Below, piece after piece: positions 1 to 37,212 of a DNA stretch of 37,212 nucleotides. Origin of the DNA: Candidatus Campbellbacteria bacterium CG22_combo_CG10-13_8_21_14_all_43_18 (GTDB taxonomy: Bacteria > Patescibacteriota > Minisyncoccia > Phycocordibacterales > GCA-002724975); assembly GCA_002771565.1 (NCBI GenBank), contig PCTS01000034.1, positions 877-38,088 on the forward strand. Reading direction: 5' to 3'. How positions within the stretch are numbered: the first letter of the stretch is position 1; each line of letters opens with the position of its first letter. The notes below the pieces were generated by a model. The model saw only the letters and a list, made by a program, of their open reading frames with translations. It ran no database searches and had not been told where the DNA came from. The translations under genes were made by a program, and so were the position numbers.

Positions 1-34
1 GGCCATTACTAGAACTCTTTTCCTGAGCCCGTTT

Positions 35-67
35 GAAGTTTTGAGAGGTCGGACCTCTCAAAACTTC
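35..67. repeat. REP-like palindromic element, copy 1 (inverted orientation relative to the other four copies)
   Basis: Perfect 33-nt palindrome GAAGTTTTGAGAGGTC-G-GACCTCTCAAAACTTC. The core 21-mer at 41..61 (TTGAGAGGTCGGACCTCTCAA) is the exact reverse complement of the 21-mer at 6680, 6918, 7185 and 7400; only the central base differs (G versus C). Confidence 0.85.
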
Positions 68-85
68 AATGTTCAATCTACCTAT

Positions 86-115
86 ATTATATCATACTGT
101 GCCACATTCTGTCAA
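86..115 (-). promoter_or_regulatory. Near-consensus sigma70-type promoter firing toward the left window edge
   Basis: The minus strand reads TTGACA (115..110), an 18-nt spacer, then TGATATAAT (94..86, extended -10). The downstream transcript would start with the REP hairpin (67..35). It then reaches AGGAAAAGAG plus an ATG at 6..4 (minus), which opens a gene that leaves the window. Confidence 0.55.
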
Positions 116-196
116 GCACAAAAACTCCCCCTAAAATCTTCTTAAAATACCTGTCCGCCTCGGGCGAAGCTCAAAAACAAGTTATAATAGATTTGT

Positions 197-1249
197 ATGC
201 CCGAGGAAGAAAAAAACGAAAAAGAGTCCGAGATAAATACAAGTCCCGCCGAAAATCAACAAGATGGAGAAATGGAAAAAACTCCCAACAAAATGCGGCC
301 TTTCGAAAATGGCGCCGCGCCGCGACCTCTCGCGACGAAGGCAGAAGGCCGGACTTTGAATAAAGACTTGAAGGGGACGAAAAAAAAGACATCAATCAGA
401 ACCTACGCCGACGATGTGGCCGGTCTGATAAAGAGCGGAACGAGTCTTTCCGATATCGCCATGGCTGAAGGGAAAAAAAGAGCTGAAAGAGGAGAGCAAA
501 AATTAAAAAGTTTGAGCAAGGATGGAAAAAGTCGAAGTAATCGCTTTTTCATTGTCTTCTCCGTCATTCTTTTTGCCTTGGGCATGATGGCGGTTTTGGG
601 AAGCTTGTTTTTCAGGAAAAGCGAGAAAGGGCCGGAAGAAACAGGGGCGGCCTCATCAATAATTTTCGCCAACTCCTTCCGGGAAATTGATATAAGCGCT
701 CTGGGAAGAATAGAGCTTCTCAAAAAAATCAATCAGGAAAGAAACTCCGCCGAACTTCCGCTCGGAGCCATCAGCAACCTTCTCCTGGAGAGAGAAAAGG
801 AGGGCATAAAGGCGGCGCTGAAGGCGGATGAATTCCTGAACCTTCTTGAGGTTCGAGCGGGAGAAATTTTTATTCGTTCTCTTGAGAAAGATTTCATGCT
901 TGGAGCTCATTCGTTTGACGGTAATCAGGGATTTCTTCTTTTTAGAGTCAAGTCTTTTGACAAGGCCTTCGGCAGAATGATCGCCTGGGAAAAATTCATG
1001 CTGGATGACCTTTGGCCGATGTTCTACAATTCCAAACCTTCGGTTGAGGCCGAGAGTAGTTCCGTTTTTGAGGGAAAATTCAAAGACATTGTTCTGCGCA
1101 ACAGAGATGCCAGAATACTGGAGGACGATGGCAAAGGGACGGCCTTGGTTTATTCTTTCCCGGACCAAAGGCATCTCGTTATCACAACGGACAAAAGCAC
1201 TCTGATAGAAGTTTTTGAAAGGCTTTCCGCGGGCCGTTTTAAAAACTAG
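197..1249 (+). CDS. Hypothetical single-pass membrane protein (K/E-rich N-terminus, one TM, C-terminal extracytoplasmic domain of about 210 aa)
   Basis: 350-aa ORF with one hydrophobic segment (FFIVFSVILFALGMMAVLGSLFF). A TATAAT box at 183..188 lies 8 nt upstream of the ATG. I recognise no family motif. Confidence 0.7.
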   Translation: MPEEEKNEKESEINTSPAENQQDGEMEKTPNKMRPFENGAAPRPLATKAEGRTLNKDLKGTKKKTSIRTYADDVAGLIKSGTSLSDIAMAEGKKRAERGEQKLKSLSKDGKSRSNRFFIVFSVILFALGMMAVLGSLFFRKSEKGPEETGAASSIIFANSFREIDISALGRIELLKKINQERNSAELPLGAISNLLLEREKEGIKAALKADEFLNLLEVRAGEIFIRSLEKDFMLGAHSFDGNQGFLLFRVKSFDKAFGRMIAWEKFMLDDLWPMFYNSKPSVEAESSSVFEGKFKDIVLRNRDARILEDDGKGTALVYSFPDQRHLVITTDKSTLIEVFERLSAGRFKN

Positions 1250-1332
1250 CCGGTATTGACCGAATATTAAATGATGGAAGAAGAAAACAAACAATAGGCA
1301 AGAGCCGAAGTTTTTGATAGAATTCTTGGAAT

Positions 1333-1704
1333 ATGGAAAAAGAAAAGGTTGAAAAATTCAGAAAAATGCTGGAGAAGAAACTCCAAGTTTTGCAAAGAGA
1401 GCTGTCCCGAATCGGCAGAATAAACCCCGACAATAAAGACGACTGGGAAGCAAAGCCGGAAGAGTGGGACAAAACGGGAGCGGACCGGAACGAATTGTCC
1501 GATGTTATTGAAGAATACGAAGAAAACAGCGCCGCTTTGAAAGAGCTTGAGATCAGATACAACAATGTCAAAAGGGCTCTGAAAAAAATAGAGAATGGAA
1601 CATACGGCCTTGACGAAGTGGACGGTACCCCCATCCCGCAGGACAGACTTCTGGCCAATCCATCCGCTCGGACCAAAGTTGAAAACGCCGACAAGCTAAG
1701 GTAA
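1333..1704 (+). CDS. DksA/TraR-family-like protein lacking the four zinc-finger cysteines
   Basis: 123-aa ORF with a coiled-coil-like N-terminal part. The C-terminus GTYGLDEVDGTPIPQDRLLANPSARTKV aligns with the DksA/TraR G-x-C-x-x-C-G-x-x-I...R-L...P...C motif, but the Cys positions are replaced. Confidence 0.6.
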   Translation: MEKEKVEKFRKMLEKKLQVLQRELSRIGRINPDNKDDWEAKPEEWDKTGADRNELSDVIEEYEENSAALKELEIRYNNVKRALKKIENGTYGLDEVDGTPIPQDRLLANPSARTKVENADKLR

Positions 1705-1709
1705 ATGAT

Positions 1710-1769
1710 AAATGGAGGTTTTTCACTTTACCCTGAGCTTAGTCGAAGGGCTTTCTCCATTTTTTCCCA
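1710..1769 (+). terminator. Possible intrinsic terminator after the dksA-like gene
   Basis: An 8-bp stem AAATGGAG (1710..1717) / CTCCATTT (1755..1762) encloses an inner CCCT/AGGG stem and is followed by a T-rich run. Confidence 0.35.
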
Positions 1770-1840
1770 TTCCCGTAGCAATTTCGCTTTATAAACATTC
1801 CGACAAGTTTTTTGCAAAATAAAATAATAAAATAGCGAGA

Positions 1841-3358
1841 ATGTCGTTCGCTAAAGTCTTCAGCGCCCAGAGTGTTCTGCTCGGCGGAGAAATAATTTCA
1901 ATTGAGATTGACCTGTCCAAAGGCCTTCATGCTTTTAACATTGTCGGGCTTCCCGACAAGGCGGTTGAGGAGTCGCGCGACAGAGTCGGGGCGGCCATTA
2001 AAAATTCCGGATTTAAGTCTCCCAAAAACAAAAATCAGAAAGTGGTTGTTTCTCTGGCTCCGGCCGACCTCAAAAAAGAGGGGCCTTCTTTTGACCTTGG
2101 CATCGCCGTGGCATATCTTCTTTCAAGCAAAGATATAGAATTTGACCCCGATAAAAAACTTTTCTTGGGAGAACTTTCTCTGGACGGCAAGTTAAGAAAA
2201 ATCAAGGGGGTTCTGCCTATTATAATGAAAGCGAAGAAAGAGGGTTTTGAGGAAATTTTTCTACCTGAAGAAAACGTTTACGAGGCCAGTCTGATGGGCG
2301 GAATAAAAATCTTCGGATTTGGAAGTCTGAACGAAGTTCTAGAACATCTTCTTCAAAAGAAGCTCGTTTCTCCGGCTCCCAAGGGAAAAATAAAAAACGA
2401 GAAAAATCGGAACAATCTGGATTTTGGAGACATCAAGGGGCAGAATGACGCTAAAAGAGGCCTCTTGATAGCGGCGGCCGGCGGGCATAATCTCGCTATG
2501 TACGGGCCGGCCGGAACGGGAAAGACCATGCTGGCCCGGGCCTTCTCCGGAATTTTGCCGGCTCTTGATTTCGACGAAGTTTTGGAGATGACTGCGATTT
2601 ATTCGGTAGCCGGAGAACTAAAGAGTGATTTGATAACTTCTCCGCCTTTCCGTTCTCCGCATCACACTTCTTCTTATGTCTCTCTGGTCGGAGGAGGTTC
2701 CTATCCGAAACCCGGAGAGGTTACACTGGCTCATCGCGGAGTTCTTTTTCTGGATGAATTTCCGGAATTTGATAAAAGGGTCCTGGATTCCTTGCGAGAA
2801 CCTCTGGAAGACAGGGTTGTTTCAATTTCTCGGGCTCGAGGCAAAGCCAAGTTTCCGGCCAGTTTCATTCTGATAGCCGCCATGAATCCTTGCCCCTGCG
2901 GTAATTTCGGCACGGATAAAACCTGCTCGTGCAGTCCGATTTCCATAGAAAGATATAAAAAGAAGCTGTCGGGGCCGATTATGGACAGAATTGATTTGTG
3001 GGTGGAAGTTTCGGGAGTTTGTTATGAAGAATTGACGAAAAAAAACGAAAATAGAGAGTCTGAAAAGATTTTGAAGATGGTCGCCTCGGCCAGAAAAAAA
3101 CAAAAAGAGAGATTCGGAAGGCTTCCTATAAAAACCAACAGCGAAATGGGGGTTAAGGAAATCACCGGCCTCCTGCATTTGGGAGAGGAGGTCAAGAGAA
3201 AACTTTCCGCTTCAGCCGAAACTCTCAAACTTTCAGCCCGTCTCTATCATAAAGTCATAAAATTGGCTCGAACCATCGCCGACCTGGAAAATTCCAACGA
3301 AATTTTGGAGGACCATATTATGGAAGCTCTGCAATACCGGCCGAAAATATTTTACTAA
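1841..3358 (+). CDS. comM: YifB/ComM family Mg-chelatase-like AAA+ ATPase
   Basis: 505 aa. There is an N-terminal Lon-protease-like domain. Walker A is GPAGTGKTML and Walker B is VLFLDEFPEF. A Cys cluster CPCGNFGTDKTCSCS is typical of the family. Confidence 0.9.
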   Translation: MSFAKVFSAQSVLLGGEIISIEIDLSKGLHAFNIVGLPDKAVEESRDRVGAAIKNSGFKSPKNKNQKVVVSLAPADLKKEGPSFDLGIAVAYLLSSKDIEFDPDKKLFLGELSLDGKLRKIKGVLPIIMKAKKEGFEEIFLPEENVYEASLMGGIKIFGFGSLNEVLEHLLQKKLVSPAPKGKIKNEKNRNNLDFGDIKGQNDAKRGLLIAAAGGHNLAMYGPAGTGKTMLARAFSGILPALDFDEVLEMTAIYSVAGELKSDLITSPPFRSPHHTSSYVSLVGGGSYPKPGEVTLAHRGVLFLDEFPEFDKRVLDSLREPLEDRVVSISRARGKAKFPASFILIAAMNPCPCGNFGTDKTCSCSPISIERYKKKLSGPIMDRIDLWVEVSGVCYEELTKKNENRESEKILKMVASARKKQKERFGRLPIKTNSEMGVKEITGLLHLGEEVKRKLSASAETLKLSARLYHKVIKLARTIADLENSNEILEDHIMEALQYRPKIFY

Positions 3359-3360
3359 GA

Positions 3361-3402
3361 CAAAGCCCCGCCGCGCAAAGCGCGACGGGGCTTTGTCTTT
3401 TT
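3361..3402 (+). terminator. Rho-independent terminator
   Basis: A GC-rich 16-bp stem (3361..3376 / 3380..3395, one mismatch) has an AAA loop and is followed by TCTTTTT. It lies immediately after the comM stop codon. Confidence 0.7.
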
Positions 3403-3469
3403 CAATTTTCTTTAGACCAATTCGGCTGTTTTGGCTTTTAGCTCCGGGTCAGAAGCTCAAAACTTGAAC

Positions 3470-4447
3470 CTAAAACGGGTTCCTCGCTCCACGCACCTCA
3501 AAGTGGACATGGTTGCCGGTGGATTTACCGGTTGAACCGACATAACCTATAACCTGACCCTGGACGACGGCTTGCCCGGCATAGACGATATTTTTTGAGT
3601 TGTGGGCGTAGAGAGTTTGCGTTCCGTTGTCATGATTTATGACGATATAGTTTCCGTAGCCTCCGTTCCAGCCGAAACTTTTGCTGATAATAACCTGGCC
3701 CGAAGCCGAGGCAAAAATCGGCTCTCCGAAGTTTGTGGCAAGGTCCACGCCGTTATAGCCGTGAAGACCTTGTGATTTTCGCCCTCCGCTGATTGGCCTC
3801 ATATAATATCCCTCATAACTCGGGCCGCCGGCCTCTCGCAAAGTAACCGTCTTGGTTGCGGTTGTTTTTGGCGTTGAAATTTCTCCGTCCGGAATGACAA
3901 TAATGTCGCCCGGCTTGACGACAGACTCCAAAGAAAGACCGTTGTAGGCAAGCACTTCTTCATAGTGTCCTTTATATTTGGCCGTAATAGCTTTGACCGT
4001 TTCTCCAAAAACAACCGTATGTCTGACGCCGGAGACGGGAAGAATTATCAGAGTCTGGCCTTCTTTGATGACGGAGCCATTTTTAAGATCATTGGCCCAA
4101 AGAATGGTATTAACCGATACGCGGAACATTCGGGCAATCTGCGACAAAGAGTCTCCTTCTCTTACAACATAAACGCTAATCTGGTCAGAGTTGGGGGCGT
4201 CTTCAATGTCGGCCAGAGAGCCGGACGGGCCGGTTTCCGGAAGAAGGGAAGTCCCTCCGACAATGGTAATATCCCCGCCGCCTTTTACGACAGACGGGTC
4301 TATGTTTAGAGCCGCCTGAAGAAGAGCCATGTTTTGGGAATTCTCAATTTTTACGGATTTCGCTTCCGTTTTGGTAAAAATATTGTCCAAAAAAGAGAAA
4401 CCCCCGGCATAAGAGCGGAGCGGAAAAAGAAAAACGAAAAGAACCAA
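3470..4447 (-). CDS. LysM-domain M23 family metallopeptidase (peptidoglycan hydrolase)
   Basis: 325 aa with a TTG start at 4447. It has two LysM-like segments (YVVREGDSLSQIA..., HTVVFGETVKAITAKY...). The C-terminal M23 signature includes HGYNGVDLA and GNHVHFEVRG. Confidence 0.88.
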   Translation of the reverse strand: MVLFVFLFPLRSYAGGFSFLDNIFTKTEAKSVKIENSQNMALLQAALNIDPSVVKGGGDITIVGGTSLLPETGPSGSLADIEDAPNSDQISVYVVREGDSLSQIARMFRVSVNTILWANDLKNGSVIKEGQTLIILPVSGVRHTVVFGETVKAITAKYKGHYEEVLAYNGLSLESVVKPGDIIVIPDGEISTPKTTATKTVTLREAGGPSYEGYYMRPISGGRKSQGLHGYNGVDLATNFGEPIFASASGQVIISKSFGWNGGYGNYIVINHDNGTQTLYAHNSKNIVYAGQAVVQGQVIGYVGSTGKSTGNHVHFEVRGARNPF

Positions 4448-4672
4448 AACGACTTTGGCGTAAAACGCGGCTTTCCCCTCTGAATTTATGGCCTGATTTC
4501 TTGGTAGAAAAAAACCGCTAAAATCAGGTTCTTCTGTTTTCGGTTGAATAAGCCCTTATTTATGTAATAATTCCGATTTTCAGACGATTTATGGCTTCAT
4601 AGAGCCATTTCAGGTTCAGCAATTCTCACTACATTCGGATTATAGGCAATAGCCGGGTAAAGTCAATACCGA

Positions 4673-4681
4673 TGTGGATAA
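4673..4681. promoter_or_regulatory. Perfect DnaA-box 9-mer (TGTGGATAA = reverse complement of TTATCCACA)
   Basis: Exact match to the E. coli-type consensus DnaA box, 31 nt upstream of the pcrA ATG in a divergent intergenic region. Confidence 0.35.
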
Positions 4682-4711
4682 GGAAAAACAGGCCTTTTTC
4701 CGATATACTCA

Positions 4712-6673
4712 ATGGGAAATATGATGCCCAAGGAACTGAAAGAGCTGAATCCTCCGCAAAAAGAAGCGACCGAGCACAAAAGCGGCCCGCTTCTGGTTTT
4801 GGCGGGAGCCGGAGCCGGAAAAACCAGGGTTATAACCTTGAGAATCTATAATCTTATAAAATCCGGCATTGCTCCCGATAAAATTCTCGCCATAACCTTC
4901 ACCAACAAAGCGGCCAAGGAGATGCGGGAAAGAATTTTTGCTCTCATCGGAAAAAATCCATATTCGGGCTATGGAGAAGAACGGGGCGAAAGGCCTTTTG
5001 TCAGCACTTTTCACTCTCTGGGAGCCCATATCCTTCGAGAAAATCACAAAGCCTTCGGCCTTTCAAAATATTTTAATATCTTTGACAAAAATGATTCTTT
5101 GAGGGCGGTCAAAGAATCTTTGAGAGAGGCGGGATATGACCCGAAGCAGATAAACCCGGGCAAGGTCCTCGCCGCCATATCGAGAGCCAAGGGAGATTTT
5201 ATTGGGGCCGAAGAATATAAAGAAATGGCAGGGGACGATTTTTGGGGCAAAGTCGTGGCCAAAACATGGCAAAAGTACGATGCCAGAATCAGGAGGGAGA
5301 ATGCTTTGGATTTTGGAGATCTTCTTCTGGAGACGGCCGGGCTTTTGGAAAAAGATAGGGCGGTCAGAAATTTCTATCAAGATAAATGGCATTATGTTCA
5401 CATTGACGAGTATCAGGACACGAACAAAGCGCAGTACAAAATCGCCAGCCTTCTTTCGGAGAAACACAAAAATATCTTTGTCGTCGGCGATGTTGACCAA
5501 AACATCTACAGCTGGCGAGGCGCAAGTGTTAGAAACATTCTCGGCTTTGAAAAAGATTTTCGAAATACCAAGACAATAAAGCTGGAGCAGAATTATCGTT
5601 CAACCAAAAGAATTATTGAGGCCTCAAATCTGATTATCAAAAAAAACAAGAATCGCTACGAAAAAAACCTTTTCACAAAAAACGAAGAGGGAGAAAAGAT
5701 AGGTTTTTTCGGCGCCTATGACGAAAAAGAGGAGGCTGGCTTTGTTTCAGGGGTTTCGGCCTTTCTTTTAAGGCGGGGGATTCGCCCAAGCGAAGTGGCC
5801 GTTTTTTACCGCGCAAATTTTCAATCCAGAAATTTGGAAGAGATTTTTTTGATGAAGGGAATTCCTTATCAGGTCCTGGGGACAAGATTTTTTGAAAGAA
5901 AAGAAGTCAAAGATGTCATTTCTTTTATTAGGGCCGCCCTAAACCCGGACAGCCTTTCCGACATAAAACGCGTGGTGAATGTCCCGCCACGGGGTATCGG
6001 CAAGGTAACTCTTATAAAAATGTTTTCAGGAAAAACCGACAGCCTCCCTCAAAAAACGAAGGAGAGGGTTGAGGATTTTTACAAACTTTTGAAGAAAATC
6101 AAAGAGAGAGCGCTTGAGGGAAAGCCTTCGGAGACCGTCAAATTCATCATTAGAGAATCAAATCTTCTGAAAAAATTAAAAGAGGGGACGGAAGAAGACC
6201 GCGAAAGGCTTGAAAACATCAAGGAGCTCGCAACTCTCGGAGCAAAATACGACCACCTTCTTCCGGAAGAGGGAATCCAAAAACTTTTGGAAGAAGCTTC
6301 TTTGGCAAGCGAAGCGGACAGCCTGGACCACAAAACTCGAAACAAAGACGGAGTAAAGCTTATGACAATCCACGCTTCCAAGGGGCTGGAATTTGATTAT
6401 GTTTTTGTAACCGGCATGGAGGAAGGTCTGTTTCCGCATAACGGCGAAGAAGAGAAAGAAGACGAGGAAGAGGAAAGAAGGCTTTTTTATGTCGCCCTGA
6501 CAAGAGCCAGAAAAAAAGTTTATCTGACTTACTCCAACCAAAGAACCATCTACGGGCACCGCAAGCCAAACTTGCCGTCAACATTCCTGACGGAGTTTGA
6601 TGAAGATATCCTGGAAGAGGAAAACTTCCCGAATGAAAACACCTCAAACGAAAACACCATCCACCTCGACTAA
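4712..6673 (+). CDS. pcrA: UvrD/PcrA/Rep family ATP-dependent DNA helicase
   Basis: 653 aa. SF1 helicase motifs present are AGAGAGKT (I), DEYQDTN (II), VGDVDQNIYSWRGA (III), QNYRST (IV), TIHASKGLEFDYVFV (V) and YVALTRARKKV (VI). Alternative in-frame ATGs lie at 4721 and 4724. Confidence 0.92.
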   Translation: MGNMMPKELKELNPPQKEATEHKSGPLLVLAGAGAGKTRVITLRIYNLIKSGIAPDKILAITFTNKAAKEMRERIFALIGKNPYSGYGEERGERPFVSTFHSLGAHILRENHKAFGLSKYFNIFDKNDSLRAVKESLREAGYDPKQINPGKVLAAISRAKGDFIGAEEYKEMAGDDFWGKVVAKTWQKYDARIRRENALDFGDLLLETAGLLEKDRAVRNFYQDKWHYVHIDEYQDTNKAQYKIASLLSEKHKNIFVVGDVDQNIYSWRGASVRNILGFEKDFRNTKTIKLEQNYRSTKRIIEASNLIIKKNKNRYEKNLFTKNEEGEKIGFFGAYDEKEEAGFVSGVSAFLLRRGIRPSEVAVFYRANFQSRNLEEIFLMKGIPYQVLGTRFFERKEVKDVISFIRAALNPDSLSDIKRVVNVPPRGIGKVTLIKMFSGKTDSLPQKTKERVEDFYKLLKKIKERALEGKPSETVKFIIRESNLLKKLKEGTEEDRERLENIKELATLGAKYDHLLPEEGIQKLLEEASLASEADSLDHKTRNKDGVKLMTIHASKGLEFDYVFVTGMEEGLFPHNGEEEKEDEEEERRLFYVALTRARKKVYLTYSNQRTIYGHRKPNLPSTFLTEFDEDILEEENFPNENTSNENTIHLD

Positions 6674-6678
6674 ACCCC

Positions 6679-6701
6679 ATTGAGAGGTCCGACCTCTCAA
6701 T
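6679..6701. repeat. REP-like palindromic element, copy 2
   Basis: ATTGAGAGGTCCGACCTCTCAAT, with the core 21-mer at 6680..6700. It lies 6 nt after the pcrA stop and 28 nt before the transposase ATG, and is followed by TTTAATAAAAATT. Confidence 0.9.
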
Positions 6702-6716
6702 TTAATAAAAATTAGG

Positions 6717-6722
6717 TATAAT
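6717..6722 (+). promoter_or_regulatory. -10 box (TATAAT) for a probably leaderless transposase mRNA
   Basis: A consensus TATAAT lies 6 nt upstream of the ATG at 6729. I found no Shine-Dalgarno sequence and no good -35 box. Confidence 0.4.
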
Positions 6723-6728
6723 AATTAT

Positions 6729-7403
6729 ATGAGAAGAAATCCGCTAGTAAATGATGAATATTATCACATCTACAATAGGGGTGTGGACAAGAGAAAAATA
6801 ACAATGGATAAGTTTGATTCTGATCGTTTTATAACAAGTCTTGTTGAATTCAATTCCATTGATCCGATTGGCAGTCTTTATAGACAAAATTTACAAATTA
6901 ACAAAGAAAAAAGAAATTTGAGAGGTCCGACCTCTCAAATAGTTGAGCTTGTTGCTTATTGCCTTAATCCAAATCACTATCACCTCATCCTTAAACAAAA
7001 AACTGATCGGGGTATAAGCGAATTTATGAAGAGACTTGGGGTCGGATACACTTTGTATTTTAACGAAAAATATAAGCGTACTGGCGTTTTGTTTCAAGGA
7101 AAATTTAAATCAGTACACATAAGCAGGGATGATTACCTAAATCATTTGAGTGTATATGTAAATTTAAATGATAAAAAACATAATTTGAGAGGTCCGACCT
7201 CTCAAATGGTGAGGTCAAGTTGGAGTGAATACTTGGGAAAACCTTGGCGTGATCAAAACATTTGTTCTGGAAAAGATATAATCTTAAATCAATTCGAGTC
7301 AGTGGGTGATTATAGGAAGTTTGCAAATGGATCTATTTTGGAGATTATTGATAGAGGAAGAAAAGAGGACGAAATTAAGGAATTAATACTTGAATGGATT
7401 TGA
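6729..7403 (+). CDS. IS200-like / REP-associated tyrosine transposase (RAYT, Y1 HUH family) carrying two in-frame REP copies
   Basis: 224 aa. It has the N-terminal YHIYNRGVDKR motif, the HUH motif NHYHLIL, FMKRLGVGYTLYFNEKYKRTGVLFQGKFKS, and the catalytic-Tyr region LSVYVNLN. The peptide NLRGPTSQ occurs twice and is encoded by the palindrome copies at 6918 and 7185. The stop TGA (7401..7403) lies inside copy 5. Confidence 0.85.
   Translation: MRRNPLVNDEYYHIYNRGVDKRKITMDKFDSDRFITSLVEFNSIDPIGSLYRQNLQINKEKRNLRGPTSQIVELVAYCLNPNHYHLILKQKTDRGISEFMKRLGVGYTLYFNEKYKRTGVLFQGKFKSVHISRDDYLNHLSVYVNLNDKKHNLRGPTSQMVRSSWSEYLGKPWRDQNICSGKDIILNQFESVGDYRKFANGSILEIIDRGRKEDEIKELILEWI
6916..6940. repeat. REP-like palindromic element, copy 3 (inside the transposase CDS, in frame)
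   Basis: ATTTGAGAGGTCCGACCTCTCAAAT, with the core at 6918..6938. It is read as N-L-R-G-P-T-S-Q-I. Confidence 0.9.
7183..7207. repeat. REP-like palindromic element, copy 4 (inside the transposase CDS, in frame)
   Basis: The same 25-mer, with the core at 7185..7205. It is read as N-L-R-G-P-T-S-Q-M and begins a few codons after the YVNLN tyrosine motif. Confidence 0.9.
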
Positions 7404-7422
7404 GAGGTCCGACCTCTCAAAT
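7398..7422. repeat. REP-like palindromic element, copy 5 (provides the transposase stop codon; sits just upstream of rsmA)
   Basis: The same 25-mer, with the core at 7400..7420. Here it is read in a different frame (att TGA), which terminates the ORF. Confidence 0.9.
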
Positions 7423-7426
7423 TATT

Positions 7427-8218
7427 ATGAGGGCTAAAAGGTCATTGGGGCAGAATTTTTTGACTTCAGAGAAGATTGTCGCTGACATTGTCGGGGCGGC
7501 TGGTTTGAGTCAAGACGATATTATTCTTGAGGTTGGGCCGGGGAGAGGAATTTTGACCGGGGGGCTCTTGAAAAATTCCAAGAAAATCATCGCCGTGGAA
7601 AAAGATGATGGGCTTTTTGATTTTTTGAGAGAAAAATTCGCCCAAGAAATAGAAAGTGAAAAATTGATTTTAATCCACGGAGATATCTTAGACCCCCGCT
7701 TAAACATTCCGCGCTTGAATAAGGGAGGGTACAAGCTCGTCTCCAACATTCCATACAACATCACCGGAAAAATCATCAGAAAATTCCTGTCCGCGAAAAA
7801 CCGGCCCGAGATGATGGTCCTCCTCCTCCAAAAAGAAGTGGCCGAAAGAATCACGGCAAAAGACGGCAAGGAAAGTCTTCTCTCCATAAGCGTCAAAGCT
7901 TACGGCAAACCGAAGTACATCAAAAAGGTTTCCAGAATATTCTTTTCCCCAAAACCCAAGGTTGATTCGGCCATTCTTTTGATAGACGAGATCAGCCAGA
8001 CTTTTTTCAAAAATTTCCCCGAGAAGGAATTTTTTACCTTGGTCAAAAGCGGCTTCGCTCATAAAAGAAAAAAACTTCTAAACAATCTGAAAGAGATTGG
8101 TCTTGAACCAAGCCGGATTTTTAAGGAAATGGGGCTGTCGGAAAATATTCGGGCCGAAAGACTCAAGCCCAAAGAATGGCTGGAGCTGGCTAAAAAGACG
8201 AAGTCCCGATATTCCTAA
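7427..8218 (+). CDS. rsmA: 16S rRNA (adenine1518/1519-N6)-dimethyltransferase RsmA/KsgA
   Basis: MRAKRSLGQNFL is a typical KsgA N-terminus. The SAM-binding motif EVGPGRGILT and the NIPYNIT motif are present. The ORF track starts at 7394, but those 11 codons are the REP palindrome, so I prefer the ATG at 7427. Confidence 0.9.
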   Translation: MRAKRSLGQNFLTSEKIVADIVGAAGLSQDDIILEVGPGRGILTGGLLKNSKKIIAVEKDDGLFDFLREKFAQEIESEKLILIHGDILDPRLNIPRLNKGGYKLVSNIPYNITGKIIRKFLSAKNRPEMMVLLLQKEVAERITAKDGKESLLSISVKAYGKPKYIKKVSRIFFSPKPKVDSAILLIDEISQTFFKNFPEKEFFTLVKSGFAHKRKKLLNNLKEIGLEPSRIFKEMGLSENIRAERLKPKEWLELAKKTKSRYS

Positions 8219-8561
8219 CAGTGCCCTGAACGGGAATCCCAAAAAACGGAGTGAGCAGGCAAAAGCCGCCGAACGAGTAATTTCCGACGACGGAAACCCC
8301 CGGCCTAAGCATAAATTCCTTGTAAAGTTTGGACCGCCCGGTTTGAAAGAGAAAAACACCGGAGGAGGGCGGGGAAACTACCAAGGCCACGCCGCCGTTT
8401 AAACAGGGAGTGGCAAAAGTTATTTTCCCTCCGAAGGAGCCGAGAGAAAAAGAAAAGGGGGCGGCCGAGGCAAGGGGCGGAATCGTAAAAAAAAGAAGGA
8501 CGCAAACAACCAAGAAGAAAGCGGTTTTTTTCTTTTTGAAAAGAATTACTCCGGAAAACAT
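8190..8561 (-). CDS. Small secreted hypothetical protein (signal peptide, 2 Cys in the mature part)
   Basis: 123 aa. The N-terminal TM/signal segment ends in PLASAAP. An extended -10 TGATATTAT (8576..8568, minus) lies 6 nt upstream of the ATG. The gene is divergent from the T4SS-like operon. Its 3' end overlaps rsmA by 29 nt. Confidence 0.55.
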   Translation of the reverse strand: MFSGVILFKKKKTAFFLVVCVLLFFTIPPLASAAPFSFSLGSFGGKITFATPCLNGGVALVVSPPSSGVFLFQTGRSKLYKEFMLRPGVSVVGNYSFGGFCLLTPFFGIPVQGTVRNIGTSSF

Positions 8562-8588
8562 AAAGAGATAATATCACAACCTCCGCTC

Positions 8589-8597
8589 TTATCCACA
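8589..8597. promoter_or_regulatory. Perfect DnaA-box 9-mer TTATCCACA
   Basis: Exact consensus 9-mer, 14 nt upstream of the putative -35 of the T4SS-like operon. It overlaps the hairpin CACAAGC-ATAAAAAA-GCTTGTG (8594..8615). Confidence 0.35.
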
Positions 8598-8610
8598 AGC
8601 ATAAAAAAGC

Positions 8611-8641
8611 TTGTGATTGCTTCGTTTTTGTCTGATATAAT
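8611..8641 (+). promoter_or_regulatory. Putative promoter of the 8666..20794 operon
   Basis: TTGTGA (8611..8616), a 19-nt spacer, then TATAAT (8636..8641) with an extended -10 TG at 8633..8634. The -10 box ends 24 nt upstream of the ATG at 8666. Confidence 0.45.
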
Positions 8642-8665
8642 TACCCAGAGTGCCGTGAGAAAGAA

Positions 8666-9628
8666 ATGAGATTTTTACCAAGCAAAAAAGTTATCTTGCC
8701 GGTTTTGTTTGTTGTAGCTGCTTTGACCATAGCAAGCGTTTTACAAAAAGAAGAAAGGCCCTCCGCCCAAGGCTCAAAACAAAATTTGGACGAAGATTTG
8801 TCGGCAAAATACGAGGAGCTTCAAAAAGTGGCGGCCAAAGACTTGGATAAAGACGGCCTGCCGGACTGGGAAGAGGCTCTCTGGGGAACGGGCCCGAACA
8901 ACCCAGATTCGGACGGGGACGGCCTTTCGGACGGAGAGGAAGTAAGGGCGGGAAGAGACCCGAAGAAAGCCGGGCCGGACGACAAGCTCCCCAAAAAAGA
9001 CAGCCCGCCGGAAGAAGAGGAGGGTCTCTCGGCAACGGAAAAATTCGGACGGGACCTTTTTACCGGATACGCGGAACTTTCAACAAACCCCGTTTTCCGG
9101 GGAGATAAGTCCGAAGCTCTTTACAATTTTTTAGCCGCAAACATTTCTGCCGTGCCGGAAGCGGAAGAATACCGCCTCTCGGAGCTCAAGATTTCGGAAA
9201 AAACGAATGAAACAACCTTAAAAAATTACGGCAACCAGCTGGCTCTGAATCTGAAAAAGGGAGGAGGGCAAAATGAGCTTCGGGAGATAGCCAGAATTTT
9301 TGAAACGGAAGGGGCTCTCGGAATTCCGGAACTTCTGGAGATTATCGGTCTGAACAAAGAAATTCTGTCGGAAAACTTATTCATCGGAGTGCCCGCCGAA
9401 ATAGCTGGCCTGCATCTCTTTCTGATTAATAACCATAACAAGGTCATAGACGGCATGCTGAAGATAACGGAAATAAAAAACGACCCGCTTATGGCGGTTC
9501 TCGGACTCGGAAGTTATTCAAAAAGCTCGGAAGCTTTCTTGGAGGCCATAGGCGACCTGAAAGACTATCTTTCCGCCAAGGGCGTTGTATTCAAGACGGA
9601 CGAGCCGGGAGTGATTTTAAATAAGTAA
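8666..9628 (+). CDS. Membrane-anchored hypothetical protein with thrombospondin-type-3-like Asp-rich Ca-binding repeats
   Basis: 320 aa with an N-terminal TM (VILPVLFVVAALTIASVL). DKDGLPDWEEALWGTGPNNPDSDGDGLSDGEEVRAGRDP is a DxDxDG-type repeat. This is the first gene of the operon. Confidence 0.7.
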   Translation: MRFLPSKKVILPVLFVVAALTIASVLQKEERPSAQGSKQNLDEDLSAKYEELQKVAAKDLDKDGLPDWEEALWGTGPNNPDSDGDGLSDGEEVRAGRDPKKAGPDDKLPKKDSPPEEEEGLSATEKFGRDLFTGYAELSTNPVFRGDKSEALYNFLAANISAVPEAEEYRLSELKISEKTNETTLKNYGNQLALNLKKGGGQNELREIARIFETEGALGIPELLEIIGLNKEILSENLFIGVPAEIAGLHLFLINNHNKVIDGMLKITEIKNDPLMAVLGLGSYSKSSEAFLEAIGDLKDYLSAKGVVFKTDEPGVILNK

Positions 9629-9635
9629 CAAAGAA

Positions 9636-11693
9636 ATGACGAGAGCAAAAATGACAAGAGCAAAAAAAATAATCCTGACATTTTTGATAATTCTTTCGGG
9701 AATGACCTCTTTCGTCTCTTTCTCCCCAAAAGCCGAGGCCATAGACACCAAGACCTTGCTTGGGGGCGCGGGAGGTGTGGCTCTCCACTGCGCGGGAGTG
9801 CTGGACAAGATCGGGGGGTTTTTGGGAGGAATCCTTCCGGGAGGAGAAGTGCCGGTCAAAGAAAAAGCCGAAAGAAACAAAGAGGGCTGTCTGGACCAGC
9901 TGGCTTTTATCGGAGCAAATATTTTAATTGAAGAGACCATCAAATCCACGACGGACTGGATCAACGGCCGGTCGGGTGGCGGAGGACCGAAGTATGTTCA
10001 AAATGTCGGGCAATTTCTGGAGGGAGTAACCGACAAAACCATCGGCGAATATATAAACACTACGGATTTCGGCTACATCTGCGACCCCTTTAAACTCCAA
10101 ATCAAGACGCTTCTGGCCAGAGTAAATATTCCCGAAAAAAGAGCGGCTTGTACTTTGTCGGAGGTTGCTCAAAATATAGAAAACTTTATCGGCGGAGATT
10201 TTTACGATGGAGGTTGGAGCGCCTGGGGAGAGCTTGTTTCAAGAAGCAGTCCCTATAATGCCGCGACAAAAGCGGTGGCGGATCTTGAGGTTACCATCCA
10301 GGGGCAAAAAGAGATAGAACTCTCCAAACTGACCTGGGGCTCCGGGTTTTTGTCTTGGGACACTTGCCCGGGAGAAGCTTATCAGTGCAAAGCGGGAGGA
10401 ATATGGTACGACAATGTGGGAGAAGCAGAGTGCTTAAACCCGCCGCTTTTAACGGATGAAGAAACGGGCTTATTTACGGTTGAAAGGCCCGTCGGTTCCT
10501 GGCTCTGCCGAGCCGGTCTGCAGACAAACACGCCCGGAAGCGTCATAAACGAGCAGTTGAACAAAGTTTTGGGTTCGGGCCAGAACAGAATAGAGCAGGC
10601 CGATGAAATAAACGAGCTTATCAGCGGGCTTCTTTCAAAACTCATCGGTGATATTTTTTCCGACAAAGGATTGTTCGGTTTTGACCCGAGAGCAAGAGCC
10701 GGCTCGGAAGAGGAGCTCCTAAACTTTGACTCCTGCGAGAAGTACGGCATTTGCGATGCGGGAGAGACCGCGGAGGAAATTTGCGCTTACTGGAATATTT
10801 CCATAGACGAATGCGTCCCCGGAACAACGGTTGAGGTCTGCCGAGAAAGAGGGACGGGCGCGGAAAACATCGGAGTTTTCAACAACTCAAACGAAGGAAA
10901 CGGGAACCAAATCTGCGTTTTGATTAAAATTCCAAACCCCGACGAAAATCCGACAGAGGCAAAAGAGTGTTCCGACGGAATTGACAATGATGGAGACGGA
11001 AAGATTGACCTCTTTGATTCGGGGTGCCGAAATCTAAGCGATAATACGGAAGCAAGCGAGGCGGGAGAAACCGCTCCTCCGGCCTGCTCTGACGGAAAAG
11101 ACAACGACTCCGACGGTTTGATAGATTTCCCGGCTGATTCCGGGTGCTTGGGAGCGGGAGACAAAAGCGAAAAAGAGGGCGATGGAGACAATGATAATAA
11201 TGATAATGGCGGCGGGGGAAGCACGAGCTTCAGCGGAGACAACCCTTCGCCGAAGGCCCCCAAGACCTTAAATGACGTCGTCTGGCTCCATACGAATATC
11301 AGCGCTTGGAAAGAAGCATCCAAACTGAACAAGTCAAATATTTCCATTAAAGAAGGAGAAATCTGTTTGGACCACACAAAGAAAGGGCTTTGGCCGGAGA
11401 AAGACGGGGTTGAAGGGAACCCCTGGGTTCTGGCTTCAATTGAAGGCAAGTGGTATGCAGGGACATATGAGTGGTTGCGCCCCGGGCAGGTCTGCAAAGA
11501 ACTTAGCTCAAATCCGCCCGCAAGCACCGTCAAAGAGCTCATCGGCCCGCATGTCAAAGCCTCCCCTCTCCAAAACTGGAAACCAAGAAAGGGCGAGCTC
11601 GTCGGTTTTATGGTAAGCGCCCTAGCCAGAGACGGCTCTCTTAGAAATGTTCAGGAAAGAACGAACGCGGTTTTTATTGAATGGCCGTTTTGA
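9636..11693 (+). CDS. Large secreted hypothetical protein with two Cys-bracketed DNDxDG metal-binding-like repeats
   Basis: 685 aa. The signal peptide ends in SPKAEA. The repeats are CSDGIDNDGDGKIDLFDSGC (10968..11027) and CSDGKDNDSDGLIDFPADSGC (11085..11147), followed by a GDGDNDNNDNGGGG linker. The N- and C-terminal domains are unassigned. The start carries an MTRAK-MTRAK duplication. Confidence 0.75.
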   Translation: MTRAKMTRAKKIILTFLIILSGMTSFVSFSPKAEAIDTKTLLGGAGGVALHCAGVLDKIGGFLGGILPGGEVPVKEKAERNKEGCLDQLAFIGANILIEETIKSTTDWINGRSGGGGPKYVQNVGQFLEGVTDKTIGEYINTTDFGYICDPFKLQIKTLLARVNIPEKRAACTLSEVAQNIENFIGGDFYDGGWSAWGELVSRSSPYNAATKAVADLEVTIQGQKEIELSKLTWGSGFLSWDTCPGEAYQCKAGGIWYDNVGEAECLNPPLLTDEETGLFTVERPVGSWLCRAGLQTNTPGSVINEQLNKVLGSGQNRIEQADEINELISGLLSKLIGDIFSDKGLFGFDPRARAGSEEELLNFDSCEKYGICDAGETAEEICAYWNISIDECVPGTTVEVCRERGTGAENIGVFNNSNEGNGNQICVLIKIPNPDENPTEAKECSDGIDNDGDGKIDLFDSGCRNLSDNTEASEAGETAPPACSDGKDNDSDGLIDFPADSGCLGAGDKSEKEGDGDNDNNDNGGGGSTSFSGDNPSPKAPKTLNDVVWLHTNISAWKEASKLNKSNISIKEGEICLDHTKKGLWPEKDGVEGNPWVLASIEGKWYAGTYEWLRPGQVCKELSSNPPASTVKELIGPHVKASPLQNWKPRKGELVGFMVSALARDGSLRNVQERTNAVFIEWPF

Positions 11694-13921
11694 AAATGAA
11701 AAATCTTCTTCAGAAAAAAATAAAGAGTGTTTTGAGATGCTGGCCTTATCTGCTTCTTTTGCTGTTTGTCTTCATTCCCGCGGGAGAGGCGAGCGCGAAG
11801 TTTGAGATTGGGGCTATTCCCGTTATCGGCCCAGGCCTCGCTCTCTTTGAGTGGGCCACCGGCGGCAGTATCGCCGAACAGATATTTGCTTCTCTGGCTA
11901 ATTTGCTTTTGGCTTTCTTTGGAAGATTTTTGGAAATGGCCGGAATTTTCTTGAACTTTGCCATTGTTATGACCGTTCAGAAAATGTCAATCTTTATCAA
12001 CCACAACGAGGGCATTAAGGTGGCCTGGGAGGTTATCAGGGACATTTTGAATATCGGTTTTATCTTTACAATCGTCTATATCGGAGTTTCGACCATTCTG
12101 CGACTAGGAAGCAATCTGAAAAAAACCCTGGTGAATGTCATTGTGGCCGCGCTTTTGGTTAACTTCAGTTTTTTCTTTACCGGAGTTTTAATTGACGCTT
12201 CAAACATAACAACCTTGAGCGTTTACAATCAAATCAAAAATGTCCAGGCGAATACGGGGCATCCTTTTGTTGAGGGGATTGGTTTTTCATCCGAGGTTGA
12301 GGCGGGTGGGTCCGGGGAAGAGGTTTCAAACGCGGACCTTTCGCGCGGTATTGATATAGTGAATGTCGGAATATCCGGTATTTTTATGCAACATCTGAAA
12401 ATGCAGACTATTTTTAGCTTGGATTCCGATGTTCGGAAGGCGGCCAGTGCGAATTCATTGGAGTCAAGCAGTATAGTGCTGATTTCCATATTCGCAAGCA
12501 TTATCATTTTCATATTGACTTTTGTTTTTCTTACGGTGGCTCTTCTTCTTTTAATGAGGCTGGTTATACTCATCATTCTGATGATTCTCTCGCCGGTGGG
12601 CTTTGCCGGCTGGGCCATACAAGGAATGAAGAGCTGGTCGGACCAATGGTGGAAGGCCTTGTGGAGCCAGCTTCTTTTTGCTCCGCTCTATATGATTTTG
12701 ACTCTTGTCATTATTCTCATAATCGGCAATCCCGGATTTAAGTCCGCTTTGGCCGGGGTTTTCAATTACACGCCGGAGGAGTTCAGTTTGGCCAGTTTCA
12801 ATGACGCCATTATCGGCGGGCTGGCGAATGACATGATTGTTTTTGTCAACTACACCATTATTCTCGGTCTAATCATCAGCTCCATTGTTCTGGCAAAACA
12901 AACCTCGGCTTCAGGCGGTGGGCAAATCACGGTTTGGACGAATAGGCTCGGCGGATTTATCGGCAAAAGACAAAAACAGGCCCAAGGGCTCATTGGCCGG
13001 AACACCGTAGGCCGAGCGGCCGAGTTTGTGGGAGGAAAGGCGGAGAAATTCAGAAAAACCCAAGAAGAAAGCGGGGATTACAGCGATGATTTCGCGGGTC
13101 GCCTAACTCTTAGGGCGGTAACGGGCCTGGCGCGCGGTCTGGAAACTGCGGCAGGCAAAGGCCGCTCTGCCAAATTTGGAGGAGAGATCTCAAGAAAAGA
13201 CGCGACTGAAGCCGGAACAAGGAGATTAAGAGAGGGCCTTAAAAAGAGGGCGAGTGATCCGGAGGCGCAAGCCAGATTCTTAAGGAACTTGAGCCCGGGA
13301 GAACAGCAAAAGGCGCATAGCGAGATGAGCCACAGAAACAGAGCGGCTCTGGAAAACTCTCTTCGGGAGAGGTGGCAAGAGGAGGGGCTTTCCTTGGAAG
13401 AAATAGAAGGACGCATAAACAATCTAAGAAGCCGGTTGAGCGTTGAAGATAAAGAAAAAACGGACGAGGGCGGAAGGAAGGCTTTAAATGAGGCCCAAGC
13501 GAGAGAACGGGAAGCGAACCTGAAGATAGCCCTTGGAATTTCTCCCGGGGGCGAAGAGGAGAGGAGAGGGCCGGCTGAAGCCATCAGGTTAATGGACGAA
13601 ATGGATGACAAAGAATTTAAAGATCTGGGCGGAGAGATATTTACCACCGGAAGCGGAGCGGAAACAGAGGTCAGAAGAGAGATTCTGGACAGACTGCAAG
13701 TTTCGGACTTCGGAATCCTGCAGAGGTCGGAGAAATTAAACAGAACGCAAAAAGCCAGAATCGGAGCCTACATTTGGGAGAAAGCGGACAGGAGTAGAGG
13801 AAACGACCCGGTCTTCCAGTCTTATCTGAGAGGGCCGGCCGGAAACCATTGGCTTAACCCGGAAAATGTGGTTCTGCCGAGCGCGGGGAATGAAGACAGG
13901 CCCGGCGGGCTACGAACGTAA
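11681..13921 (+). CDS. Polytopic membrane protein, TrbL/VirB6-like, with a long charged C-terminal tail
   Basis: 746 aa with a signal-like N-terminus. At least 6 hydrophobic segments lie between residues 60 and 400, followed by a highly charged R/E/K-rich region of about 290 aa. The assignment rests on position next to the VirB3/VirB4 homologues and on topology, not on a specific motif. An alternative start is the ATG at 11696. Confidence 0.5.
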   Translation: MAVLKMKNLLQKKIKSVLRCWPYLLLLLFVFIPAGEASAKFEIGAIPVIGPGLALFEWATGGSIAEQIFASLANLLLAFFGRFLEMAGIFLNFAIVMTVQKMSIFINHNEGIKVAWEVIRDILNIGFIFTIVYIGVSTILRLGSNLKKTLVNVIVAALLVNFSFFFTGVLIDASNITTLSVYNQIKNVQANTGHPFVEGIGFSSEVEAGGSGEEVSNADLSRGIDIVNVGISGIFMQHLKMQTIFSLDSDVRKAASANSLESSSIVLISIFASIIIFILTFVFLTVALLLLMRLVILIILMILSPVGFAGWAIQGMKSWSDQWWKALWSQLLFAPLYMILTLVIILIIGNPGFKSALAGVFNYTPEEFSLASFNDAIIGGLANDMIVFVNYTIILGLIISSIVLAKQTSASGGGQITVWTNRLGGFIGKRQKQAQGLIGRNTVGRAAEFVGGKAEKFRKTQEESGDYSDDFAGRLTLRAVTGLARGLETAAGKGRSAKFGGEISRKDATEAGTRRLREGLKKRASDPEAQARFLRNLSPGEQQKAHSEMSHRNRAALENSLRERWQEEGLSLEEIEGRINNLRSRLSVEDKEKTDEGGRKALNEAQAREREANLKIALGISPGGEEERRGPAEAIRLMDEMDDKEFKDLGGEIFTTGSGAETEVRREILDRLQVSDFGILQRSEKLNRTQKARIGAYIWEKADRSRGNDPVFQSYLRGPAGNHWLNPENVVLPSAGNEDRPGGLRT

Positions 13922-13965
13922 ATAAGATTCTCGGATTCAAGTTCATCAAGCGCAACATAAAAAAT

Positions 13966-14664
13966 ATGAAAAAATACGACACCGAAGAATTAAACGATAT
14001 CTTTGACAGACTGCCGGAACCCCTGCGGGAAGCCATTTCTTCGGTTGAAACGGCCGATAAGCTTGAAGATATCAGAAAGAAATTCGGCCTGCATGTGGAC
14101 CAAGCCGGGAAACTGGGGAGCGAGACCGGTTTTGTTCTTCTGGGACTCGTGCCGATAAAAGAGTTTCGCCGAAATGTAAAAAGAAAGCTCGGTATTGATG
14201 AAGAGCTGACGGAAAAAATCGTCCGGGCCGTTGACGAGAAAATTTTGAGCGATGTCAGAGAAAGCCTAAAAAACTTAACCTCGGGCCCGGAAATAATTCC
14301 CCCGAAGCATGATGAGGAAAACTTGAACAGAGAAGAGGTTTTGAGAGAGTTGGAAGAAGAAAGCCGAGACGAAGAAGCCAAGGCCCGGACAGAGGATAGG
14401 CCGAAAGAAGACGCTCTTTCTCCGGCGGAGGCCAAAGATTTTCTGGCAGGGAATATTGAGAGAGGGGAGACCGCGGAAGAAAAGAGGGAGGAAAAACAAG
14501 AACAAGAAACGCCGCCCGCAAAAGAGGAATTTTTTGAAGAAAAGCTCCGGAGCCGGAGCGAGGGCGGTTTTTCTTCGGCCAAGTCCGAAGAGAAAAAAGG
14601 GGAGATAAAAATTATTCAAAAAAGTTACAAGGGCGGAGACCCCTACAGAGAGCCGATTGAATAA
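13966..14664 (+). CDS. Hypothetical acidic protein (folded N-terminal domain of about 100 aa plus an E/K-rich low-complexity tail)
   Basis: 232-aa ORF in the operon with no TM segment. Its composition is coding-like. The long antisense ORFs here are artefacts of the low complexity. Confidence 0.6.
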   Translation: MKKYDTEELNDIFDRLPEPLREAISSVETADKLEDIRKKFGLHVDQAGKLGSETGFVLLGLVPIKEFRRNVKRKLGIDEELTEKIVRAVDEKILSDVRESLKNLTSGPEIIPPKHDEENLNREEVLRELEEESRDEEAKARTEDRPKEDALSPAEAKDFLAGNIERGETAEEKREEKQEQETPPAKEEFFEEKLRSRSEGGFSSAKSEEKKGEIKIIQKSYKGGDPYREPIE

Positions 14665-14714
14665 ATTTTGCAATTCACGGCCTAAAAATTTTACTTTTTG
14701 AAAAAACAACGAAA

Positions 14715-15122
14715 ATGGCAAGACACCAAGTACCGCAATTTATAGAAGTTGAAGACAAAATTTTCGGTCCGCTCTCCTTCAAGCAGTTTATTTATCTCTT
14801 GGGAGGTGCTGGTTTTACTTTTATCATGTTCCGGGTCTTTCCGCTCTTTTTGGCTCTGCTTTTTGCGGCGCCGGTCATCGCTCTTAGCCTTTCTTTGGCT
14901 TTTTATAAAATAAACAGCAAGCCTTTTATTTTTACGCTGGAAGCGGGATTTAAATATATAATGAATGCCAAGCTCTATATATGGAAAAAAGAGCCCAAAA
15001 AACAAATTCCCAAGACGCCGGAGGAAGTCGGAGCGGAAATTTTTTCCGTGCCAAAGTTGTCGGAAAGCAAGCTGGACGACCTGGCTTGGGGTTTGGACAT
15101 TAAAGAAAAAGTTGAAGAATAA
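14715..15122 (+). CDS. PrgI family protein (VirB3-like small membrane component of Gram-positive-type T4SS)
   Basis: 135 aa. The N-terminus HQVPQFIEVEDKIFGPLSFKQFIYLLGG is followed by two TM segments, matching the PrgI-family pattern. The gene lies immediately upstream of the VirB4-like genes. Confidence 0.65.
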   Translation: MARHQVPQFIEVEDKIFGPLSFKQFIYLLGGAGFTFIMFRVFPLFLALLFAAPVIALSLSLAFYKINSKPFIFTLEAGFKYIMNAKLYIWKKEPKKQIPKTPEEVGAEIFSVPKLSESKLDDLAWGLDIKEKVEE

Positions 15123-15775
15123 TGGCGGGAGAAAAACCAACACAAAATTTTTTGCCGATAAAAGAAATCCGCGATGGAGTGGTCGTTTTGAAAGACGGTT
15201 CCTTTAAAACCATTCTGCTGGCTTCTTCTTTGAATTTTGCCCTGAAGTCAAGAGACGAACAGAGCGCCATTCTTTTGCAATTCCAGAACTTTCTGAATTC
15301 TCTGGATTTCCCCGTTCAATTTTTTATCCAATCAAGAAGGTTGGACATCAGGCCCTATACCCAAACCTTGGAAGAAAGATATTCTGTCCAGAGAGACGAC
15401 CTGATGAAGCTTCAAATCAGAGAATATATATCTTTTGTCAAAGAGTTTACTTCAAACACCGACATTATGACAAAAAACTTTTTCATAGTTGTCGGATATC
15501 AGCCCCCCATTATCAATACCGACAAAGGCCTTCTCGGCCAGATTTTCAAAAAAAGAAGCGCCGCAGGAAAAACAACCGAGGATGATTTGTTCTACGAAAA
15601 CAACAGCCAGCTGGAGCAGAGAGTCGCGGTCGTCTCCCAGGGCCTGATTCGTTCCGGAGTCAGAGTCATAAAACTCGGGACGGGAGAATTGGTTGAATTA
15701 TTCTTCAAGATATTTAATCCGGGCGAACAAGGCCGGGCGGCTCGGATAACGAAAGAAACTTATGGGAATTCTTGA
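15122..15775 (+). CDS. VirB4 N-terminal-domain-like protein without an ATPase domain
   Basis: 217 aa. The start FLPIKEIRDGVVVLKDGSFKTILLASSLNFALKSRDEQSAILLQFQNFLNSL resembles the N-terminal region of Gram-positive VirB4/TraE-type ATPases. It has no Walker motifs. Its start overlaps the upstream stop (TAATG). Confidence 0.55.
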   Translation: MAGEKPTQNFLPIKEIRDGVVVLKDGSFKTILLASSLNFALKSRDEQSAILLQFQNFLNSLDFPVQFFIQSRRLDIRPYTQTLEERYSVQRDDLMKLQIREYISFVKEFTSNTDIMTKNFFIVVGYQPPIINTDKGLLGQIFKKRSAAGKTTEDDLFYENNSQLEQRVAVVSQGLIRSGVRVIKLGTGELVELFFKIFNPGEQGRAARITKETYGNS

Positions 15776-17567
15776 TTTTTTTAAAAAAAAGAAAGAGGAG
15801 GAACCCTTGACGCCGATTCTTCCGAAAGAGATATATGAATCCGGGGTTTTGGAGCTGAAAGATGTTATCGCGCCGAACGCTCTTAAAATAGGACCGCGGG
15901 AGCTTAATTTGGGAGACAAAATTGTCAGAACTTTTTTTGTCATGTCTTACCCGAGATTTCTTTCGGATAACTGGTTTGACCCCGTCATAAACCTGGATAG
16001 AGTTTTTGATGTCTCCATTTCAATAGAGCCGATAGAAACGGCCAATGTCTTGAGAAAATTTCAAAAAAAGGTGGCCGAAGTGGAAAGTCAGATAAGCGCC
16101 AGAGAGCAAAAGGGTTTGGTCAGAGACCCGATGCTTGACACGGCTTACAGAGATCTGGAGTCCTTGAGAGACCAGCTTCAGCAGGCCACGGAAAAACTTT
16201 TTGATGTCGGCCTCTATATTTCAATCTACGGAGAAACGAAGGACGAGTTGGACAAAATTGAAACGGAAATAAAGCAAATTCTGGAATCAAAACTTATTTA
16301 CATCAAACCGGCTCTCTTCCAGCAGGAACAAGGCTTTAAGAGCGTTATCCCTATCGGCAAAGACGAGCTTGATGTTAAAAACAAACTGAATTCTTCGCCT
16401 CTCTCCAGTGTCTTCCCTTTCATCTCCTTTGACCTAACCTCAAACAAAGGCGTTCTTTACGGTATAAACAGGCATAATTCCGGATTGGTTTTGTTTGACA
16501 GGTTCTCGCTTGAGAACTACAACTCGGTAACCTTCGCCACGGCCGGAGCGGGAAAATCGTTTGCCACAAAACTGGAGATACTCCGAACGCTGATGTTTGA
16601 CGCCGATGTCATCGTTATAGACCCGGAGTCGGAATATAAATATCTTTCCGAGGCAACCGGCGGCAGATTCTTTGATATTTCCCTCTCCTCCGGACACCAC
16701 ATTAACCCCTTTGACCTGCCTCCGGCCAGAAAAGACGAATCTCCGTCGGATGTCCTCCGGTCAAATATCATAAATTTGGTCGGTCTGTTCAGGTTGATGT
16801 TGGGAGGGCTTTCTCCGGAAGAAGACGCCACCGTGGACAGAGCCATCACGGAAACATACGCCTTAAAAGACATCACCCCGGAATCGGATTTTTCCAATGT
16901 GGAGCCGCCCCTTTTGTCCGATTTTGAACTCGTCCTTTCAGGAATGGAAGGAACGGAATCGTTAGTCCAAAGACTTTCAAAATATACCAAGGGAACCTGG
17001 TCGGGTTTCATCAACAGGCCGACCAATGTGGATATAAACAACAGATTCGTCGTCTTTTCCGTCAGAGATATGGAGGACGAACTCAAACCGGTAGCCATGT
17101 ACATCATCACCAACCATATTTGGAACACCGTCAGAAAAGAACTCAAGAAGAGGCTCCTGGTCATTGACGAGGCTTGGTGGATGATGAAATCCGAGGACAC
17201 GGCTTCTTTTATCTTTTCTCTGGCCAAGAGAGGCAGAAAATATTATCTTGGTCTTTCCACCATTACCCAGGATGTCGGGGACTTTCTGAAGTCCCAATAC
17301 GGACTGCCGATTATCACAAATTCCTCAATCCAACTTCTCTTGAAACAATCGCCTTCGTCCATTGATCAGGTTCAAAAAACCTTTAACCTGACGGAGGAAG
17401 AAAAATATCTCCTTTTGGAGTCGGCGGTTGGGGAGGGAATATTCTTCGCCGGCCTCAAGCATGTGGCCATAAAAATCATTCCCTCATACACGGAAGAGCA
17501 GATTATTACATCAGATCCCTCGCAATTATTAGCCATTCAAAAAGAAAGAGAAAAATTGGATGGATAA
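15762..17567 (+). CDS. VirB4/TrbE-like type IV secretion ATPase
   Basis: 601 aa. Walker A is ATAGAGKSFATK and Walker B is RLLVIDEAWWMM, and the C-terminal motif is GLSTITQD. The N-terminal domain carries RTFFVMSYPRFL. It overlaps the upstream gene by 14 nt. Confidence 0.85.
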   Translation: MGILDFFKKKKEEEPLTPILPKEIYESGVLELKDVIAPNALKIGPRELNLGDKIVRTFFVMSYPRFLSDNWFDPVINLDRVFDVSISIEPIETANVLRKFQKKVAEVESQISAREQKGLVRDPMLDTAYRDLESLRDQLQQATEKLFDVGLYISIYGETKDELDKIETEIKQILESKLIYIKPALFQQEQGFKSVIPIGKDELDVKNKLNSSPLSSVFPFISFDLTSNKGVLYGINRHNSGLVLFDRFSLENYNSVTFATAGAGKSFATKLEILRTLMFDADVIVIDPESEYKYLSEATGGRFFDISLSSGHHINPFDLPPARKDESPSDVLRSNIINLVGLFRLMLGGLSPEEDATVDRAITETYALKDITPESDFSNVEPPLLSDFELVLSGMEGTESLVQRLSKYTKGTWSGFINRPTNVDINNRFVVFSVRDMEDELKPVAMYIITNHIWNTVRKELKKRLLVIDEAWWMMKSEDTASFIFSLAKRGRKYYLGLSTITQDVGDFLKSQYGLPIITNSSIQLLLKQSPSSIDQVQKTFNLTEEEKYLLLESAVGEGIFFAGLKHVAIKIIPSYTEEQIITSDPSQLLAIQKEREKLDG

Positions 17568-18096
17568 GGAAGAAAGAGAAAGACATAGCCTGGGCCGCAA
17601 AAAGAAGAGGGTTCGGATGGGCGCGGCCTTTTTGATGATTTTTCTTGCCCTGGCCTTTGACGCTCTCCAAGCCTTATTGCTTTTTCTTTTCGGTACGGGG
17701 CTCTTTCTTAATAGAATAGTTACCATTGTGGCCTGGGCCATTTTCGCTTTTTGGTTTTGGATGAAAGATGTAAAAATCTTGAGCTTTGAGAGCAAGGGTC
17801 TTTCAAAATTTATCCCCGGCGCCGTTTCTTTCGTTTCTGAAATGGTGCCGGTAATCGGCGCCCTTCCCGGCCTGACCGCGGGAGTTGCGGTTATTATAAT
17901 GATAACTTACTTTGAGGATGAAACCGGGCTTAACCTAAAAGAAGTAACGGGCGGAGTTTTTCCGAAAGTCGGCGGGGCAACGGGAGAAAGAATTCCGGCT
18001 AGGAACAAGGAAGGCGGGCGAGGTATAATTAAAAGCGCCGACGGACGAGAGAGAGCGCTTAAAAGAAATTCAGGAAAAAGAAGGCCGGCAAGTTAA
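17560..18096 (+). CDS. Hypothetical 4-TM membrane protein
   Basis: 178 aa with four hydrophobic segments. It overlaps the virB4-like stop by 8 nt, which suggests translational coupling. Confidence 0.6.
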   Translation: MDKEERERHSLGRKKKRVRMGAAFLMIFLALAFDALQALLLFLFGTGLFLNRIVTIVAWAIFAFWFWMKDVKILSFESKGLSKFIPGAVSFVSEMVPVIGALPGLTAGVAVIIMITYFEDETGLNLKEVTGGVFPKVGGATGERIPARNKEGGRGIIKSADGRERALKRNSGKRRPAS

Positions 18097-18100
18097 AGAG

Positions 18101-19072
18101 ATGAAAAGATTTCCAGCAATATTTTTAATCATCTTCTTTCTGCCGCTTTTGGCGGTAAGGGGGCAGAGCTTGGAAGAGTCGGGGGAACTCGTTCCGGCTC
18201 TTTCTCCCGAGGCGCCAGGGCCCGGAGAAAACCTAACCATTAGAGTTTCCTCTCCGGATGTTTCCCTGGCGGGCTTTTTAATTTTATGGAGAGAAAACGG
18301 GGTTTTGAAAAAAGAAGGGGTGGGAGAAACTCTTTATGAGACCAAAACGGGACCGGCGGGCTCTGTCCTGAACATTTCGGTTTCCGCCCGCAGGGCAAAC
18401 GAGTTTCTAAGCAAGGAAATAAGTGTCAGGCCGGCGGAAGCCAGTCTTGTTTGGGAGGCGGATGTTTATACTCCGATGTTTTACCAAGGAAAAGGTTTAG
18501 CCTCCCACCAGTCCGAAGTCCGCTTTGTCGCTTTGGTTGATATGTTTGACAATTCGGGCAAAAAGGCCTCCCCGCAAAATATTTTTTACGAATGGTCGGT
18601 CGGAAACAAAGTTGACAAGGGCCGGTCCGGCTTAGGTAAAGATACTTTCCGATTGCGCGGAGAGATTGTTTCAAGAAGCAAAGACGTTTTGCTTCTGGCT
18701 TCTTTGCCGAACACGAACATCAAAGCCCGCGCCGGAGTTTTGCTTGATTTTGTCGAGCCGGAATTGTTGGTTTACAAAGAAAACCCGCTCTCGGGATTGA
18801 GAGAAAGCGAGGTCGCGAGGTCCGTACCCATAGAAGAGGGAGAGGCGACATTTGTGGCCGAGCCGTATTTTTTCTCTCGGGACATCTTTAACTCGGGCAG
18901 GCTTGCTTTTGATTGGAGGGTGGGGGGGAGAAAAATTGAAAACCTCAAAACCTCCAACAAAATTACCATCGGCGGAGAGAATAAGGGAAGTTCCGCCGTC
19001 TCGGTTTCCGTTTTGAACCCCGTCTCTTTTTTACAAAAAGCTTTCGCTTCGTTTAGTGTTGTTTTAAGATAA
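18101..19072 (+). CDS. Secreted hypothetical protein
   Basis: 323 aa with signal peptide MKRFPAIFLIIFFLPLLAVRG. The composition is beta-rich and I recognise no motif. Confidence 0.6.
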   Translation: MKRFPAIFLIIFFLPLLAVRGQSLEESGELVPALSPEAPGPGENLTIRVSSPDVSLAGFLILWRENGVLKKEGVGETLYETKTGPAGSVLNISVSARRANEFLSKEISVRPAEASLVWEADVYTPMFYQGKGLASHQSEVRFVALVDMFDNSGKKASPQNIFYEWSVGNKVDKGRSGLGKDTFRLRGEIVSRSKDVLLLASLPNTNIKARAGVLLDFVEPELLVYKENPLSGLRESEVARSVPIEEGEATFVAEPYFFSRDIFNSGRLAFDWRVGGRKIENLKTSNKITIGGENKGSSAVSVSVLNPVSFLQKAFASFSVVLR

Positions 19073-19092
19073 GCCCCGAAGATAAAATCATT

Positions 19093-19506
19093 GTGAAGAA
19101 AAAAATCGGAAAAAAAATGTTTGTCTTTTTTATAGTCTTTTTTGCGGTTTGGTCTTTCTGGAATACGGCTTTCTCCCAAGATACTTACGACCCCATTTCT
19201 CCCGACCTGCCGATTGAAAGCCTGCAGAAAGGAAGGGTTCCTTCTTTGGGGGAGTACCTGAACGAGATATTTACTTTTACTTTGGCCATAGCGGCTCTGC
19301 TGGCGGTTATTCGGATAACAATGGGGGGAATCACGTATATGACAAGCAGTAGCGGCGGGGCAACGGGAGAAGCTAGAGAGACCATAAAGTCCGCCGTTTT
19401 GGGGCTTCTGGTTATCTTGGCCACCTATCTCATCCTAAACCAAATAAATCCGGACATTTTGAGATTCGATATCGGGGGAAGAGAGGTTAATGAAATAACG
19501 AAATAA
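19093..19506 (+). CDS. T4SS pilin-like protein (TrbC/VirB2-like, CPR pilin type)
   Basis: 137 aa with a GTG start (alternative ATG at 19117). A signal peptide is followed by two hydrophobic helices separated by GGITYMTSSSGGATGEARETIKS, the hallmark architecture of VirB2/TrbC-type pilins. Confidence 0.6.
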   Translation: MKKKIGKKMFVFFIVFFAVWSFWNTAFSQDTYDPISPDLPIESLQKGRVPSLGEYLNEIFTFTLAIAALLAVIRITMGGITYMTSSSGGATGEARETIKSAVLGLLVILATYLILNQINPDILRFDIGGREVNEITK

Positions 19507-19531
19507 GAAAATTTGACTCTGATAAAAGACT

Positions 19532-20794
19532 ATGAATAAAAAATTTTTGCTTATTATAATAATCGCGGTTATAGCGACCCTTGGGTTGTTGTTTTTTTTG
19601 AGAGCGAGCCAAAGTCAAGACGGCCCGGATGATTTTTCCGCCGACGAAAAGAACCCCATCTTCGGCGGGAGCGGAAACCGAAATGAAGACGGTTTGGCCG
19701 GAGAAGAGAGCGTCGAAGAAAAATCGGAGTTCGGTTTGGGGGGAGGAAAAAATCTCCCGCGGCTCCGAAAAATCACTTTCAAGGAAATATCGGGCTTTGG
19801 GCTTTTTGGGAATAAAGGAACAACAACCATTCGTTTTGTTGACAAAGAGTCCGGTAATGTTTTTGAAACGAACACAAAAACCTCGGAAACAAAAAGAATA
19901 ACGAATACGACCATCTTGCGAACCGTCAATTCCTGGTGGTTTGATGAAAGCAGGTTTTTATTAAGATATGTTGACGAAGAAAACAATATTCAAACTTTCT
20001 CGGCGGAAATACAAAAAGAAGCGGAAGACGGAGCGCTTCCTCTCTCCGGAGTTTTTCTTGACAGCGGAATAAAGAGCTTGAGCGTCTTCGGCCAAAATGT
20101 TTTTCATCTTGAAGAGGGAGGGGGAAGCCGGGGAATTGTTTCTTCCTACGGAACTCTAAATAAAAATGTCGTTCTGGAAACCCCGCTTGAAGAAATCATT
20201 CCGATTTTCTACGCCCAAAATAGCCTGGCCGTCGGAACAAAACCCTCTTATCTGTCGGCCGGTTTTATTTTTTTGCTAAACACAAGCACCGGAAATCTGG
20301 AAAAACTTTTGGGAGGAGAAAGGGGGTTTTACGGAAACATTCTGAATGAGAAGGGGGATGTTCTCTTCAGCCTAGGCAAAAATACCGGAGTATCCCTGTG
20401 GTTTTGGGAGAGAGAGAAGAATAAAAGTTTGAAGCTTTCCAAAGAAACTTTGGTGGAAAAATGCGCCTGGAGAGAGGAAGAAAAATCGCTCTATTGCGCC
20501 GTTCCGGAAGATACGGGCTTCATCGGTCTGCCGGATATTTGGTATAAAGGACTGGTTTCTTTTTCCGACAGTCTTTGGAAAATAAATGTTGAAACAAACG
20601 AATCAAAGCTTCTGTCGGATCTCAACTTGGAGTCCGGAGAGCGGGTGGATGCCCTTGAAATCAGGTTGGATGAGGGCGGAGAGAACCTCTTCTTTGTAAA
20701 TAAAAAAGACGGAACACTCTGGTCTTTAGTCCTGGAAAAAAAGGAGGTGGAGGCGTTCGGAGCGTCTAATCGGGGAATTCCTGAAAGCGAATAA
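19532..20794 (+). CDS. N-terminally anchored hypothetical protein (possible beta-propeller-like ectodomain)
   Basis: 420 aa with an N-terminal TM (FLLIIIIAVIATLGLLFFL). This is the last gene of the operon. Its 3' end overlaps jag by 29 nt in convergent orientation. Confidence 0.6.
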   Translation: MNKKFLLIIIIAVIATLGLLFFLRASQSQDGPDDFSADEKNPIFGGSGNRNEDGLAGEESVEEKSEFGLGGGKNLPRLRKITFKEISGFGLFGNKGTTTIRFVDKESGNVFETNTKTSETKRITNTTILRTVNSWWFDESRFLLRYVDEENNIQTFSAEIQKEAEDGALPLSGVFLDSGIKSLSVFGQNVFHLEEGGGSRGIVSSYGTLNKNVVLETPLEEIIPIFYAQNSLAVGTKPSYLSAGFIFLLNTSTGNLEKLLGGERGFYGNILNEKGDVLFSLGKNTGVSLWFWEREKNKSLKLSKETLVEKCAWREEEKSLYCAVPEDTGFIGLPDIWYKGLVSFSDSLWKINVETNESKLLSDLNLESGERVDALEIRLDEGGENLFFVNKKDGTLWSLVLEKKEVEAFGASNRGIPESE

Positions 20795-21227
20795 TAACCC
20801 TTCTGCTCGGCCCGAAGCCGACGGACTCCGTTTTGAGGTCCGAAAAATCCGCAAAAGTTGAGTGAACTATCATTCTCTCATAGGATGTCATCGGATTCAT
20901 TTCAACGTCTTTCTTAAAAAACCGAGCTCTTTCTCCTAAAATGACGGCTTTATTTTTGATGTCTTTTATCCTGTTGTTCTGGTAGTCTCCGATATCAATA
21001 AAATAGTTTTCCCGCCCTTCTTTCTCTTCGTCCCCGGAGAGTATTTTTTTGAGAAGATGGCTTAATGAAAGCAGAGTCTCTCCTTTGTTGCCGATAAGCA
21101 AAGCCGCCTCGGGTGTGATGATGACATATCTCGGGGTGTCGTTAAGATGGCTGTCTTTTTTTTCAACCGATTCAAATTCCACACCGAGTTTTTTCAAAAA
21201 CTCTTTGATTTTATCCGTTTTGTCCAT
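20766..21227 (-). CDS. jag: Jag/KhpB-like RNA-binding protein (KH + R3H domains)
   Basis: 153 aa. It has the KH-like segment LIGNKGETLLSLSHLLK and the R3H-like segment MNPMTSYERMIVHSTF...ESVGFGPSRRVII. It sits in the conserved position downstream of yidC. Confidence 0.8.
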   Translation of the reverse strand: MDKTDKIKEFLKKLGVEFESVEKKDSHLNDTPRYVIITPEAALLIGNKGETLLSLSHLLKKILSGDEEKEGRENYFIDIGDYQNNRIKDIKNKAVILGERARFFKKDVEMNPMTSYERMIVHSTFADFSDLKTESVGFGPSRRVIIRFQEFPD

Positions 21228-21957
21228 TTTTATTTTTTTGATTTGAGTTTCTCCTGGCGTAAAGCTCTTGTCCTATCATAAAAACGTTGCTGGTCGTCCA
21301 ATAAAGAGCCACGGCCGCCGAAATGCTCCAGGCGATAAAGAATATCAGAACCGGAAAAACATATTTCATCTGCAAACTTAAACTCCTTTGAAAATCCGCT
21401 CCCAGGCCGCCCGCTTTTTTATCCGGTGTTTTGGGGCCGGCGAGCCTGGCTTGGAAAAACTGGCTTATGCCGGCCAAAGCCGCTATAACCGCGCTTTTTT
21501 CCGAAACATTAATCAGCCCCAGGAAAACCATTTTTATGTTTGCCGGAGCGGAAACAAAAAAATACAAGATATCTTTATTTACCTCCGGAAAGCCGCCCCG
21601 CAGAAAGATAAAATAGAGGGCGAAAATAATGGGAATTTGAATAAATATAAGAAGTATTCCGGAAAAGGGATTGATTCCTTCTTCTTTATATAAAGCCATT
21701 GTTTTGACAGCTTGTTCTTGTTTGTCTTTATATTTTTCTTTTATTTCTTGAAGTTTCGGTTCTATTTTTTTGATAGCCACCTGTGTTCTAACCTGTTTTT
21801 GAGAGAGAGGAAAGAGAGCTAGTTTGACCAGAAGAGTAAAAAGAATGACCGCAAGCCCTAAGTCAAGCCAGGGGAAAACATCCAAGAGAAGAATTAGGCC
21901 ATTGTAGAGAGGGTTATAAAAAAGAGTGTTAAAAAGGTTTGCAATCACACAAACCAT
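21211..21957 (-). CDS. yidC: Membrane protein insertase YidC (short, Gram-positive/CPR type)
   Basis: 248 aa, multi-TM, with PLSQKQVRTQVAIKKIEPKLQEIKEKYK and NPFSGILLIFIQIPIIFALY typical of the YidC/Oxa1 core. It is part of the rpmH-rnpA-yidC-jag synteny. Confidence 0.9.
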   Translation of the reverse strand: MVCVIANLFNTLFYNPLYNGLILLLDVFPWLDLGLAVILFTLLVKLALFPLSQKQVRTQVAIKKIEPKLQEIKEKYKDKQEQAVKTMALYKEEGINPFSGILLIFIQIPIIFALYFIFLRGGFPEVNKDILYFFVSAPANIKMVFLGLINVSEKSAVIAALAGISQFFQARLAGPKTPDKKAGGLGADFQRSLSLQMKYVFPVLIFFIAWSISAAVALYWTTSNVFMIGQELYARRNSNQKNKNGQNG

Positions 21958-21979
21958 TCTACACCAGGATTTTCCAAAA

Positions 21980-22219
21980 CTAAAGTCTCTTTAGGAGCTC
22001 TTTTTTAAGCTCTTCGATTTTTTTATGAAGAATTTTCTTTCCGGCATAGACAATAATCGTCTCTTGGGGGAATTTTTTCCCAAAAATATCCGCCAGAGCC
22101 GCCCGCAGTCTTCTTTTAATGAGATTGCGCTCCGTTCGGAGAGGAAAAAGTTTTTTGGGAACAATAATATGAAAAGAGGGTTTGGTTCCCGGCCTTTTTG
22201 AAACAGAGAGCGGCGACAT
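21980..22219 (-). CDS. rnpA: Ribonuclease P protein component (short form)
   Basis: 79 aa with the RNR-like motif ERNLIKRRLRAAL. It lies 9 nt downstream of rpmH. It is shorter than the usual protein of about 115 aa. Confidence 0.75.
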   Translation of the reverse strand: MSPLSVSKRPGTKPSFHIIVPKKLFPLRTERNLIKRRLRAALADIFGKKFPQETIIVYAGKKILHKKIEELKKELLKRL

Positions 22220-22228
22220 AGTTTGAAG

Positions 22229-22363
22229 TCAAACGGAGAGTTTTTTCCTCCCTTTAGACCTTCTTTTGGAAAGAACTCTCTTCCCGGACGGGGTGCGCGA
22301 TCTTACCAAAAATCCGTGGGTTTTTTGTCTTTTTCTTTTTTTAGGGTTGTATGTTTTAGACAC
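22229..22363 (-). CDS. rpmH: 50S ribosomal protein L34
   Basis: This gene is not in the ORF track because it is too short. The minus strand from the GTG at 22363 translates to [44 protein letters not shown], followed by a stop. This is a canonical L34 sequence. Confidence 0.92.
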
Positions 22364-22477
22364 GGAAAGCTAACTATATTTTTAAAAGGGCGGCTGTCAA
22401 GTTTTTTTCATGAAAATAACCGCTCTTTTACACACATTATAAACACCTTGTTAACACAAAGCAATGTTTTTGACAAG

Positions 22478-22505
22478 TTGGGCAGTCTTCTTAAAGAGAT
22501 ATAAT
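22478..22505 (+). promoter_or_regulatory. Putative dnaA promoter
   Basis: TATAAT at 22500..22505 lies 9 nt upstream of the ATG at 22515. A weak -35 TTGGGC lies at 22478..22483 with a 16-nt spacer. Confidence 0.4.
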
Positions 22506-22514
22506 AGCAGAGAT

Positions 22515-23861
22515 ATGAGTATGAACAATCAACAACTCTGGGAAAGCGCCATGATTGAGATTGAGTTGAGTGTTTCTCCGGCTAATTTTAAGACCTGGTT
22601 TAAAAACACCTTTGTTTTGAGGCAGGAAGAAGGGATTGTTTCCGTGGCTGTGCCGAGTGAGTTTGTCCGCGGCTGGCTCCAGAACAAATTCCATAAACTT
22701 ATAATGAAGACTTTGCGCTCTTTATCAAACAACGTCAGGTCAATAGAATATGTCGTCTCAAAAGAAAGGCCGTCTCTGAATAAAGGCCTGGAAATGGGAG
22801 CGGGTTTTGGAAAAATAGAGCTCCCTTTGGATAATTTTTTTGTAAACAAAAAAGACAACCTTAACCCAAGATATGATTTTGATTCCTTTGTGGTCGGTTC
22901 TTTCAACGAGCTGGCCTACGCCGCCGCCCAAGCGGTTATAAAAAAACCCGGAGGAGCCTACAACCCCCTTTTTGTTTACGGCCCGACGGGAGTCGGCAAG
23001 ACGCACTTAATACAAGCCATCGGAAACAAAACACGAGATACCTTTCCGAACAAAAGCATTTATTATCTGACCTCGGAAAAGTTTGTCGTGGATTACACAA
23101 ACTCCATTCAAGCAAACACCGTCAGTTCTTTCAAAGAAAAATACAGAAAACACGGGGTTATAATTATGGACGACATTCAGTTCTTCTCAAATAAAGAAAA
23201 AACCCAAGAAGAGTTGTTTCATTTGTTCAACACCCTTTATGAAAATGGCGGGCAAATAATTTTTTCCTCGGATCGCCACCCGAATTTTATCCCCGGACTG
23301 GAGGATAGACTTAAATCAAGGTTCGCCCAGGGAATGATTGTTGATATTTCTCCGCCCGACCACGAATCAAGAATTGCTATTATTAAAAAAAAGGCGACAC
23401 AGAACGGTTTTCTAATACCGGACGAAGTTGTTGATTATTTAGCTATTTCGGTTGAAGGAAGTATCAGAGAGTTGGAGGGACTTCTGAACTCCATTATCTG
23501 TCAGGCCCAGCTTAAAAATAAAACTCCGGATTTGAATGATATTAAAAATTTAGTCAAGAACAATCTTAAGCCGAAAAAGATGGTTCCGATTGAAAATATT
23601 GTTAAAACCGTGGCCGGTTATTATAATATTGAACCGGAAATTATTTACAAAAAAACCAGAAAAAAAGAAATAGTCAAGCCGAGACAGCTTATTATGTATA
23701 TTTTAAGGGAAGATTATAATATACCTTATCCGACAATAGGACAAAAACTTGGAGGAAGAGACCACACAACCGTTATTCACTCTTATGAAAAAATAAAAAG
23801 AGAATTGAAAGAAGGAAGTTCAATAATTCAGGAAATTGAACAATTAAGGTCAATGTTATAA
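22515..23861 (+). CDS. dnaA: Chromosomal replication initiator DnaA
   Basis: Walker A is GPTGVGKTHL and Walker B is IIMDDIQF. The C-terminal DNA-binding signature is GGRDHTTVIHSYEKI. I prefer the ATG at 22515 (MSMNNQQLWE...) over the ORF-track start at 22464, which would run through the promoter. Confidence 0.93.
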   Translation: MSMNNQQLWESAMIEIELSVSPANFKTWFKNTFVLRQEEGIVSVAVPSEFVRGWLQNKFHKLIMKTLRSLSNNVRSIEYVVSKERPSLNKGLEMGAGFGKIELPLDNFFVNKKDNLNPRYDFDSFVVGSFNELAYAAAQAVIKKPGGAYNPLFVYGPTGVGKTHLIQAIGNKTRDTFPNKSIYYLTSEKFVVDYTNSIQANTVSSFKEKYRKHGVIIMDDIQFFSNKEKTQEELFHLFNTLYENGGQIIFSSDRHPNFIPGLEDRLKSRFAQGMIVDISPPDHESRIAIIKKKATQNGFLIPDEVVDYLAISVEGSIRELEGLLNSIICQAQLKNKTPDLNDIKNLVKNNLKPKKMVPIENIVKTVAGYYNIEPEIIYKKTRKKEIVKPRQLIMYILREDYNIPYPTIGQKLGGRDHTTVIHSYEKIKRELKEGSSIIQEIEQLRSML

Positions 23862-24084
23862 CTTTGTTAAAAAACGAAGAATAAACTGTTTAAAAGTTTT
23901 ATAAATAATTTAAAAAAAACAAAACTTATTTTAATAAAAAAATAATCATTAACTTTTCCCAAAGAAATCAATAATCAAACAAAAAATAATAAAAACAAAG
24001 AAAGCCCCAAATAAAACTTATCAACCTATTCACACCCCTAATAATAGTATTAACTTTATAAAGAAATAATTTATTACCACTATT
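23862..24084. other. Candidate oriC / DNA-unwinding region (dnaA-dnaN spacer)
   Basis: This is a 223-nt spacer. By my count 23881..23940 has 5 G+C out of 60 and 23941..24000 has 11 out of 60. Only degenerate DnaA-box-like 9-mers are present (TTATCAACC, CTATTCACA; 2 mismatches each). The dnaA-dnaN position is the classical one. Confidence 0.5.
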
Positions 24085-25182
24085 ATGAAATTTATTTGTT
24101 GGAAAGAAGATTTGGAAAAAGTTTTAATCAAAGCCGAAAGGATTACCGGAAAAAACACAACCTTGCCGGTTTTGAGAGGAATTTTTTTTGATGTTGGTGA
24201 AAAAATAATAGTTAAGTCCACAAATCTTGATATTGGTTTGGAGATGGAAGTTTTTGGAAAAAAAGAAAAAGAAGGAAAAATTCTTGTTGATGGAAATGTT
24301 TTGTTTAATGTTATTTCAAATATTAAAAAAAATATAAAACTGGAAATAAAAAAAGAAGATAAAAAAATGGCTATTTCCGGAGAAAAAATCAAAGCTAATA
24401 TAGCAACCCTGCCGGAGGAAGATTTTCCTTCCATACCGAAAATAAAAAAAGAAGATGAATTTTTTCTATCGCCGCAAAAAATAACAAAGGGTCTGAAATC
24501 GGTTTGGTTTAGCGCCTCAAACTCAAACATAAAGCCGGAACTATCCGGAATTTACATTTACAAAAGCGGAGAAAAAATAATTTTTGTCTCAACAGACTCC
24601 TTCAGACTTTCCGAAAAAAGCATTCCCATTGAAAATCTCAAGGAGTTTGAGGCTTTTCTTTTACCAACAAAGAATATTCCGGAAATAATCCGTGTTTTAG
24701 AAGGAGAAGAGAAGGATGTTGGAGTCGTTTTAGGAGAAAGTCAAATCTCTTTTTTTTCTGATAATTTATATTTAACATCAAGAATAATCAGCGCCGATTT
24801 TCCGGATTACAAACAAATAATACCGAAAGAAATAAAAACAACGGCGGTTGTTTTGAAAGAAGATTTTTTTTCATCACTCAAGCTGGCCAACATTTTCGCG
24901 GATAAATTCAATCAAATTATTTTTAAAATAGACACCGATAAAAAATTTTTTCGCGTTGAATCAAAAAACCCGGAAAAAGGAGAACACACAAGCGATATTG
25001 AAGCTTCTCTTGAAGGAGAGTCTTTAGAAATAGGTTTTAATTATAGGTATATTATGGATGTTTTCGCTTCCATTCCTTCCGACAGCCTAAGTCTTTCTTT
25101 TTCCGGTCCCGGCCGCCCCCTTTTAATCAAAGGAGTTTCAGACGGCTCTTTTTTATACATCGTTATGCCGATGAACAAATAA
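24085..25182 (+). CDS. dnaN: DNA polymerase III beta subunit (sliding clamp)
   Basis: 365 aa, directly downstream of dnaA. The overall pattern (LP(V)L..I, STDSFRLSEK, GFNYRYIMD, PMN C-terminus) is typical of DnaN. Confidence 0.9.
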   Translation: MKFICWKEDLEKVLIKAERITGKNTTLPVLRGIFFDVGEKIIVKSTNLDIGLEMEVFGKKEKEGKILVDGNVLFNVISNIKKNIKLEIKKEDKKMAISGEKIKANIATLPEEDFPSIPKIKKEDEFFLSPQKITKGLKSVWFSASNSNIKPELSGIYIYKSGEKIIFVSTDSFRLSEKSIPIENLKEFEAFLLPTKNIPEIIRVLEGEEKDVGVVLGESQISFFSDNLYLTSRIISADFPDYKQIIPKEIKTTAVVLKEDFFSSLKLANIFADKFNQIIFKIDTDKKFFRVESKNPEKGEHTSDIEASLEGESLEIGFNYRYIMDVFASIPSDSLSLSFSGPGRPLLIKGVSDGSFLYIVMPMNK

Positions 25183-25196
25183 GATAAATAGTTATT

Positions 25197-25682
25197 ATGC
25201 TGGTTTTAGCCATAGACCCTGGATATGAAAGACTCGGAATTGCCATTCTAAAAAAAAACAAAAATAAAGAAGAATTGGTTTACTCCGATTGTTTTGAAAC
25301 AAAAAAAGAAATTCTTTTTAAAAAAAGATTTAATTTTTTGGGGCGGGAGATAAGAAGAATTATTAAAAAATTCAAGCCGGAAATCCTGGCCATAGAGAGT
25401 GTTTTTTTTAATAAAAATCAAAAAACGGCCATGAAGGTCTCGGAAATTAGAGGGGCCATCATAAACATTGCCTTATTTTATAATCTTGAAATAAGAGAAT
25501 TTACCCCCCTTCAAGTAAAGGTGGCCGTCACCGGCTACGGCCGAGCTCCCAAAAACCAGGTTATTGAAATGGTTAAAAAACTTATAAAAATTGACGATAG
25601 AAAAAGAAAAGATGACGAGTTTGACGCCATCGCCGTCGGCCTGACTTGCTTGGCCTCGGAAGTTCTTCTAAAAAAACAATAA
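25197..25682 (+). CDS. ruvC: Crossover junction endodeoxyribonuclease RuvC
   Basis: 161 aa with the catalytic acidic motifs LAIDPG, AIESVFF and DEFDAIAVGL. Confidence 0.88.
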   Translation: MLVLAIDPGYERLGIAILKKNKNKEELVYSDCFETKKEILFKKRFNFLGREIRRIIKKFKPEILAIESVFFNKNQKTAMKVSEIRGAIINIALFYNLEIREFTPLQVKVAVTGYGRAPKNQVIEMVKKLIKIDDRKRKDDEFDAIAVGLTCLASEVLLKKQ

Positions 25683-25707
25683 ACTCCCGTTACTGACGCA
25701 AACCAAA

Positions 25708-27924
25708 ATGAGAAAAAAAAGAAAGAACAAGTTTCATCATAAAATTATCCCCTTTTTACTCGGCCTGGGCTTTGTTTTACTCGGCCTGATTTTTGTCTGG
25801 GTTTCAACATTCAAAATACCGGACCTGGAGAATTTTGAAGAAAGAAAAATTCAACAATCAACCAAGATCTACGACCGCACAGGAGAGGTTCTTCTCTATG
25901 ATCTGCACCAAAACATCAAAAGAAGAGTCGTTCCTCTGGAAGAAATATCCAGAAACATCAAAAATGCCACGGTTGCCATAGAGGACGCGGAATTTTATGA
26001 GCACCGCGGAGTAAGGCCCCTGGCTTTTTTAAGGGCCGTTTTAACAAACCTGAAAGATCTAGAATTCAGTCAGGGAGGCTCAACCATAACCCAGCAAGTT
26101 ATAAAAAACTCTATTCTGACAAGCGAGAAAAAAATTTCCAGAAAAATAAAAGAGTGGGTCTTAGCTCTCAAAATAGAAAAAGAAATGACCAAAGATGAAA
26201 TTTTAGCTCTTTATCTGAACGAGGTTCCTTATGGAGGAAGCATTTATGGGGTAGAGGAGGCCAGCCAGTCTTTTTTTGGCAAGAGCTCCAAAGACCTAAG
26301 GCTTTCCGAATCAACCTATTTGGCCGCTCTTCCGCAAGCTCCGACTTTTTACTCGCCTTACGGTAACAATCGAGATAAATTGGAGGAAAGAAAAAATCTC
26401 GTTTTGTTTAGAATGCTGGAGGAAGGTTTTATAACCGAAAAAGAGTATAAAGAAGCGAGAGAAGAGATTGTTCCTTTCAGACAAAGAGAAGATGTCGGCA
26501 TTAAAGCCCCCCACTTTGTTTTTTATGTTATAGAGGAACTGGAGAGTCTCTACGGCAAAAGGGCTCTGGAGGAAGAAGGCTTTAAGGTTATAACCAGCTT
26601 GGATTATTCTCTTCAGGAAAAGGCCGAAGAAATAGTAAAAAAATTTGCTCTGGAAAACAAAGAAAAATTTAACGCCGAAAACGCCGGACTGGTGGCCACT
26701 TCCCCCCAAACCGGAGAAATTTTGGTTATGGTCGGTTCGCGCAATTATTTTGACGGAGAAATAGACGGAAATTTTAATGTTACCATTTCCCAAAGACAAC
26801 CGGGCTCCGCTTTCAAGCCCTTTGTTTACGCCACGGCTTTTTCCAAAGGCTACACTCCGGAAACCGTGGTTTTTGACCTTCAAACCCAATTCTCCACCAC
26901 CTGCACCTCCGAAGGAACGCCTCTTCTTGGTTTTGATCCGGAGAGTTGTTATCTGCCGGTAAATTATGACAATGTCTATCGTGGTCCGGTTACACTCCGA
27001 AACGCCCTAGCCCAGTCTCTGAACATCCCATCCATTAAAACTCTTTACCTTTCGGGACTGAAAGACTCTCTTCAGACGGCCGAGAAAATGGGAATCTCAA
27101 CTCTCTCCGACATAAACCGTTACGGCCTGACCTTGGTTTTGGGGGGCGGGGAAGTTTCTCTTCTTGAGCTGACGAGCGCCTACTCCGTTTTTGCAAACGA
27201 AGGTAAAAGAAATCAACAGACGGCCATATTGAAAGTTGAAGACTCCTCCGGAAACCTGCTGCAGGAATCAAACCCCAGTCCGGTAAAAGTTTTGGATGAA
27301 AACATCGCTTTAACCATTTCCGACATTCTCTCTGACAACGAAGCCAGAACCCCGGCCTTCGGAGCAAGCTCCCTTCTTTATTTTCCCGGCAAAGATGTCG
27401 CCGTCAAAACAGGCACCACCAACGATTACCGCGACGCTTGGATTATTGGCTATACTCCGAACATTGCCGTCGGAGCCTGGGCCGGCAATAATGACAATAG
27501 TTCCATGGAGAAAAAGGTGGCGGGTTTTATTATTGCCCCCCTGTGGAACGCTTTTATGAATGAGATTCTTGAAGTCCGTCCCGCCCCCCCTTTCCGCGGT
27601 CCCAAAAAAGAAAGAGCGGAAGGCCTGAAGCCCGTTCTAAGAGGTGATTGGCAGGGAAGCGAAATTCTCTTGGTTGACAAAAGAACCGGAAAGCCGGCCG
27701 CAGACGGCGCGCCGCCGGAAGAAACGGAGGAAAGACAAACAACAAGCGTCCACAACATTCTTTATTGGCTTGACAAAAACAATCCGCGGGGAGAAAAGCC
27801 CCAAAATCCGCAAGCCGACCCGCAGTTTAAGCTGTGGGAAAAGCCGGTCAGGGACTGGGTTCAGAAAAACCGTATTATAGAAAATCTTCCGCTTGCCACC
27901 CCTAACTTATCATCAAGTCTTTGA
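25708..27924 (+). CDS. Class A penicillin-binding protein (glycosyltransferase + transpeptidase)
   Basis: 738 aa with an N-terminal TM. GT51 motifs are EDAEFYEHRGV, GGSTITQQ and RKIKEW. Transpeptidase motifs are SAFKP (SxxK), SLN (SxN) and KTGTT. Confidence 0.92.
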   Translation: MRKKRKNKFHHKIIPFLLGLGFVLLGLIFVWVSTFKIPDLENFEERKIQQSTKIYDRTGEVLLYDLHQNIKRRVVPLEEISRNIKNATVAIEDAEFYEHRGVRPLAFLRAVLTNLKDLEFSQGGSTITQQVIKNSILTSEKKISRKIKEWVLALKIEKEMTKDEILALYLNEVPYGGSIYGVEEASQSFFGKSSKDLRLSESTYLAALPQAPTFYSPYGNNRDKLEERKNLVLFRMLEEGFITEKEYKEAREEIVPFRQREDVGIKAPHFVFYVIEELESLYGKRALEEEGFKVITSLDYSLQEKAEEIVKKFALENKEKFNAENAGLVATSPQTGEILVMVGSRNYFDGEIDGNFNVTISQRQPGSAFKPFVYATAFSKGYTPETVVFDLQTQFSTTCTSEGTPLLGFDPESCYLPVNYDNVYRGPVTLRNALAQSLNIPSIKTLYLSGLKDSLQTAEKMGISTLSDINRYGLTLVLGGGEVSLLELTSAYSVFANEGKRNQQTAILKVEDSSGNLLQESNPSPVKVLDENIALTISDILSDNEARTPAFGASSLLYFPGKDVAVKTGTTNDYRDAWIIGYTPNIAVGAWAGNNDNSSMEKKVAGFIIAPLWNAFMNEILEVRPAPPFRGPKKERAEGLKPVLRGDWQGSEILLVDKRTGKPAADGAPPEETEERQTTSVHNILYWLDKNNPRGEKPQNPQADPQFKLWEKPVRDWVQKNRIIENLPLATPNLSSSL

Positions 27925-28180
27925 CCAACTCTTTTTTTCCGAGTCTTTCATTCAAGTTTTTCAACAGCTCTTCTTTTTGGAGAAAAAAAACGCTTTTATT
28001 CAAACCCTTTGTTTTAAGATAAAGGACGCCGGTCTTTTTATCAAAAGAAACCTGTTCTTTTGAAACACTTATCCGAAGTTTTTCTCTGACGAGAGAGACA
28101 AATTCCGTTCTGATGCTATCGTCCGGAAACGAAAGTTTTTCAAACTTCCCCAGAAAATTTTTCAGGTTAATAAAACTCAT
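27902..28180 (-). CDS. Small hypothetical protein, possibly DUF721/DciA-like
   Basis: 92 aa, translationally coupled to yebC through an ATGA overlap. The pattern ...GVLYLKTKG.....FFLQKEELLKNLNERLGKKELVKDL resembles the DUF721 C-terminal pattern, but this call rests only on my recollection of the family. Confidence 0.45.
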   Translation of the reverse strand: MSFINLKNFLGKFEKLSFPDDSIRTEFVSLVREKLRISVSKEQVSFDKKTGVLYLKTKGLNKSVFFLQKEELLKNLNERLGKKELVKDLMIS

Positions 28181-28707
28181 TCCGCGTTCGCATAAAGACC
28201 AAGGACATCATCGTGCTCCGAAAGGGCCTCAAGGGCCGCCTCCAGTTTTTCCCGCCCCGATTCGCTTATTTTCACAAAAACCGAGGGCCGCCACTTGTCT
28301 CCCGTCTTTTTAAAAGCCCAGGAAGCGGCGCGGGGAGGAGAAATGAAAAGGCCATGTTTTGCCAGAATCCGCCTCAATTCCGAACCCGTTCTGTTCGTGT
28401 TGTCTGAAAGAGTTTCAATAATAATGGCCGCGCCTTCCGGGCCGTAGGCCTCATATGTGGCGGAAATCAAATTTTCCTCTCCGCCGCCCGCCCCTTTTTC
28501 CACCGCCCGTTCTATATTGGCTTTTGGCACATTTTCTTTTTTGGCCGATAAAATAGCGGCTCGCAGTCCGGCCGAGTTTACATCTCCACCGGATTTTTTT
28601 GACTCATTTTGAATAAGCCTCAAAAACTTGGAAAAACTCCGACTTTTTCCCGCGTCCATGGCCTCTTTTTTGTGCTTGATTTTTGACCACTTGTTATGTC
28701 CGGACAT
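28177..28707 (-). CDS. yebC: YebC/PmpR (TACO1) family protein, shortened form
   Basis: 176 aa. The N-terminus MSGHNKWSKIKHKK, followed by NVPKANIERAVEKG, YEAYGPEGAAIIIETLSDNTNRT and the C-terminal EHDDVLGLYAN, are all family hallmarks. About 60-70 residues between the W.F...G segment and the C-terminal lobe are missing compared with typical proteins of about 240 aa. Confidence 0.85.
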   Translation of the reverse strand: MSGHNKWSKIKHKKEAMDAGKSRSFSKFLRLIQNESKKSGGDVNSAGLRAAILSAKKENVPKANIERAVEKGAGGGEENLISATYEAYGPEGAAIIIETLSDNTNRTGSELRRILAKHGLFISPPRAASWAFKKTGDKWRPSVFVKISESGREKLEAALEALSEHDDVLGLYANAE

Positions 28708-28754
28708 ATTCTAAAAAATGTTTCCCCGATAAAAAATAATACATACCATAATAT

Positions 28755-28790
28755 ATACTATAATACATACTATAATACATACTATAATAT
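28755..28790. repeat. Tandem 12-bp repeat (ATACTATAATAC x3) in the ruvB-yebC spacer
   Basis: The copies lie at 28755..28766, 28767..28778 and 28779..28790 (last base differs), with degenerate copies on both sides (28738..28795). Each unit contains TATAAT on the plus strand. Confidence 0.9.
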
Positions 28791-28801
28791 ATATTTTTTA
28801 A

Positions 28802-29815
28802 TCAATCTTCTCTCCGCCTTATTTCTTTCAAACCGAGATGCTCATAGGCCCTTGGCGTGGCCGCCCTGCCTCGGGGAGTTCTCTCCAAAAGCCCTGTCTG
28901 AATCAGATACGGCTCATAAACCTCTTCTAAGGTTGAGCTTTCTTCCGAAAGAGCGGTGGAGAGAGTGTTAAGACCGACTGGCCCTCCGCCGAATTTGCCG
29001 ATAATCGTTTCAAGAATTTTTCTGTCGTGGGAAGAAAGACCGAGGCGATCAATTTCCAAAAGTTCCAAAGCCTCTTTTATATTTTCTTTGCTCATCGGCC
29101 TTCTGTGGACTTGAGCGAAATCGCGGCATCTCTTCAGATAATAATTGGCCGTTCTTGGAGTAAATCGGCTTCTTTGAGCGATTTCTTTCAAAGCATCTTT
29201 TCCGGCCTTGACCCGGAGTATTTTGGCCGAGCGCTCCAGTATTTTTTCAATTTCTTCTTCCGAATAAAAATTCAGTCTATGAACCCCGCCGGAGAACCTT
29301 GAGCGCAAGGGAGAAGAAACGGAAGCTATGCGAGTCGTGGCTCCGACCATGGTAAAAGGAGGGAGGTCCAACTGCAGGACTCTGGCCGACGGCCCCTTGC
29401 CGATAATAATGTCCAAGACTCCCGACTCCATGGCCGGATATAAAATTTCTTCTATGACCTTGTTCAGGCGGTGGATCTCGTCAATAAAAAGAATGTCCCC
29501 GGGGGAGAGATTTGTTAAAATGGAAGCCAGGTCGCCGACCCTCTCTATGGCCGGCCCGGAAGTGATTTTAATTCCCGCGCCGGCCTCTTTAGCCACAAGA
29601 GTGGCCAGAGTTGTCTTACCGAGACCGGGAGGGCCGTAAAAAAGGAGATGTTCCGGCGATTGGTTCCTTTCCTTTGCCGCCCTTAGAAGTATTTGGACAT
29701 TTTTTCTGACCCCCTCCTGTCCGACATAATCGGCCCACTTCTCCGGACGGAGTGTTTTGTCCAGAGATTTTTCAGAGAGAGCCCCGTTCCCTTTCTTGAA
29801 ACTATCACTTGACAT
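28802..29815 (-). CDS. ruvB: Holliday junction branch migration helicase RuvB
   Basis: 337 aa. Walker A is GPPGLGKTTLA, Walker B is ILFIDEIHRL, sensor motifs are present, and the C-terminal winged-helix region contains LGLSSHDRKIL. Confidence 0.93.
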   Translation of the reverse strand: MSSDSFKKGNGALSEKSLDKTLRPEKWADYVGQEGVRKNVQILLRAAKERNQSPEHLLFYGPPGLGKTTLATLVAKEAGAGIKITSGPAIERVGDLASILTNLSPGDILFIDEIHRLNKVIEEILYPAMESGVLDIIIGKGPSARVLQLDLPPFTMVGATTRIASVSSPLRSRFSGGVHRLNFYSEEEIEKILERSAKILRVKAGKDALKEIAQRSRFTPRTANYYLKRCRDFAQVHRRPMSKENIKEALELLEIDRLGLSSHDRKILETIIGKFGGGPVGLNTLSTALSEESSTLEEVYEPYLIQTGLLERTPRGRAATPRAYEHLGLKEIRRRED

Positions 29816-29837
29816 AAATTAACAGATATGTTAGTAT
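29809..29837 (+). promoter_or_regulatory. Near-consensus plus-strand promoter facing the inverted-repeat element
   Basis: TTGACA (29809..29814), a 17-nt spacer, then TAGTAT (29832..29837) preceded by an extended -10 TG (29829..29830). It overlaps the ruvB start codon on the opposite strand. Confidence 0.45.
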
Positions 29838-29843
29838 TACAAC

Positions 29844-30030
29844 CGAAAGTAAGTTTTTTAATAGAGTCCGGAAATCTCTAAGCATCCGAGCGTCTTTACA
29901 AGGATTTTTTTGCTTTTCCCCTTCTGGGTAAATTGCTGAATTTCTCCTTAGTCTTCACGCTTAACTTCACTCCGCTGAAGTCTTGCTTAGAGATTTCCGG
30001 ACTCTATTTATTTTACTTTATTCTTTTGCC
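29844..30030 (+). ncRNA. Candidate small RNA of about 185 nt (promoter + 25-bp closing stem + U-rich tail); identity unknown
   Basis: The predicted TSS is about 7 nt after the -10 box at 29837. The transcript would fold into the 25-bp stem, with an internal hairpin ACTTCA-CTCCGC-TGAAGT. It would end in TATTTTACTTTATTCTTTT (30009..30027). There is no ORF with a start codon and RBS inside. Confidence 0.3.
29860..30008. repeat. 149-nt element bounded by perfect 25-bp inverted repeats
   Basis: AATAGAGTCCGGAAATCTCTAAGCA (29860..29884) is the exact reverse complement of 29984..30008. The arms enclose 99 nt. The element lies in the pilB-ruvB intergenic region. Confidence 0.9.
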
Positions 30031-30101
30031 ACTATAAACCATTTCTCGGTCCAAAAACATTTACCCAAGCCCCGATTTGTTTCGTGGTTTTGCCAAACCT
30101 T

Positions 30102-31769
30102 TTATCCCAGCTCTATAACTCTTTTCACCTCCTCCAAAGAAGTCATGCCCTTCAAGGCTTTTATGACGGCGTCTTCTTTCATATCAAGCAAGCCTCTTTT
30201 TTTGGCTAGCTCTTCTATTTCTCTTTCGGCCGGCATTGCGGATATTAATTTTTCCATTTCCTCGTCAACGACCACTACTTCAAAAATTCCTCTCCTCTCC
30301 GCGTAGGCGGCGACATCGTTTTCGTCTCCCGTGTCCGGAACCCACAAATAATCTGTCTGCGGAATCTTGCTTTTATCGGCTACGCCGGAAAGAATTTTCT
30401 CCACTAAAACTTTATCTTTATCCGATATCGGCACTTTTTTCTTTCTTCCTTCGTCCAGATGCCGTATCAGCCTTTGGGCCATGGCGATGTTAACGGAGGG
30501 GCCTATGGTTTTCGGGTCAATGCCGAGGTCTAAAAGTCTTGGAAAAGTTCCGGCAGCCGAGTTGGTATGCAAGGTTGATAAAACCAAATGACCGGTCAGA
30601 GAAGCGTGAACGGCAATTCTGGCCGTTTCTTCATCTCGGATTTCTCCCACCATTATAATATCGGGGTCTTGTCTTAAGGCCGACCTTAGTCCGGAAGAAA
30701 AATTGTAGTTTTTCTTGGGATTGACTTGCGTTTGAACAATGCCCGGCAGGTGATATTCAACGGGGTCTTCAATGGTGATTATTTTTATCTCCGGACGATG
30801 AATTTTCCTTAAAAAAGCGTAGAGGGTTGTCGTTTTTCCGGAACCCGTCGGTCCGGTGTTTAATATCAGGCCGTTGGGCTTTTCTATTTCCCTTAAGACA
30901 ACCTTTAAGACGTCCTCATCCAGGCCGAGGTTTTCCAGAGAAATCTTAAGCGTTTCGGGGTTGAGGATTCTCAAAACAATGGATTCGCCGTAAGCTCCGG
31001 GCAGGGAAGAGGCCCTGATCTCTATGTCCGTTTTTTCAAGCTTGATGCTGAACCTTCCGTCCTGGGCTTCTTTTTTTAAATTCAGTTTCAAGCCGGATAG
31101 AAGTTTCAGACGCGAGAGCAGAAGCCCGTAAGTCTCAAGGTCCATCCGAAGAATATCGGTTAAAATGCCGTTCAGTCGGAAACGCAACCTGACATAGGAT
31201 TCCTCCGGCTCTATGTGGACATCGGAGGCTTTAAGCGAGATAGCTCCGGCCAAAATTGACTCAACGATTCTTGAAATTCTGTAACTTTTCTTCAAAGACA
31301 AAGTCTGCTTGATTCCGCTCTCTACATCTCCGAGGGTTTTGTTTTGCCTAACCCCCTCTTCTATTTGCCTGTTTGAGATATCCAAGACCCCGGCCGTCGT
31401 TTCCGTGGAAAAAGAGATGTCCTTATATCTCTCCCAGGCGCTTCGGAGGCTTTTATTTGAAACCATAAAGAGCTTGGGCGAATAGCCTTCTTTTTGAAGC
31501 TCGTCCAAGATATCTTTTGTTTTCGGGTCGTTCGGAGAAAGAATCCCGACCTTTAAATTTTTGTTGAGTTTTTCAAAGACAGCCAGCTTGCTTTCCCTGG
31601 CTATGGCCTCCGGCACGATTCTCAAAGCGTCGGTGTCTATGGAAGTTTGGTTGAGGTCCCTGTAAAGGAGCCCGTATTTGGAGGAAAGAATTTTTTGAAG
31701 CCCCTCCTCCTCTTTTTCTCTGAAGAGTCTTGTTTTTTCCTCCCTTCTTTTATCGTCAAATAAAACCAT
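30102..31769 (-). CDS. pilB: GspE/PilB family type IV pilus / type II secretion ATPase
   Basis: 555 aa. Walker A is GPTGSGKTTTLYA, the Asp box is ITIEDPVEY, Walker B is IIMVGEIRDEETA and the His box is GHLVLSTLHTNSA. An N-terminal GSPII_E_N-like region is present. Confidence 0.9.
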   Translation of the reverse strand: MVLFDDKRREEKTRLFREKEEEGLQKILSSKYGLLYRDLNQTSIDTDALRIVPEAIARESKLAVFEKLNKNLKVGILSPNDPKTKDILDELQKEGYSPKLFMVSNKSLRSAWERYKDISFSTETTAGVLDISNRQIEEGVRQNKTLGDVESGIKQTLSLKKSYRISRIVESILAGAISLKASDVHIEPEESYVRLRFRLNGILTDILRMDLETYGLLLSRLKLLSGLKLNLKKEAQDGRFSIKLEKTDIEIRASSLPGAYGESIVLRILNPETLKISLENLGLDEDVLKVVLREIEKPNGLILNTGPTGSGKTTTLYAFLRKIHRPEIKIITIEDPVEYHLPGIVQTQVNPKKNYNFSSGLRSALRQDPDIIMVGEIRDEETARIAVHASLTGHLVLSTLHTNSAAGTFPRLLDLGIDPKTIGPSVNIAMAQRLIRHLDEGRKKKVPISDKDKVLVEKILSGVADKSKIPQTDYLWVPDTGDENDVAAYAERRGIFEVVVVDEEMEKLISAMPAEREIEELAKKRGLLDMKEDAVIKALKGMTSLEEVKRVIELG

Positions 31770-31902
31770 TCTTCAAATCATAACTCTTTTGGCCGTAACC
31801 CTCAACAAAAGAGCGTCTTTGGGCGGATGTCGGGCCTCTGCCCAAGGAGGTGGTCTTATCAAGGGCGTCTAAGTGTAAAAATGGATGAGGTTATTCAAGT
31901 GG

Positions 31903-31931
31903 TTGACTATTGGTTTGTTTTGTAGTATTAT
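31903..31931 (+). promoter_or_regulatory. Putative promoter of the GC-rich lipoprotein gene
   Basis: TTGACT (31903..31908), a 17-nt spacer, then TATTAT (31926..31931). Confidence 0.4.
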
Positions 31932-31989
31932 TCACACAGAAACAGAAAAAAACTCTGGATTGACCGCCCATCATACGAGGAGAACCGCA

Positions 31990-32403
31990 ATGAAGCGCTT
32001 GATGAAATGCTTGTTTTTGTTCCCCCCGCTTCTTCTTGCTCTCGGCTCGTGCTACGCGAGTCTGGGGGTAAGGAGTGGCCTCGGTATCTCCATTGTTATG
32101 GAAAGGGCCGGGGAGTACGCCAATGTTTTTGTCACAAACCAGTTTGCCGGCAACAAACTGGTTTGTGAGCAGTTAACCGCGGACGAAGCCCCTCGGTGCG
32201 TCTATCGCCCACCGGGAGGGTTTACCGCAACCTCCGTCTGCGGAGAGATTTACATCCAGAGCCGCCGGATCGGCTCCGGAGAAATCGTCGGTTTTACTAG
32301 GTTTAACTACTGCGACTGGTATCGCGGTAGCGGGTTTGGCCGGTATGATTTCCCGGTCTACCGCATCCGGGAAATCAGTCCGGTGGTGCCGGCCGGCCGG
32401 TAG
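31990..32403 (+). CDS. Small Cys-containing lipoprotein of unknown function, in a GC-rich islet
   Basis: I prefer the ATG at 31990 (MKRLMKCLFLFPPLLLALGSC, a lipobox-like LGSC), which has an AGGAG Shine-Dalgarno 8 nt upstream. The ORF-track start at 31885 adds 35 unlikely residues. Two 60-nt samples (32041..32100 and 32161..32220) contain 35 and 39 G+C. The gene is followed by a strong terminator. Confidence 0.65.
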   Translation: MKRLMKCLFLFPPLLLALGSCYASLGVRSGLGISIVMERAGEYANVFVTNQFAGNKLVCEQLTADEAPRCVYRPPGGFTATSVCGEIYIQSRRIGSGEIVGFTRFNYCDWYRGSGFGRYDFPVYRIREISPVVPAGR

Positions 32404-32420
32404 CGATGGGAAGGCGGCTT

Positions 32421-32475
32421 GCCGCCGCGAGGCCCCCGAGGGCCTCGCGGCGGCTCTTTCTTTTTCTCCTCTTTT
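32421..32475 (+). terminator. Strong rho-independent terminator
   Basis: Perfect 15-bp GC stem GCCGCCGCGAGGCCC (32421..32435) / GGGCCTCGCGGCGGC (32440..32454) with loop CCGA, followed by TCTTTCTTTTTCTCCTCTTTTTC. Confidence 0.85.
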
Positions 32476-32598
32476 TCTTTCTTTGGCGGCGGGGAATTTT
32501 CACAGAAAAAAACGAACCGGATTAGCCCGATTTTGCCAAAATAAAATTAGGAAAAATCGGGCGAAATTACCTTCGGCAAAAATGGTAAAATAAGCCTT

Positions 32599-33045
32599 AT
32601 GAAGCGCGTCAAGTATCTTTCCGAAAATCTTCAAGAGACGAAGAAAATAGCCGGAGAGTTTTTAAAAAAAACCCATCCCCAAAGCAAGTCCGCCACGGTC
32701 GTAGAGCTTATCGGAAACTTGGGTTCCGGCAAAACGGCTTTTGTCAAAGCCGCAGCCGAGGTTCTCGGTCTTAAAAACACGGTTTCCAGTCCGACATTTG
32801 TCATTCAAAAAATATACAAACTTCGGAACAAAGAATTTGATTATCTGATTCATCTTGACGCTTACCGTCTAGAAAACGGAAAGGAATTGAAAATTTTGGG
32901 CTGGCAGAACATTCTCTCTTCGCCTGAAAATTTGATTTTTATAGAATGGCCGGAAAAAGTTTCGGACATTCTGCCGCGCGGGACAAAACGCGTTTTTTTT
33001 GATTTTGTTTCCGAAAATACCAGAGAAATAAAATATGAAACCTAA
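32599..33045 (+). CDS. tsaE: tRNA threonylcarbamoyladenosine biosynthesis ATPase TsaE
   Basis: 148 aa with the P-loop GNLGSGKTAFVK, followed by SPTF and HLDAYRL motifs typical of TsaE/YjeE. Confidence 0.88.
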   Translation: MKRVKYLSENLQETKKIAGEFLKKTHPQSKSATVVELIGNLGSGKTAFVKAAAEVLGLKNTVSSPTFVIQKIYKLRNKEFDYLIHLDAYRLENGKELKILGWQNILSSPENLIFIEWPEKVSDILPRGTKRVFFDFVSENTREIKYET

Positions 33046-35380
33046 AAACGCGGAAAGCAAAAAAAGACTCGTGCTTCTTGATTCTCACGCCATTCTCCAT
33101 CGGGCCTATCACGCCTTACCCGACTTTGCCTCCGGAGGTGAGCCGACCGGCGCTCTCTACGGACTTTCTTTGATGCTCTTTAAGATAATCGCGGAACTCA
33201 AGCCGGACTACATTGTCGCCGCCTACGACCTCCCCCAACCGACTTACAGGCACGAAGCCTATGAAGGCTACAAAGCCGGAAGAAAAGAGACCCCCGCCGA
33301 ATTGGCTTCCCAAATAGAAAGGTCCCGAGAGATCTTTAGGGTCTTTGGCATTCCAATTTATGACAAAGAAGGTTTTGAAGCCGATGACATTCTGGGAACT
33401 ATTTCCGAGCTCGCAAAGAAAGACAAAAAAGTTGAAGTCATTATCGCCTCCGGAGATATGGACACCCTCCAGCTCGTGGACAAAGACCAAGTCAGAGTTT
33501 ATACCCTGAAAAAAGGAATAAAGGACACTATTTTGTATGACGAGAAAGCTGTTTGTGAGAGATTCGGCTTCAGCCCCGGCCTTCTGCCGGACTACAAAGG
33601 CCTAAGAGGCGACCCGTCCGATAACATTCCCGGCATAAAAGGCATCGGAGAGAAAATCGCCACGGAACTTATTATAAATTTCGGCGGACTTGATTCCCTT
33701 TACAAAAAACTGAAGAAAGACGCGGATGGCTTTAAAAAGGCCGGCATCAAGCCGAGAATAATCAACCTTCTTTTGGAGAGCGAAGAAGAGGCCTTTTTTT
33801 CTCGCGAGCTGGGGGAAATCAAAAAGGATGTCCCGATTGAATTCAGAATTCCAAAGAAATCGTGGAAGGAAAACTTGGACCCCGAGAAAGTTTTGACGCT
33901 TTTCGGGGAACTCGGCTTCCGCTCTCTTTCGGAAAAAATCAGAGAGATGTTTCTGATGAAAAAAGTTCAGACGGAAACCGCAAGTCCCGAAGAGGCAGAA
34001 AAAACCGCCATTGCTTTGTGGCTTTTGGATTCCGACACGACCAATCCGGAACTCTCTGACATTTTGAATTTTGCCGGAACCGATAATTTCAAAAAAGCCC
34101 GGGAGCATATTTTTTCCGAGCTTGAAAAAACCGGCCTCCAAAAACTTTTTCGAGAAGTTGAACTGCCGCTCATTTCCGTGATTAAGAAAATGCAAGAAAC
34201 GGGAGTAAAAATTGATATGGTTTTTCTTCGCGAGCTTTCCCGGAAATATCATCAGGACCTTCAAAAACTGGAAAAAACCATTAGAGAACTTTCCGGCAGA
34301 AAATTCAATCTTAACTCGCCCAAACAACTCTCGGAAGTCTTGTTTGACGAAATGAAGCTCTCCGCTCCCAACCTGAAAAAGACTTCCGGCGGCGCAAGGT
34401 CAACCAGAGAATCGGAGCTCTTAAAATTAAGAGAAACGCATCCCATCATCGAAAAAATTCTGGAATATCGGGAACTCCAAAAACTTCTCTCAACCTACAT
34501 TGATAATATTCCGGAAATGGTCGCAAAAGGCGGCAGACTTCACGCCGATTTCAACCAAGCCGGCACGACAACCGGCAGAATGTCTTCTCAAAACCCGAAT
34601 CTTCAGAATATTCCAGCAAGAAGCGCGCTTGGAAAAGAAATAAGGAAAGCTTTTGTCTCCGAGAAAGGATTTAAAATCGTGGCTTTTGACTATTCGCAGA
34701 TTGAACTTCGGATCGCGGCAATCCTCTCGGGAGATAAAAAACTCATTGATATTTTCAAGAAAGGCCACGACATTCATAATTCCGTGGCCGAGGAAGTTTT
34801 TGGGGTCGGCTCGGGCGAAGTTACGACAAAAATGCGTTCTCATGCCAAGACGATAAATTTCGGCATTTTATACGGCATGGGAGTGAACTCTCTCAAGACG
34901 GCCCTGGGCACGGACAGGAAAACCGCCCAGGAATTTTATAATGGCTATTTTGAGAAGTTTGGAGGTCTCGCTCTTTATCTGGAGAAGACCAAAAGGGAGG
35001 CTATGAAAAAAGGATATACTGAAACTTTTTTCGGGCGAAGAAGATACTTTCCGGGCCTTCGGTCAAAACTGCCTTTTATCAGAGCTCAAGCAGAAAGAAT
35101 GGCCGTTAACGCGCCCATCCAGGGCACCCAGGCTGATATTATCAGGATTGCCATGGTCTTGATAGATAAAAATCTTTCGTCAAAAGATGTCCGCCTTTTA
35201 CTGCAGGTTCATGACGAATTGGTTTATGAAATCAGAGAAGGCAAAGTCCGCGCTGTTTCCCGAGAAATCAAAAAAACAATGGAAAATGTCATCTCTCCCG
35301 ACAAAATAAACGGCATCAATCTTGCCGTTGATGTTTCCGAGGGCCTTAATTGGGGAGAAATGAAAAAATTAAAAATATGA
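33035..35380 (+). CDS. polA: DNA polymerase I (5'-nuclease + polymerase domains; reduced middle domain)
   Basis: 781 aa. The N-terminal 5'-3' exonuclease motifs include LLDSHAILHRAY and GDPSDNIPGIKGIGEK. Pol motif A is DYSQIELRI, motif B is RSHAKTINFGILYG and motif C is LQVHDELV. It overlaps tsaE by 11 nt. Confidence 0.92.
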   Translation: MKPKNAESKKRLVLLDSHAILHRAYHALPDFASGGEPTGALYGLSLMLFKIIAELKPDYIVAAYDLPQPTYRHEAYEGYKAGRKETPAELASQIERSREIFRVFGIPIYDKEGFEADDILGTISELAKKDKKVEVIIASGDMDTLQLVDKDQVRVYTLKKGIKDTILYDEKAVCERFGFSPGLLPDYKGLRGDPSDNIPGIKGIGEKIATELIINFGGLDSLYKKLKKDADGFKKAGIKPRIINLLLESEEEAFFSRELGEIKKDVPIEFRIPKKSWKENLDPEKVLTLFGELGFRSLSEKIREMFLMKKVQTETASPEEAEKTAIALWLLDSDTTNPELSDILNFAGTDNFKKAREHIFSELEKTGLQKLFREVELPLISVIKKMQETGVKIDMVFLRELSRKYHQDLQKLEKTIRELSGRKFNLNSPKQLSEVLFDEMKLSAPNLKKTSGGARSTRESELLKLRETHPIIEKILEYRELQKLLSTYIDNIPEMVAKGGRLHADFNQAGTTTGRMSSQNPNLQNIPARSALGKEIRKAFVSEKGFKIVAFDYSQIELRIAAILSGDKKLIDIFKKGHDIHNSVAEEVFGVGSGEVTTKMRSHAKTINFGILYGMGVNSLKTALGTDRKTAQEFYNGYFEKFGGLALYLEKTKREAMKKGYTETFFGRRRYFPGLRSKLPFIRAQAERMAVNAPIQGTQADIIRIAMVLIDKNLSSKDVRLLLQVHDELVYEIREGKVRAVSREIKKTMENVISPDKINGINLAVDVSEGLNWGEMKKLKI

Positions 35381-36087
35381 TCTACCTGCTCTACGGTTCC
35401 GATTTCAAAAAATCCCGCCTGAAACTTCACGCCCTTCAGGCCTCTTTCCTGGAAAAATCTCCGCGCTCTTCCTCTTTTCATTTTGATTCTGAAAATTTTG
35501 AAGAGAAGTTTTTGGACGAGATAATCTCCGGAAAGAGCCTTTTTTCCGGCAGGTGCATTGTTGTCCTGGACAAGCTTTTGGGGGCGGGGAATTTTAATGA
35601 ATTTCTTTTTAAAAAAATGAAAGAGCTCTCTCTTTCAGAAAATATTTTCATCTTTCTTGAAGAAAAGATGGGTAAAAAAGAACTGGGGCTCCTTAAAAAA
35701 TGGACGGAGAAAACCCAAGAATTTTCCATGGCGGAGAAAGAGGAAAAATTTAAAATCTTCTCACTCTCCGACGCGCTCGGCCGAAGAGATAAAAAAGGCC
35801 TTTGGGTCTTGTACCAAAAAGCTCTAGGCCGGGGTATTTCGGTCGGAGAGATTCGGGGCATCTTATTTTGGCAGGTCAAAAATCTTTTAATGCTCAAAAA
35901 AACCAAAGAGCCGAAAAAACTCGGACAGAACCCCTATGTTTTGAGAAAAAATCTTTCCTTTCTTTCAAATTTCAAAGAAGAAGAACTTGCGGACCTCTCT
36001 CGAAAGCTTGTTGAACTCCCGCATCGCTCCAGAAGAGGAGAGGGAGAGGAGGAAATTCTTCTGGAAAACTTTCTGCTCTCTCTTTGA
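35377..36087 (+). CDS. holA: DNA polymerase III delta subunit (HolA)-like protein
   Basis: MIYLLYGSDFKKSRLKL...SLFSGRCIVVLD matches the usual HolA N-terminal pattern. An ATGA overlap with the polA stop supports the ATG at 35377 over the ORF-track start at 35350. The call rests on overall pattern only. Confidence 0.55.
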   Translation: MIYLLYGSDFKKSRLKLHALQASFLEKSPRSSSFHFDSENFEEKFLDEIISGKSLFSGRCIVVLDKLLGAGNFNEFLFKKMKELSLSENIFIFLEEKMGKKELGLLKKWTEKTQEFSMAEKEEKFKIFSLSDALGRRDKKGLWVLYQKALGRGISVGEIRGILFWQVKNLLMLKKTKEPKKLGQNPYVLRKNLSFLSNFKEEELADLSRKLVELPHRSRRGEGEEEILLENFLLSL

Positions 36088-36157
36088 TTTCCGCTTCACA
36101 GGGTCGTCTTTTTTTCGAGCAATTAAAGTTTCTGAAGCCGGAGTTTGCCATAGATTT

Positions 36158-36646
36158 TTAAAATTTTTTATAAACAACTTTATTTTGGAGACTTTCCAGA
36201 TATCTTTTGAAATTACGCGAAGATGTCTCCAGAGTTTTTGAGTTTGTTTCGGGGTGAAAATAGACTCTCTCTTTCTTCAGAAGGTCTTCGTCTATCAGGA
36301 CGAGAACATCTTTTTCTTTGTTGTTGATGAGAGCGTAGGGGCTGACCGACCCCGGGGTCGTGCCGAGTTTTTGGCGAAGTTCTTCCGGGGAAGCAAAACT
36401 CAACCGGCTTTCTTTCAGGTTCTTTTGCAGTTCGTTCTGGTCAATTCTTTTTTCTCCGGAAATTATGACGAGGTAATAAGCGCTTTTATTCTTGTTTCTC
36501 ATCAAAAGACTCTTGCTTCTTTCTCCCGGAACCTCGTCTTTATGAAGCAGAGATTCTTTAACCGTAAAAACCGGCCTATGCCGATAGACCTTGTATTTTA
36601 TCCGCAAGAAGTCCAAAGTTTGGTAGATGTCCATTGTGCCCAGCAT
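36158..36646 (-). CDS. YbaK/ProX-type aminoacyl-tRNA deacylase-like protein
   Basis: The low-GC part of the ORF (from MLGTMDIYQTLDFL..., ATG at 36646 or 36634) has the YbaK-like pattern ...KSLLMRNK...YLVIISGEKRID...PGSVSPYAL... . The 88 upstream codons of the ORF-track call (to 36910) are R/P/S/G-rich translation of a GC-rich non-coding segment. Confidence 0.65.
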   Translation of the reverse strand: MLGTMDIYQTLDFLRIKYKVYRHRPVFTVKESLLHKDEVPGERSKSLLMRNKNKSAYYLVIISGEKRIDQNELQKNLKESRLSFASPEELRQKLGTTPGSVSPYALINNKEKDVLVLIDEDLLKKERVYFHPETNSKTLETSSRNFKRYLESLQNKVVYKKF

Positions 36647-36649
36647 TCT

Positions 36650-36997
36650 TGAAATAGCGCGAACCGTTTTCGCTCCTCGACAGGCTCGGGGCGAGGAAAG
36701 TCCGCCGCCTGCGCGGCCGAAGCCACTTCGGTGGGGCGAAGGCGCGCGAAAAATCCGAAATGCGACGCCTGCCCGCCGACCCGTCCTCCGAAGTCTTGAC
36801 GAAGGGGGAAGTCTCGTTGTGCACTTCCGAAGCCTCGTGCGGAGGAGTGGCGCAGGCGGCGAAGCCGCACCGACTTGTCCGTCCGAAGCTTTAGCGAAGG
36901 AGGATGACAATTTCCCTCCCTCCCTCTTTAGGGGCTATGGCGGGCACGGCAAGTTTTTCTTTGGCGGCGAATAAATTGAGTTTGCGAAGCAAACACC
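36650..36997. ncRNA. GC-rich, densely base-paired non-coding segment: candidate structured RNA or long structured leader; strand and identity unresolved
   Basis: I counted 158 G+C in the 240 nt from 36661 to 36900. Nested helices are 36703..36709/36963..36969, 36767..36777/36939..36950 (11 bp, one bulge) and 36784..36790/36840..36846. There are also hairpins CCAC-UUCG-GUGG (36723..36734) and GCGGC-GAA-GCCGC (36856..36868). Nine CGAAG motifs occur. An exact GAGGAAAGTCCG lies at 36693..36704 on the plus strand. All long ORFs here overlap in several frames and have non-protein-like composition. Confidence 0.45.
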
Positions 36998-37003
36998 AAA
37001 CGT

Positions 37004-37032
37004 ATTGTATGAAAAATGGAGCAATAAATCAA
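37004..37032 (-). promoter_or_regulatory. sigma70-type promoter directed into the GC-rich segment and the ybaK-like gene
   Basis: The minus strand reads TTGATT (37032..37027), a 17-nt spacer, then TACAAT (37009..37004). Confidence 0.5.
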
Positions 37033-37071
37033 AAAGAAATAGGGCCGCGTCGTTTTTACACAACGCGACCC
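37030..37071 (-). terminator. Rho-independent terminator (minus strand)
   Basis: The 11-bp stem 37071..37061 / 37052..37042 has two G-U wobbles on the minus strand; on the plus strand these positions are C-A mismatches. It is followed on the minus strand by UAUUUCUUUUUGAUUU. Confidence 0.6.
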
Positions 37072-37095
37072 TTTGGAACCGAACAGCGAACACTA

Positions 37096-37212
37096 TCACC
37101 GATACTGCGGATGGGGCTGGAGGAGCGCACGGTGCGGAACCCACGCTGGATAGTGCACCCAGAGCGAGTTCGCGACGAGAACGCCGTCGGCATAGCCTTT
37201 GGCGACGCACGG
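37096..37212 (-). CDS. Possible 3' end of a GC-rich gene entering from the right edge (partial)
   Basis: A minus-strand frame is open from the window edge and reads ...PCVAKGYADGVLVANSLWVHYPAWVPHRALLQPHPQYR, ending at a stop at 37098..37096 just upstream of the terminator. Only 38 codons are visible, so the product is unknown. Confidence 0.3.
   Translation of the reverse strand, partial: PCVAKGYADGVLVANSLWVHYPAWVPHRALLQPHPQYR

Follow-up and report, generated by a model that had tools for sequence, protein, structure and literature searches.

How can one short palindrome stand ahead of a transposase-family gene, at its stop codon, and twice in frame within its coding sequence, and what kind of unit is this? 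We address the question for a 37,212-nt stretch of DNA from a Candidatus Campbellbacteria assembly (contig PCTS01000034.1; hereafter the window). Our preferred answer, to which we assign a probability of roughly 60%, is that the locus is a REPtron-like unit: a compact ~750-nt hairpin-gene-hairpin module from a branch of the HUH/Y1 (TnpA-REP/RAYT) family that spans the Patescibacteria.

Copies of the Palindrome in the Window

A 21-mer search of the window places TTGAGAGGTCCGACCTCTCAA exactly, on the plus strand, at 6680–6700, 6918–6938, 7185–7205, and 7400–7420, the four same-orientation sites that a first-pass annotation of this DNA had listed; a fifth copy, flipped (central G) and located at 41–61, was missing from that list, although the annotation's reference to a "copy 5" hints that it had been noticed. 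No match to the 21-mer arose in 100 dinucleotide shuffles with up to three mismatches permitted. The 10-bp arms originally described are exact as a core, but the perfect palindromes extend a little further, to 23 nt at 6679–6701, 25 nt (ATTTGAGAGGTCCGACCTCTCAAAT) at 6916–6940, 7183–7207, and 7398–7422, and 37 nt at 33–69.

We call the four copies at the gene U, I1, I2, and D; as palindromes they are not assigned to a strand. The upstream palindrome U (6679–6701; core 6680–6700) has a 10-bp stem and the loop CCG and lies 28 nt before the ATG, a spacing that we verified. The internal palindromes I1 (6916–6940) and I2 (7183–7207) are indeed read in one frame as NLRGPTSQ, giving residues 63–70 (N63-LRGPTSQ70) and 152–159 (N152-LRGPTSQ159) of an intact 224-aa open reading frame. 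I1 occupies a loop preceding strand beta2, 44 nt upstream of the N(HYH) codon and 12 residues ahead of H83, while I2 starts 9 residues past Y143, with its center at +40 nt from the Tyr codon. The downstream palindrome D (7398–7422) supplies the stop codon (TGA 7401–7403), as had been proposed, and ends 4 nt short of the ATG of the next gene, rsmA. On single-stranded DNA, copies of the U/I1/I2/D type fold into a 10–11-bp stem with a 3-nt loop at approximately −9.4 kcal/mol (z = −7.4). The dispersed flipped copy (33–69, likewise without strand) is intergenic and has a 17-bp stem (TTGAAGTTTTGAGAGGTCGGACCTCTCAAAACTTCAA) at −17 kcal/mol; this extended version was found again on three other contigs (L083, L085, and L087), and one breakpoint of an 825-nt presence/absence polymorphism falls at the 33–69 copy. 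The window yielded no tRNAs and no Rfam match at the gathering threshold, the only sub-threshold hit for 6400–7700 lying inside pcrA.

An Intact HUH/Y1 Enzyme

The gene (6729–7403, plus strand) encodes a RAYT-like protein of the Y1/HUH transposase family, identified by its fold and by a Pfam Y1_Tnp match (E = 1.3e-7; 32 bits, cut-off 23). Its AF2 model (pLDDT 85) has the E. coli REP-associated transposase 4ER8 as top PDB fold match, followed by IS608/ISDra2 TnpA, and Foldseek returned 4ER8, 2VJV, and 2XM3 each at probability 1.00. Both NHYHLIL and YVNLN are present, so that the RAYT-like HUH/Y1 assignment of the first-pass annotation stands. The HUH motif H83-Y84-H85 (6975–6983, plus strand) has H83 and H85 invariant in 118 sequences, and the catalytic tyrosine Y143 (codon 7155–7157, plus strand), within a YVNLN(D/N) motif of the form Y---N without P, is invariant in 118 homologues. 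The 224-aa protein is a member of the HUH/Y1 superfamily with HUH and Tyr intact, and it has 4823 homologues at E ≤ 1e-3. The NCBIfam model NF047646 (REP_Tyr_transpos, REP-associated tyrosine transposase) gives 26.1 bits, under its cut-off of 80, and searching PDB sequences by means of the family profile returned only spurious RNase A tandem constructs.

The reading frame of the Y1 gene is under purifying selection. Of the possibilities raised earlier, that of a recently self-targeted and possibly inactivated copy is excluded: the internal sites carry a palindrome specific to the locus in most of 80 homologues (only 43–56% identity), at the same positions and in the same frame, and this family-wide conservation together with the intact catalytic residues rules out both a pseudogene and a recent self-insertion. 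The alternative that the enzyme tolerates hairpin-encoded peptides is upheld by the invariant catalytic residues of the 118 homologues and by the identical 224-aa protein on 22 contigs from several samples and independent assemblies (ENA, JGI, and Logan). The hairpin peptides belong to a family consensus, LGGxTxKLV. In the AF2 model, pLDDT falls to <50–58 for residues 51–70, making the I1 region a flexible loop, and is ~78 for I2. By analogy with related enzymes, the predicted substrate is most likely one short perfect palindrome, hairpin-folded on single-stranded DNA.

Four Fixed Sites across Relatives

We compared 80 homologous loci, nearly all labeled as Patescibacteria MAGs, with U scorable in 77, and counted a site as occupied when 9 or more of its 11 stem positions were paired. 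Occupancy is 83% for U (77 loci) and 62%, 55%, and 72% for I1, I2, and D, respectively (80 loci), while control windows within the same genes reach this pairing in 2.5% of cases. All four sites are present in 21 loci and three sites in 26. The four-site layout is conserved among relatives, with copies at fixed places: ahead of the start, ahead of HUH, 40 nt past the Tyr codon, and at the stop. The I2 offset is +40 nt in 19/26 loci with a good palindrome, and D commonly begins 0–5 nt past the stop codon or overlaps it (80 loci). Internal copies always keep the frame, with the center base at codon position 2, and they always take the sense loop orientation where a flipped loop would encode TGA or TAA; U and D are often flipped. 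The internal copies have decayed in some loci. Loops that have no palindrome are ~4 residues shorter, rather than 7–8, and the comparison at I1 and I2 thus does not cleanly identify these segments as insertions.

Over 150 copies, the consensus nACTTGGAnGTnnnACnTCCAAGTn is a perfect palindrome. A 5′ GTGG/GTAG foot was never seen among these copies, for which the extended consensus reads 5′-CCAC..GTGG-3′, and no conserved flanks outside the hairpins were seen across the relatives' units. The first-pass annotation had set an inserted repeat against a conserved protein feature, the latter marked by a 21-mer absent elsewhere in the genome and by the same peptide at the same positions in homologues. 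The 21-mer does occur elsewhere; homologues do carry peptides at these positions, but analogous rather than identical ones, each matching the palindrome of its own locus, which places the conservation at the DNA level and not merely in a protein motif. A pure protein motif is excluded, as the noncoding U and D share the sequence and complementarity stays perfect at synonymous positions.

Concerted Evolution and Compensatory Change

Copies within a locus evolve in concert, and compensatory change preserves palindromy. Paired copies from one locus have the same inner stem in 70% of cases, compared with 4% for copies from different loci, and there are 28 distinct stems among 71 loci. Both sides vary at 11/11 stem pairs, and 91.6% of cells are paired, compared with 70% in shuffles and 25–47% with the partner slid; because the copies in this set were preselected for palindromy, the covariation count measures compensatory variety and not the existence of pairing, which is supported free of that bias by the control windows and by the contrast in stem identity within and between loci. 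Two loci (L020 and L033) carry mixed hairpin types at different sites, and L066 has half-converted copies, patterns that we read as signatures of replacement. MAGs contain several divergent Y1 paralogues, and paralogues within one MAG carry their own palindromes (L034/L053, L038/L060, L030/L079, and L025/L065).

Palindromes that are perfect up to a single, freely flipping central base look like a dyad-symmetric double-stranded site, which would suit a dimeric DNA-binding protein and counts against the REPtron-like reading. The repeats might then be the target of some other protein of this kind (restriction-modification, repair, or a transcription factor), with the link to Y1 incidental, or else an assembly artefact. 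Yet the association is specific, since the palindrome differs from paralogue to paralogue within a MAG, and the stems vary freely while pairing is kept, implying that structure rather than sequence is read out. An artefact is excluded because the same protein and layout recur on the 22 contigs of independent assemblies and in a further 80 genomes. We regard this explanation as a whole as highly improbable and close to refuted.

The Unit as an Insertion

Palindrome, Y1 gene, and palindrome together form a whole unit (6674–7426, plus strand), a 753-nt insertion between the stop codon of pcrA (6671–6673) and the ATG of rsmA (7427). The left edge is set by the flanking UvrD/PcrA-type helicase gene, which lies outside the element (4712–6673, plus strand; Pfam UvrD-helicase and UvrD_C). 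On the right is rsmA/ksgA (RrnaAD; 7427–8218, plus strand), whose true start is likely ATG 7427, because homologues align from residue 1 of that start; a longer rsmA frame from 7394 just reads through the D palindrome. Two related MAGs (L127 and L128) have an empty site, with pcrA followed by rsmA after a spacer of 0–1 nt and neither Y1 gene nor palindrome between them, which shows 6674–7426 to be an insertion relative to related genomes; these relatives are so distant from the window (57% aa identity for pcrA and 54% for rsmA) that the exact ends and the target site are not readable from them. Between paralogous or unrelated units, nucleotide similarity breaks off roughly where U and D lie.

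All 13 contigs read with the same pcrA protein carry the unit (six places displayed), no excision or deletion variants were found among the population contigs reached via the exact pcrA protein, and there are no near-identical duplicates of the unit among the 80 loci, where nucleotide identity reaches at most 79%. Current mobility is therefore not evident. The locus shows a trait of RAYTs, namely few divergent copies at a vertically stable position without near-identical duplicates.

An inserted unit of this build could be a plain autonomous IS200-like element in which U and D are the left- and right-end hairpins, I1 and I2 are scars without function, left when the element repeatedly inserted into itself at two tolerant hot spots, and nothing is domesticated or regulated. 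Such an element would account for the insertion of the whole unit between pcrA and rsmA, for its small size of ~750 nt, with a hairpin at either end and a promoter of its own, for the end of inter-unit similarity at the hairpins, and for the several divergent paralogues per MAG and the decayed internal copies. It fits poorly with the lack of near-identical copies within or between the 80 genomes, with syntenic orthologous positions retained at ~77% nucleotide divergence (L014/L057, L065/L066, and L076/L077), and with a unit found on every population contig examined. Moreover, re-insertion at a hot spot should add length, yet the register is fixed (+40 nt from the Tyr codon, in the same codon phase), and solo hairpins are dispersed, unlike IS200 ends. 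We consider this alternative unlikely and retain the REPtron-like unit.

Putative Promoter and Expression Sites

A TATAAT hexamer resembling a −10 element (6717–6722, plus strand) stands 6 nt ahead of the Y1 gene's ATG, at which a leaderless mRNA would start, judging from the sequence. Among relatives, a −10-like hexamer ends 6–10 nt before the ATG in 44/53, compared with 19% of control positions, and U provides the −35 (TTGGNN, 17-nt spacing) in 20 loci and the TG of an extended −10 in 29. The window is an exception, its U lying 13 nt farther upstream than usual and supplying neither −35 nor TG, so that the promoter argument draws on the relatives. Read on the minus strand, both internal palindromes of the window have a T-run behind them, making antisense terminator-like sites; these were rejected as a family feature, since the Lys-rich codons are peculiar to the window and relatives have RVHQ codons.

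Sites of this kind raise the question of whether the palindromes are mainly cis-regulatory, with U as operator or promoter, I1 and I2 as roadblocks, mRNA hairpins, or antisense terminators, D as terminator or 3′ stabilizer, selection acting on expression, and mobility secondary or extinct. The −35 and TG that U gives to a leaderless promoter in those relatives, the position of D adjoining the stop codon, and the T-runs of the window are all consistent with such roles, and classical REPs stabilize mRNA and modulate translation according to work cited in a passage of PMC6006769. The T-runs are not general, however, and the window's own U lies away from the −35. Regulation alone also leaves unexplained the copies in unrelated genes, the doublets, and the simultaneous switch of stems at all four sites. 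As the main explanation it seems to us quite unlikely.

Dispersed Copies

The REPtron-like reading draws further on copies away from the Y1 gene. The 21-mer was mapped beyond the gene at 41–61 and on contigs L087 and L121, where the extra copies, few of which are known for the window's organism, are extragenic and directly follow stop codons; flanking the gene and dispersed in the same organism, the palindrome behaves as the cognate REP presumed at the outset. Genome-wide copies for this organism were counted on metagenome and ENA contigs, and the exact 21-mer has no match in the genome-contig collection, from which the source species is absent. Two MAGs contain 13 and 12 exact copies of their cognate palindromes, several of these within genes; the counts are lower bounds because mismatched copies are uncounted and the MAGs are incomplete.

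Genomes other than that of the window carry in-frame palindromes in Dus, DnaE, BipA, IF-2, TsaD, and PGI. The palindromes in housekeeping genes are insertions of 7–11 aa relative to orthologues, with clean indels in Dus, DnaE, and BipA; the TsaD comparison (L115/L116) gave no clean indel. Intragenic palindromes are often doublets with opposite loop orientation, resembling REPINs. A tandem copy on contig L081, considered as intragenic, was rejected because it sits just past a stop codon, and from its sequence we judge this contig to come from a different organism.

A Proposed Mechanism and Its Implications

The predicted role of the Y1 protein is binding and cleavage of the palindrome: by analogy with the RAYT and IS608 enzymes of known structure, it would break and rejoin DNA at the hairpin. 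Its palindrome brackets the gene, with U over the promoter of the putative leaderless mRNA in most relatives and D on the stop codon, fills two protein loops in frame (I1 ahead of HUH and I2 just past the catalytic-Tyr helix), and is scattered at low copy number as a REP-like nonautonomous element. I1 and I2 may be ancient in-frame REP insertions in tolerant loops, kept matched to U and D if existing hairpins are the preferred sites of replacement, whether enzyme-mediated or by gene conversion; in short, a hairpin begets a hairpin. The enzyme could also regulate its own expression when bound at U and possibly at I1, I2, and D, a possibility raised in the first-pass annotation and indirectly favored by the overlap of U with the promoter in most relatives. 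Several observations speak against the REPtron-like reading, including the NCBIfam score (26 bits against 80), the missing GT[AG]G foot, the perfect and unbulged stems, and the presence of only ~10 copies per MAG.

A bolder version, possible but in our view doubtful, is that one 21–25-nt palindrome is at once promoter (U), two segments of the enzyme (I1 and I2), gene end (D), and mobile repeat, and that the Y1 enzyme keeps the copies in register by in situ "hairpin homing." If so, this site-specific copy-and-paste would add a new way for repeats to evolve in concert. A switch of hairpin type would then rewrite two loops beside the catalytic core, physically coupling the evolution of enzyme and substrate, and mini-palindromes would regularly insert in-frame peptides into essential Patescibacteria proteins.

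The at least 28 natural hairpin types with their matching enzymes provide a specificity series for hairpin recognition by Y1 enzymes and for the homogenization of repeats. Very small genomes with little intergenic space hold such repeats inside essential genes. For protein annotation in CPR bacteria, inserts of the LGGxTSK and LEAKPPS types are DNA repeats and not protein motifs. MAG assembly is affected as well, as contigs break or recombine at these repeats.

Comparison with Known Systems

The unit shares with the IS200/IS605 elements (IS608 and ISDra2 TnpA) an HUH/Y1 enzyme, a compact single gene, end hairpins, and the lack of terminal inverted repeats, and like them it is present or absent as a whole, as the empty sites of L127 and L128 illustrate. 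IS200 controls its own expression with hairpins. The window's enzyme, however, is longer (224 aa) and has a C-terminal domain. One perfect palindrome serves as both U and D, whereas IS ends are distinct imperfect hairpins on the left and right. The unit does not occur in multiple identical copies, its hairpins are also found dispersed on their own, and no conserved flank was seen, where the IS inserts 3′ of a fixed tetra- or pentanucleotide.

Work on REP/RAYT systems has been done almost entirely in Proteobacteria, where the repeats are extragenic and abundant; such systems are reportedly also treated in Nunvar 2010 and in Bertels and Rainey 2011. A literature search for CPR or Patescibacteria with RAYT or REP found nothing relevant. 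As in a REPtron, a palindrome with further copies elsewhere in the genome stands on either side of the gene. A canonical REP has a 5′ GT[AG]G foot, an imperfect hairpin, and tens to hundreds of mostly extragenic copies, a description that the palindromes here do not match. The E. coli TnpA-REP (4ER8) and the Pseudomonas REPIN-RAYT systems (Bertels 2017, PMC5581495) resemble the present unit in fold (4ER8 being the best match), in their flanking cognate hairpins, and in having one gene per hairpin family. Paralogues with their own hairpin populations, a vertically stable locus, the absence of identical duplicates, and REPIN-like inverted doublets are further REP/RAYT features. Unlike REP/RAYT systems, the palindromes number ~10 rather than hundreds, are in many cases intragenic in other genomes, and have neither GTAG foot nor stem bulges, and the NCBIfam equivalog score is far under its cut-off.

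Passages of PMC3733652 on intragenic REPs and Rickettsia palindromic elements (RPEs) describe palindromes that lie in frame, frequently as dimers, within essential proteins' loops, and a preference for genes of replication, repair, and translation, as observed here. The RPEs of those passages differ in being ~100–150 bp long with no known transposase, whereas the present palindromes span 21–45 nt and every type goes with a specific Y1 gene, which itself hosts two copies.

The first-pass annotation knew of no described intragenic in-frame REPs, which proved mistaken: REPs within other genes have been described (Di Nocera et al. 2013, PMC3733652), and the TnpA-REP subclasses 2.4 and 2.8, reported mainly from Cyanobacteria and Bacteroidetes, have REPs in frame inside tnpA-REP genes, in insertions assigned to peripheral loops (Quentin et al. 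2018, BMC Genomics 19:475, PMC6006769). Because in-frame REPs in a RAYT gene were already published, our finding extends and sharpens this idea rather than founding it. The window's unit is like these subclasses in its class-2-like Y1 enzyme, its flanking REPs (a REPtron), and its further frame-preserving REPs inside the gene, and it has the HYH form of the HUH motif in common with subclass 2.8, a likeness drawn from described features. It is unlike them in its Patescibacteria hosts, its two fixed sites outside the HUH..Y core, its perfect 21–25-nt palindromes without a GT[AG]G foot, and its Tyr motif without P. What is new is the clade, the two fixed sites outside HUH..Y, the perfect palindromes without a GTAG foot, and the family-wide concerted evolution. 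The Patescibacteria branch is a minimal and regular version of the known systems, a ~750-nt unit with perfect palindromes at four fixed sites.

Probable REPtron-like organization of the Y1 transposase locus

The best-supported reading of the locus between pcrA and rsmA is a REPtron-like unit, a REP-associated Y1 transposase (RAYT) gene with its own REPs, belonging to a branch of the Y1 family in Patescibacteria. The 21-mer picked out in the first-pass annotation, TTGAGAGGTCCGACCTCTCAA, occurs exactly at 6680, 6918, 7185, and 7400, all on the + strand, and we found a fifth copy with a flipped central base at 41–61; 100 dinucleotide-preserving shuffles yielded no match with up to three mismatches permitted. 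The perfect palindromes measure 23 nt upstream of the gene (U, 6679–6701), 25 nt at the first internal site (I1, 6916–6940), the second internal site (I2, 7183–7207), and the stop codon (D, 7398–7422), and 37 nt at the dispersed copy (33–69). Folded as single-stranded DNA, each 21-mer copy forms a hairpin with 11 bp in the stem and 3 nt in the loop (−9.4 kcal/mol, z = −7.4), and the 33–69 copy a 17-bp stem (−17 kcal/mol). The outer stem in the window, ATTTGAGAGG..CCTCTCAAAT, is a rarer variant, the usual family form being ACTTGG..CCAAGT. Outside this family, four perfect palindromes in the window have stems of 8 bp or more. Three of them are 8-bp stems, of which shuffles give 0–4 by chance. 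The fourth is GC-rich with 15 bp in the stem (32421–32454; GCCGCCGCGAGGCCC CCGA GGGCCTCGCGGCGGC); it directly follows ORF 31885–32403 and is probably a terminator, unrelated to the 21-mer. On the minus strand, T-runs follow I1 (6916–6940) and I2 (7183–7207), which score as intrinsic-terminator-like; these runs are probably peculiar to this AT-rich gene, since the A-rich codons upstream are absent in relatives.

The gene has the coding layout first proposed for it: ORF 6729–7403 encodes 224 aa, I1 and I2 share one frame and both read NLRGPTSQ, and the TGA stop falls within D. The predicted catalytic residues are also kept, with H83 and H85 (HUH) and Y143 invariant across the family. The Pfam Y1_Tnp match spans residues 72–145, between the two internal palindromes. 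The NCBIfam REP-associated transposase model, whose cut-off is 80 bits, reaches just 26, and a sequence-only PDB search with the Y1 family returned no genuine match. For the AlphaFold2 model (118 homologues as input, mean pLDDT 85), the closest solved structure and best fold match is 4ER8, an Escherichia coli REP-associated tyrosine transposase with its REP hairpin bound, with IS608 and ISDra2 TnpA next. In this model the I1 peptide belongs to a loop predicted with low confidence (residues 51–70, pLDDT about 50–58) and the I2 peptide comes after the Tyr helix (pLDDT about 78). Among 4823 protein homologues (E ≤ 1e-3; best 50–59% identical, lengths close to the query), peptides at both internal positions resemble those of the window but differ from them (LGGPTPKL, LSGPTSKS, LGSPTSKL, LRRPTSQ), and the two agree with each other inside each homologue.

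A conserved four-site layout

The anatomy of the locus is conserved across the family. Of the more than 590 loci that exist, we surveyed 80 homologous ones, taken from species-representative genomes and nearly all labeled as Patescibacteria-group MAGs. Most carry perfect palindromes at four matching DNA positions: U about 26–37 nt upstream of the start codon, I1 at about +185–200 nt, I2 at about +450–490 nt, and D at the stop codon or just past it. We took the best palindrome in windows set by the protein alignment and asked for pairing at 9 or more of the 11 stem positions. This level is reached at U by 83% of loci, at I1 by 62%, at I2 by 55%, and at D by 72%, versus 2.5% of control windows in other parts of these genes. 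All four sites are palindromic in 21 loci, three in 26, and two in 24. The layout is thus a family trait, and the suggestion that the internal palindromes reflect a recent accident fails.

The sites are also held in register with the protein. Counted from the first base of the catalytic Tyr codon, the I2 center lies exactly 40 nt downstream in 19/26 loci, and the I1 center is 44 nt upstream of the N(HYH) codon in 10/30, the window being among both; the center base of internal copies is codon position 2 almost without exception, and D typically overlaps the stop codon or begins 0–5 nt after it. Loci lacking an internal palindrome still have the loop, ~4 residues shorter. Internal copies occupy pre-existing variable loops, where they may have originated as insertions. 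We regard as unlikely the alternative that the gene is a plain insertion sequence and the internal copies are its scars.

Concerted evolution and frame constraint

Copies within a locus evolve in concert, with compensatory change in the stem. In 71 loci we counted 28 different inner stems; two copies from one locus have an identical inner stem in 70% of pairs, versus 4% for copies from different loci. Across 150 aligned copies, all 11 stem pairs show changes in both arms, and pairing holds in 91.6% of cells (70% in shuffles, 25–47% with slid partners); these copies were chosen beforehand for palindromy, so that the figure gauges compensatory variety. The orientation of the central triplet switches among copies (CCG/CGG, CGA/TCG, GAA/TTC). 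Where the flipped triplet is TGA or TAA, internal copies always have the sense form (TCA, TTA), and U and D are often flipped at loci with sense-only internal copies (for example loci L027, L052, L048, L008, L044, and L067). This combination shows that the ORF is under purifying selection and that a strand-indifferent process acts at the DNA level. It is very improbable, in our estimate, that the palindrome is the site of an unrelated double-stranded-DNA binder.

Some loci mix palindrome types: L033 has three different perfect types across its sites, L020 has one type at U and I2 and another at I1 and D, and in L066 the internal copies join a left arm of one type to a right arm of the type now at its U and D. 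These apparently half-converted copies and the other mixtures suggest site-by-site hairpin replacement.

A predicted promoter at the upstream palindrome

In much of the family the U palindrome is a predicted core promoter, because the hairpin provides the −35 and/or the TG of the −10. A −10-like hexamer ending 6–10 nt ahead of the ATG is present in 44 of the 53 loci whose U copy is good (19% in the control), the gap being exactly 6 nt in 24 of the 44; such closeness implies that the Y1 mRNA would be leaderless. TG precedes the hexamer in 29 loci. The final base of the hairpin is 2 nt upstream of the −10 in 21 loci, its terminal ..AAGTG giving the TG, and in 20 a TTGGNN −35 at 17-nt spacing comes from its left arm. 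In the window, TATAAT (6717–6722) also lies 6 nt ahead of the ATG, and the overlap with the promoter is weaker since the U hairpin is 13 nt farther upstream than usual. A purely regulatory role for the hairpins, to which this arrangement might point, seems to us improbable; it would not account for the copies that, as described below, lie in unrelated genes.

Insertion of the unit and dispersal of its palindromes

The unit inserted between two adjacent genes. In two related MAGs, rsmA (54% aa identity) directly follows pcrA (57%), the genes overlapping in ATGA or leaving a 1-base gap, and this junction holds neither a Y1 gene nor a palindrome. The 753-nt gap between pcrA (ending at 6673) and rsmA (ATG 7427) in the window (6674–7426) is close to U plus gene plus D, which leaves 5–6 and 4 nt over on the two sides, and nucleotide similarity between non-syntenic units starts and stops at about the hairpins. 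However, no near-identical duplicates were found among the compared units (maximum 79% nucleotide identity), and several unit pairs are syntenic orthologues. The exact Y1 protein is on 22 contigs (ENA, JGI, and Logan assemblies), with the same neighbors on all displayed, and on 13 contigs read for the exact pcrA protein the unit is present wherever neighbors are displayed. Therefore the unit came in as a block and is now resident-gene-like, as RAYTs generally behave (Bertels et al. 2017, PMC5581495).

The automatic rsmA call begins at ATG 7394, translating D (MDLRGPTSQII...). Since homologues align from ATG 7427, the N-terminus called here is probably artefactual and due to the repeat. Within the pcrA coding sequence, 6440–6538 matches Rfam RF03531 ("C. 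difficile sRNA included into helicase gene") at 50.6 bits (below the gathering threshold of 65.2), most likely reflecting conserved helicase coding sequence.

Solo copies and doublets have dispersed beyond the unit. In the window's organism further copies, at 33–69 and on overlapping or related contigs, lie just past stop codons and have the longer 37-nt palindrome in common. A collection-wide scan with the palindrome of another locus, L023 (CTTGGAGGCTWAGCCTCCAAG), found 13 exact copies in its own MAG (five at the gene, three nearby, five on other contigs) and 12 in a second MAG. Many L023-type copies are in frame within long genes of other Patescibacteria MAGs (contigs L091 at 839 and 2055, L098 at 2159, L101 at 4065, L115 at 6127, L116 at 3474, L118 at 2873, and L114 at 5959), including the essential ones for BipA, phosphoglucose isomerase (PGI), Dus, IF-2, TsaD, the DnaE HHH domain, and a PMT_2 protein, and others. 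They encode LGGLASK or, with orientation and phase changed, LEAKPPS, and are clean insertions relative to orthologues in Dus (7 aa) and in DnaE and BipA (11 aa net each).

An 825-nt segment carrying a STIV_B116-like gene between two hairpins is polymorphic in the population of the window's organism: contigs L121 and L087 have it, and L124 lacks it, with a single palindrome left (L121 480–1460 versus L124 2950–3110; window 1–120 is L121 1341–1460). The crossover maps to a stretch no longer than 34 nt that includes the hairpin. Ordinary homologous recombination is an alternative explanation, because the left flanks are ~90% similar across roughly 225 nt. The window begins 40 nt ahead of a palindrome copy, suggesting that assemblies break at this repeat.

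Other features of the window

A 149-nt element at 29860–30008, between ORF 28802–29815 (minus; product presumably RuvB-like by the look of the DNA) and the next gene, has a perfect 25-bp terminal stem (AATAGAGTCCGGAAATCTCTAAGCA ... TGCTTAGAGATTTCCGGACTCTATT). Folded as RNA it reaches −67.5 kcal/mol (z = −10.5), with no Rfam match at the gathering threshold; a small mobile element and an uncharacterised structured RNA are its candidate identities. At 28736–28793, in the AT-rich spacer that separates two divergent ORFs, a 12-nt unit (ATAATACATACT/ATAATATATACT) is repeated in tandem about five times. Downstream of rsmA, gene calls on L121 place PrgI-like, TraC-like, and TraG/VirB4-type P-loop ATPase genes at about 14715–17400, with a TSP3_bac repeat protein and large ORFs that lack annotation ahead of them; by gene content this cluster is a putative type IV secretion or conjugation-like module.

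Mechanism and relation to known systems

By analogy with 4ER8 and IS608, the enzyme of this REPtron-like unit would act on the hairpin in single-stranded DNA. Existing hairpins may be its preferred substrate for replacement or conversion, so that internal copies would persist and stay matched, and binding at U could provide autoregulation.

In-frame REPs within such genes, which the first-pass annotation believed undescribed, had already been reported for tnpA-REP subclasses 2.4 and 2.8: some subclass 2.8 members, with an HYH motif, contain a REP insertion (Quentin et al. 2018, PMC6006769). As far as our literature searches reach, what is new is the Patescibacteria family itself, a pair of fixed positions lying outside the HUH..Y core, the foot-less perfect palindromes, the promoter role proposed for U, and quantitative support for family-wide concerted evolution. 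The L023-type copies within other genes show the same pattern as intragenic REPs and RPEs (Di Nocera et al. 2013, PMC3733652), and they often form adjoining doublets with oppositely oriented loops, formally alike to REPINs.

What the first reader, a model, noticed from the sequence alone, without database searches (positions are those of the whole stretch)
8589..20794. 12-kb, 11-gene type IV secretion-like operon without DNA-transfer genes, mostly built from unassigned secreted and membrane proteins
Eleven co-directional genes are packed with gaps of 50 nt or less or with overlaps (TAATG at 15122, 14-nt, 8-nt and 13-nt overlaps), behind one promoter-like site (8611..8641). Four products carry recognisable T4SS signatures. 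They are a VirB4-type ATPase (Walker A/B, 15762..17567), a PrgI/VirB3-like protein (14715..15122), a two-helix VirB2/TrbC-like pilin (19093..19506) and a polytopic TrbL/VirB6-like protein with a charged tail of about 290 aa (11681..13921). The remaining seven genes have no family I can name. These are two Asp-rich Ca-binding-repeat surface proteins, an acidic cytoplasmic protein, a 4-TM protein, a secreted protein, an anchored ectodomain protein and a VirB4 N-domain paralogue. The window contains no relaxase, no VirD4/TcpA coupling ATPase, no VirB11 and no dedicated lytic transglycosylase. The machine is therefore unlikely to be a classical conjugation system. In an organism with a reduced genome it may instead be a host-contact, effector-delivery or DNA-uptake device. 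The operon also points toward the dnaA/oriC region, so it would be head-on to replication if the origin call is right. That orientation is unusual for a long operon and is compatible with secondary acquisition.
Basis: partly seen in the sequence, partly recalled or inferred. Interest (0 to 1): 0.8.

Follow-up and report, generated by a model that had tools for sequence, protein, structure and literature searches.

The report
Patescibacteria-type chromosomal type IV secretion operon
This 12-kb operon is a typical copy of the chromosomal, relaxase-less type IV secretion system already described in ultrasmall Patescibacteria (CPR), so it is a real machine of a known kind; the extra leads are a possible pilus-tip protein and a DnaA box at its promoter.

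Summary
Eleven co-directional genes (8666-20794) lie with gaps of 50 nt or less, or overlaps of 1, 8, 13 and 14 nt, behind an extended -10 promoter-like site. Family models confirm PrgI/VirB3, VirB4 and a VirB2-like pilin. VirB6 is confirmed through orthologues and a profile match to TrwI. The "VirB4 N-domain paralogue" is a TrsD-type separate N-terminal piece of VirB4.

The window matches Candidatus Campbellbacteria MAG GCA_002796365.1 (class Paceibacteria). The layout uvrD-ksgA-T4SS-(jag)-yidC-dnaA-dnaN recurs across 80 other Patescibacteria species. VirB4 (median 77% identity) is more conserved than DnaA (57%). The operon is an old, vertically kept core locus, not a recent acquisition.

This system is already published, including the missing relaxase and the position near dnaA and ksgA (Wang 2023; Quinonero-Coronel 2025).

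- g2 belongs to a large unnamed family. Some members start with the TrbJ/VirB5 signature, and the gene sits directly before VirB6, as virB5 does.
- g9 is three Ig-like domains, and g11 is probably a TolB-like propeller.
- A perfect DnaA box recurs upstream of the operon.

The substrate and the direction of transport remain unknown.

The parts
8589..8597 (+). Perfect DnaA box TTATCCACA, 77 nt upstream of the g1 start codon
   Evidence: Perfect boxes lie 75-384 nt from the g1 match in 6 of 40 relatives (5 on the + strand, 47-93 nt upstream of the g1 ORF start), against a background of 0.029 per kb. A regulatory role is inferred, not shown.
8611..8641 (+). Promoter-like site: TTGTGA, 19-nt spacer, TGaTATAAT (extended -10)
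   Evidence: Read. Missed by the scan because of the 19-nt spacer. TGnTATAAT lies within 50 nt of the g1 ORF in 16 of 40 relatives.
8666..9628 (+). g1: membrane-anchored protein with TSP3-type Ca-binding Asp repeats and a conserved C-terminal domain of unknown fold
   Evidence: PF18884, 39.4 bits. The profile matches the Ca-binding region of biofilm-associated surface protein Bap, E=1.5e-5. Orthologues found in 40 of 80 loci.
9636..11693 (+). g2: secreted protein with a conserved helical core (residues about 62-352) and a lineage-variable Cys/Asp-rich C-terminal part; candidate VirB5/TrbJ-like tip protein
   Evidence: The family has 6,544 cluster representatives. The TrbJ N-terminal motif is present in some members but not in this copy. 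There is no PDB fold match. GenBank starts the gene at 9651.
11681..13921 (+). g3: extended VirB6/TrbL-like polytopic protein with a charged C-terminal tail of about 300 aa
   Evidence: Eight of 39 orthologues hit Pfam TrbL. The profile matches TrwI (7o3v_F), E=3.2e-5, as the only PDB hit. Overlaps g2 by 13 nt.
13966..14664 (+). g4: acidic protein without a signal peptide; conserved N-terminal domain of about 100 aa and a conserved C-terminal DPYREP motif; unassigned
   Evidence: no family or PDB match.
14715..15122 (+). g5: PrgI/VirB3-like membrane protein
   Evidence: PF12666, 34.6 bits against a cutoff of 27. Found in 76 of 80 loci, median 52% identity.
15122..15775 (+). g6: TrsD-type protein, the VirB4 N-terminal domain encoded as a separate gene
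   Evidence: Matches positions 2-118 of VirB4 model NF045971 and TrsD model NF041427. PF26593 TraC-like. Found in 79 of 80 loci.
15762..17567 (+). g7: VirB4 ATPase (middle and C-terminal P-loop domains), MPF_FATA/CD1110 type
   Evidence: NF045971, 385 bits against a cutoff of 325. PF19044. Walker A and B motifs present. 75-80% identical across 80 species.
17560..18096 (+). g8: small polytopic membrane protein, fast-evolving and dispensable in some relatives
   Evidence: No family. A small protein with 2-5 predicted TM segments sits at this position in about 50 of 72 relatives; no room for such a gene (gap of about 100 nt or less) in about 17.
18101..19072 (+). g9: secreted protein made of three tandem Ig-like beta-sandwich domains
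   Evidence: AF2 model, pLDDT 86.5. Foldseek top hits are phage Hoc, Sidekick and FnIII tandems, E down to 1e-9. Found in 76 of 80 loci.
19093..19506 (+). g10: VirB2/TrbC-like pilin (signal peptide plus two hydrophobic helices)
   Evidence: PF18895, 27.9 bits against a cutoff of 26.6. Mbov_0395 pilin-like NF045849, E=4e-4.
19532..20794 (+). g11: N-terminally anchored ectodomain, probably a TolB-like beta-propeller
   Evidence: The profile matches TolB, E=4.6e-4. PD40 or DPPIV_N in 3 of 41 orthologues. Found in 63 of 80 loci. The evidence is weak.
8190..8561 (-). Possible associated gene: divergent small secreted protein (123 aa)
   Evidence: Annotated in the GenBank record. Weakly conserved on the - strand between ksgA and g1 in at least 3 relatives at E<1e-3, with 5 further matches at E 0.004-0.1. 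No family. Its link to the T4SS is unproven.
3470..4447 (-). Possible associated gene: M23 peptidase with LysM domains, a candidate cell-wall remodelling enzyme
   Evidence: PF01551 plus LysM. Recurs upstream of uvrD in 11 relatives. Such proteins are counted as VirB1-like in PMC12102498. The link is inferred only.

Best explanation
[quoted passage not shown] The copy here is from Candidatus Campbellbacteria (Paceibacteria).

Proposed working:
1. A VirB4 ATPase made of two polypeptides (TrsD-like g6 plus g7) docks through PrgI/VirB3 (g5) onto an extended VirB6 channel protein (g3) in the single membrane.
2. This platform extracts and polymerises the VirB2-like pilin (g10) into a tube or pilus.
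3. g2, encoded directly before VirB6, is proposed to cap or seat this tube as VirB5/TrbJ does, and to present a variable adhesin-like C-terminus.
4. The secreted Ig-repeat protein (g9), the Ca-binding anchored protein (g1) and the propeller protein (g11) form a fast-evolving cell-wall and host-contact layer.

The machine serves contact-dependent exchange with the host cell that the episymbiont needs for growth. It does not serve conjugation.

Shown here: gene content, homologies, conserved synteny and conservation levels. Taken from the literature: essentiality in Saccharibacteria. Inferred: the assembly model, the role of g2, and the substrate and direction of transport.
For: - Component homologies.
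- More than 548 VirB4 relatives were found. The 80 listed are all uncultured-bacterium MAGs, most titled Patescibacteria or one of its groups, and are 75-80% identical.
- Synteny uvrD-ksgA-g1..g11-(jag)-yidC(-)-dnaA-dnaN across the 80 related species: g6 in 79, g5 and g9 in 76, g10 and g11 in 63, g3 in 59, dnaA in 57.
- VirB4 has a median identity of 77.4% against 56.8% for DnaA, and is at least 16 points higher in all 57 genomes that hold both. Extracellular parts are only 27-35% identical. This fits an essential motor with a diversifying host interface.
- No relaxase or coupling ATPase in the window. No att repeats, integrase or tRNA.
- Literature: the same system, with the same absences and the same position near dnaA, ksgA and rnpA, is described in PMC12102498. 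Its genes, including the pilin array, are essential for epibiotic growth of Southlakia epibionticum while comEC is dispensable (PMC10633639, PMC12857230). Tubular structures penetrate the host in a cultivated Minisyncoccota strain (bioRxiv 10.64898/2026.06.21.733656).
- g2 as VirB5-like.
Against: - No experiment exists for any Paceibacteria T4SS. Essentiality data come from a different class (Saccharimonadia) with a different accessory gene set.
- The pilin assignment is only 1.3 bits above the Pfam cutoff.
- The rest of this genome could not be searched, so a distant coupling ATPase or relaxase is not excluded. PMC12102498 finds VirD4-like proteins far from virB4 in most Patescibacteria genomes.
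- No VirB8-like or VirB1-like protein was identified in the cluster, so the envelope-spanning part of the model is guesswork.
- The VirB5 reading of g2 rests on a short N-terminal motif that this window's copy lacks, and the model of the core has no fold match.
- The 80 relatives were chosen by VirB4 similarity, which inflates the VirB4 identity figure somewhat.
Confidence: 0.85

Rival explanations
1. It is an import conduit. The pilus or tube penetrates the host envelope, and the VirB4-driven channel takes up host macromolecules (RNA, nucleotides or other cytoplasmic material) into a parasite that cannot make them.
For: A cultivated Minisyncoccota strain takes up host RNA and shows tubular structures penetrating the host, which the authors suggest may be T4SS pili; VirB4 is monophyletic in the phylum (bioRxiv 10.64898/2026.06.21.733656). 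The T4SS is essential while ComEC-dependent DNA uptake is not (PMC12857230). No export-type coupling ATPase lies in the cluster. Precedents for importing T4SS-like systems exist (ComB and Ced, from established knowledge); g7 shows a weak local hit to CedB, E=8.8e-10, over the P-loop region only.
Against: The link between the tubes and the T4SS is the authors' suggestion, not a result. Nothing in this sequence indicates the direction of transport. The CedB similarity covers only about 70 residues of the shared ATPase fold.
Confidence: 0.4
2. It is an effector or toxin exporter. The system delivers proteins into or onto the host cell to manipulate or permeabilise it, as in Legionella, Xanthomonas or the Streptococcus suis 89K system.
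For: Wang et al. propose protein export or an alternative capacity because the relaxase and coupling protein are missing (PMC10633639). T4SSs without a coupling protein that export proteins exist (Ptl, Brucella VirB; PMC12102498).
Against: No candidate effector, immunity or chaperone genes are recognisable in the cluster. All non-core products carry signal peptides or membrane anchors, so they would use Sec rather than the T4SS channel.
Confidence: 0.25
3. It is a conjugative or DNA-transfer system after all, working with a relaxase and coupling ATPase encoded elsewhere in the genome.
For: VirD4-like proteins are found in most Patescibacteria genomes, usually far from virB4 (PMC12102498). VirB4 is of a conjugation-derived class. 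The rest of this genome was not searchable.
Against: Relaxases occur in only 103 of 3,035 Patescibacteria genomes, and the distant coupling-protein gene is not essential in Southlakia (PMC12102498). The cluster is fixed next to dnaA among housekeeping genes in relatives and is under stronger constraint than DnaA, which is unlike a mobile element.
Confidence: 0.07
4. It is mainly an adhesion organelle. The VirB2-like pilus, with Ig-like and Ca-binding surface proteins, only attaches the cell to its host, and nothing is transported.
For: g1, g2, g9 and g11 look like surface or adhesin modules. C-terminal parts of the g2 family carry Ig-like, discoidin-like and InlB-repeat domains.
Against: Patescibacteria already use type IV pili for adhesion (PMC12857230), and a PilB gene is in this window. 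The extreme conservation of the VirB4 motor does not by itself separate assembly from transport.
Confidence: 0.15

Closest known systems
Patescibacteria-clade T4SS (Quinonero-Coronel et al. 2025, PMC12102498; Southlakia epibionticum SEML1_0006-0019, Wang et al. 2023, PMC10633639)
   Same: MPF_FATA-type VirB4, a separate TrsD gene, PrgI/VirB3, VirB6, a VirB2-like pilin, no relaxase or coupling protein nearby, and a chromosomal position near dnaA, dnaN, ksgA and rnpA, as reported for Paceibacteria.
   Different: There is a single pilin gene rather than the 6-gene array of Southlakia. No lysozyme or peptidase lies directly downstream of virB4. The accessory set g1, g2, g4, g8, g9 and g11 shared with the related Patescibacteria MAGs is not named in those papers.
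Gram-positive conjugative T4SS of the pGO1/pSK41 subclass (TrsC, TrsD, TrsE) and of pCF10 (PrgH, PrgI, PrgJ)
   Same: VirB4 with a separately encoded N-terminal-like TrsD, a PrgI/TrsC VirB3 homologue, a polytopic VirB6-like protein, and a monoderm envelope without VirB7, VirB9 or VirB10.
   Different: No relaxase, coupling ATPase, VirB1-type hydrolase (TrsG/PrgK), VirB8-like protein (PrgL) or LPXTG adhesin. It has a VirB2-like pilin, which Gram-positive systems lack. It is chromosomal and immobile.
TrbJ/VirB5 with TrbL/VirB6 of P-type (MPF_T) systems
   Same: g2 is a secreted, largely helical protein encoded immediately before the VirB6 homologue, as in the trbJ-(small ORF)-trbL order seen. 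Some family members begin with the TrbJ signature QWVVxDPxNLxQNT straight after the signal peptide.
   Different: Only about 23 columns align in the profile-profile comparison. The window copy lacks the motif. The core is larger, Cys-containing and has no detectable fold match to solved VirB5 structures. It carries long variable C-terminal extensions.
Mycoplasma ICE T4SS (Mbov_0397 VirB4, Mbov_0395 pilin-like protein)
   Same: The VirB4 halves and the pilin give sub-threshold matches to these NCBIfam models. Both hosts are wall-less or monoderm with reduced genomes.
   Different: Scores are far below the family cutoffs (268 against 590; 20 against 40). The Mycoplasma system is on a mobile ICE with DNA-processing genes.

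Membership tests
Patescibacteria-clade T4SS (MPF_FATA-derived) | VirB4 of the monoderm FATA type that groups with Patescibacteria VirB4 | tested here: met
   NF045971 (CD1110 family), 385 bits against a cutoff of 325. More than 548 relatives; the 80 listed are MAGs mostly titled Patescibacteria or one of its groups, 75-80% identical. No tree was built here.
Patescibacteria-clade T4SS (MPF_FATA-derived) | TrsD-like gene (VirB4 N-terminal homologue) next to virB4 | tested here: met
   g6 matches VirB4 model positions 2-118 and TrsD NF041427, plus PF26593. Adjacent in 79 of 80 relatives.
Patescibacteria-clade T4SS (MPF_FATA-derived) | PrgI/VirB3 and VirB6 homologues near virB4 | tested here: met
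   PrgI is above the Pfam cutoff. VirB6 is supported through orthologues (TrbL in 8 of 39) and a profile match to TrwI, E=3.2e-5. The window protein alone gives no hit.
Patescibacteria-clade T4SS (MPF_FATA-derived) | VirB2-like pilin gene near virB4 | tested here: met
   PF18895, 27.9 bits against a cutoff of 26.6; marginal.
Patescibacteria-clade T4SS (MPF_FATA-derived) | No relaxase or coupling protein in the cluster; chromosomal site near dnaA, dnaN, ksgA and rnpA (Paceibacteria pattern) | tested here: met
   window ORFs; synteny. The whole genome was not searched.
Classical conjugative T4SS or ICE | Relaxase and VirD4/TcpA coupling ATPase associated with the mating-pair genes | tested here: not met
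   None among the window ORFs. The remainder of the genome is not testable with these tools.
Classical conjugative T4SS or ICE | Mobile-element hallmarks: integrase, att repeats, tRNA target, patchy distribution | tested here: not met
   No tRNA. No flanking repeats above noise. Same site and orientation in the related species. Ordinary GC content.
VirB5/TrbJ minor pilin (for g2) | N-terminal mature signature (QWVVxDPxNLxQN) after the signal peptide | tested here: inconclusive
   Present in about 13 of 91 family members. P0027 passes Pfam DUF4141, 32.5 bits against 30, and its first 18 mature residues match trbJ or DUF4141 genes in 12 of 13 PLSDB hits. hhalign E=3.8e-5 over 23 columns. The window copy (IDTKTLLGGAGG...) lacks the motif.
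VirB5/TrbJ minor pilin (for g2) | Elongated helical-bundle fold with a globular appendage, as in TraC of pKM101 | tested here: inconclusive
   The AF2 core model (pLDDT 72.7, pTM 0.48) has four long helices plus a small beta insert. Foldseek against the PDB finds nothing, best E=2.2. The sequence profile against the PDB is also empty.
VirB5/TrbJ minor pilin (for g2) | Gene placed immediately upstream of virB6/trbL | tested here: met
   g2 overlaps g3 by 13 nt. The order is kept in 43 relatives. trbJ or a DUF4141 gene precedes trbL/VirB6 in four plasmids.
VirB8-like (NTF2 fold) component | Bitopic protein with an NTF2-like ectodomain in the cluster | tested here: inconclusive
   g9 is Ig-like, not NTF2. 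g11 looks like a propeller.
DNA-uptake T4SS (Ced or ComB type) | CedB/CedA or ComB component set | tested here: not met
   Only a 70-residue P-loop match to CedB, 37.8 bits against a cutoff of 700. No other Ced or ComB families were hit.

The most novel reading that the evidence does not exclude
The Patescibacteria T4SS would be a hybrid. It would combine a monoderm FATA-type motor with a complete pilus module of the diderm kind: VirB2-like pilin, VirB6, and the large unnamed g2 family (6,544 cluster representatives) as a so far unrecognised, highly diverged VirB5/TrbJ tip protein. The swappable C-terminal adhesin domains of g2 would set host range. Expression of the whole operon would be tied to DnaA through a box in its promoter.
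Probability: 0.3. Interest if true: 0.55.

Novelty: already known. Interest (0 to 1): 0.3.

Why it matters
Patescibacteria are a large share of bacterial diversity, and this T4SS is one of the few machines shown to be essential for their epibiotic life. Its substrate is unknown.

This locus adds nothing new at the level of the system. It does give a clean reference layout shared with 80 related Patescibacteria species, and it shows three things:
- The motor is more conserved than DnaA, while the surface parts diverge fast.
- There are concrete candidates for the missing parts: a VirB5-like tip protein (g2), an Ig-repeat protein (g9) and a propeller protein (g11).
- A recurrent DnaA box could link expression of the operon to replication control.

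All of these can be tested in the few cultivated strains.

Tried and rejected
g3, g1, g4 and g11 could not be modelled.
It was repeated with the trimmed core.
- g2 core: no PDB sequence match and no fold match.
- g4: no family or PDB match.
- RP4 and R388 records were not in the collections under BN000925 and BR000038. TrbJ sequences were taken from PLSDB hits instead.
- DnaA boxes are not enriched in the window as a whole (8 against 5.4 expected at up to one mismatch), and the window's own dnaA-dnaN spacer has only 2-mismatch boxes. The origin call therefore rests on AT richness and on relatives.
- GC skew follows the coding strand and cannot place the origin.
- No Rfam families or tRNAs in the window.
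- ICE or att hypothesis rejected: only short purine-rich chance repeats flank the cluster.
- The Y1/IS200-like gene next to ksgA was considered as a possible HUH relaxase surrogate and rejected. It is absent from all 80 relatives and is tied to its own REP-like hairpins.

Full report
**1. Observation.**
The ORF map shows eleven + strand genes from 8666 to 20794. Gaps are 7, 44, 50, 4, 20 and 25 nt. Overlaps are 13 nt (g2/g3), 1 nt (TAATG, g5/g6), 14 nt (g6/g7) and 8 nt (g7/g8).

The promoter-like site is real as sequence: TTGTGA (8611-8616), a 19-nt spacer, then TATAAT (8636-8641) preceded by TG, giving an extended -10 element TGATATAAT. The consensus scan missed it only because it allows 16-18 nt spacers. 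In 16 of 40 relatives a TGnTATAAT element lies within 50 nt upstream of the first gene. Promoter-like and terminator-like matches inside the operon are at chance level, so a single transcription unit is plausible but not shown.

**2. Component identities.**
- g5 is PrgI/VirB3 (PF12666, 34.6 bits against a cutoff of 27).
- g7 is a VirB4 of the monoderm CD1110 family (NF045971, 385 bits against 325), with Walker A (ATAGAGKS) and Walker B (LLVIDE) motifs.
- g10 passes the T4SS_pilin model narrowly (27.9 against 26.6).
- g6 matches positions 2-118 of the same VirB4 model, while g7 matches 179-733. g6 also matches TrsD and carries PF26593 TraC-like. It is therefore the N-terminal part of VirB4 encoded as its own gene, not a paralogue.
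- g3 alone has no family hit. Eight of 39 orthologues hit Pfam TrbL/VirB6, and a profile of the membrane domain finds TrwI, the VirB6 of R388, as its only PDB match (E=3.2e-5). With its charged tail of about 300 residues it fits the "extended VirB6" type described in PMC12857230.
- g1 has TSP3 Ca-binding repeats.
- g2 has acidic double-disulfide repeats.

**3. Context and origin of the sequence.**
The flanks are housekeeping genes:
- Upstream: Mg-chelatase-like ATPase, M23/LysM peptidase (- strand), UvrD, a Y1 transposase-like gene and KsgA.
- Downstream: Jag, YidC and RnpA on the - strand, then DnaA, DnaN, RuvC and a class A PBP.

An identical g2 protein identifies the source as PCXD01000022.1 of GCA_002796365.1, Candidatus Campbellbacteria bacterium CG11.

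A scan of one genome per GTDB species found more than 548 VirB4 relatives. The best 80 are all uncultured-bacterium MAGs, most titled Patescibacteria or one of its groups, at 75-80% identity.

tblastn of the window proteins against these 80 loci shows the order uvrD-ksgA-g1...g11-(jag)-yidC(-)-dnaA-dnaN with the same orientations throughout. Detection counts out of 80:

| Gene | Loci |
|---|---|
| g7 | 80 |
| g6 | 79 |
| g5, g9 | 76 |
| g10, g11 | 63 |
| g3 | 59 |
| dnaA | 57 |
| g2 | 43 |
| g1, g4 | 40 |
| g8 | 15 |

Many loci are cut by contig ends, so these are lower bounds. A small polytopic membrane protein occupies the g8 position in about 50 of 72 loci, even where sequence similarity is lost.

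**4. Conservation pattern.**
Median identities to the window proteins:

| Protein | Median identity |
|---|---|
| VirB4 | 77.4% |
| TrsD | 56.7% |
| PrgI | 52.3% |
| DnaA | 56.8% |
| UvrD | 51.9% |
| KsgA | 48.5% |
| DnaN | 43.7% |
| g1, g2, g3, g9, g11 | 27-29% |
| g10 (pilin) | 35% |

In all 57 genomes that hold both, VirB4 is at least 16 points more conserved than DnaA. The loci were ranked by VirB4 similarity, which biases this upward, but the gap is large. The pattern is an essential, strongly constrained cytoplasmic motor with a rapidly diverging envelope and host-facing set.

**5. Replication orientation and acquisition.**
The dnaA-dnaN spacer has GC 0.18. In relatives, 20 of the 40 perfect DnaA boxes lie just upstream of dnaN. 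oriC is therefore most likely there, and the operon is transcribed toward it, head-on to the leftward fork.

The same is true of the whole + strand block from 197 to 20794. The arrangement is conserved across species. GC content is ordinary. There is no integrase, tRNA or att-like repeat. The head-on orientation is therefore an old, tolerated feature of this lineage and is not evidence of secondary acquisition. GC skew here follows the coding strand and is not informative.

**6. What is already known.**
Quinonero-Coronel et al. 2025 (PMC12102498) surveyed 3,035 Patescibacteria genomes and reported the following:
- 2,425 VirB4 proteins form a monophyletic clade nested in MPF_FATA.
- TrsD is the most abundant companion (2,272 homologues).
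- PrgI/VirB3, VirB6 and VirB2-like pilins lie near virB4.
- VirB8 and VirB1 are mostly undetected.
- Relaxases occur in only 103 genomes.
- VirD4-like genes usually lie far from virB4.
- In Paceibacteria, virB4 lies near dnaA, dnaN, ksgA, rnpA and rpmH.

Wang et al. 2023 (PMC10633639) showed by Tn-seq that the Southlakia epibionticum T4SS cluster, pilins included, is essential for epibiotic growth and lacks a recognisable coupling protein and relaxase. The 2025 FEMS review (PMC12857230) lists these systems and speculates on a pilus conduit for exchange or uptake. A 2026 preprint reports host RNA uptake and host-penetrating tubes, possibly T4SS pili, in a cultivated Minisyncoccota strain. The finding is therefore a typical member of a published system, with the same "unusual" features already noted in print.

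**7. The unassigned genes.**
- **g9.** The AF2 model (pLDDT 86.5) shows three tandem Ig-like beta-sandwiches. Foldseek finds phage Hoc, Sidekick and FnIII tandems. This is a generic surface or spacer architecture, not VirB8.
- **g11.** A profile of orthologues matches TolB propellers (E=4.6e-4), with sporadic PD40 and DPPIV_N hits. It is probably an anchored beta-propeller, but the evidence is weak.
- **g4.** It has a conserved N-terminal domain of about 100 residues and a conserved C-terminal DPYREP motif, with no match anywhere.
- **g2.**
  - *Family and model.* Only residues about 62-352 are conserved. The C-terminal part varies between genomes and in other members carries Ig-like, discoidin-like, Big_7 or InlB-repeat domains. 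The core family is large: 6,544 cluster representatives at E<=1e-3 and 4,315 at E<=1e-30 among 1.84 billion. It has no Pfam model. The AF2 model of the core (pLDDT 72.7, pTM 0.48) is mostly long helices with a small beta insert and has no PDB fold match.
  - *TrbJ/VirB5 signal.* Six of 61 members hit Pfam DUF4141. One of them, P0027, is above the cutoff (32.5 against 30). Four hit NCBIfam TrbJ and one hits VirB5. These matches cover the signal peptide and the first 35 or so mature residues.
  - *The motif.* The first 18 mature residues of P0027 (QWVVTDPTNLVQNTISAI) gave 13 tblastn matches in 7.3 Gb of plasmids, and 12 of them lie in trbJ or DUF4141 genes at 72-83% identity. Four such TrbJ proteins start QWVV[VIT]DP[TSG]N[LM][VI][QE]NT. 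Profile-profile comparison aligns just this motif (23 columns, E=3.8e-5, probability 71%). The motif follows the signal peptide in about 13 of 91 family members. It is replaced by a Gly/Ala-rich stretch in the window protein.
  - *Gene order.* In the four plasmids, trbJ or the DUF4141 gene lies right before trbL/VirB6, as g2 lies before g3.
  - *Reading.* I read g2 as a candidate, highly diverged VirB5-like tip or seat protein with a variable adhesin end. It is a lead, not a membership call. PMC12102498 does not report VirB5 in the Patescibacteria clade.

**8. Mechanism.**
Best-supported model:
1. TrsD plus VirB4 form the ATPase.
2. The ATPase is held at the membrane by PrgI/VirB3 on an extended VirB6 channel.
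3. This platform assembles the VirB2-like pilin.
4. g2 seats on or caps the structure.
5. g1, g9 and g11 build a diverging wall-spanning or host-contact layer.
6. An M23/LysM peptidase 4 kb upstream may open the wall.

The purpose is contact-dependent exchange with the host that the reduced-genome cell needs. Conjugation is unlikely.

Basis of each part:
- Shown here: homologies, synteny and constraint.
- From the literature: essentiality in another class, and tubes at the host interface.
- Inferred: assembly order, the role of g2, the substrate and the direction of transport.

Among the functional variants I rank uptake of host material first (0.4), effector export second (0.25), adhesion only third (0.15) and conjugation with remote partners last (0.07). 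These are sub-hypotheses of the same machine and are not all mutually exclusive.

**9. Verdict.**
The T4SS call and the non-conjugative reading stand. The "paralogue" and "secondary acquisition" readings do not.
- The system is already known, so interest is modest.
- The session's own additions are the conserved 11-gene layout shared across the related species, the VirB4-above-DnaA constraint, the Ig-repeat and propeller assignments, the VirB5-like lead for a very large unnamed family, and a recurrent DnaA box in front of the operon.

Noticed in passing
window 8589-8597 (+); also 4673-4681 (-): There are two perfect DnaA boxes (TTATCCACA), where about 0.3 are expected for perfect 9-mers in 37 kb on both strands (my own estimate). 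One lies 77 nt upstream of the first T4SS gene and the other 31 nt upstream of uvrD. In the 80 relatives, the region upstream of g1 is the second hot spot of perfect boxes (6 of 40), after the dnaA-dnaN spacer (20 of 40). This suggests DnaA control of the operon.
   Followed up: partly
window 41-61, 6680-6700, 6918-6938, 7185-7205, 7400-7420: Five copies of a perfect palindrome TTGAGAGGTCCGACCTCTCAA are present, where none is expected by chance. Two lie inside the Y1/IS200-like ORF 6729-7403 (translated NLRGPTSQ), one at the uvrD stop and one at the Y1 stop/ksgA start, so KsgA begins MDLRGPTSQ. This looks like a REP/RAYT-like pair whose hairpins sit in coding sequence. The Y1 gene is absent from all 80 relatives.
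   Followed up: partly
window 8190-8561 (-): A 123-aa ORF with a signal peptide runs divergently from the T4SS promoter and overlaps the ksgA end by 29 nt. It is annotated in GenBank and weakly conserved at the same place in several relatives (E from 3e-6 to 0.1). It has no family.
   Followed up: partly
window 23862-24084: The dnaA-dnaN spacer is extremely AT-rich (GC 0.18) and has only degenerate DnaA boxes in this genome, while relatives carry perfect boxes there. It is the likely oriC. The 3' half of dnaA and all of dnaN are also low in GC (0.23-0.38 against about 0.45 elsewhere).
   Followed up: partly
window 13966-14664 (g4), C-terminus: A C-terminal DPYREP motif is nearly invariant across g4 orthologues, although the preceding 100 or so acidic residues are not alignable. 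It looks like a short docking peptide with an unknown partner.
   Followed up: no
window 3470-4447 (-): An M23 peptidase with two LysM domains keeps its position upstream of uvrD-ksgA-T4SS in 11 relatives. It may be the wall-opening enzyme that the cluster itself lacks.
   Followed up: no
window 30102-31769 (-): A PilB-type T2SSE ATPase with an MshEN domain stands alone between ruvB and an unassigned 172-aa secreted ORF (31885-32403). No other type IV pilus genes lie in the window.
   Followed up: no
L001-L080, compared with window 15762-17567: VirB4 is 75-80% identical across species whose DnaA is only 50-61% identical. That is unusually strong constraint for a secretion ATPase.
   Followed up: yes

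Follow-up and report, generated by a model that had tools for sequence, protein, structure and literature searches.

The window, that is, the whole 37,212-nt stretch of DNA analysed here, belongs to a Candidatus Campbellbacteria (Patescibacteria) genome and carries a GC-rich island in the spacer between a tRNA-Lys(UUU) gene and a ybaK-like gene. The tRNA gene lies just past the window end (positions 5813-5884 of the strain locus L389, 22 nt before the equivalent of window position 37212). The features of the locus were as follows:

36158..36634, minus strand: gene of a ybaK-like aminoacyl-tRNA deacylase (PF04073), next to the island.
36650..36958, plus strand: GC-rich island proper, the block that is unchanged in both strain variants and contains all repeat copies.
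36693..36704, plus strand: 12-mer GAGGAAAGTCCG, exactly identical to RNase P CR-I and judged coincidental.
36980..36994, strand unassigned: mini-hairpin GUUUGC-GAA-GCAAAC of the GCGAAGC type, holding the ninth CGAAG and lying outside the block common to both variants.
37004..37032, minus strand: sigma-70-like promoter TTGATT-N17-TACAAT facing ybaK, present in strain variant A only and absent from L388.
37041..37072, minus strand: intrinsic terminator (13-bp stem and U-run) closing a GC-rich trailer of ~170 nt after tRNA-Lys(UUU).

The promoter proposed in an earlier, sequence-only reading of this DNA was present at 37032..37004 of the minus strand with the 13-bp terminator upstream of it, and no terminator was found between it and ybaK. 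On the plus strand, neither a promoter nor a terminator was found at the island. Pfam gave no match for any of seven ORF translations, those from the island included. ARAGORN found no tRNA and no tmRNA in the window. Because the island sequence was identical in at least five independent assemblies, it is not an assembly artefact.

The locus is strain-variable. Variant A (L389) was 99.98% identical to the window through 37212, in the order DoxX, tRNA-Lys, 600 nt and ybaK. At positions up to 36958, variant B (L388) and the window were 100% identical; above this, variant B was unrelated and had, in place of the segment, 2 kb with an IS481-like rve transposase. In the nearest sister species, tRNA-Lys and 98 nt were found in place of the island, with ybaK 69% identical and synteny kept. 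The island was absent upstream of ybaK in loci L005-L013, and BLAST against the relatives' loci gave no match, so that conservation in related genomes did not hold for the island as a whole. Several metagenome assemblies end within the strain-variable spacer. These breaks are better explained by the variants diverging at 36958 and by the IS481-like element than by an enrichment of the repeat at contig ends, where 10 copies were found within 150 nt compared to 7.0 expected (not significant).

An upstream protein gene at the window end, where open frames looked protein-like, was dropped because L389 shows this end to be a non-coding trailer after tRNA-Lys. The minus-frame peptide of the window end had no words in common with any database protein, the plus-frame 68-aa fragment matched two repetitive proteins only, and no match was obtained when genome contigs were searched with ybaK peptides or metagenomes with a codon-degenerate pattern of the window end. 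A 5S rRNA, the 3' end of 23S rRNA, the 3' end of tmRNA, a DGR VR/TR pair, a CRISPR array and an inverton were also considered for 37040-37212 and the assembly breaks, and were rejected on sequence and repeat evidence.

The G+C content at 36661-36900 was found to be 65.8%, compared to 44.6% for the window, close to the ~66% given earlier. All nine CGAAG pentamers claimed between 36718 and 36989 were recovered (starts at 36718, 36737, 36789, 36800, 36828, 36860, 36884, 36895 and 36985), compared to 0.52 predicted from composition, and CTTCG occurred only once on the same strand. The outer helix 36703-36709/36963-36969 and the helix 36784-36790/36840-36846 were complementary at seven of seven positions each. 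Pairing was also present at 36767-36777/36939-36950, but as 7 + 3 bp with a bulge and not as the 11-bp helix described. A perfect 12-bp helix that had been overlooked (36703-36714/36850-36861) competes with the named helices. The cUUCGg hairpin assigned to the plus strand was present, and CCACUUCGGUGG was found at 36723-36734; the CUUCGG sequences of the minus strand, taken earlier for tetraloops, do not close hairpins. The long-range helices draw on repeated UCCUCC/GGAGGA and GCC/GGC arms, which allow several alternative pairings. Compared to shuffled sequences, the folding energy was only modestly better (z = -1.6 for the plus strand and z = -3.2 for the minus strand), and the minus-strand fold had a well-defined centroid. 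Some local RNA role may exist at the island, because the minus strand is predicted to fold better than its shuffles.

The covariance model R1, built for the hairpin formed by facing CGAAG pairs, found three significant copies in the window, all on the plus strand and all within the island. No further significant copy was found in the rest of the 37 kb or in the relatives. Together with a degenerate copy, they were:

36706..36748, plus strand: repeat copy 1 (R1 20.1 bits, E = 0.005; outside the training set; manual pairing and grammar scan), with a CCTG tag, outer stem CGCG(G)CC/GGCGCGCG, GAA/GAA loop; its inner hairpin, CCAC-UUCG-GUGG, is longer.
36778..36811, plus strand: repeat copy 2, canonical (R1 46.4 bits, but a member of the training alignment A1; fits the strict pattern given below), reading GACCCG-UCCUCC-GAA-GUCUUGAC-GAA-GGGGGA.
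36828..36864, plus strand: degenerate or partial copy (R1 9.2 bits, E = 4.7, model positions 12-27 only; also in the grammar scan), a CGAAG...CGAAG pair with the outer stem broken.
36872..36906, plus strand: repeat copy 3, canonical apart from an additional G in the 5' arm (R1 41.5 bits, E = 7.7e-9; outside the training set), reading GACUUG-UCC(G)UCC-GAA-GCUUUAGC-GAA-GGAGGA.

The 23-nt core of copy 3 was identical to dozens of copies from other phyla. In total, the island contains at least three same-strand copies and one or two decayed ones. Approximately 60% of it (36650-36705, 36749-36777, 36812-36871 and 36907-36958) is without recognisable repeat copies, and the island minus its module copies did not recur in 2.7 Mb of module-bearing loci.

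The facing CGAAG pairs had been read as a recurring module, and the same hairpin was indeed found in hundreds of unrelated loci, with covariation in both stems. The unit is approximately 30 nt long. It has a 5' single-stranded tag GRCYTG, an outer stem of 5-6 bp and a symmetric internal GAA/GAA loop that C-G and G-C pairs close; a mini-hairpin, typically with G-C, Y-R and Y-R pairs around UU, completes it. The strict search pattern TCCGAAG-NN-TT-NN-CGAAGG-NGGA gave at least 120 matches in metagenome contigs, at least 120 in GTDB genome contigs and 12 places in viral contigs. Among the matches listed, the repeat was spread over more than 15 bacterial phyla, and the positions left unconstrained by the pattern read CC..GG in 115, CT..AG in 64 and TT..AA in 9. 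Information content fell to approximately zero beyond -7..+23 (116 unique contexts, among the matches listed). Genomes with the repeat include Mesorhizobium caraganae LMG 24397, M. tamadayense DSM 28320, Rhodohalobacter halophilus JZ3C29, Plastoroseomonas hellenica LMG 31523, a Balneola chromosome (OZ244125) and Campbellbacteria GCA_002796365.1.

In a core-only scan, which is unbiased as to the outer stem, at least four outer pairs were present in 30 of 98 unique matches, compared to 6.0 in shuffles (maximum 15 in 2000), and more than 16 different outer stems were seen, so that copies exist with other, compensating stems. In alignment A1, 97.3% of the cells were paired, compared to 83.8% in shuffles, and changes on both sides were found in seven of the nine pairs. 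Covariation in other genomes was therefore upheld for the ~30-nt module, in both of its stems. The inner pairs included approximately 8 U-G and 12 C-A among the matches listed, with G-U no more frequent than A-C mismatches. The tag and the loop were correlated in identity (CTTG with CTTG, TTTA with TTTA), a correlation confounded by host G+C. The repeat is a real family with sharp boundaries and covarying stems. The tag, the covarying stems and the invariant GAA/GAA loop imply a conserved trans-acting partner. The GAA/GAA hairpin repeat seems to be undescribed; a full-text literature search returned no description of the motif, and its 33-nt consensus gave only chance-level matches to plasmids.

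Copies occurred in intergenic DNA, in head-to-head doublets, in clusters and as in-frame inserts within genes, in either orientation. Clean 30-nt in-frame insertions were found in pyrG, dnaG and rnr, and some of the host genes are essential. Aligned to the solved CTP synthase 3nva, the pyrG of locus L062 showed a gap of exactly 10 residues. The repeat was also carried by tamB-like and cas4/1-like genes. The CCTTGG variant, which is the one in pyrG and dnaG, is open in all six frames. Among the matches listed, approximately 35-47% of the copies were within long open frames, and in ORFs of at least 600 nt 18 were sense and 13 antisense. One dnaG insertion was common to L029 and L060, relatives that have diverged, and some of the copies, at least, are therefore old. 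Approximately 20 additional copies were found in 698 kb around the ascertained matches, including six doublets in head-to-head order ('minus then plus') and, in L150, a cluster of six copies. Several MAGs gave at least two loci each among the matches listed, and same-strand tandem arrays were present in loci L059, L132 and L193. No target-site duplication of 2-7 nt was detected at any boundary offset; the pairing of terminal inverted repeats with such a duplication that defines a MITE was not found, and the unit is only ~30 nt long. tblastn with E. coli RayT on ~365 loci identified no mobilising enzyme: Y1-transposase ORFs were located 350-450 nt from a copy only in L123 and L170, a frequency of RAYT-like ORFs (2 of ~365 loci) that may equal the background rate.

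REP, BIME and REPIN elements are repetitive extragenic palindromes mobilised by RAYT Y1 (HUH) transposases, which are often repeat-flanked. Like them, the repeat described here is an imperfect palindrome of the 20-40-nt class, with a short, conserved single-stranded tag directly on the 5' side of a stem that contains a conserved mismatch. Singlets, inverted doublets and clusters are found for both (here three island copies, six doublets and the six-copy cluster), and in neither is there a target-site duplication. In contrast, the tag is GRCYTG, on covarying stems, and not the GTAG or CGTC of REPs, a single sequence type is found in more than 15 phyla whereas REPs are normally lineage-specific, RAYT-like ORFs were seen near a copy in only the two loci named, and copies are not strictly extragenic, given the in-frame pyrG, dnaG and rnr inserts. 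Tagged REP superfamilies have been described (PMC3733652).

In-frame insertion also recalls other repeats. Rickettsia palindromic elements (RPE) were reportedly described by Ogata and colleagues in 2000 as selfish palindromic DNA lying in frame in protein genes. Both are palindromic, free of stop codons and inserted in frame in conserved proteins without destroying them, but RPEs are 100-150 bp long and restricted to Rickettsia, whereas the present unit is 30 nt long and occurs in bacteria at large. Small dispersed repeats of cyanobacteria, said to have been described by Elhai and colleagues in 2008, and the GC clusters of yeast mtDNA are likewise very short GC-rich palindromes (~20-50 nt) that nest and cluster in AT-richer genomes and occasionally lie in genes. 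They belong to other sequence families with a narrow host range; to our knowledge, a GAA/GAA loop or a YTG tag has never been described for either of them.

These findings argue for the island probably being a BIME-like pile-up of REP-like ~30-nt repeats in a hypervariable spacer and not one selected RNA fold. The sequence-only reading had proposed a single nested structured RNA of ~350 nt, which was unsupported: no Rfam family matched, only the modules recur, and alternative pairings abound. A plus-strand non-coding RNA made of repeated protein-binding or tertiary-contact hairpins, a sponge or scaffold like CsrB/RsmZ with the GAA/GAA hairpin as its ligand-binding unit, is considered unlikely. 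It would account for the common direction of the copies, for the excess of CGAAG over CTTCG, for the RNA-like motifs of the plus strand (sheared-GA-type loops, cUUCGg and CUUG-type loops) and for the comparable tandem arrays in L059, L132 and L193. However, no plus-strand promoter or terminator was found, the family has no orientation preference relative to genes and lies within coding sequences in both orientations, G-U pairs do not exceed A-C pairs at the inner positions (approximately 8 to 12, among the matches listed), and the sister species is without the island.

A long minus-strand leader of the ybaK-like deacylase gene had also been suggested; as a structured 5' leader it would regulate this gene, either by attenuation or by sensing a protein or a tRNA. 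The good promoter that faces ybaK after an upstream terminator, the lack of a terminator between this promoter and ybaK, the z-score of -3.2 and the well-defined centroid all agree with it. In contrast, no T-box or other Rfam leader matched, the promoter was wholly absent from variant B, and the ybaK orthologues have either an unrelated 98-nt spacer (L005/L006) or no such leader (L010, L011 and L018). In addition, the modules read UUC/UUC on this strand and their CUUCGG motifs close no hairpins. With neither conservation upstream of orthologues nor a known leader family, a cis-regulatory leader or riboswitch is quite improbable.

Spacers next to a tRNA gene are a classic integration site. The position immediately downstream of tRNA-Lys, the IS481-like transposase found there in variant B and a G+C content 20 points above the genome would fit a fragment of foreign GC-rich DNA from an integrated element, with the repeats as incidental cargo. 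This origin is very doubtful, since no integrase, att duplication or phage or plasmid similarity was found (BLAST, and exact k-mers in viral contigs) and Pfam detected no coding remnant. A foreign fragment would be compatible with a pile-up of repeats and does not exclude it.

CPR bacteria carry highly diverged RNase P RNA, and the 12-mer at 36693-36704 is identical to the CR-I block (5' strand of P4) of the bacterial molecule. The sequence-only reading had noted this exact match, and it was present (the block GAGGAAAGUCCG of the island, against the CR-I sequence GAGGAAAGUCC). With up to one mismatch, CR-I is expected 0.47 times per window; the exact match is rare, and the observation was made post hoc. 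Read by eye, the pairing G-(U bulge)-CCGCC/GGCGGC that can form with 36963-36968 resembles the core of P4. The partner blocks and P4 pairing that could not be located earlier were again absent: neither ACAGAA nor CGGCTTA (CGGCUUA in RNA) occurs in 36600-37212, no 3' strand of the ACAGAA..CCGGCUUA type pairs with CR-I, the GGUAA and GUGAAA blocks are missing, and the best candidate for the P4 3' strand, GGCGGC at 36963, has a U-run directly before it. Unlike bacterial RNase P RNA (RF00010/RF00011), the island thus lacks CR-II to CR-V as well as a P4 partner, and the covariance models gave no match. Rfam was run on the whole window at the gathering score, on sub-regions of 813 nt and 351 nt at E<=10 and on 20 + 2 module-bearing loci, and gave only chance-level matches and no family, RNase P included. 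RF00010 and RF00011 did not appear at E<=10 in the 351-nt space, where matches of 13-15 bits were reported, so that the reach of this search ends at about 13 bits; CPR RNase P RNAs may score under the Rfam thresholds (PMC8172020). With a segment full of repeat copies and no island at the syntenic site of the sister species, a highly diverged RNase P RNA is already largely refuted and exceedingly improbable, and from its sequence context the 12-mer is judged coincidental.

Under the preferred reading, a pile-up of REP-like repeats, the unit would spread as a folded single strand, most plausibly as ssDNA recognised by a trans-acting enzyme, by analogy with REP/REPIN elements and RAYT-type Y1 transposases. 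Recognition by such an enzyme would depend on the tag and on the GAA/GAA mismatch, with the stems free to diverge. The copies at this locus would be selfish or neutral passengers, and their repeated complementary arms (UCCUCC/GGAGGA and GCC/GGC) would generate both the high G+C content and the seemingly nested architecture. If the copies, transcribed as their UUC/UUC complement, had an effect on the 5' UTR of ybaK, it would be incidental. Counting against a REP-like reading are the near-identical sequence across phyla, which is unusual for REPs, the copies in genes, whereas classical REPs are extragenic, the lack of a mobilising enzyme among the loci searched and the ~60% of the island without recognisable copies.

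As a tentative proposal, possible rather than probable, the GAA/GAA hairpin with its GRCYTG tag could be an unrecognised mobile 'nano-element' across bacteria, or a hairpin on which some machinery docks universally. Its mechanism of spread would be new to REPs and MITEs, and it would tolerate translation in all six frames and seed both inserts in essential genes and clusters such as the present island, from CPR to Proteobacteria.

If it is undescribed, this repeat would be one of the most widespread of all bacterial short repeats. Proteins such as CTP synthase and primase gain 10 residues from it, and the GC-rich islands that it builds are so foldable that ncRNA scans can take them for structured RNAs. 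Recognising the repeat keeps annotation free of false calls of ncRNA, RNase P and small ORFs, and gives biology a concrete lead towards a mobilising or binding factor.

The G+C content of positions 36661-36900 was 0.658 compared to 0.446 across the window, and CGAAG occurred nine times within 36718-36985 compared to 0.52 predicted from base composition, its complement occurring once on the same plus strand of the island (the GC-rich segment 36650-36958). Both features had been claimed in the sequence-only reading, as had a cUUCGg hairpin, which was found at 36723-36734. ORF translations of the island and its right flank gave no Pfam match. The frames that stay open towards the end of the window had no real homologues, and no tRNA or tmRNA was found in the window. 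The island sequence was identical among independent JGI, ENA, Logan and NCBI assemblies, showing that it is real DNA. Two of the helices proposed earlier were perfect 7-mers; the one given as 11 bp consisted of 7 + 3 bp with a bulge, and the proposed outer helix had a competitor in a perfect 12-bp pairing (36703-36714/36850-36861). Elsewhere in the window, a hypothetical gene without a Pfam domain between the T2SSE ATPase and tsaE (31885-32403) was locally very GC-rich, with a G+C of up to 0.69, in this species as well as its relatives (L002:4451-4675; L005:14001-14475; L018:1551-2125), and positions 23400-25500 had a low G+C of 0.23-0.35 compared to a background of 0.45.

Two paralogous 23-nt stretches lie inside the island, at 36787-36809 and 36882-36904, and the positions common to both gave the search pattern TCCGAAG-NN-TT-NN-CGAAGG-NGGA. 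In exact-pattern scans, whose numbers are lower bounds and not abundance or copies per genome, there were at least 120 matches in JGI metagenome contigs, at least 120 in GTDB species-representative genomes and 12 places in IMG/VR. Among unique contexts of the matches listed, the free positions were CC..GG in 115, CT..AG in 64 and TT..AA in 9, and a few others had single mismatches; this distribution is far from random and shows that the free positions form two base pairs that covary on either side of a UU turn. The information per column was approximately 2 bits within the unit and approximately 0 upstream of -7 and downstream of +23 (116 unique contexts), indicating a conserved object of approximately 30 nt, which reads c-t-T-G-T-C-C-TCCGAAGCCTTGGCGAAGGAGGA. 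This unit, the GAA hairpin, consists of a GRCYTG tag, an outer stem, a GAA/GAA internal loop and a mini-hairpin.

Because the strict pattern had a fixed outer stem, viral contigs were also scanned with the core only, CGAAGCYTTRGCGAAG. Many of these matches were chance, and at least four consecutive outer pairs were present in 30 of the 98 unique ones, whereas 2000 shuffles gave 6.0 on average and 15 at most. More than 16 different outer stems were found, including UCCUC/GAGGA, CCCGC/GCGGG, UCAGC/GCUGA, CCAUA/UAUGG and GGCUG/CAGCC, and GRCYTG formed the six bases before the stem in most of the paired matches. The flanks of the first matches contained extra copies with longer inner hairpins (for example CUCC-UAA-GGAG, CGUC-GCA-GACG and CUC-GAA-GAG). 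In a 62-sequence alignment, 97.3% of cells paired compared to 83.8% when shuffled, with changes on both sides in seven of nine pairs, and pairing fell to 31-65% when the partner was shifted by 1-3 columns in either direction. Since part of this alignment was chosen for pairing, the core-only viral scan is the unbiased test of covariation. Three features were invariant: the pair of GAA triplets, the C-G and G-C pairs that close them, and the tag.

The hosts among the GTDB matches listed were Patescibacteria (including Gracilibacteria and Levybacteria), Verrucomicrobiota, Kiritimatiellia, Planctomycetota, Bacteroidota, Balneolales, Alpha- and Gammaproteobacteria, Myxococcota, Bdellovibrionota, Thermodesulfobacteriota, Nitrospirota, Acidobacteriota, Chlamydiota, Elusimicrobiota, Omnitrophota, Cloacimonadota, Marinimicrobia and Binatia; these hosts include the cultured genera Mesorhizobium, Plastoroseomonas and Rhodohalobacter. 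The hairpin had no match in Rfam and nothing beyond chance in phage and plasmid records of cultured organisms, and no description was found in the literature, although absence there is no proof that it is undescribed. These findings show that a structured repeat family of approximately 30 nt exists, with sharp boundaries, covarying stems and a very wide phylogenetic range.

When R1, a covariance model of the GAA hairpin, was run with filters off on the 37,212-nt window, three significant matches were obtained, all on the plus strand and within the island, together with a weak one:

36706-36748, plus strand, copy 1: 20.1 bits, E = 0.005, outside the training set
36778-36811, plus strand, copy 2: 46.4 bits, belonged to the training set
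36828-36864, plus strand, partial copy: weak match
36872-36906, plus strand, copy 3: 41.5 bits, E = 8e-9, outside the training set

Copy 1 is a variant with the cUUCGg stem-loop as its inner hairpin. R1 found nothing above chance in the rest of the window or in the loci of relatives, and a grammar scan for CGAAG-hairpin-CGAAG found such pairs within the window in the island alone. The three facing CGAAG pairs described earlier match copies 1-3 with one exception: 36800/36828 joins neighbouring units in an alternative pairing. We infer that the high G+C and "nested architecture" of the island are by-products of repeated complementary arms. Two other repeats were observed in the window. A perfect palindrome unrelated to the GAA hairpin, TTTGAGAGGTC(C/G)GACCTCTCAAA, is present in five copies (30-66, 6669-6705, 6907-6943, 7174-7210 and 7389-7425) and could be a terminator-like or REP-like repeat specific to the species, and a 12-nt unit (ATAATACATACT) forms approximately five tandem repeats at 28736-28793.

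Strain variant A of the locus (L389; GCA_002796365.1, PCXD01000022) shares 99.98% identity with the window and spans the whole region. Its layout runs from DoxX to tRNA-Lys(UUU), confirmed by a separate check, then 22 nt to the position matching the window end, and on through a GC-rich trailer of approximately 170 nt, a terminator, a promoter and the island to ybaK:

37072..37041, minus strand, terminator between trailer and promoter
37004..37032, minus strand, predicted promoter TTGATT-N17-TACAAT, as noted in the sequence-only reading

In this variant, a spacer of 600 nt separates tRNA-Lys from ybaK. In the closest other species, with ybaK 69% identical and the same gene order on both sides, the spacer is 98 nt of unrelated sequence, and a third relative (L018) has different genes at this place, without ybaK. 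One member of the ybaK protein cluster is an NCBI entry assigned to 'Candidatus Campbellbacteria bacterium', and L389 is the contig that encodes it. Strain variant B (L388), which co-occurs, is 100% identical to the window as far as 36958. Above this position it has 2 kb that contain an IS481-like rve transposase plus two small ORFs, before returning to common sequence just past tRNA-Lys; an ENA contig (L002) terminates exactly at 36958. These genes (L388:541-1290 and L388:1396-1998) stand in place of 223 nt of spacer, and the small ORFs encode one membrane protein and one Cys-rich zinc-ribbon-like protein. These differences show that the island occupies a strain- and species-variable spacer adjoining a tRNA gene, which is a likely reason why several assemblies stop in or near this region. 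Three or four copies of the GAA hairpin cluster in this spacer, which is specific to the species and variable among strains. The trailer (37076-37212, minus strand, to tRNA-Lys; L389:5885-6085) is non-coding and precedes a strong terminator; two frames are open, neither protein homologues nor an Rfam match was found, and it could be either a small co-transcribed RNA or further repeat debris.

Less likely, the island could be read as a ybaK leader, as a plus-strand scaffold RNA, as inert foreign DNA or as RNase P. tRNA-Lys, the predicted promoter and ybaK all lie on the minus strand; the strain variants have only 36650-36958 in common, and the promoter is not common to them. The conserved asymmetry (GAA and tag) lies on the plus strand; folding energies compared to shuffles (z = -1.6 and -3.2 for the plus and minus strands, respectively) were not decisive, and U-G (8) and C-A (12) mismatches had similar frequencies at the inner pairs, so that an RNA-specific wobble signature is absent there. 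Transcription of the island together with ybaK would yield the units in complementary form (UUC/UUC), and this speaks against their having an RNA role at this locus. Approximately 60% of the island falls outside recognisable copies, and no part of the island other than the units recurred among 2.7 Mb of module-bearing loci. RNase P was raised by an exact GAGGAAAGTCCG at 36693-36704, which is present immediately 5' of copy 1 without a partner; Rfam 15 gave no match at gathering scores on the whole window and chance matches alone (13-15 bits) when 813 nt and 351 nt were searched at E<=10. Since diverged RNase P RNAs needing lowered thresholds can occur in CPR bacteria (PMC8172020), the island was also inspected by eye, and RNase P is very unlikely because ACAGAA, CGGCUUA, GGUAA and GUGAAA are absent, as reported earlier, and the sole candidate P4 partner has a U-run directly before it.

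The GAA hairpin behaves as an interspersed repeat and not as a gene-linked RNA, with copies present singly, as doublets, in clusters and as in-frame insertions within genes. Copies were rarer than random in long ORFs (median spanning ORF 558 nt compared to 1068 nt); ORFs of at least 900 nt held a third or more of them, in either orientation, and 18 were sense and 13 antisense in ORFs of at least 600 nt. Translated sequences revealed inserts of the 'LSSEALAKED' type in bona fide proteins, namely DnaG (L096, L029/L060/L103), CTP synthase (L062), RNase R (L102), Cas4/Cas1-like (L138) and TamB-like (L105) proteins. The L062 CTP synthase aligned end to end with the solved structure 3nva apart from a single gap of exactly 10 residues at the element, indicating a clean 30-nt in-frame insertion. 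A second extra segment in the same pyrG (ORF 4014-5714, residues ~133-150), '...TKVDEAFASSSRC...', is missing from the solved structure and hints at a further short palindromic insertion, one that belongs to a different family. Read directly, the commonest variant had no stop codon in any of the six frames, and no target-site duplication was found at the copies.

An R1 search of 698 kb around ascertained matches gave approximately 20 additional copies, among them six doublets in "minus then plus" order, spaced by 25-60 nt and with tags facing, in unrelated taxa (L142, L174, L192, L199, L235 and L236). A Bacteroidetes MAG (L150) carried six copies within 570 nt (7370-7960), several inside repeated tRNA-like fragments; three of the six sit at the T-loop position of tandem tRNA 3' fragments beside an intact tRNA gene. 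A conserved RNA-like element of approximately 190 nt, from UUCACCCGCC... to ...GGGGCUCCAC (for example L093:5000-5190), was observed in L021, L025, L032, L041, L093, L104, L111-L113, L116, L119 and L124, and contains the GAA/GAA hairpin at a constant position. Its flanks are unrelated, and a start codon sometimes follows it directly; no Rfam match was found, and it could be a leader or non-coding RNA of an unfamiliar type, or a mobile-element end.

The unit would be propagated as a folded single strand recognised via the tag and the GAA/GAA mismatch, a proposal modelled on REPs recognised by RAYT transposases. Two loci have a Y1-transposase ORF at a distance of 350-450 nt from a copy, a lead only. 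Those ORFs (L123:1753-2187 and L170:1963-2532) are RAYT/IS200-like, with HUH and Y motifs, upstream of the copy on the same strand. Of known systems, REP/BIME/REPIN elements and the Rickettsia palindromic elements come closest. The GAA hairpin shares a tag, an imperfect palindrome, doublets and clusters with REP/BIME/REPIN elements, but REPs are extragenic, lineage-specific and carry other tags. It shares in-frame, stop-free palindromic insertion with the Rickettsia palindromic elements, which differ in being 100-150 bp long and confined to one genus. These traits place the GAA hairpin outside both families, as a small palindromic interspersed repeat that is a member of neither.
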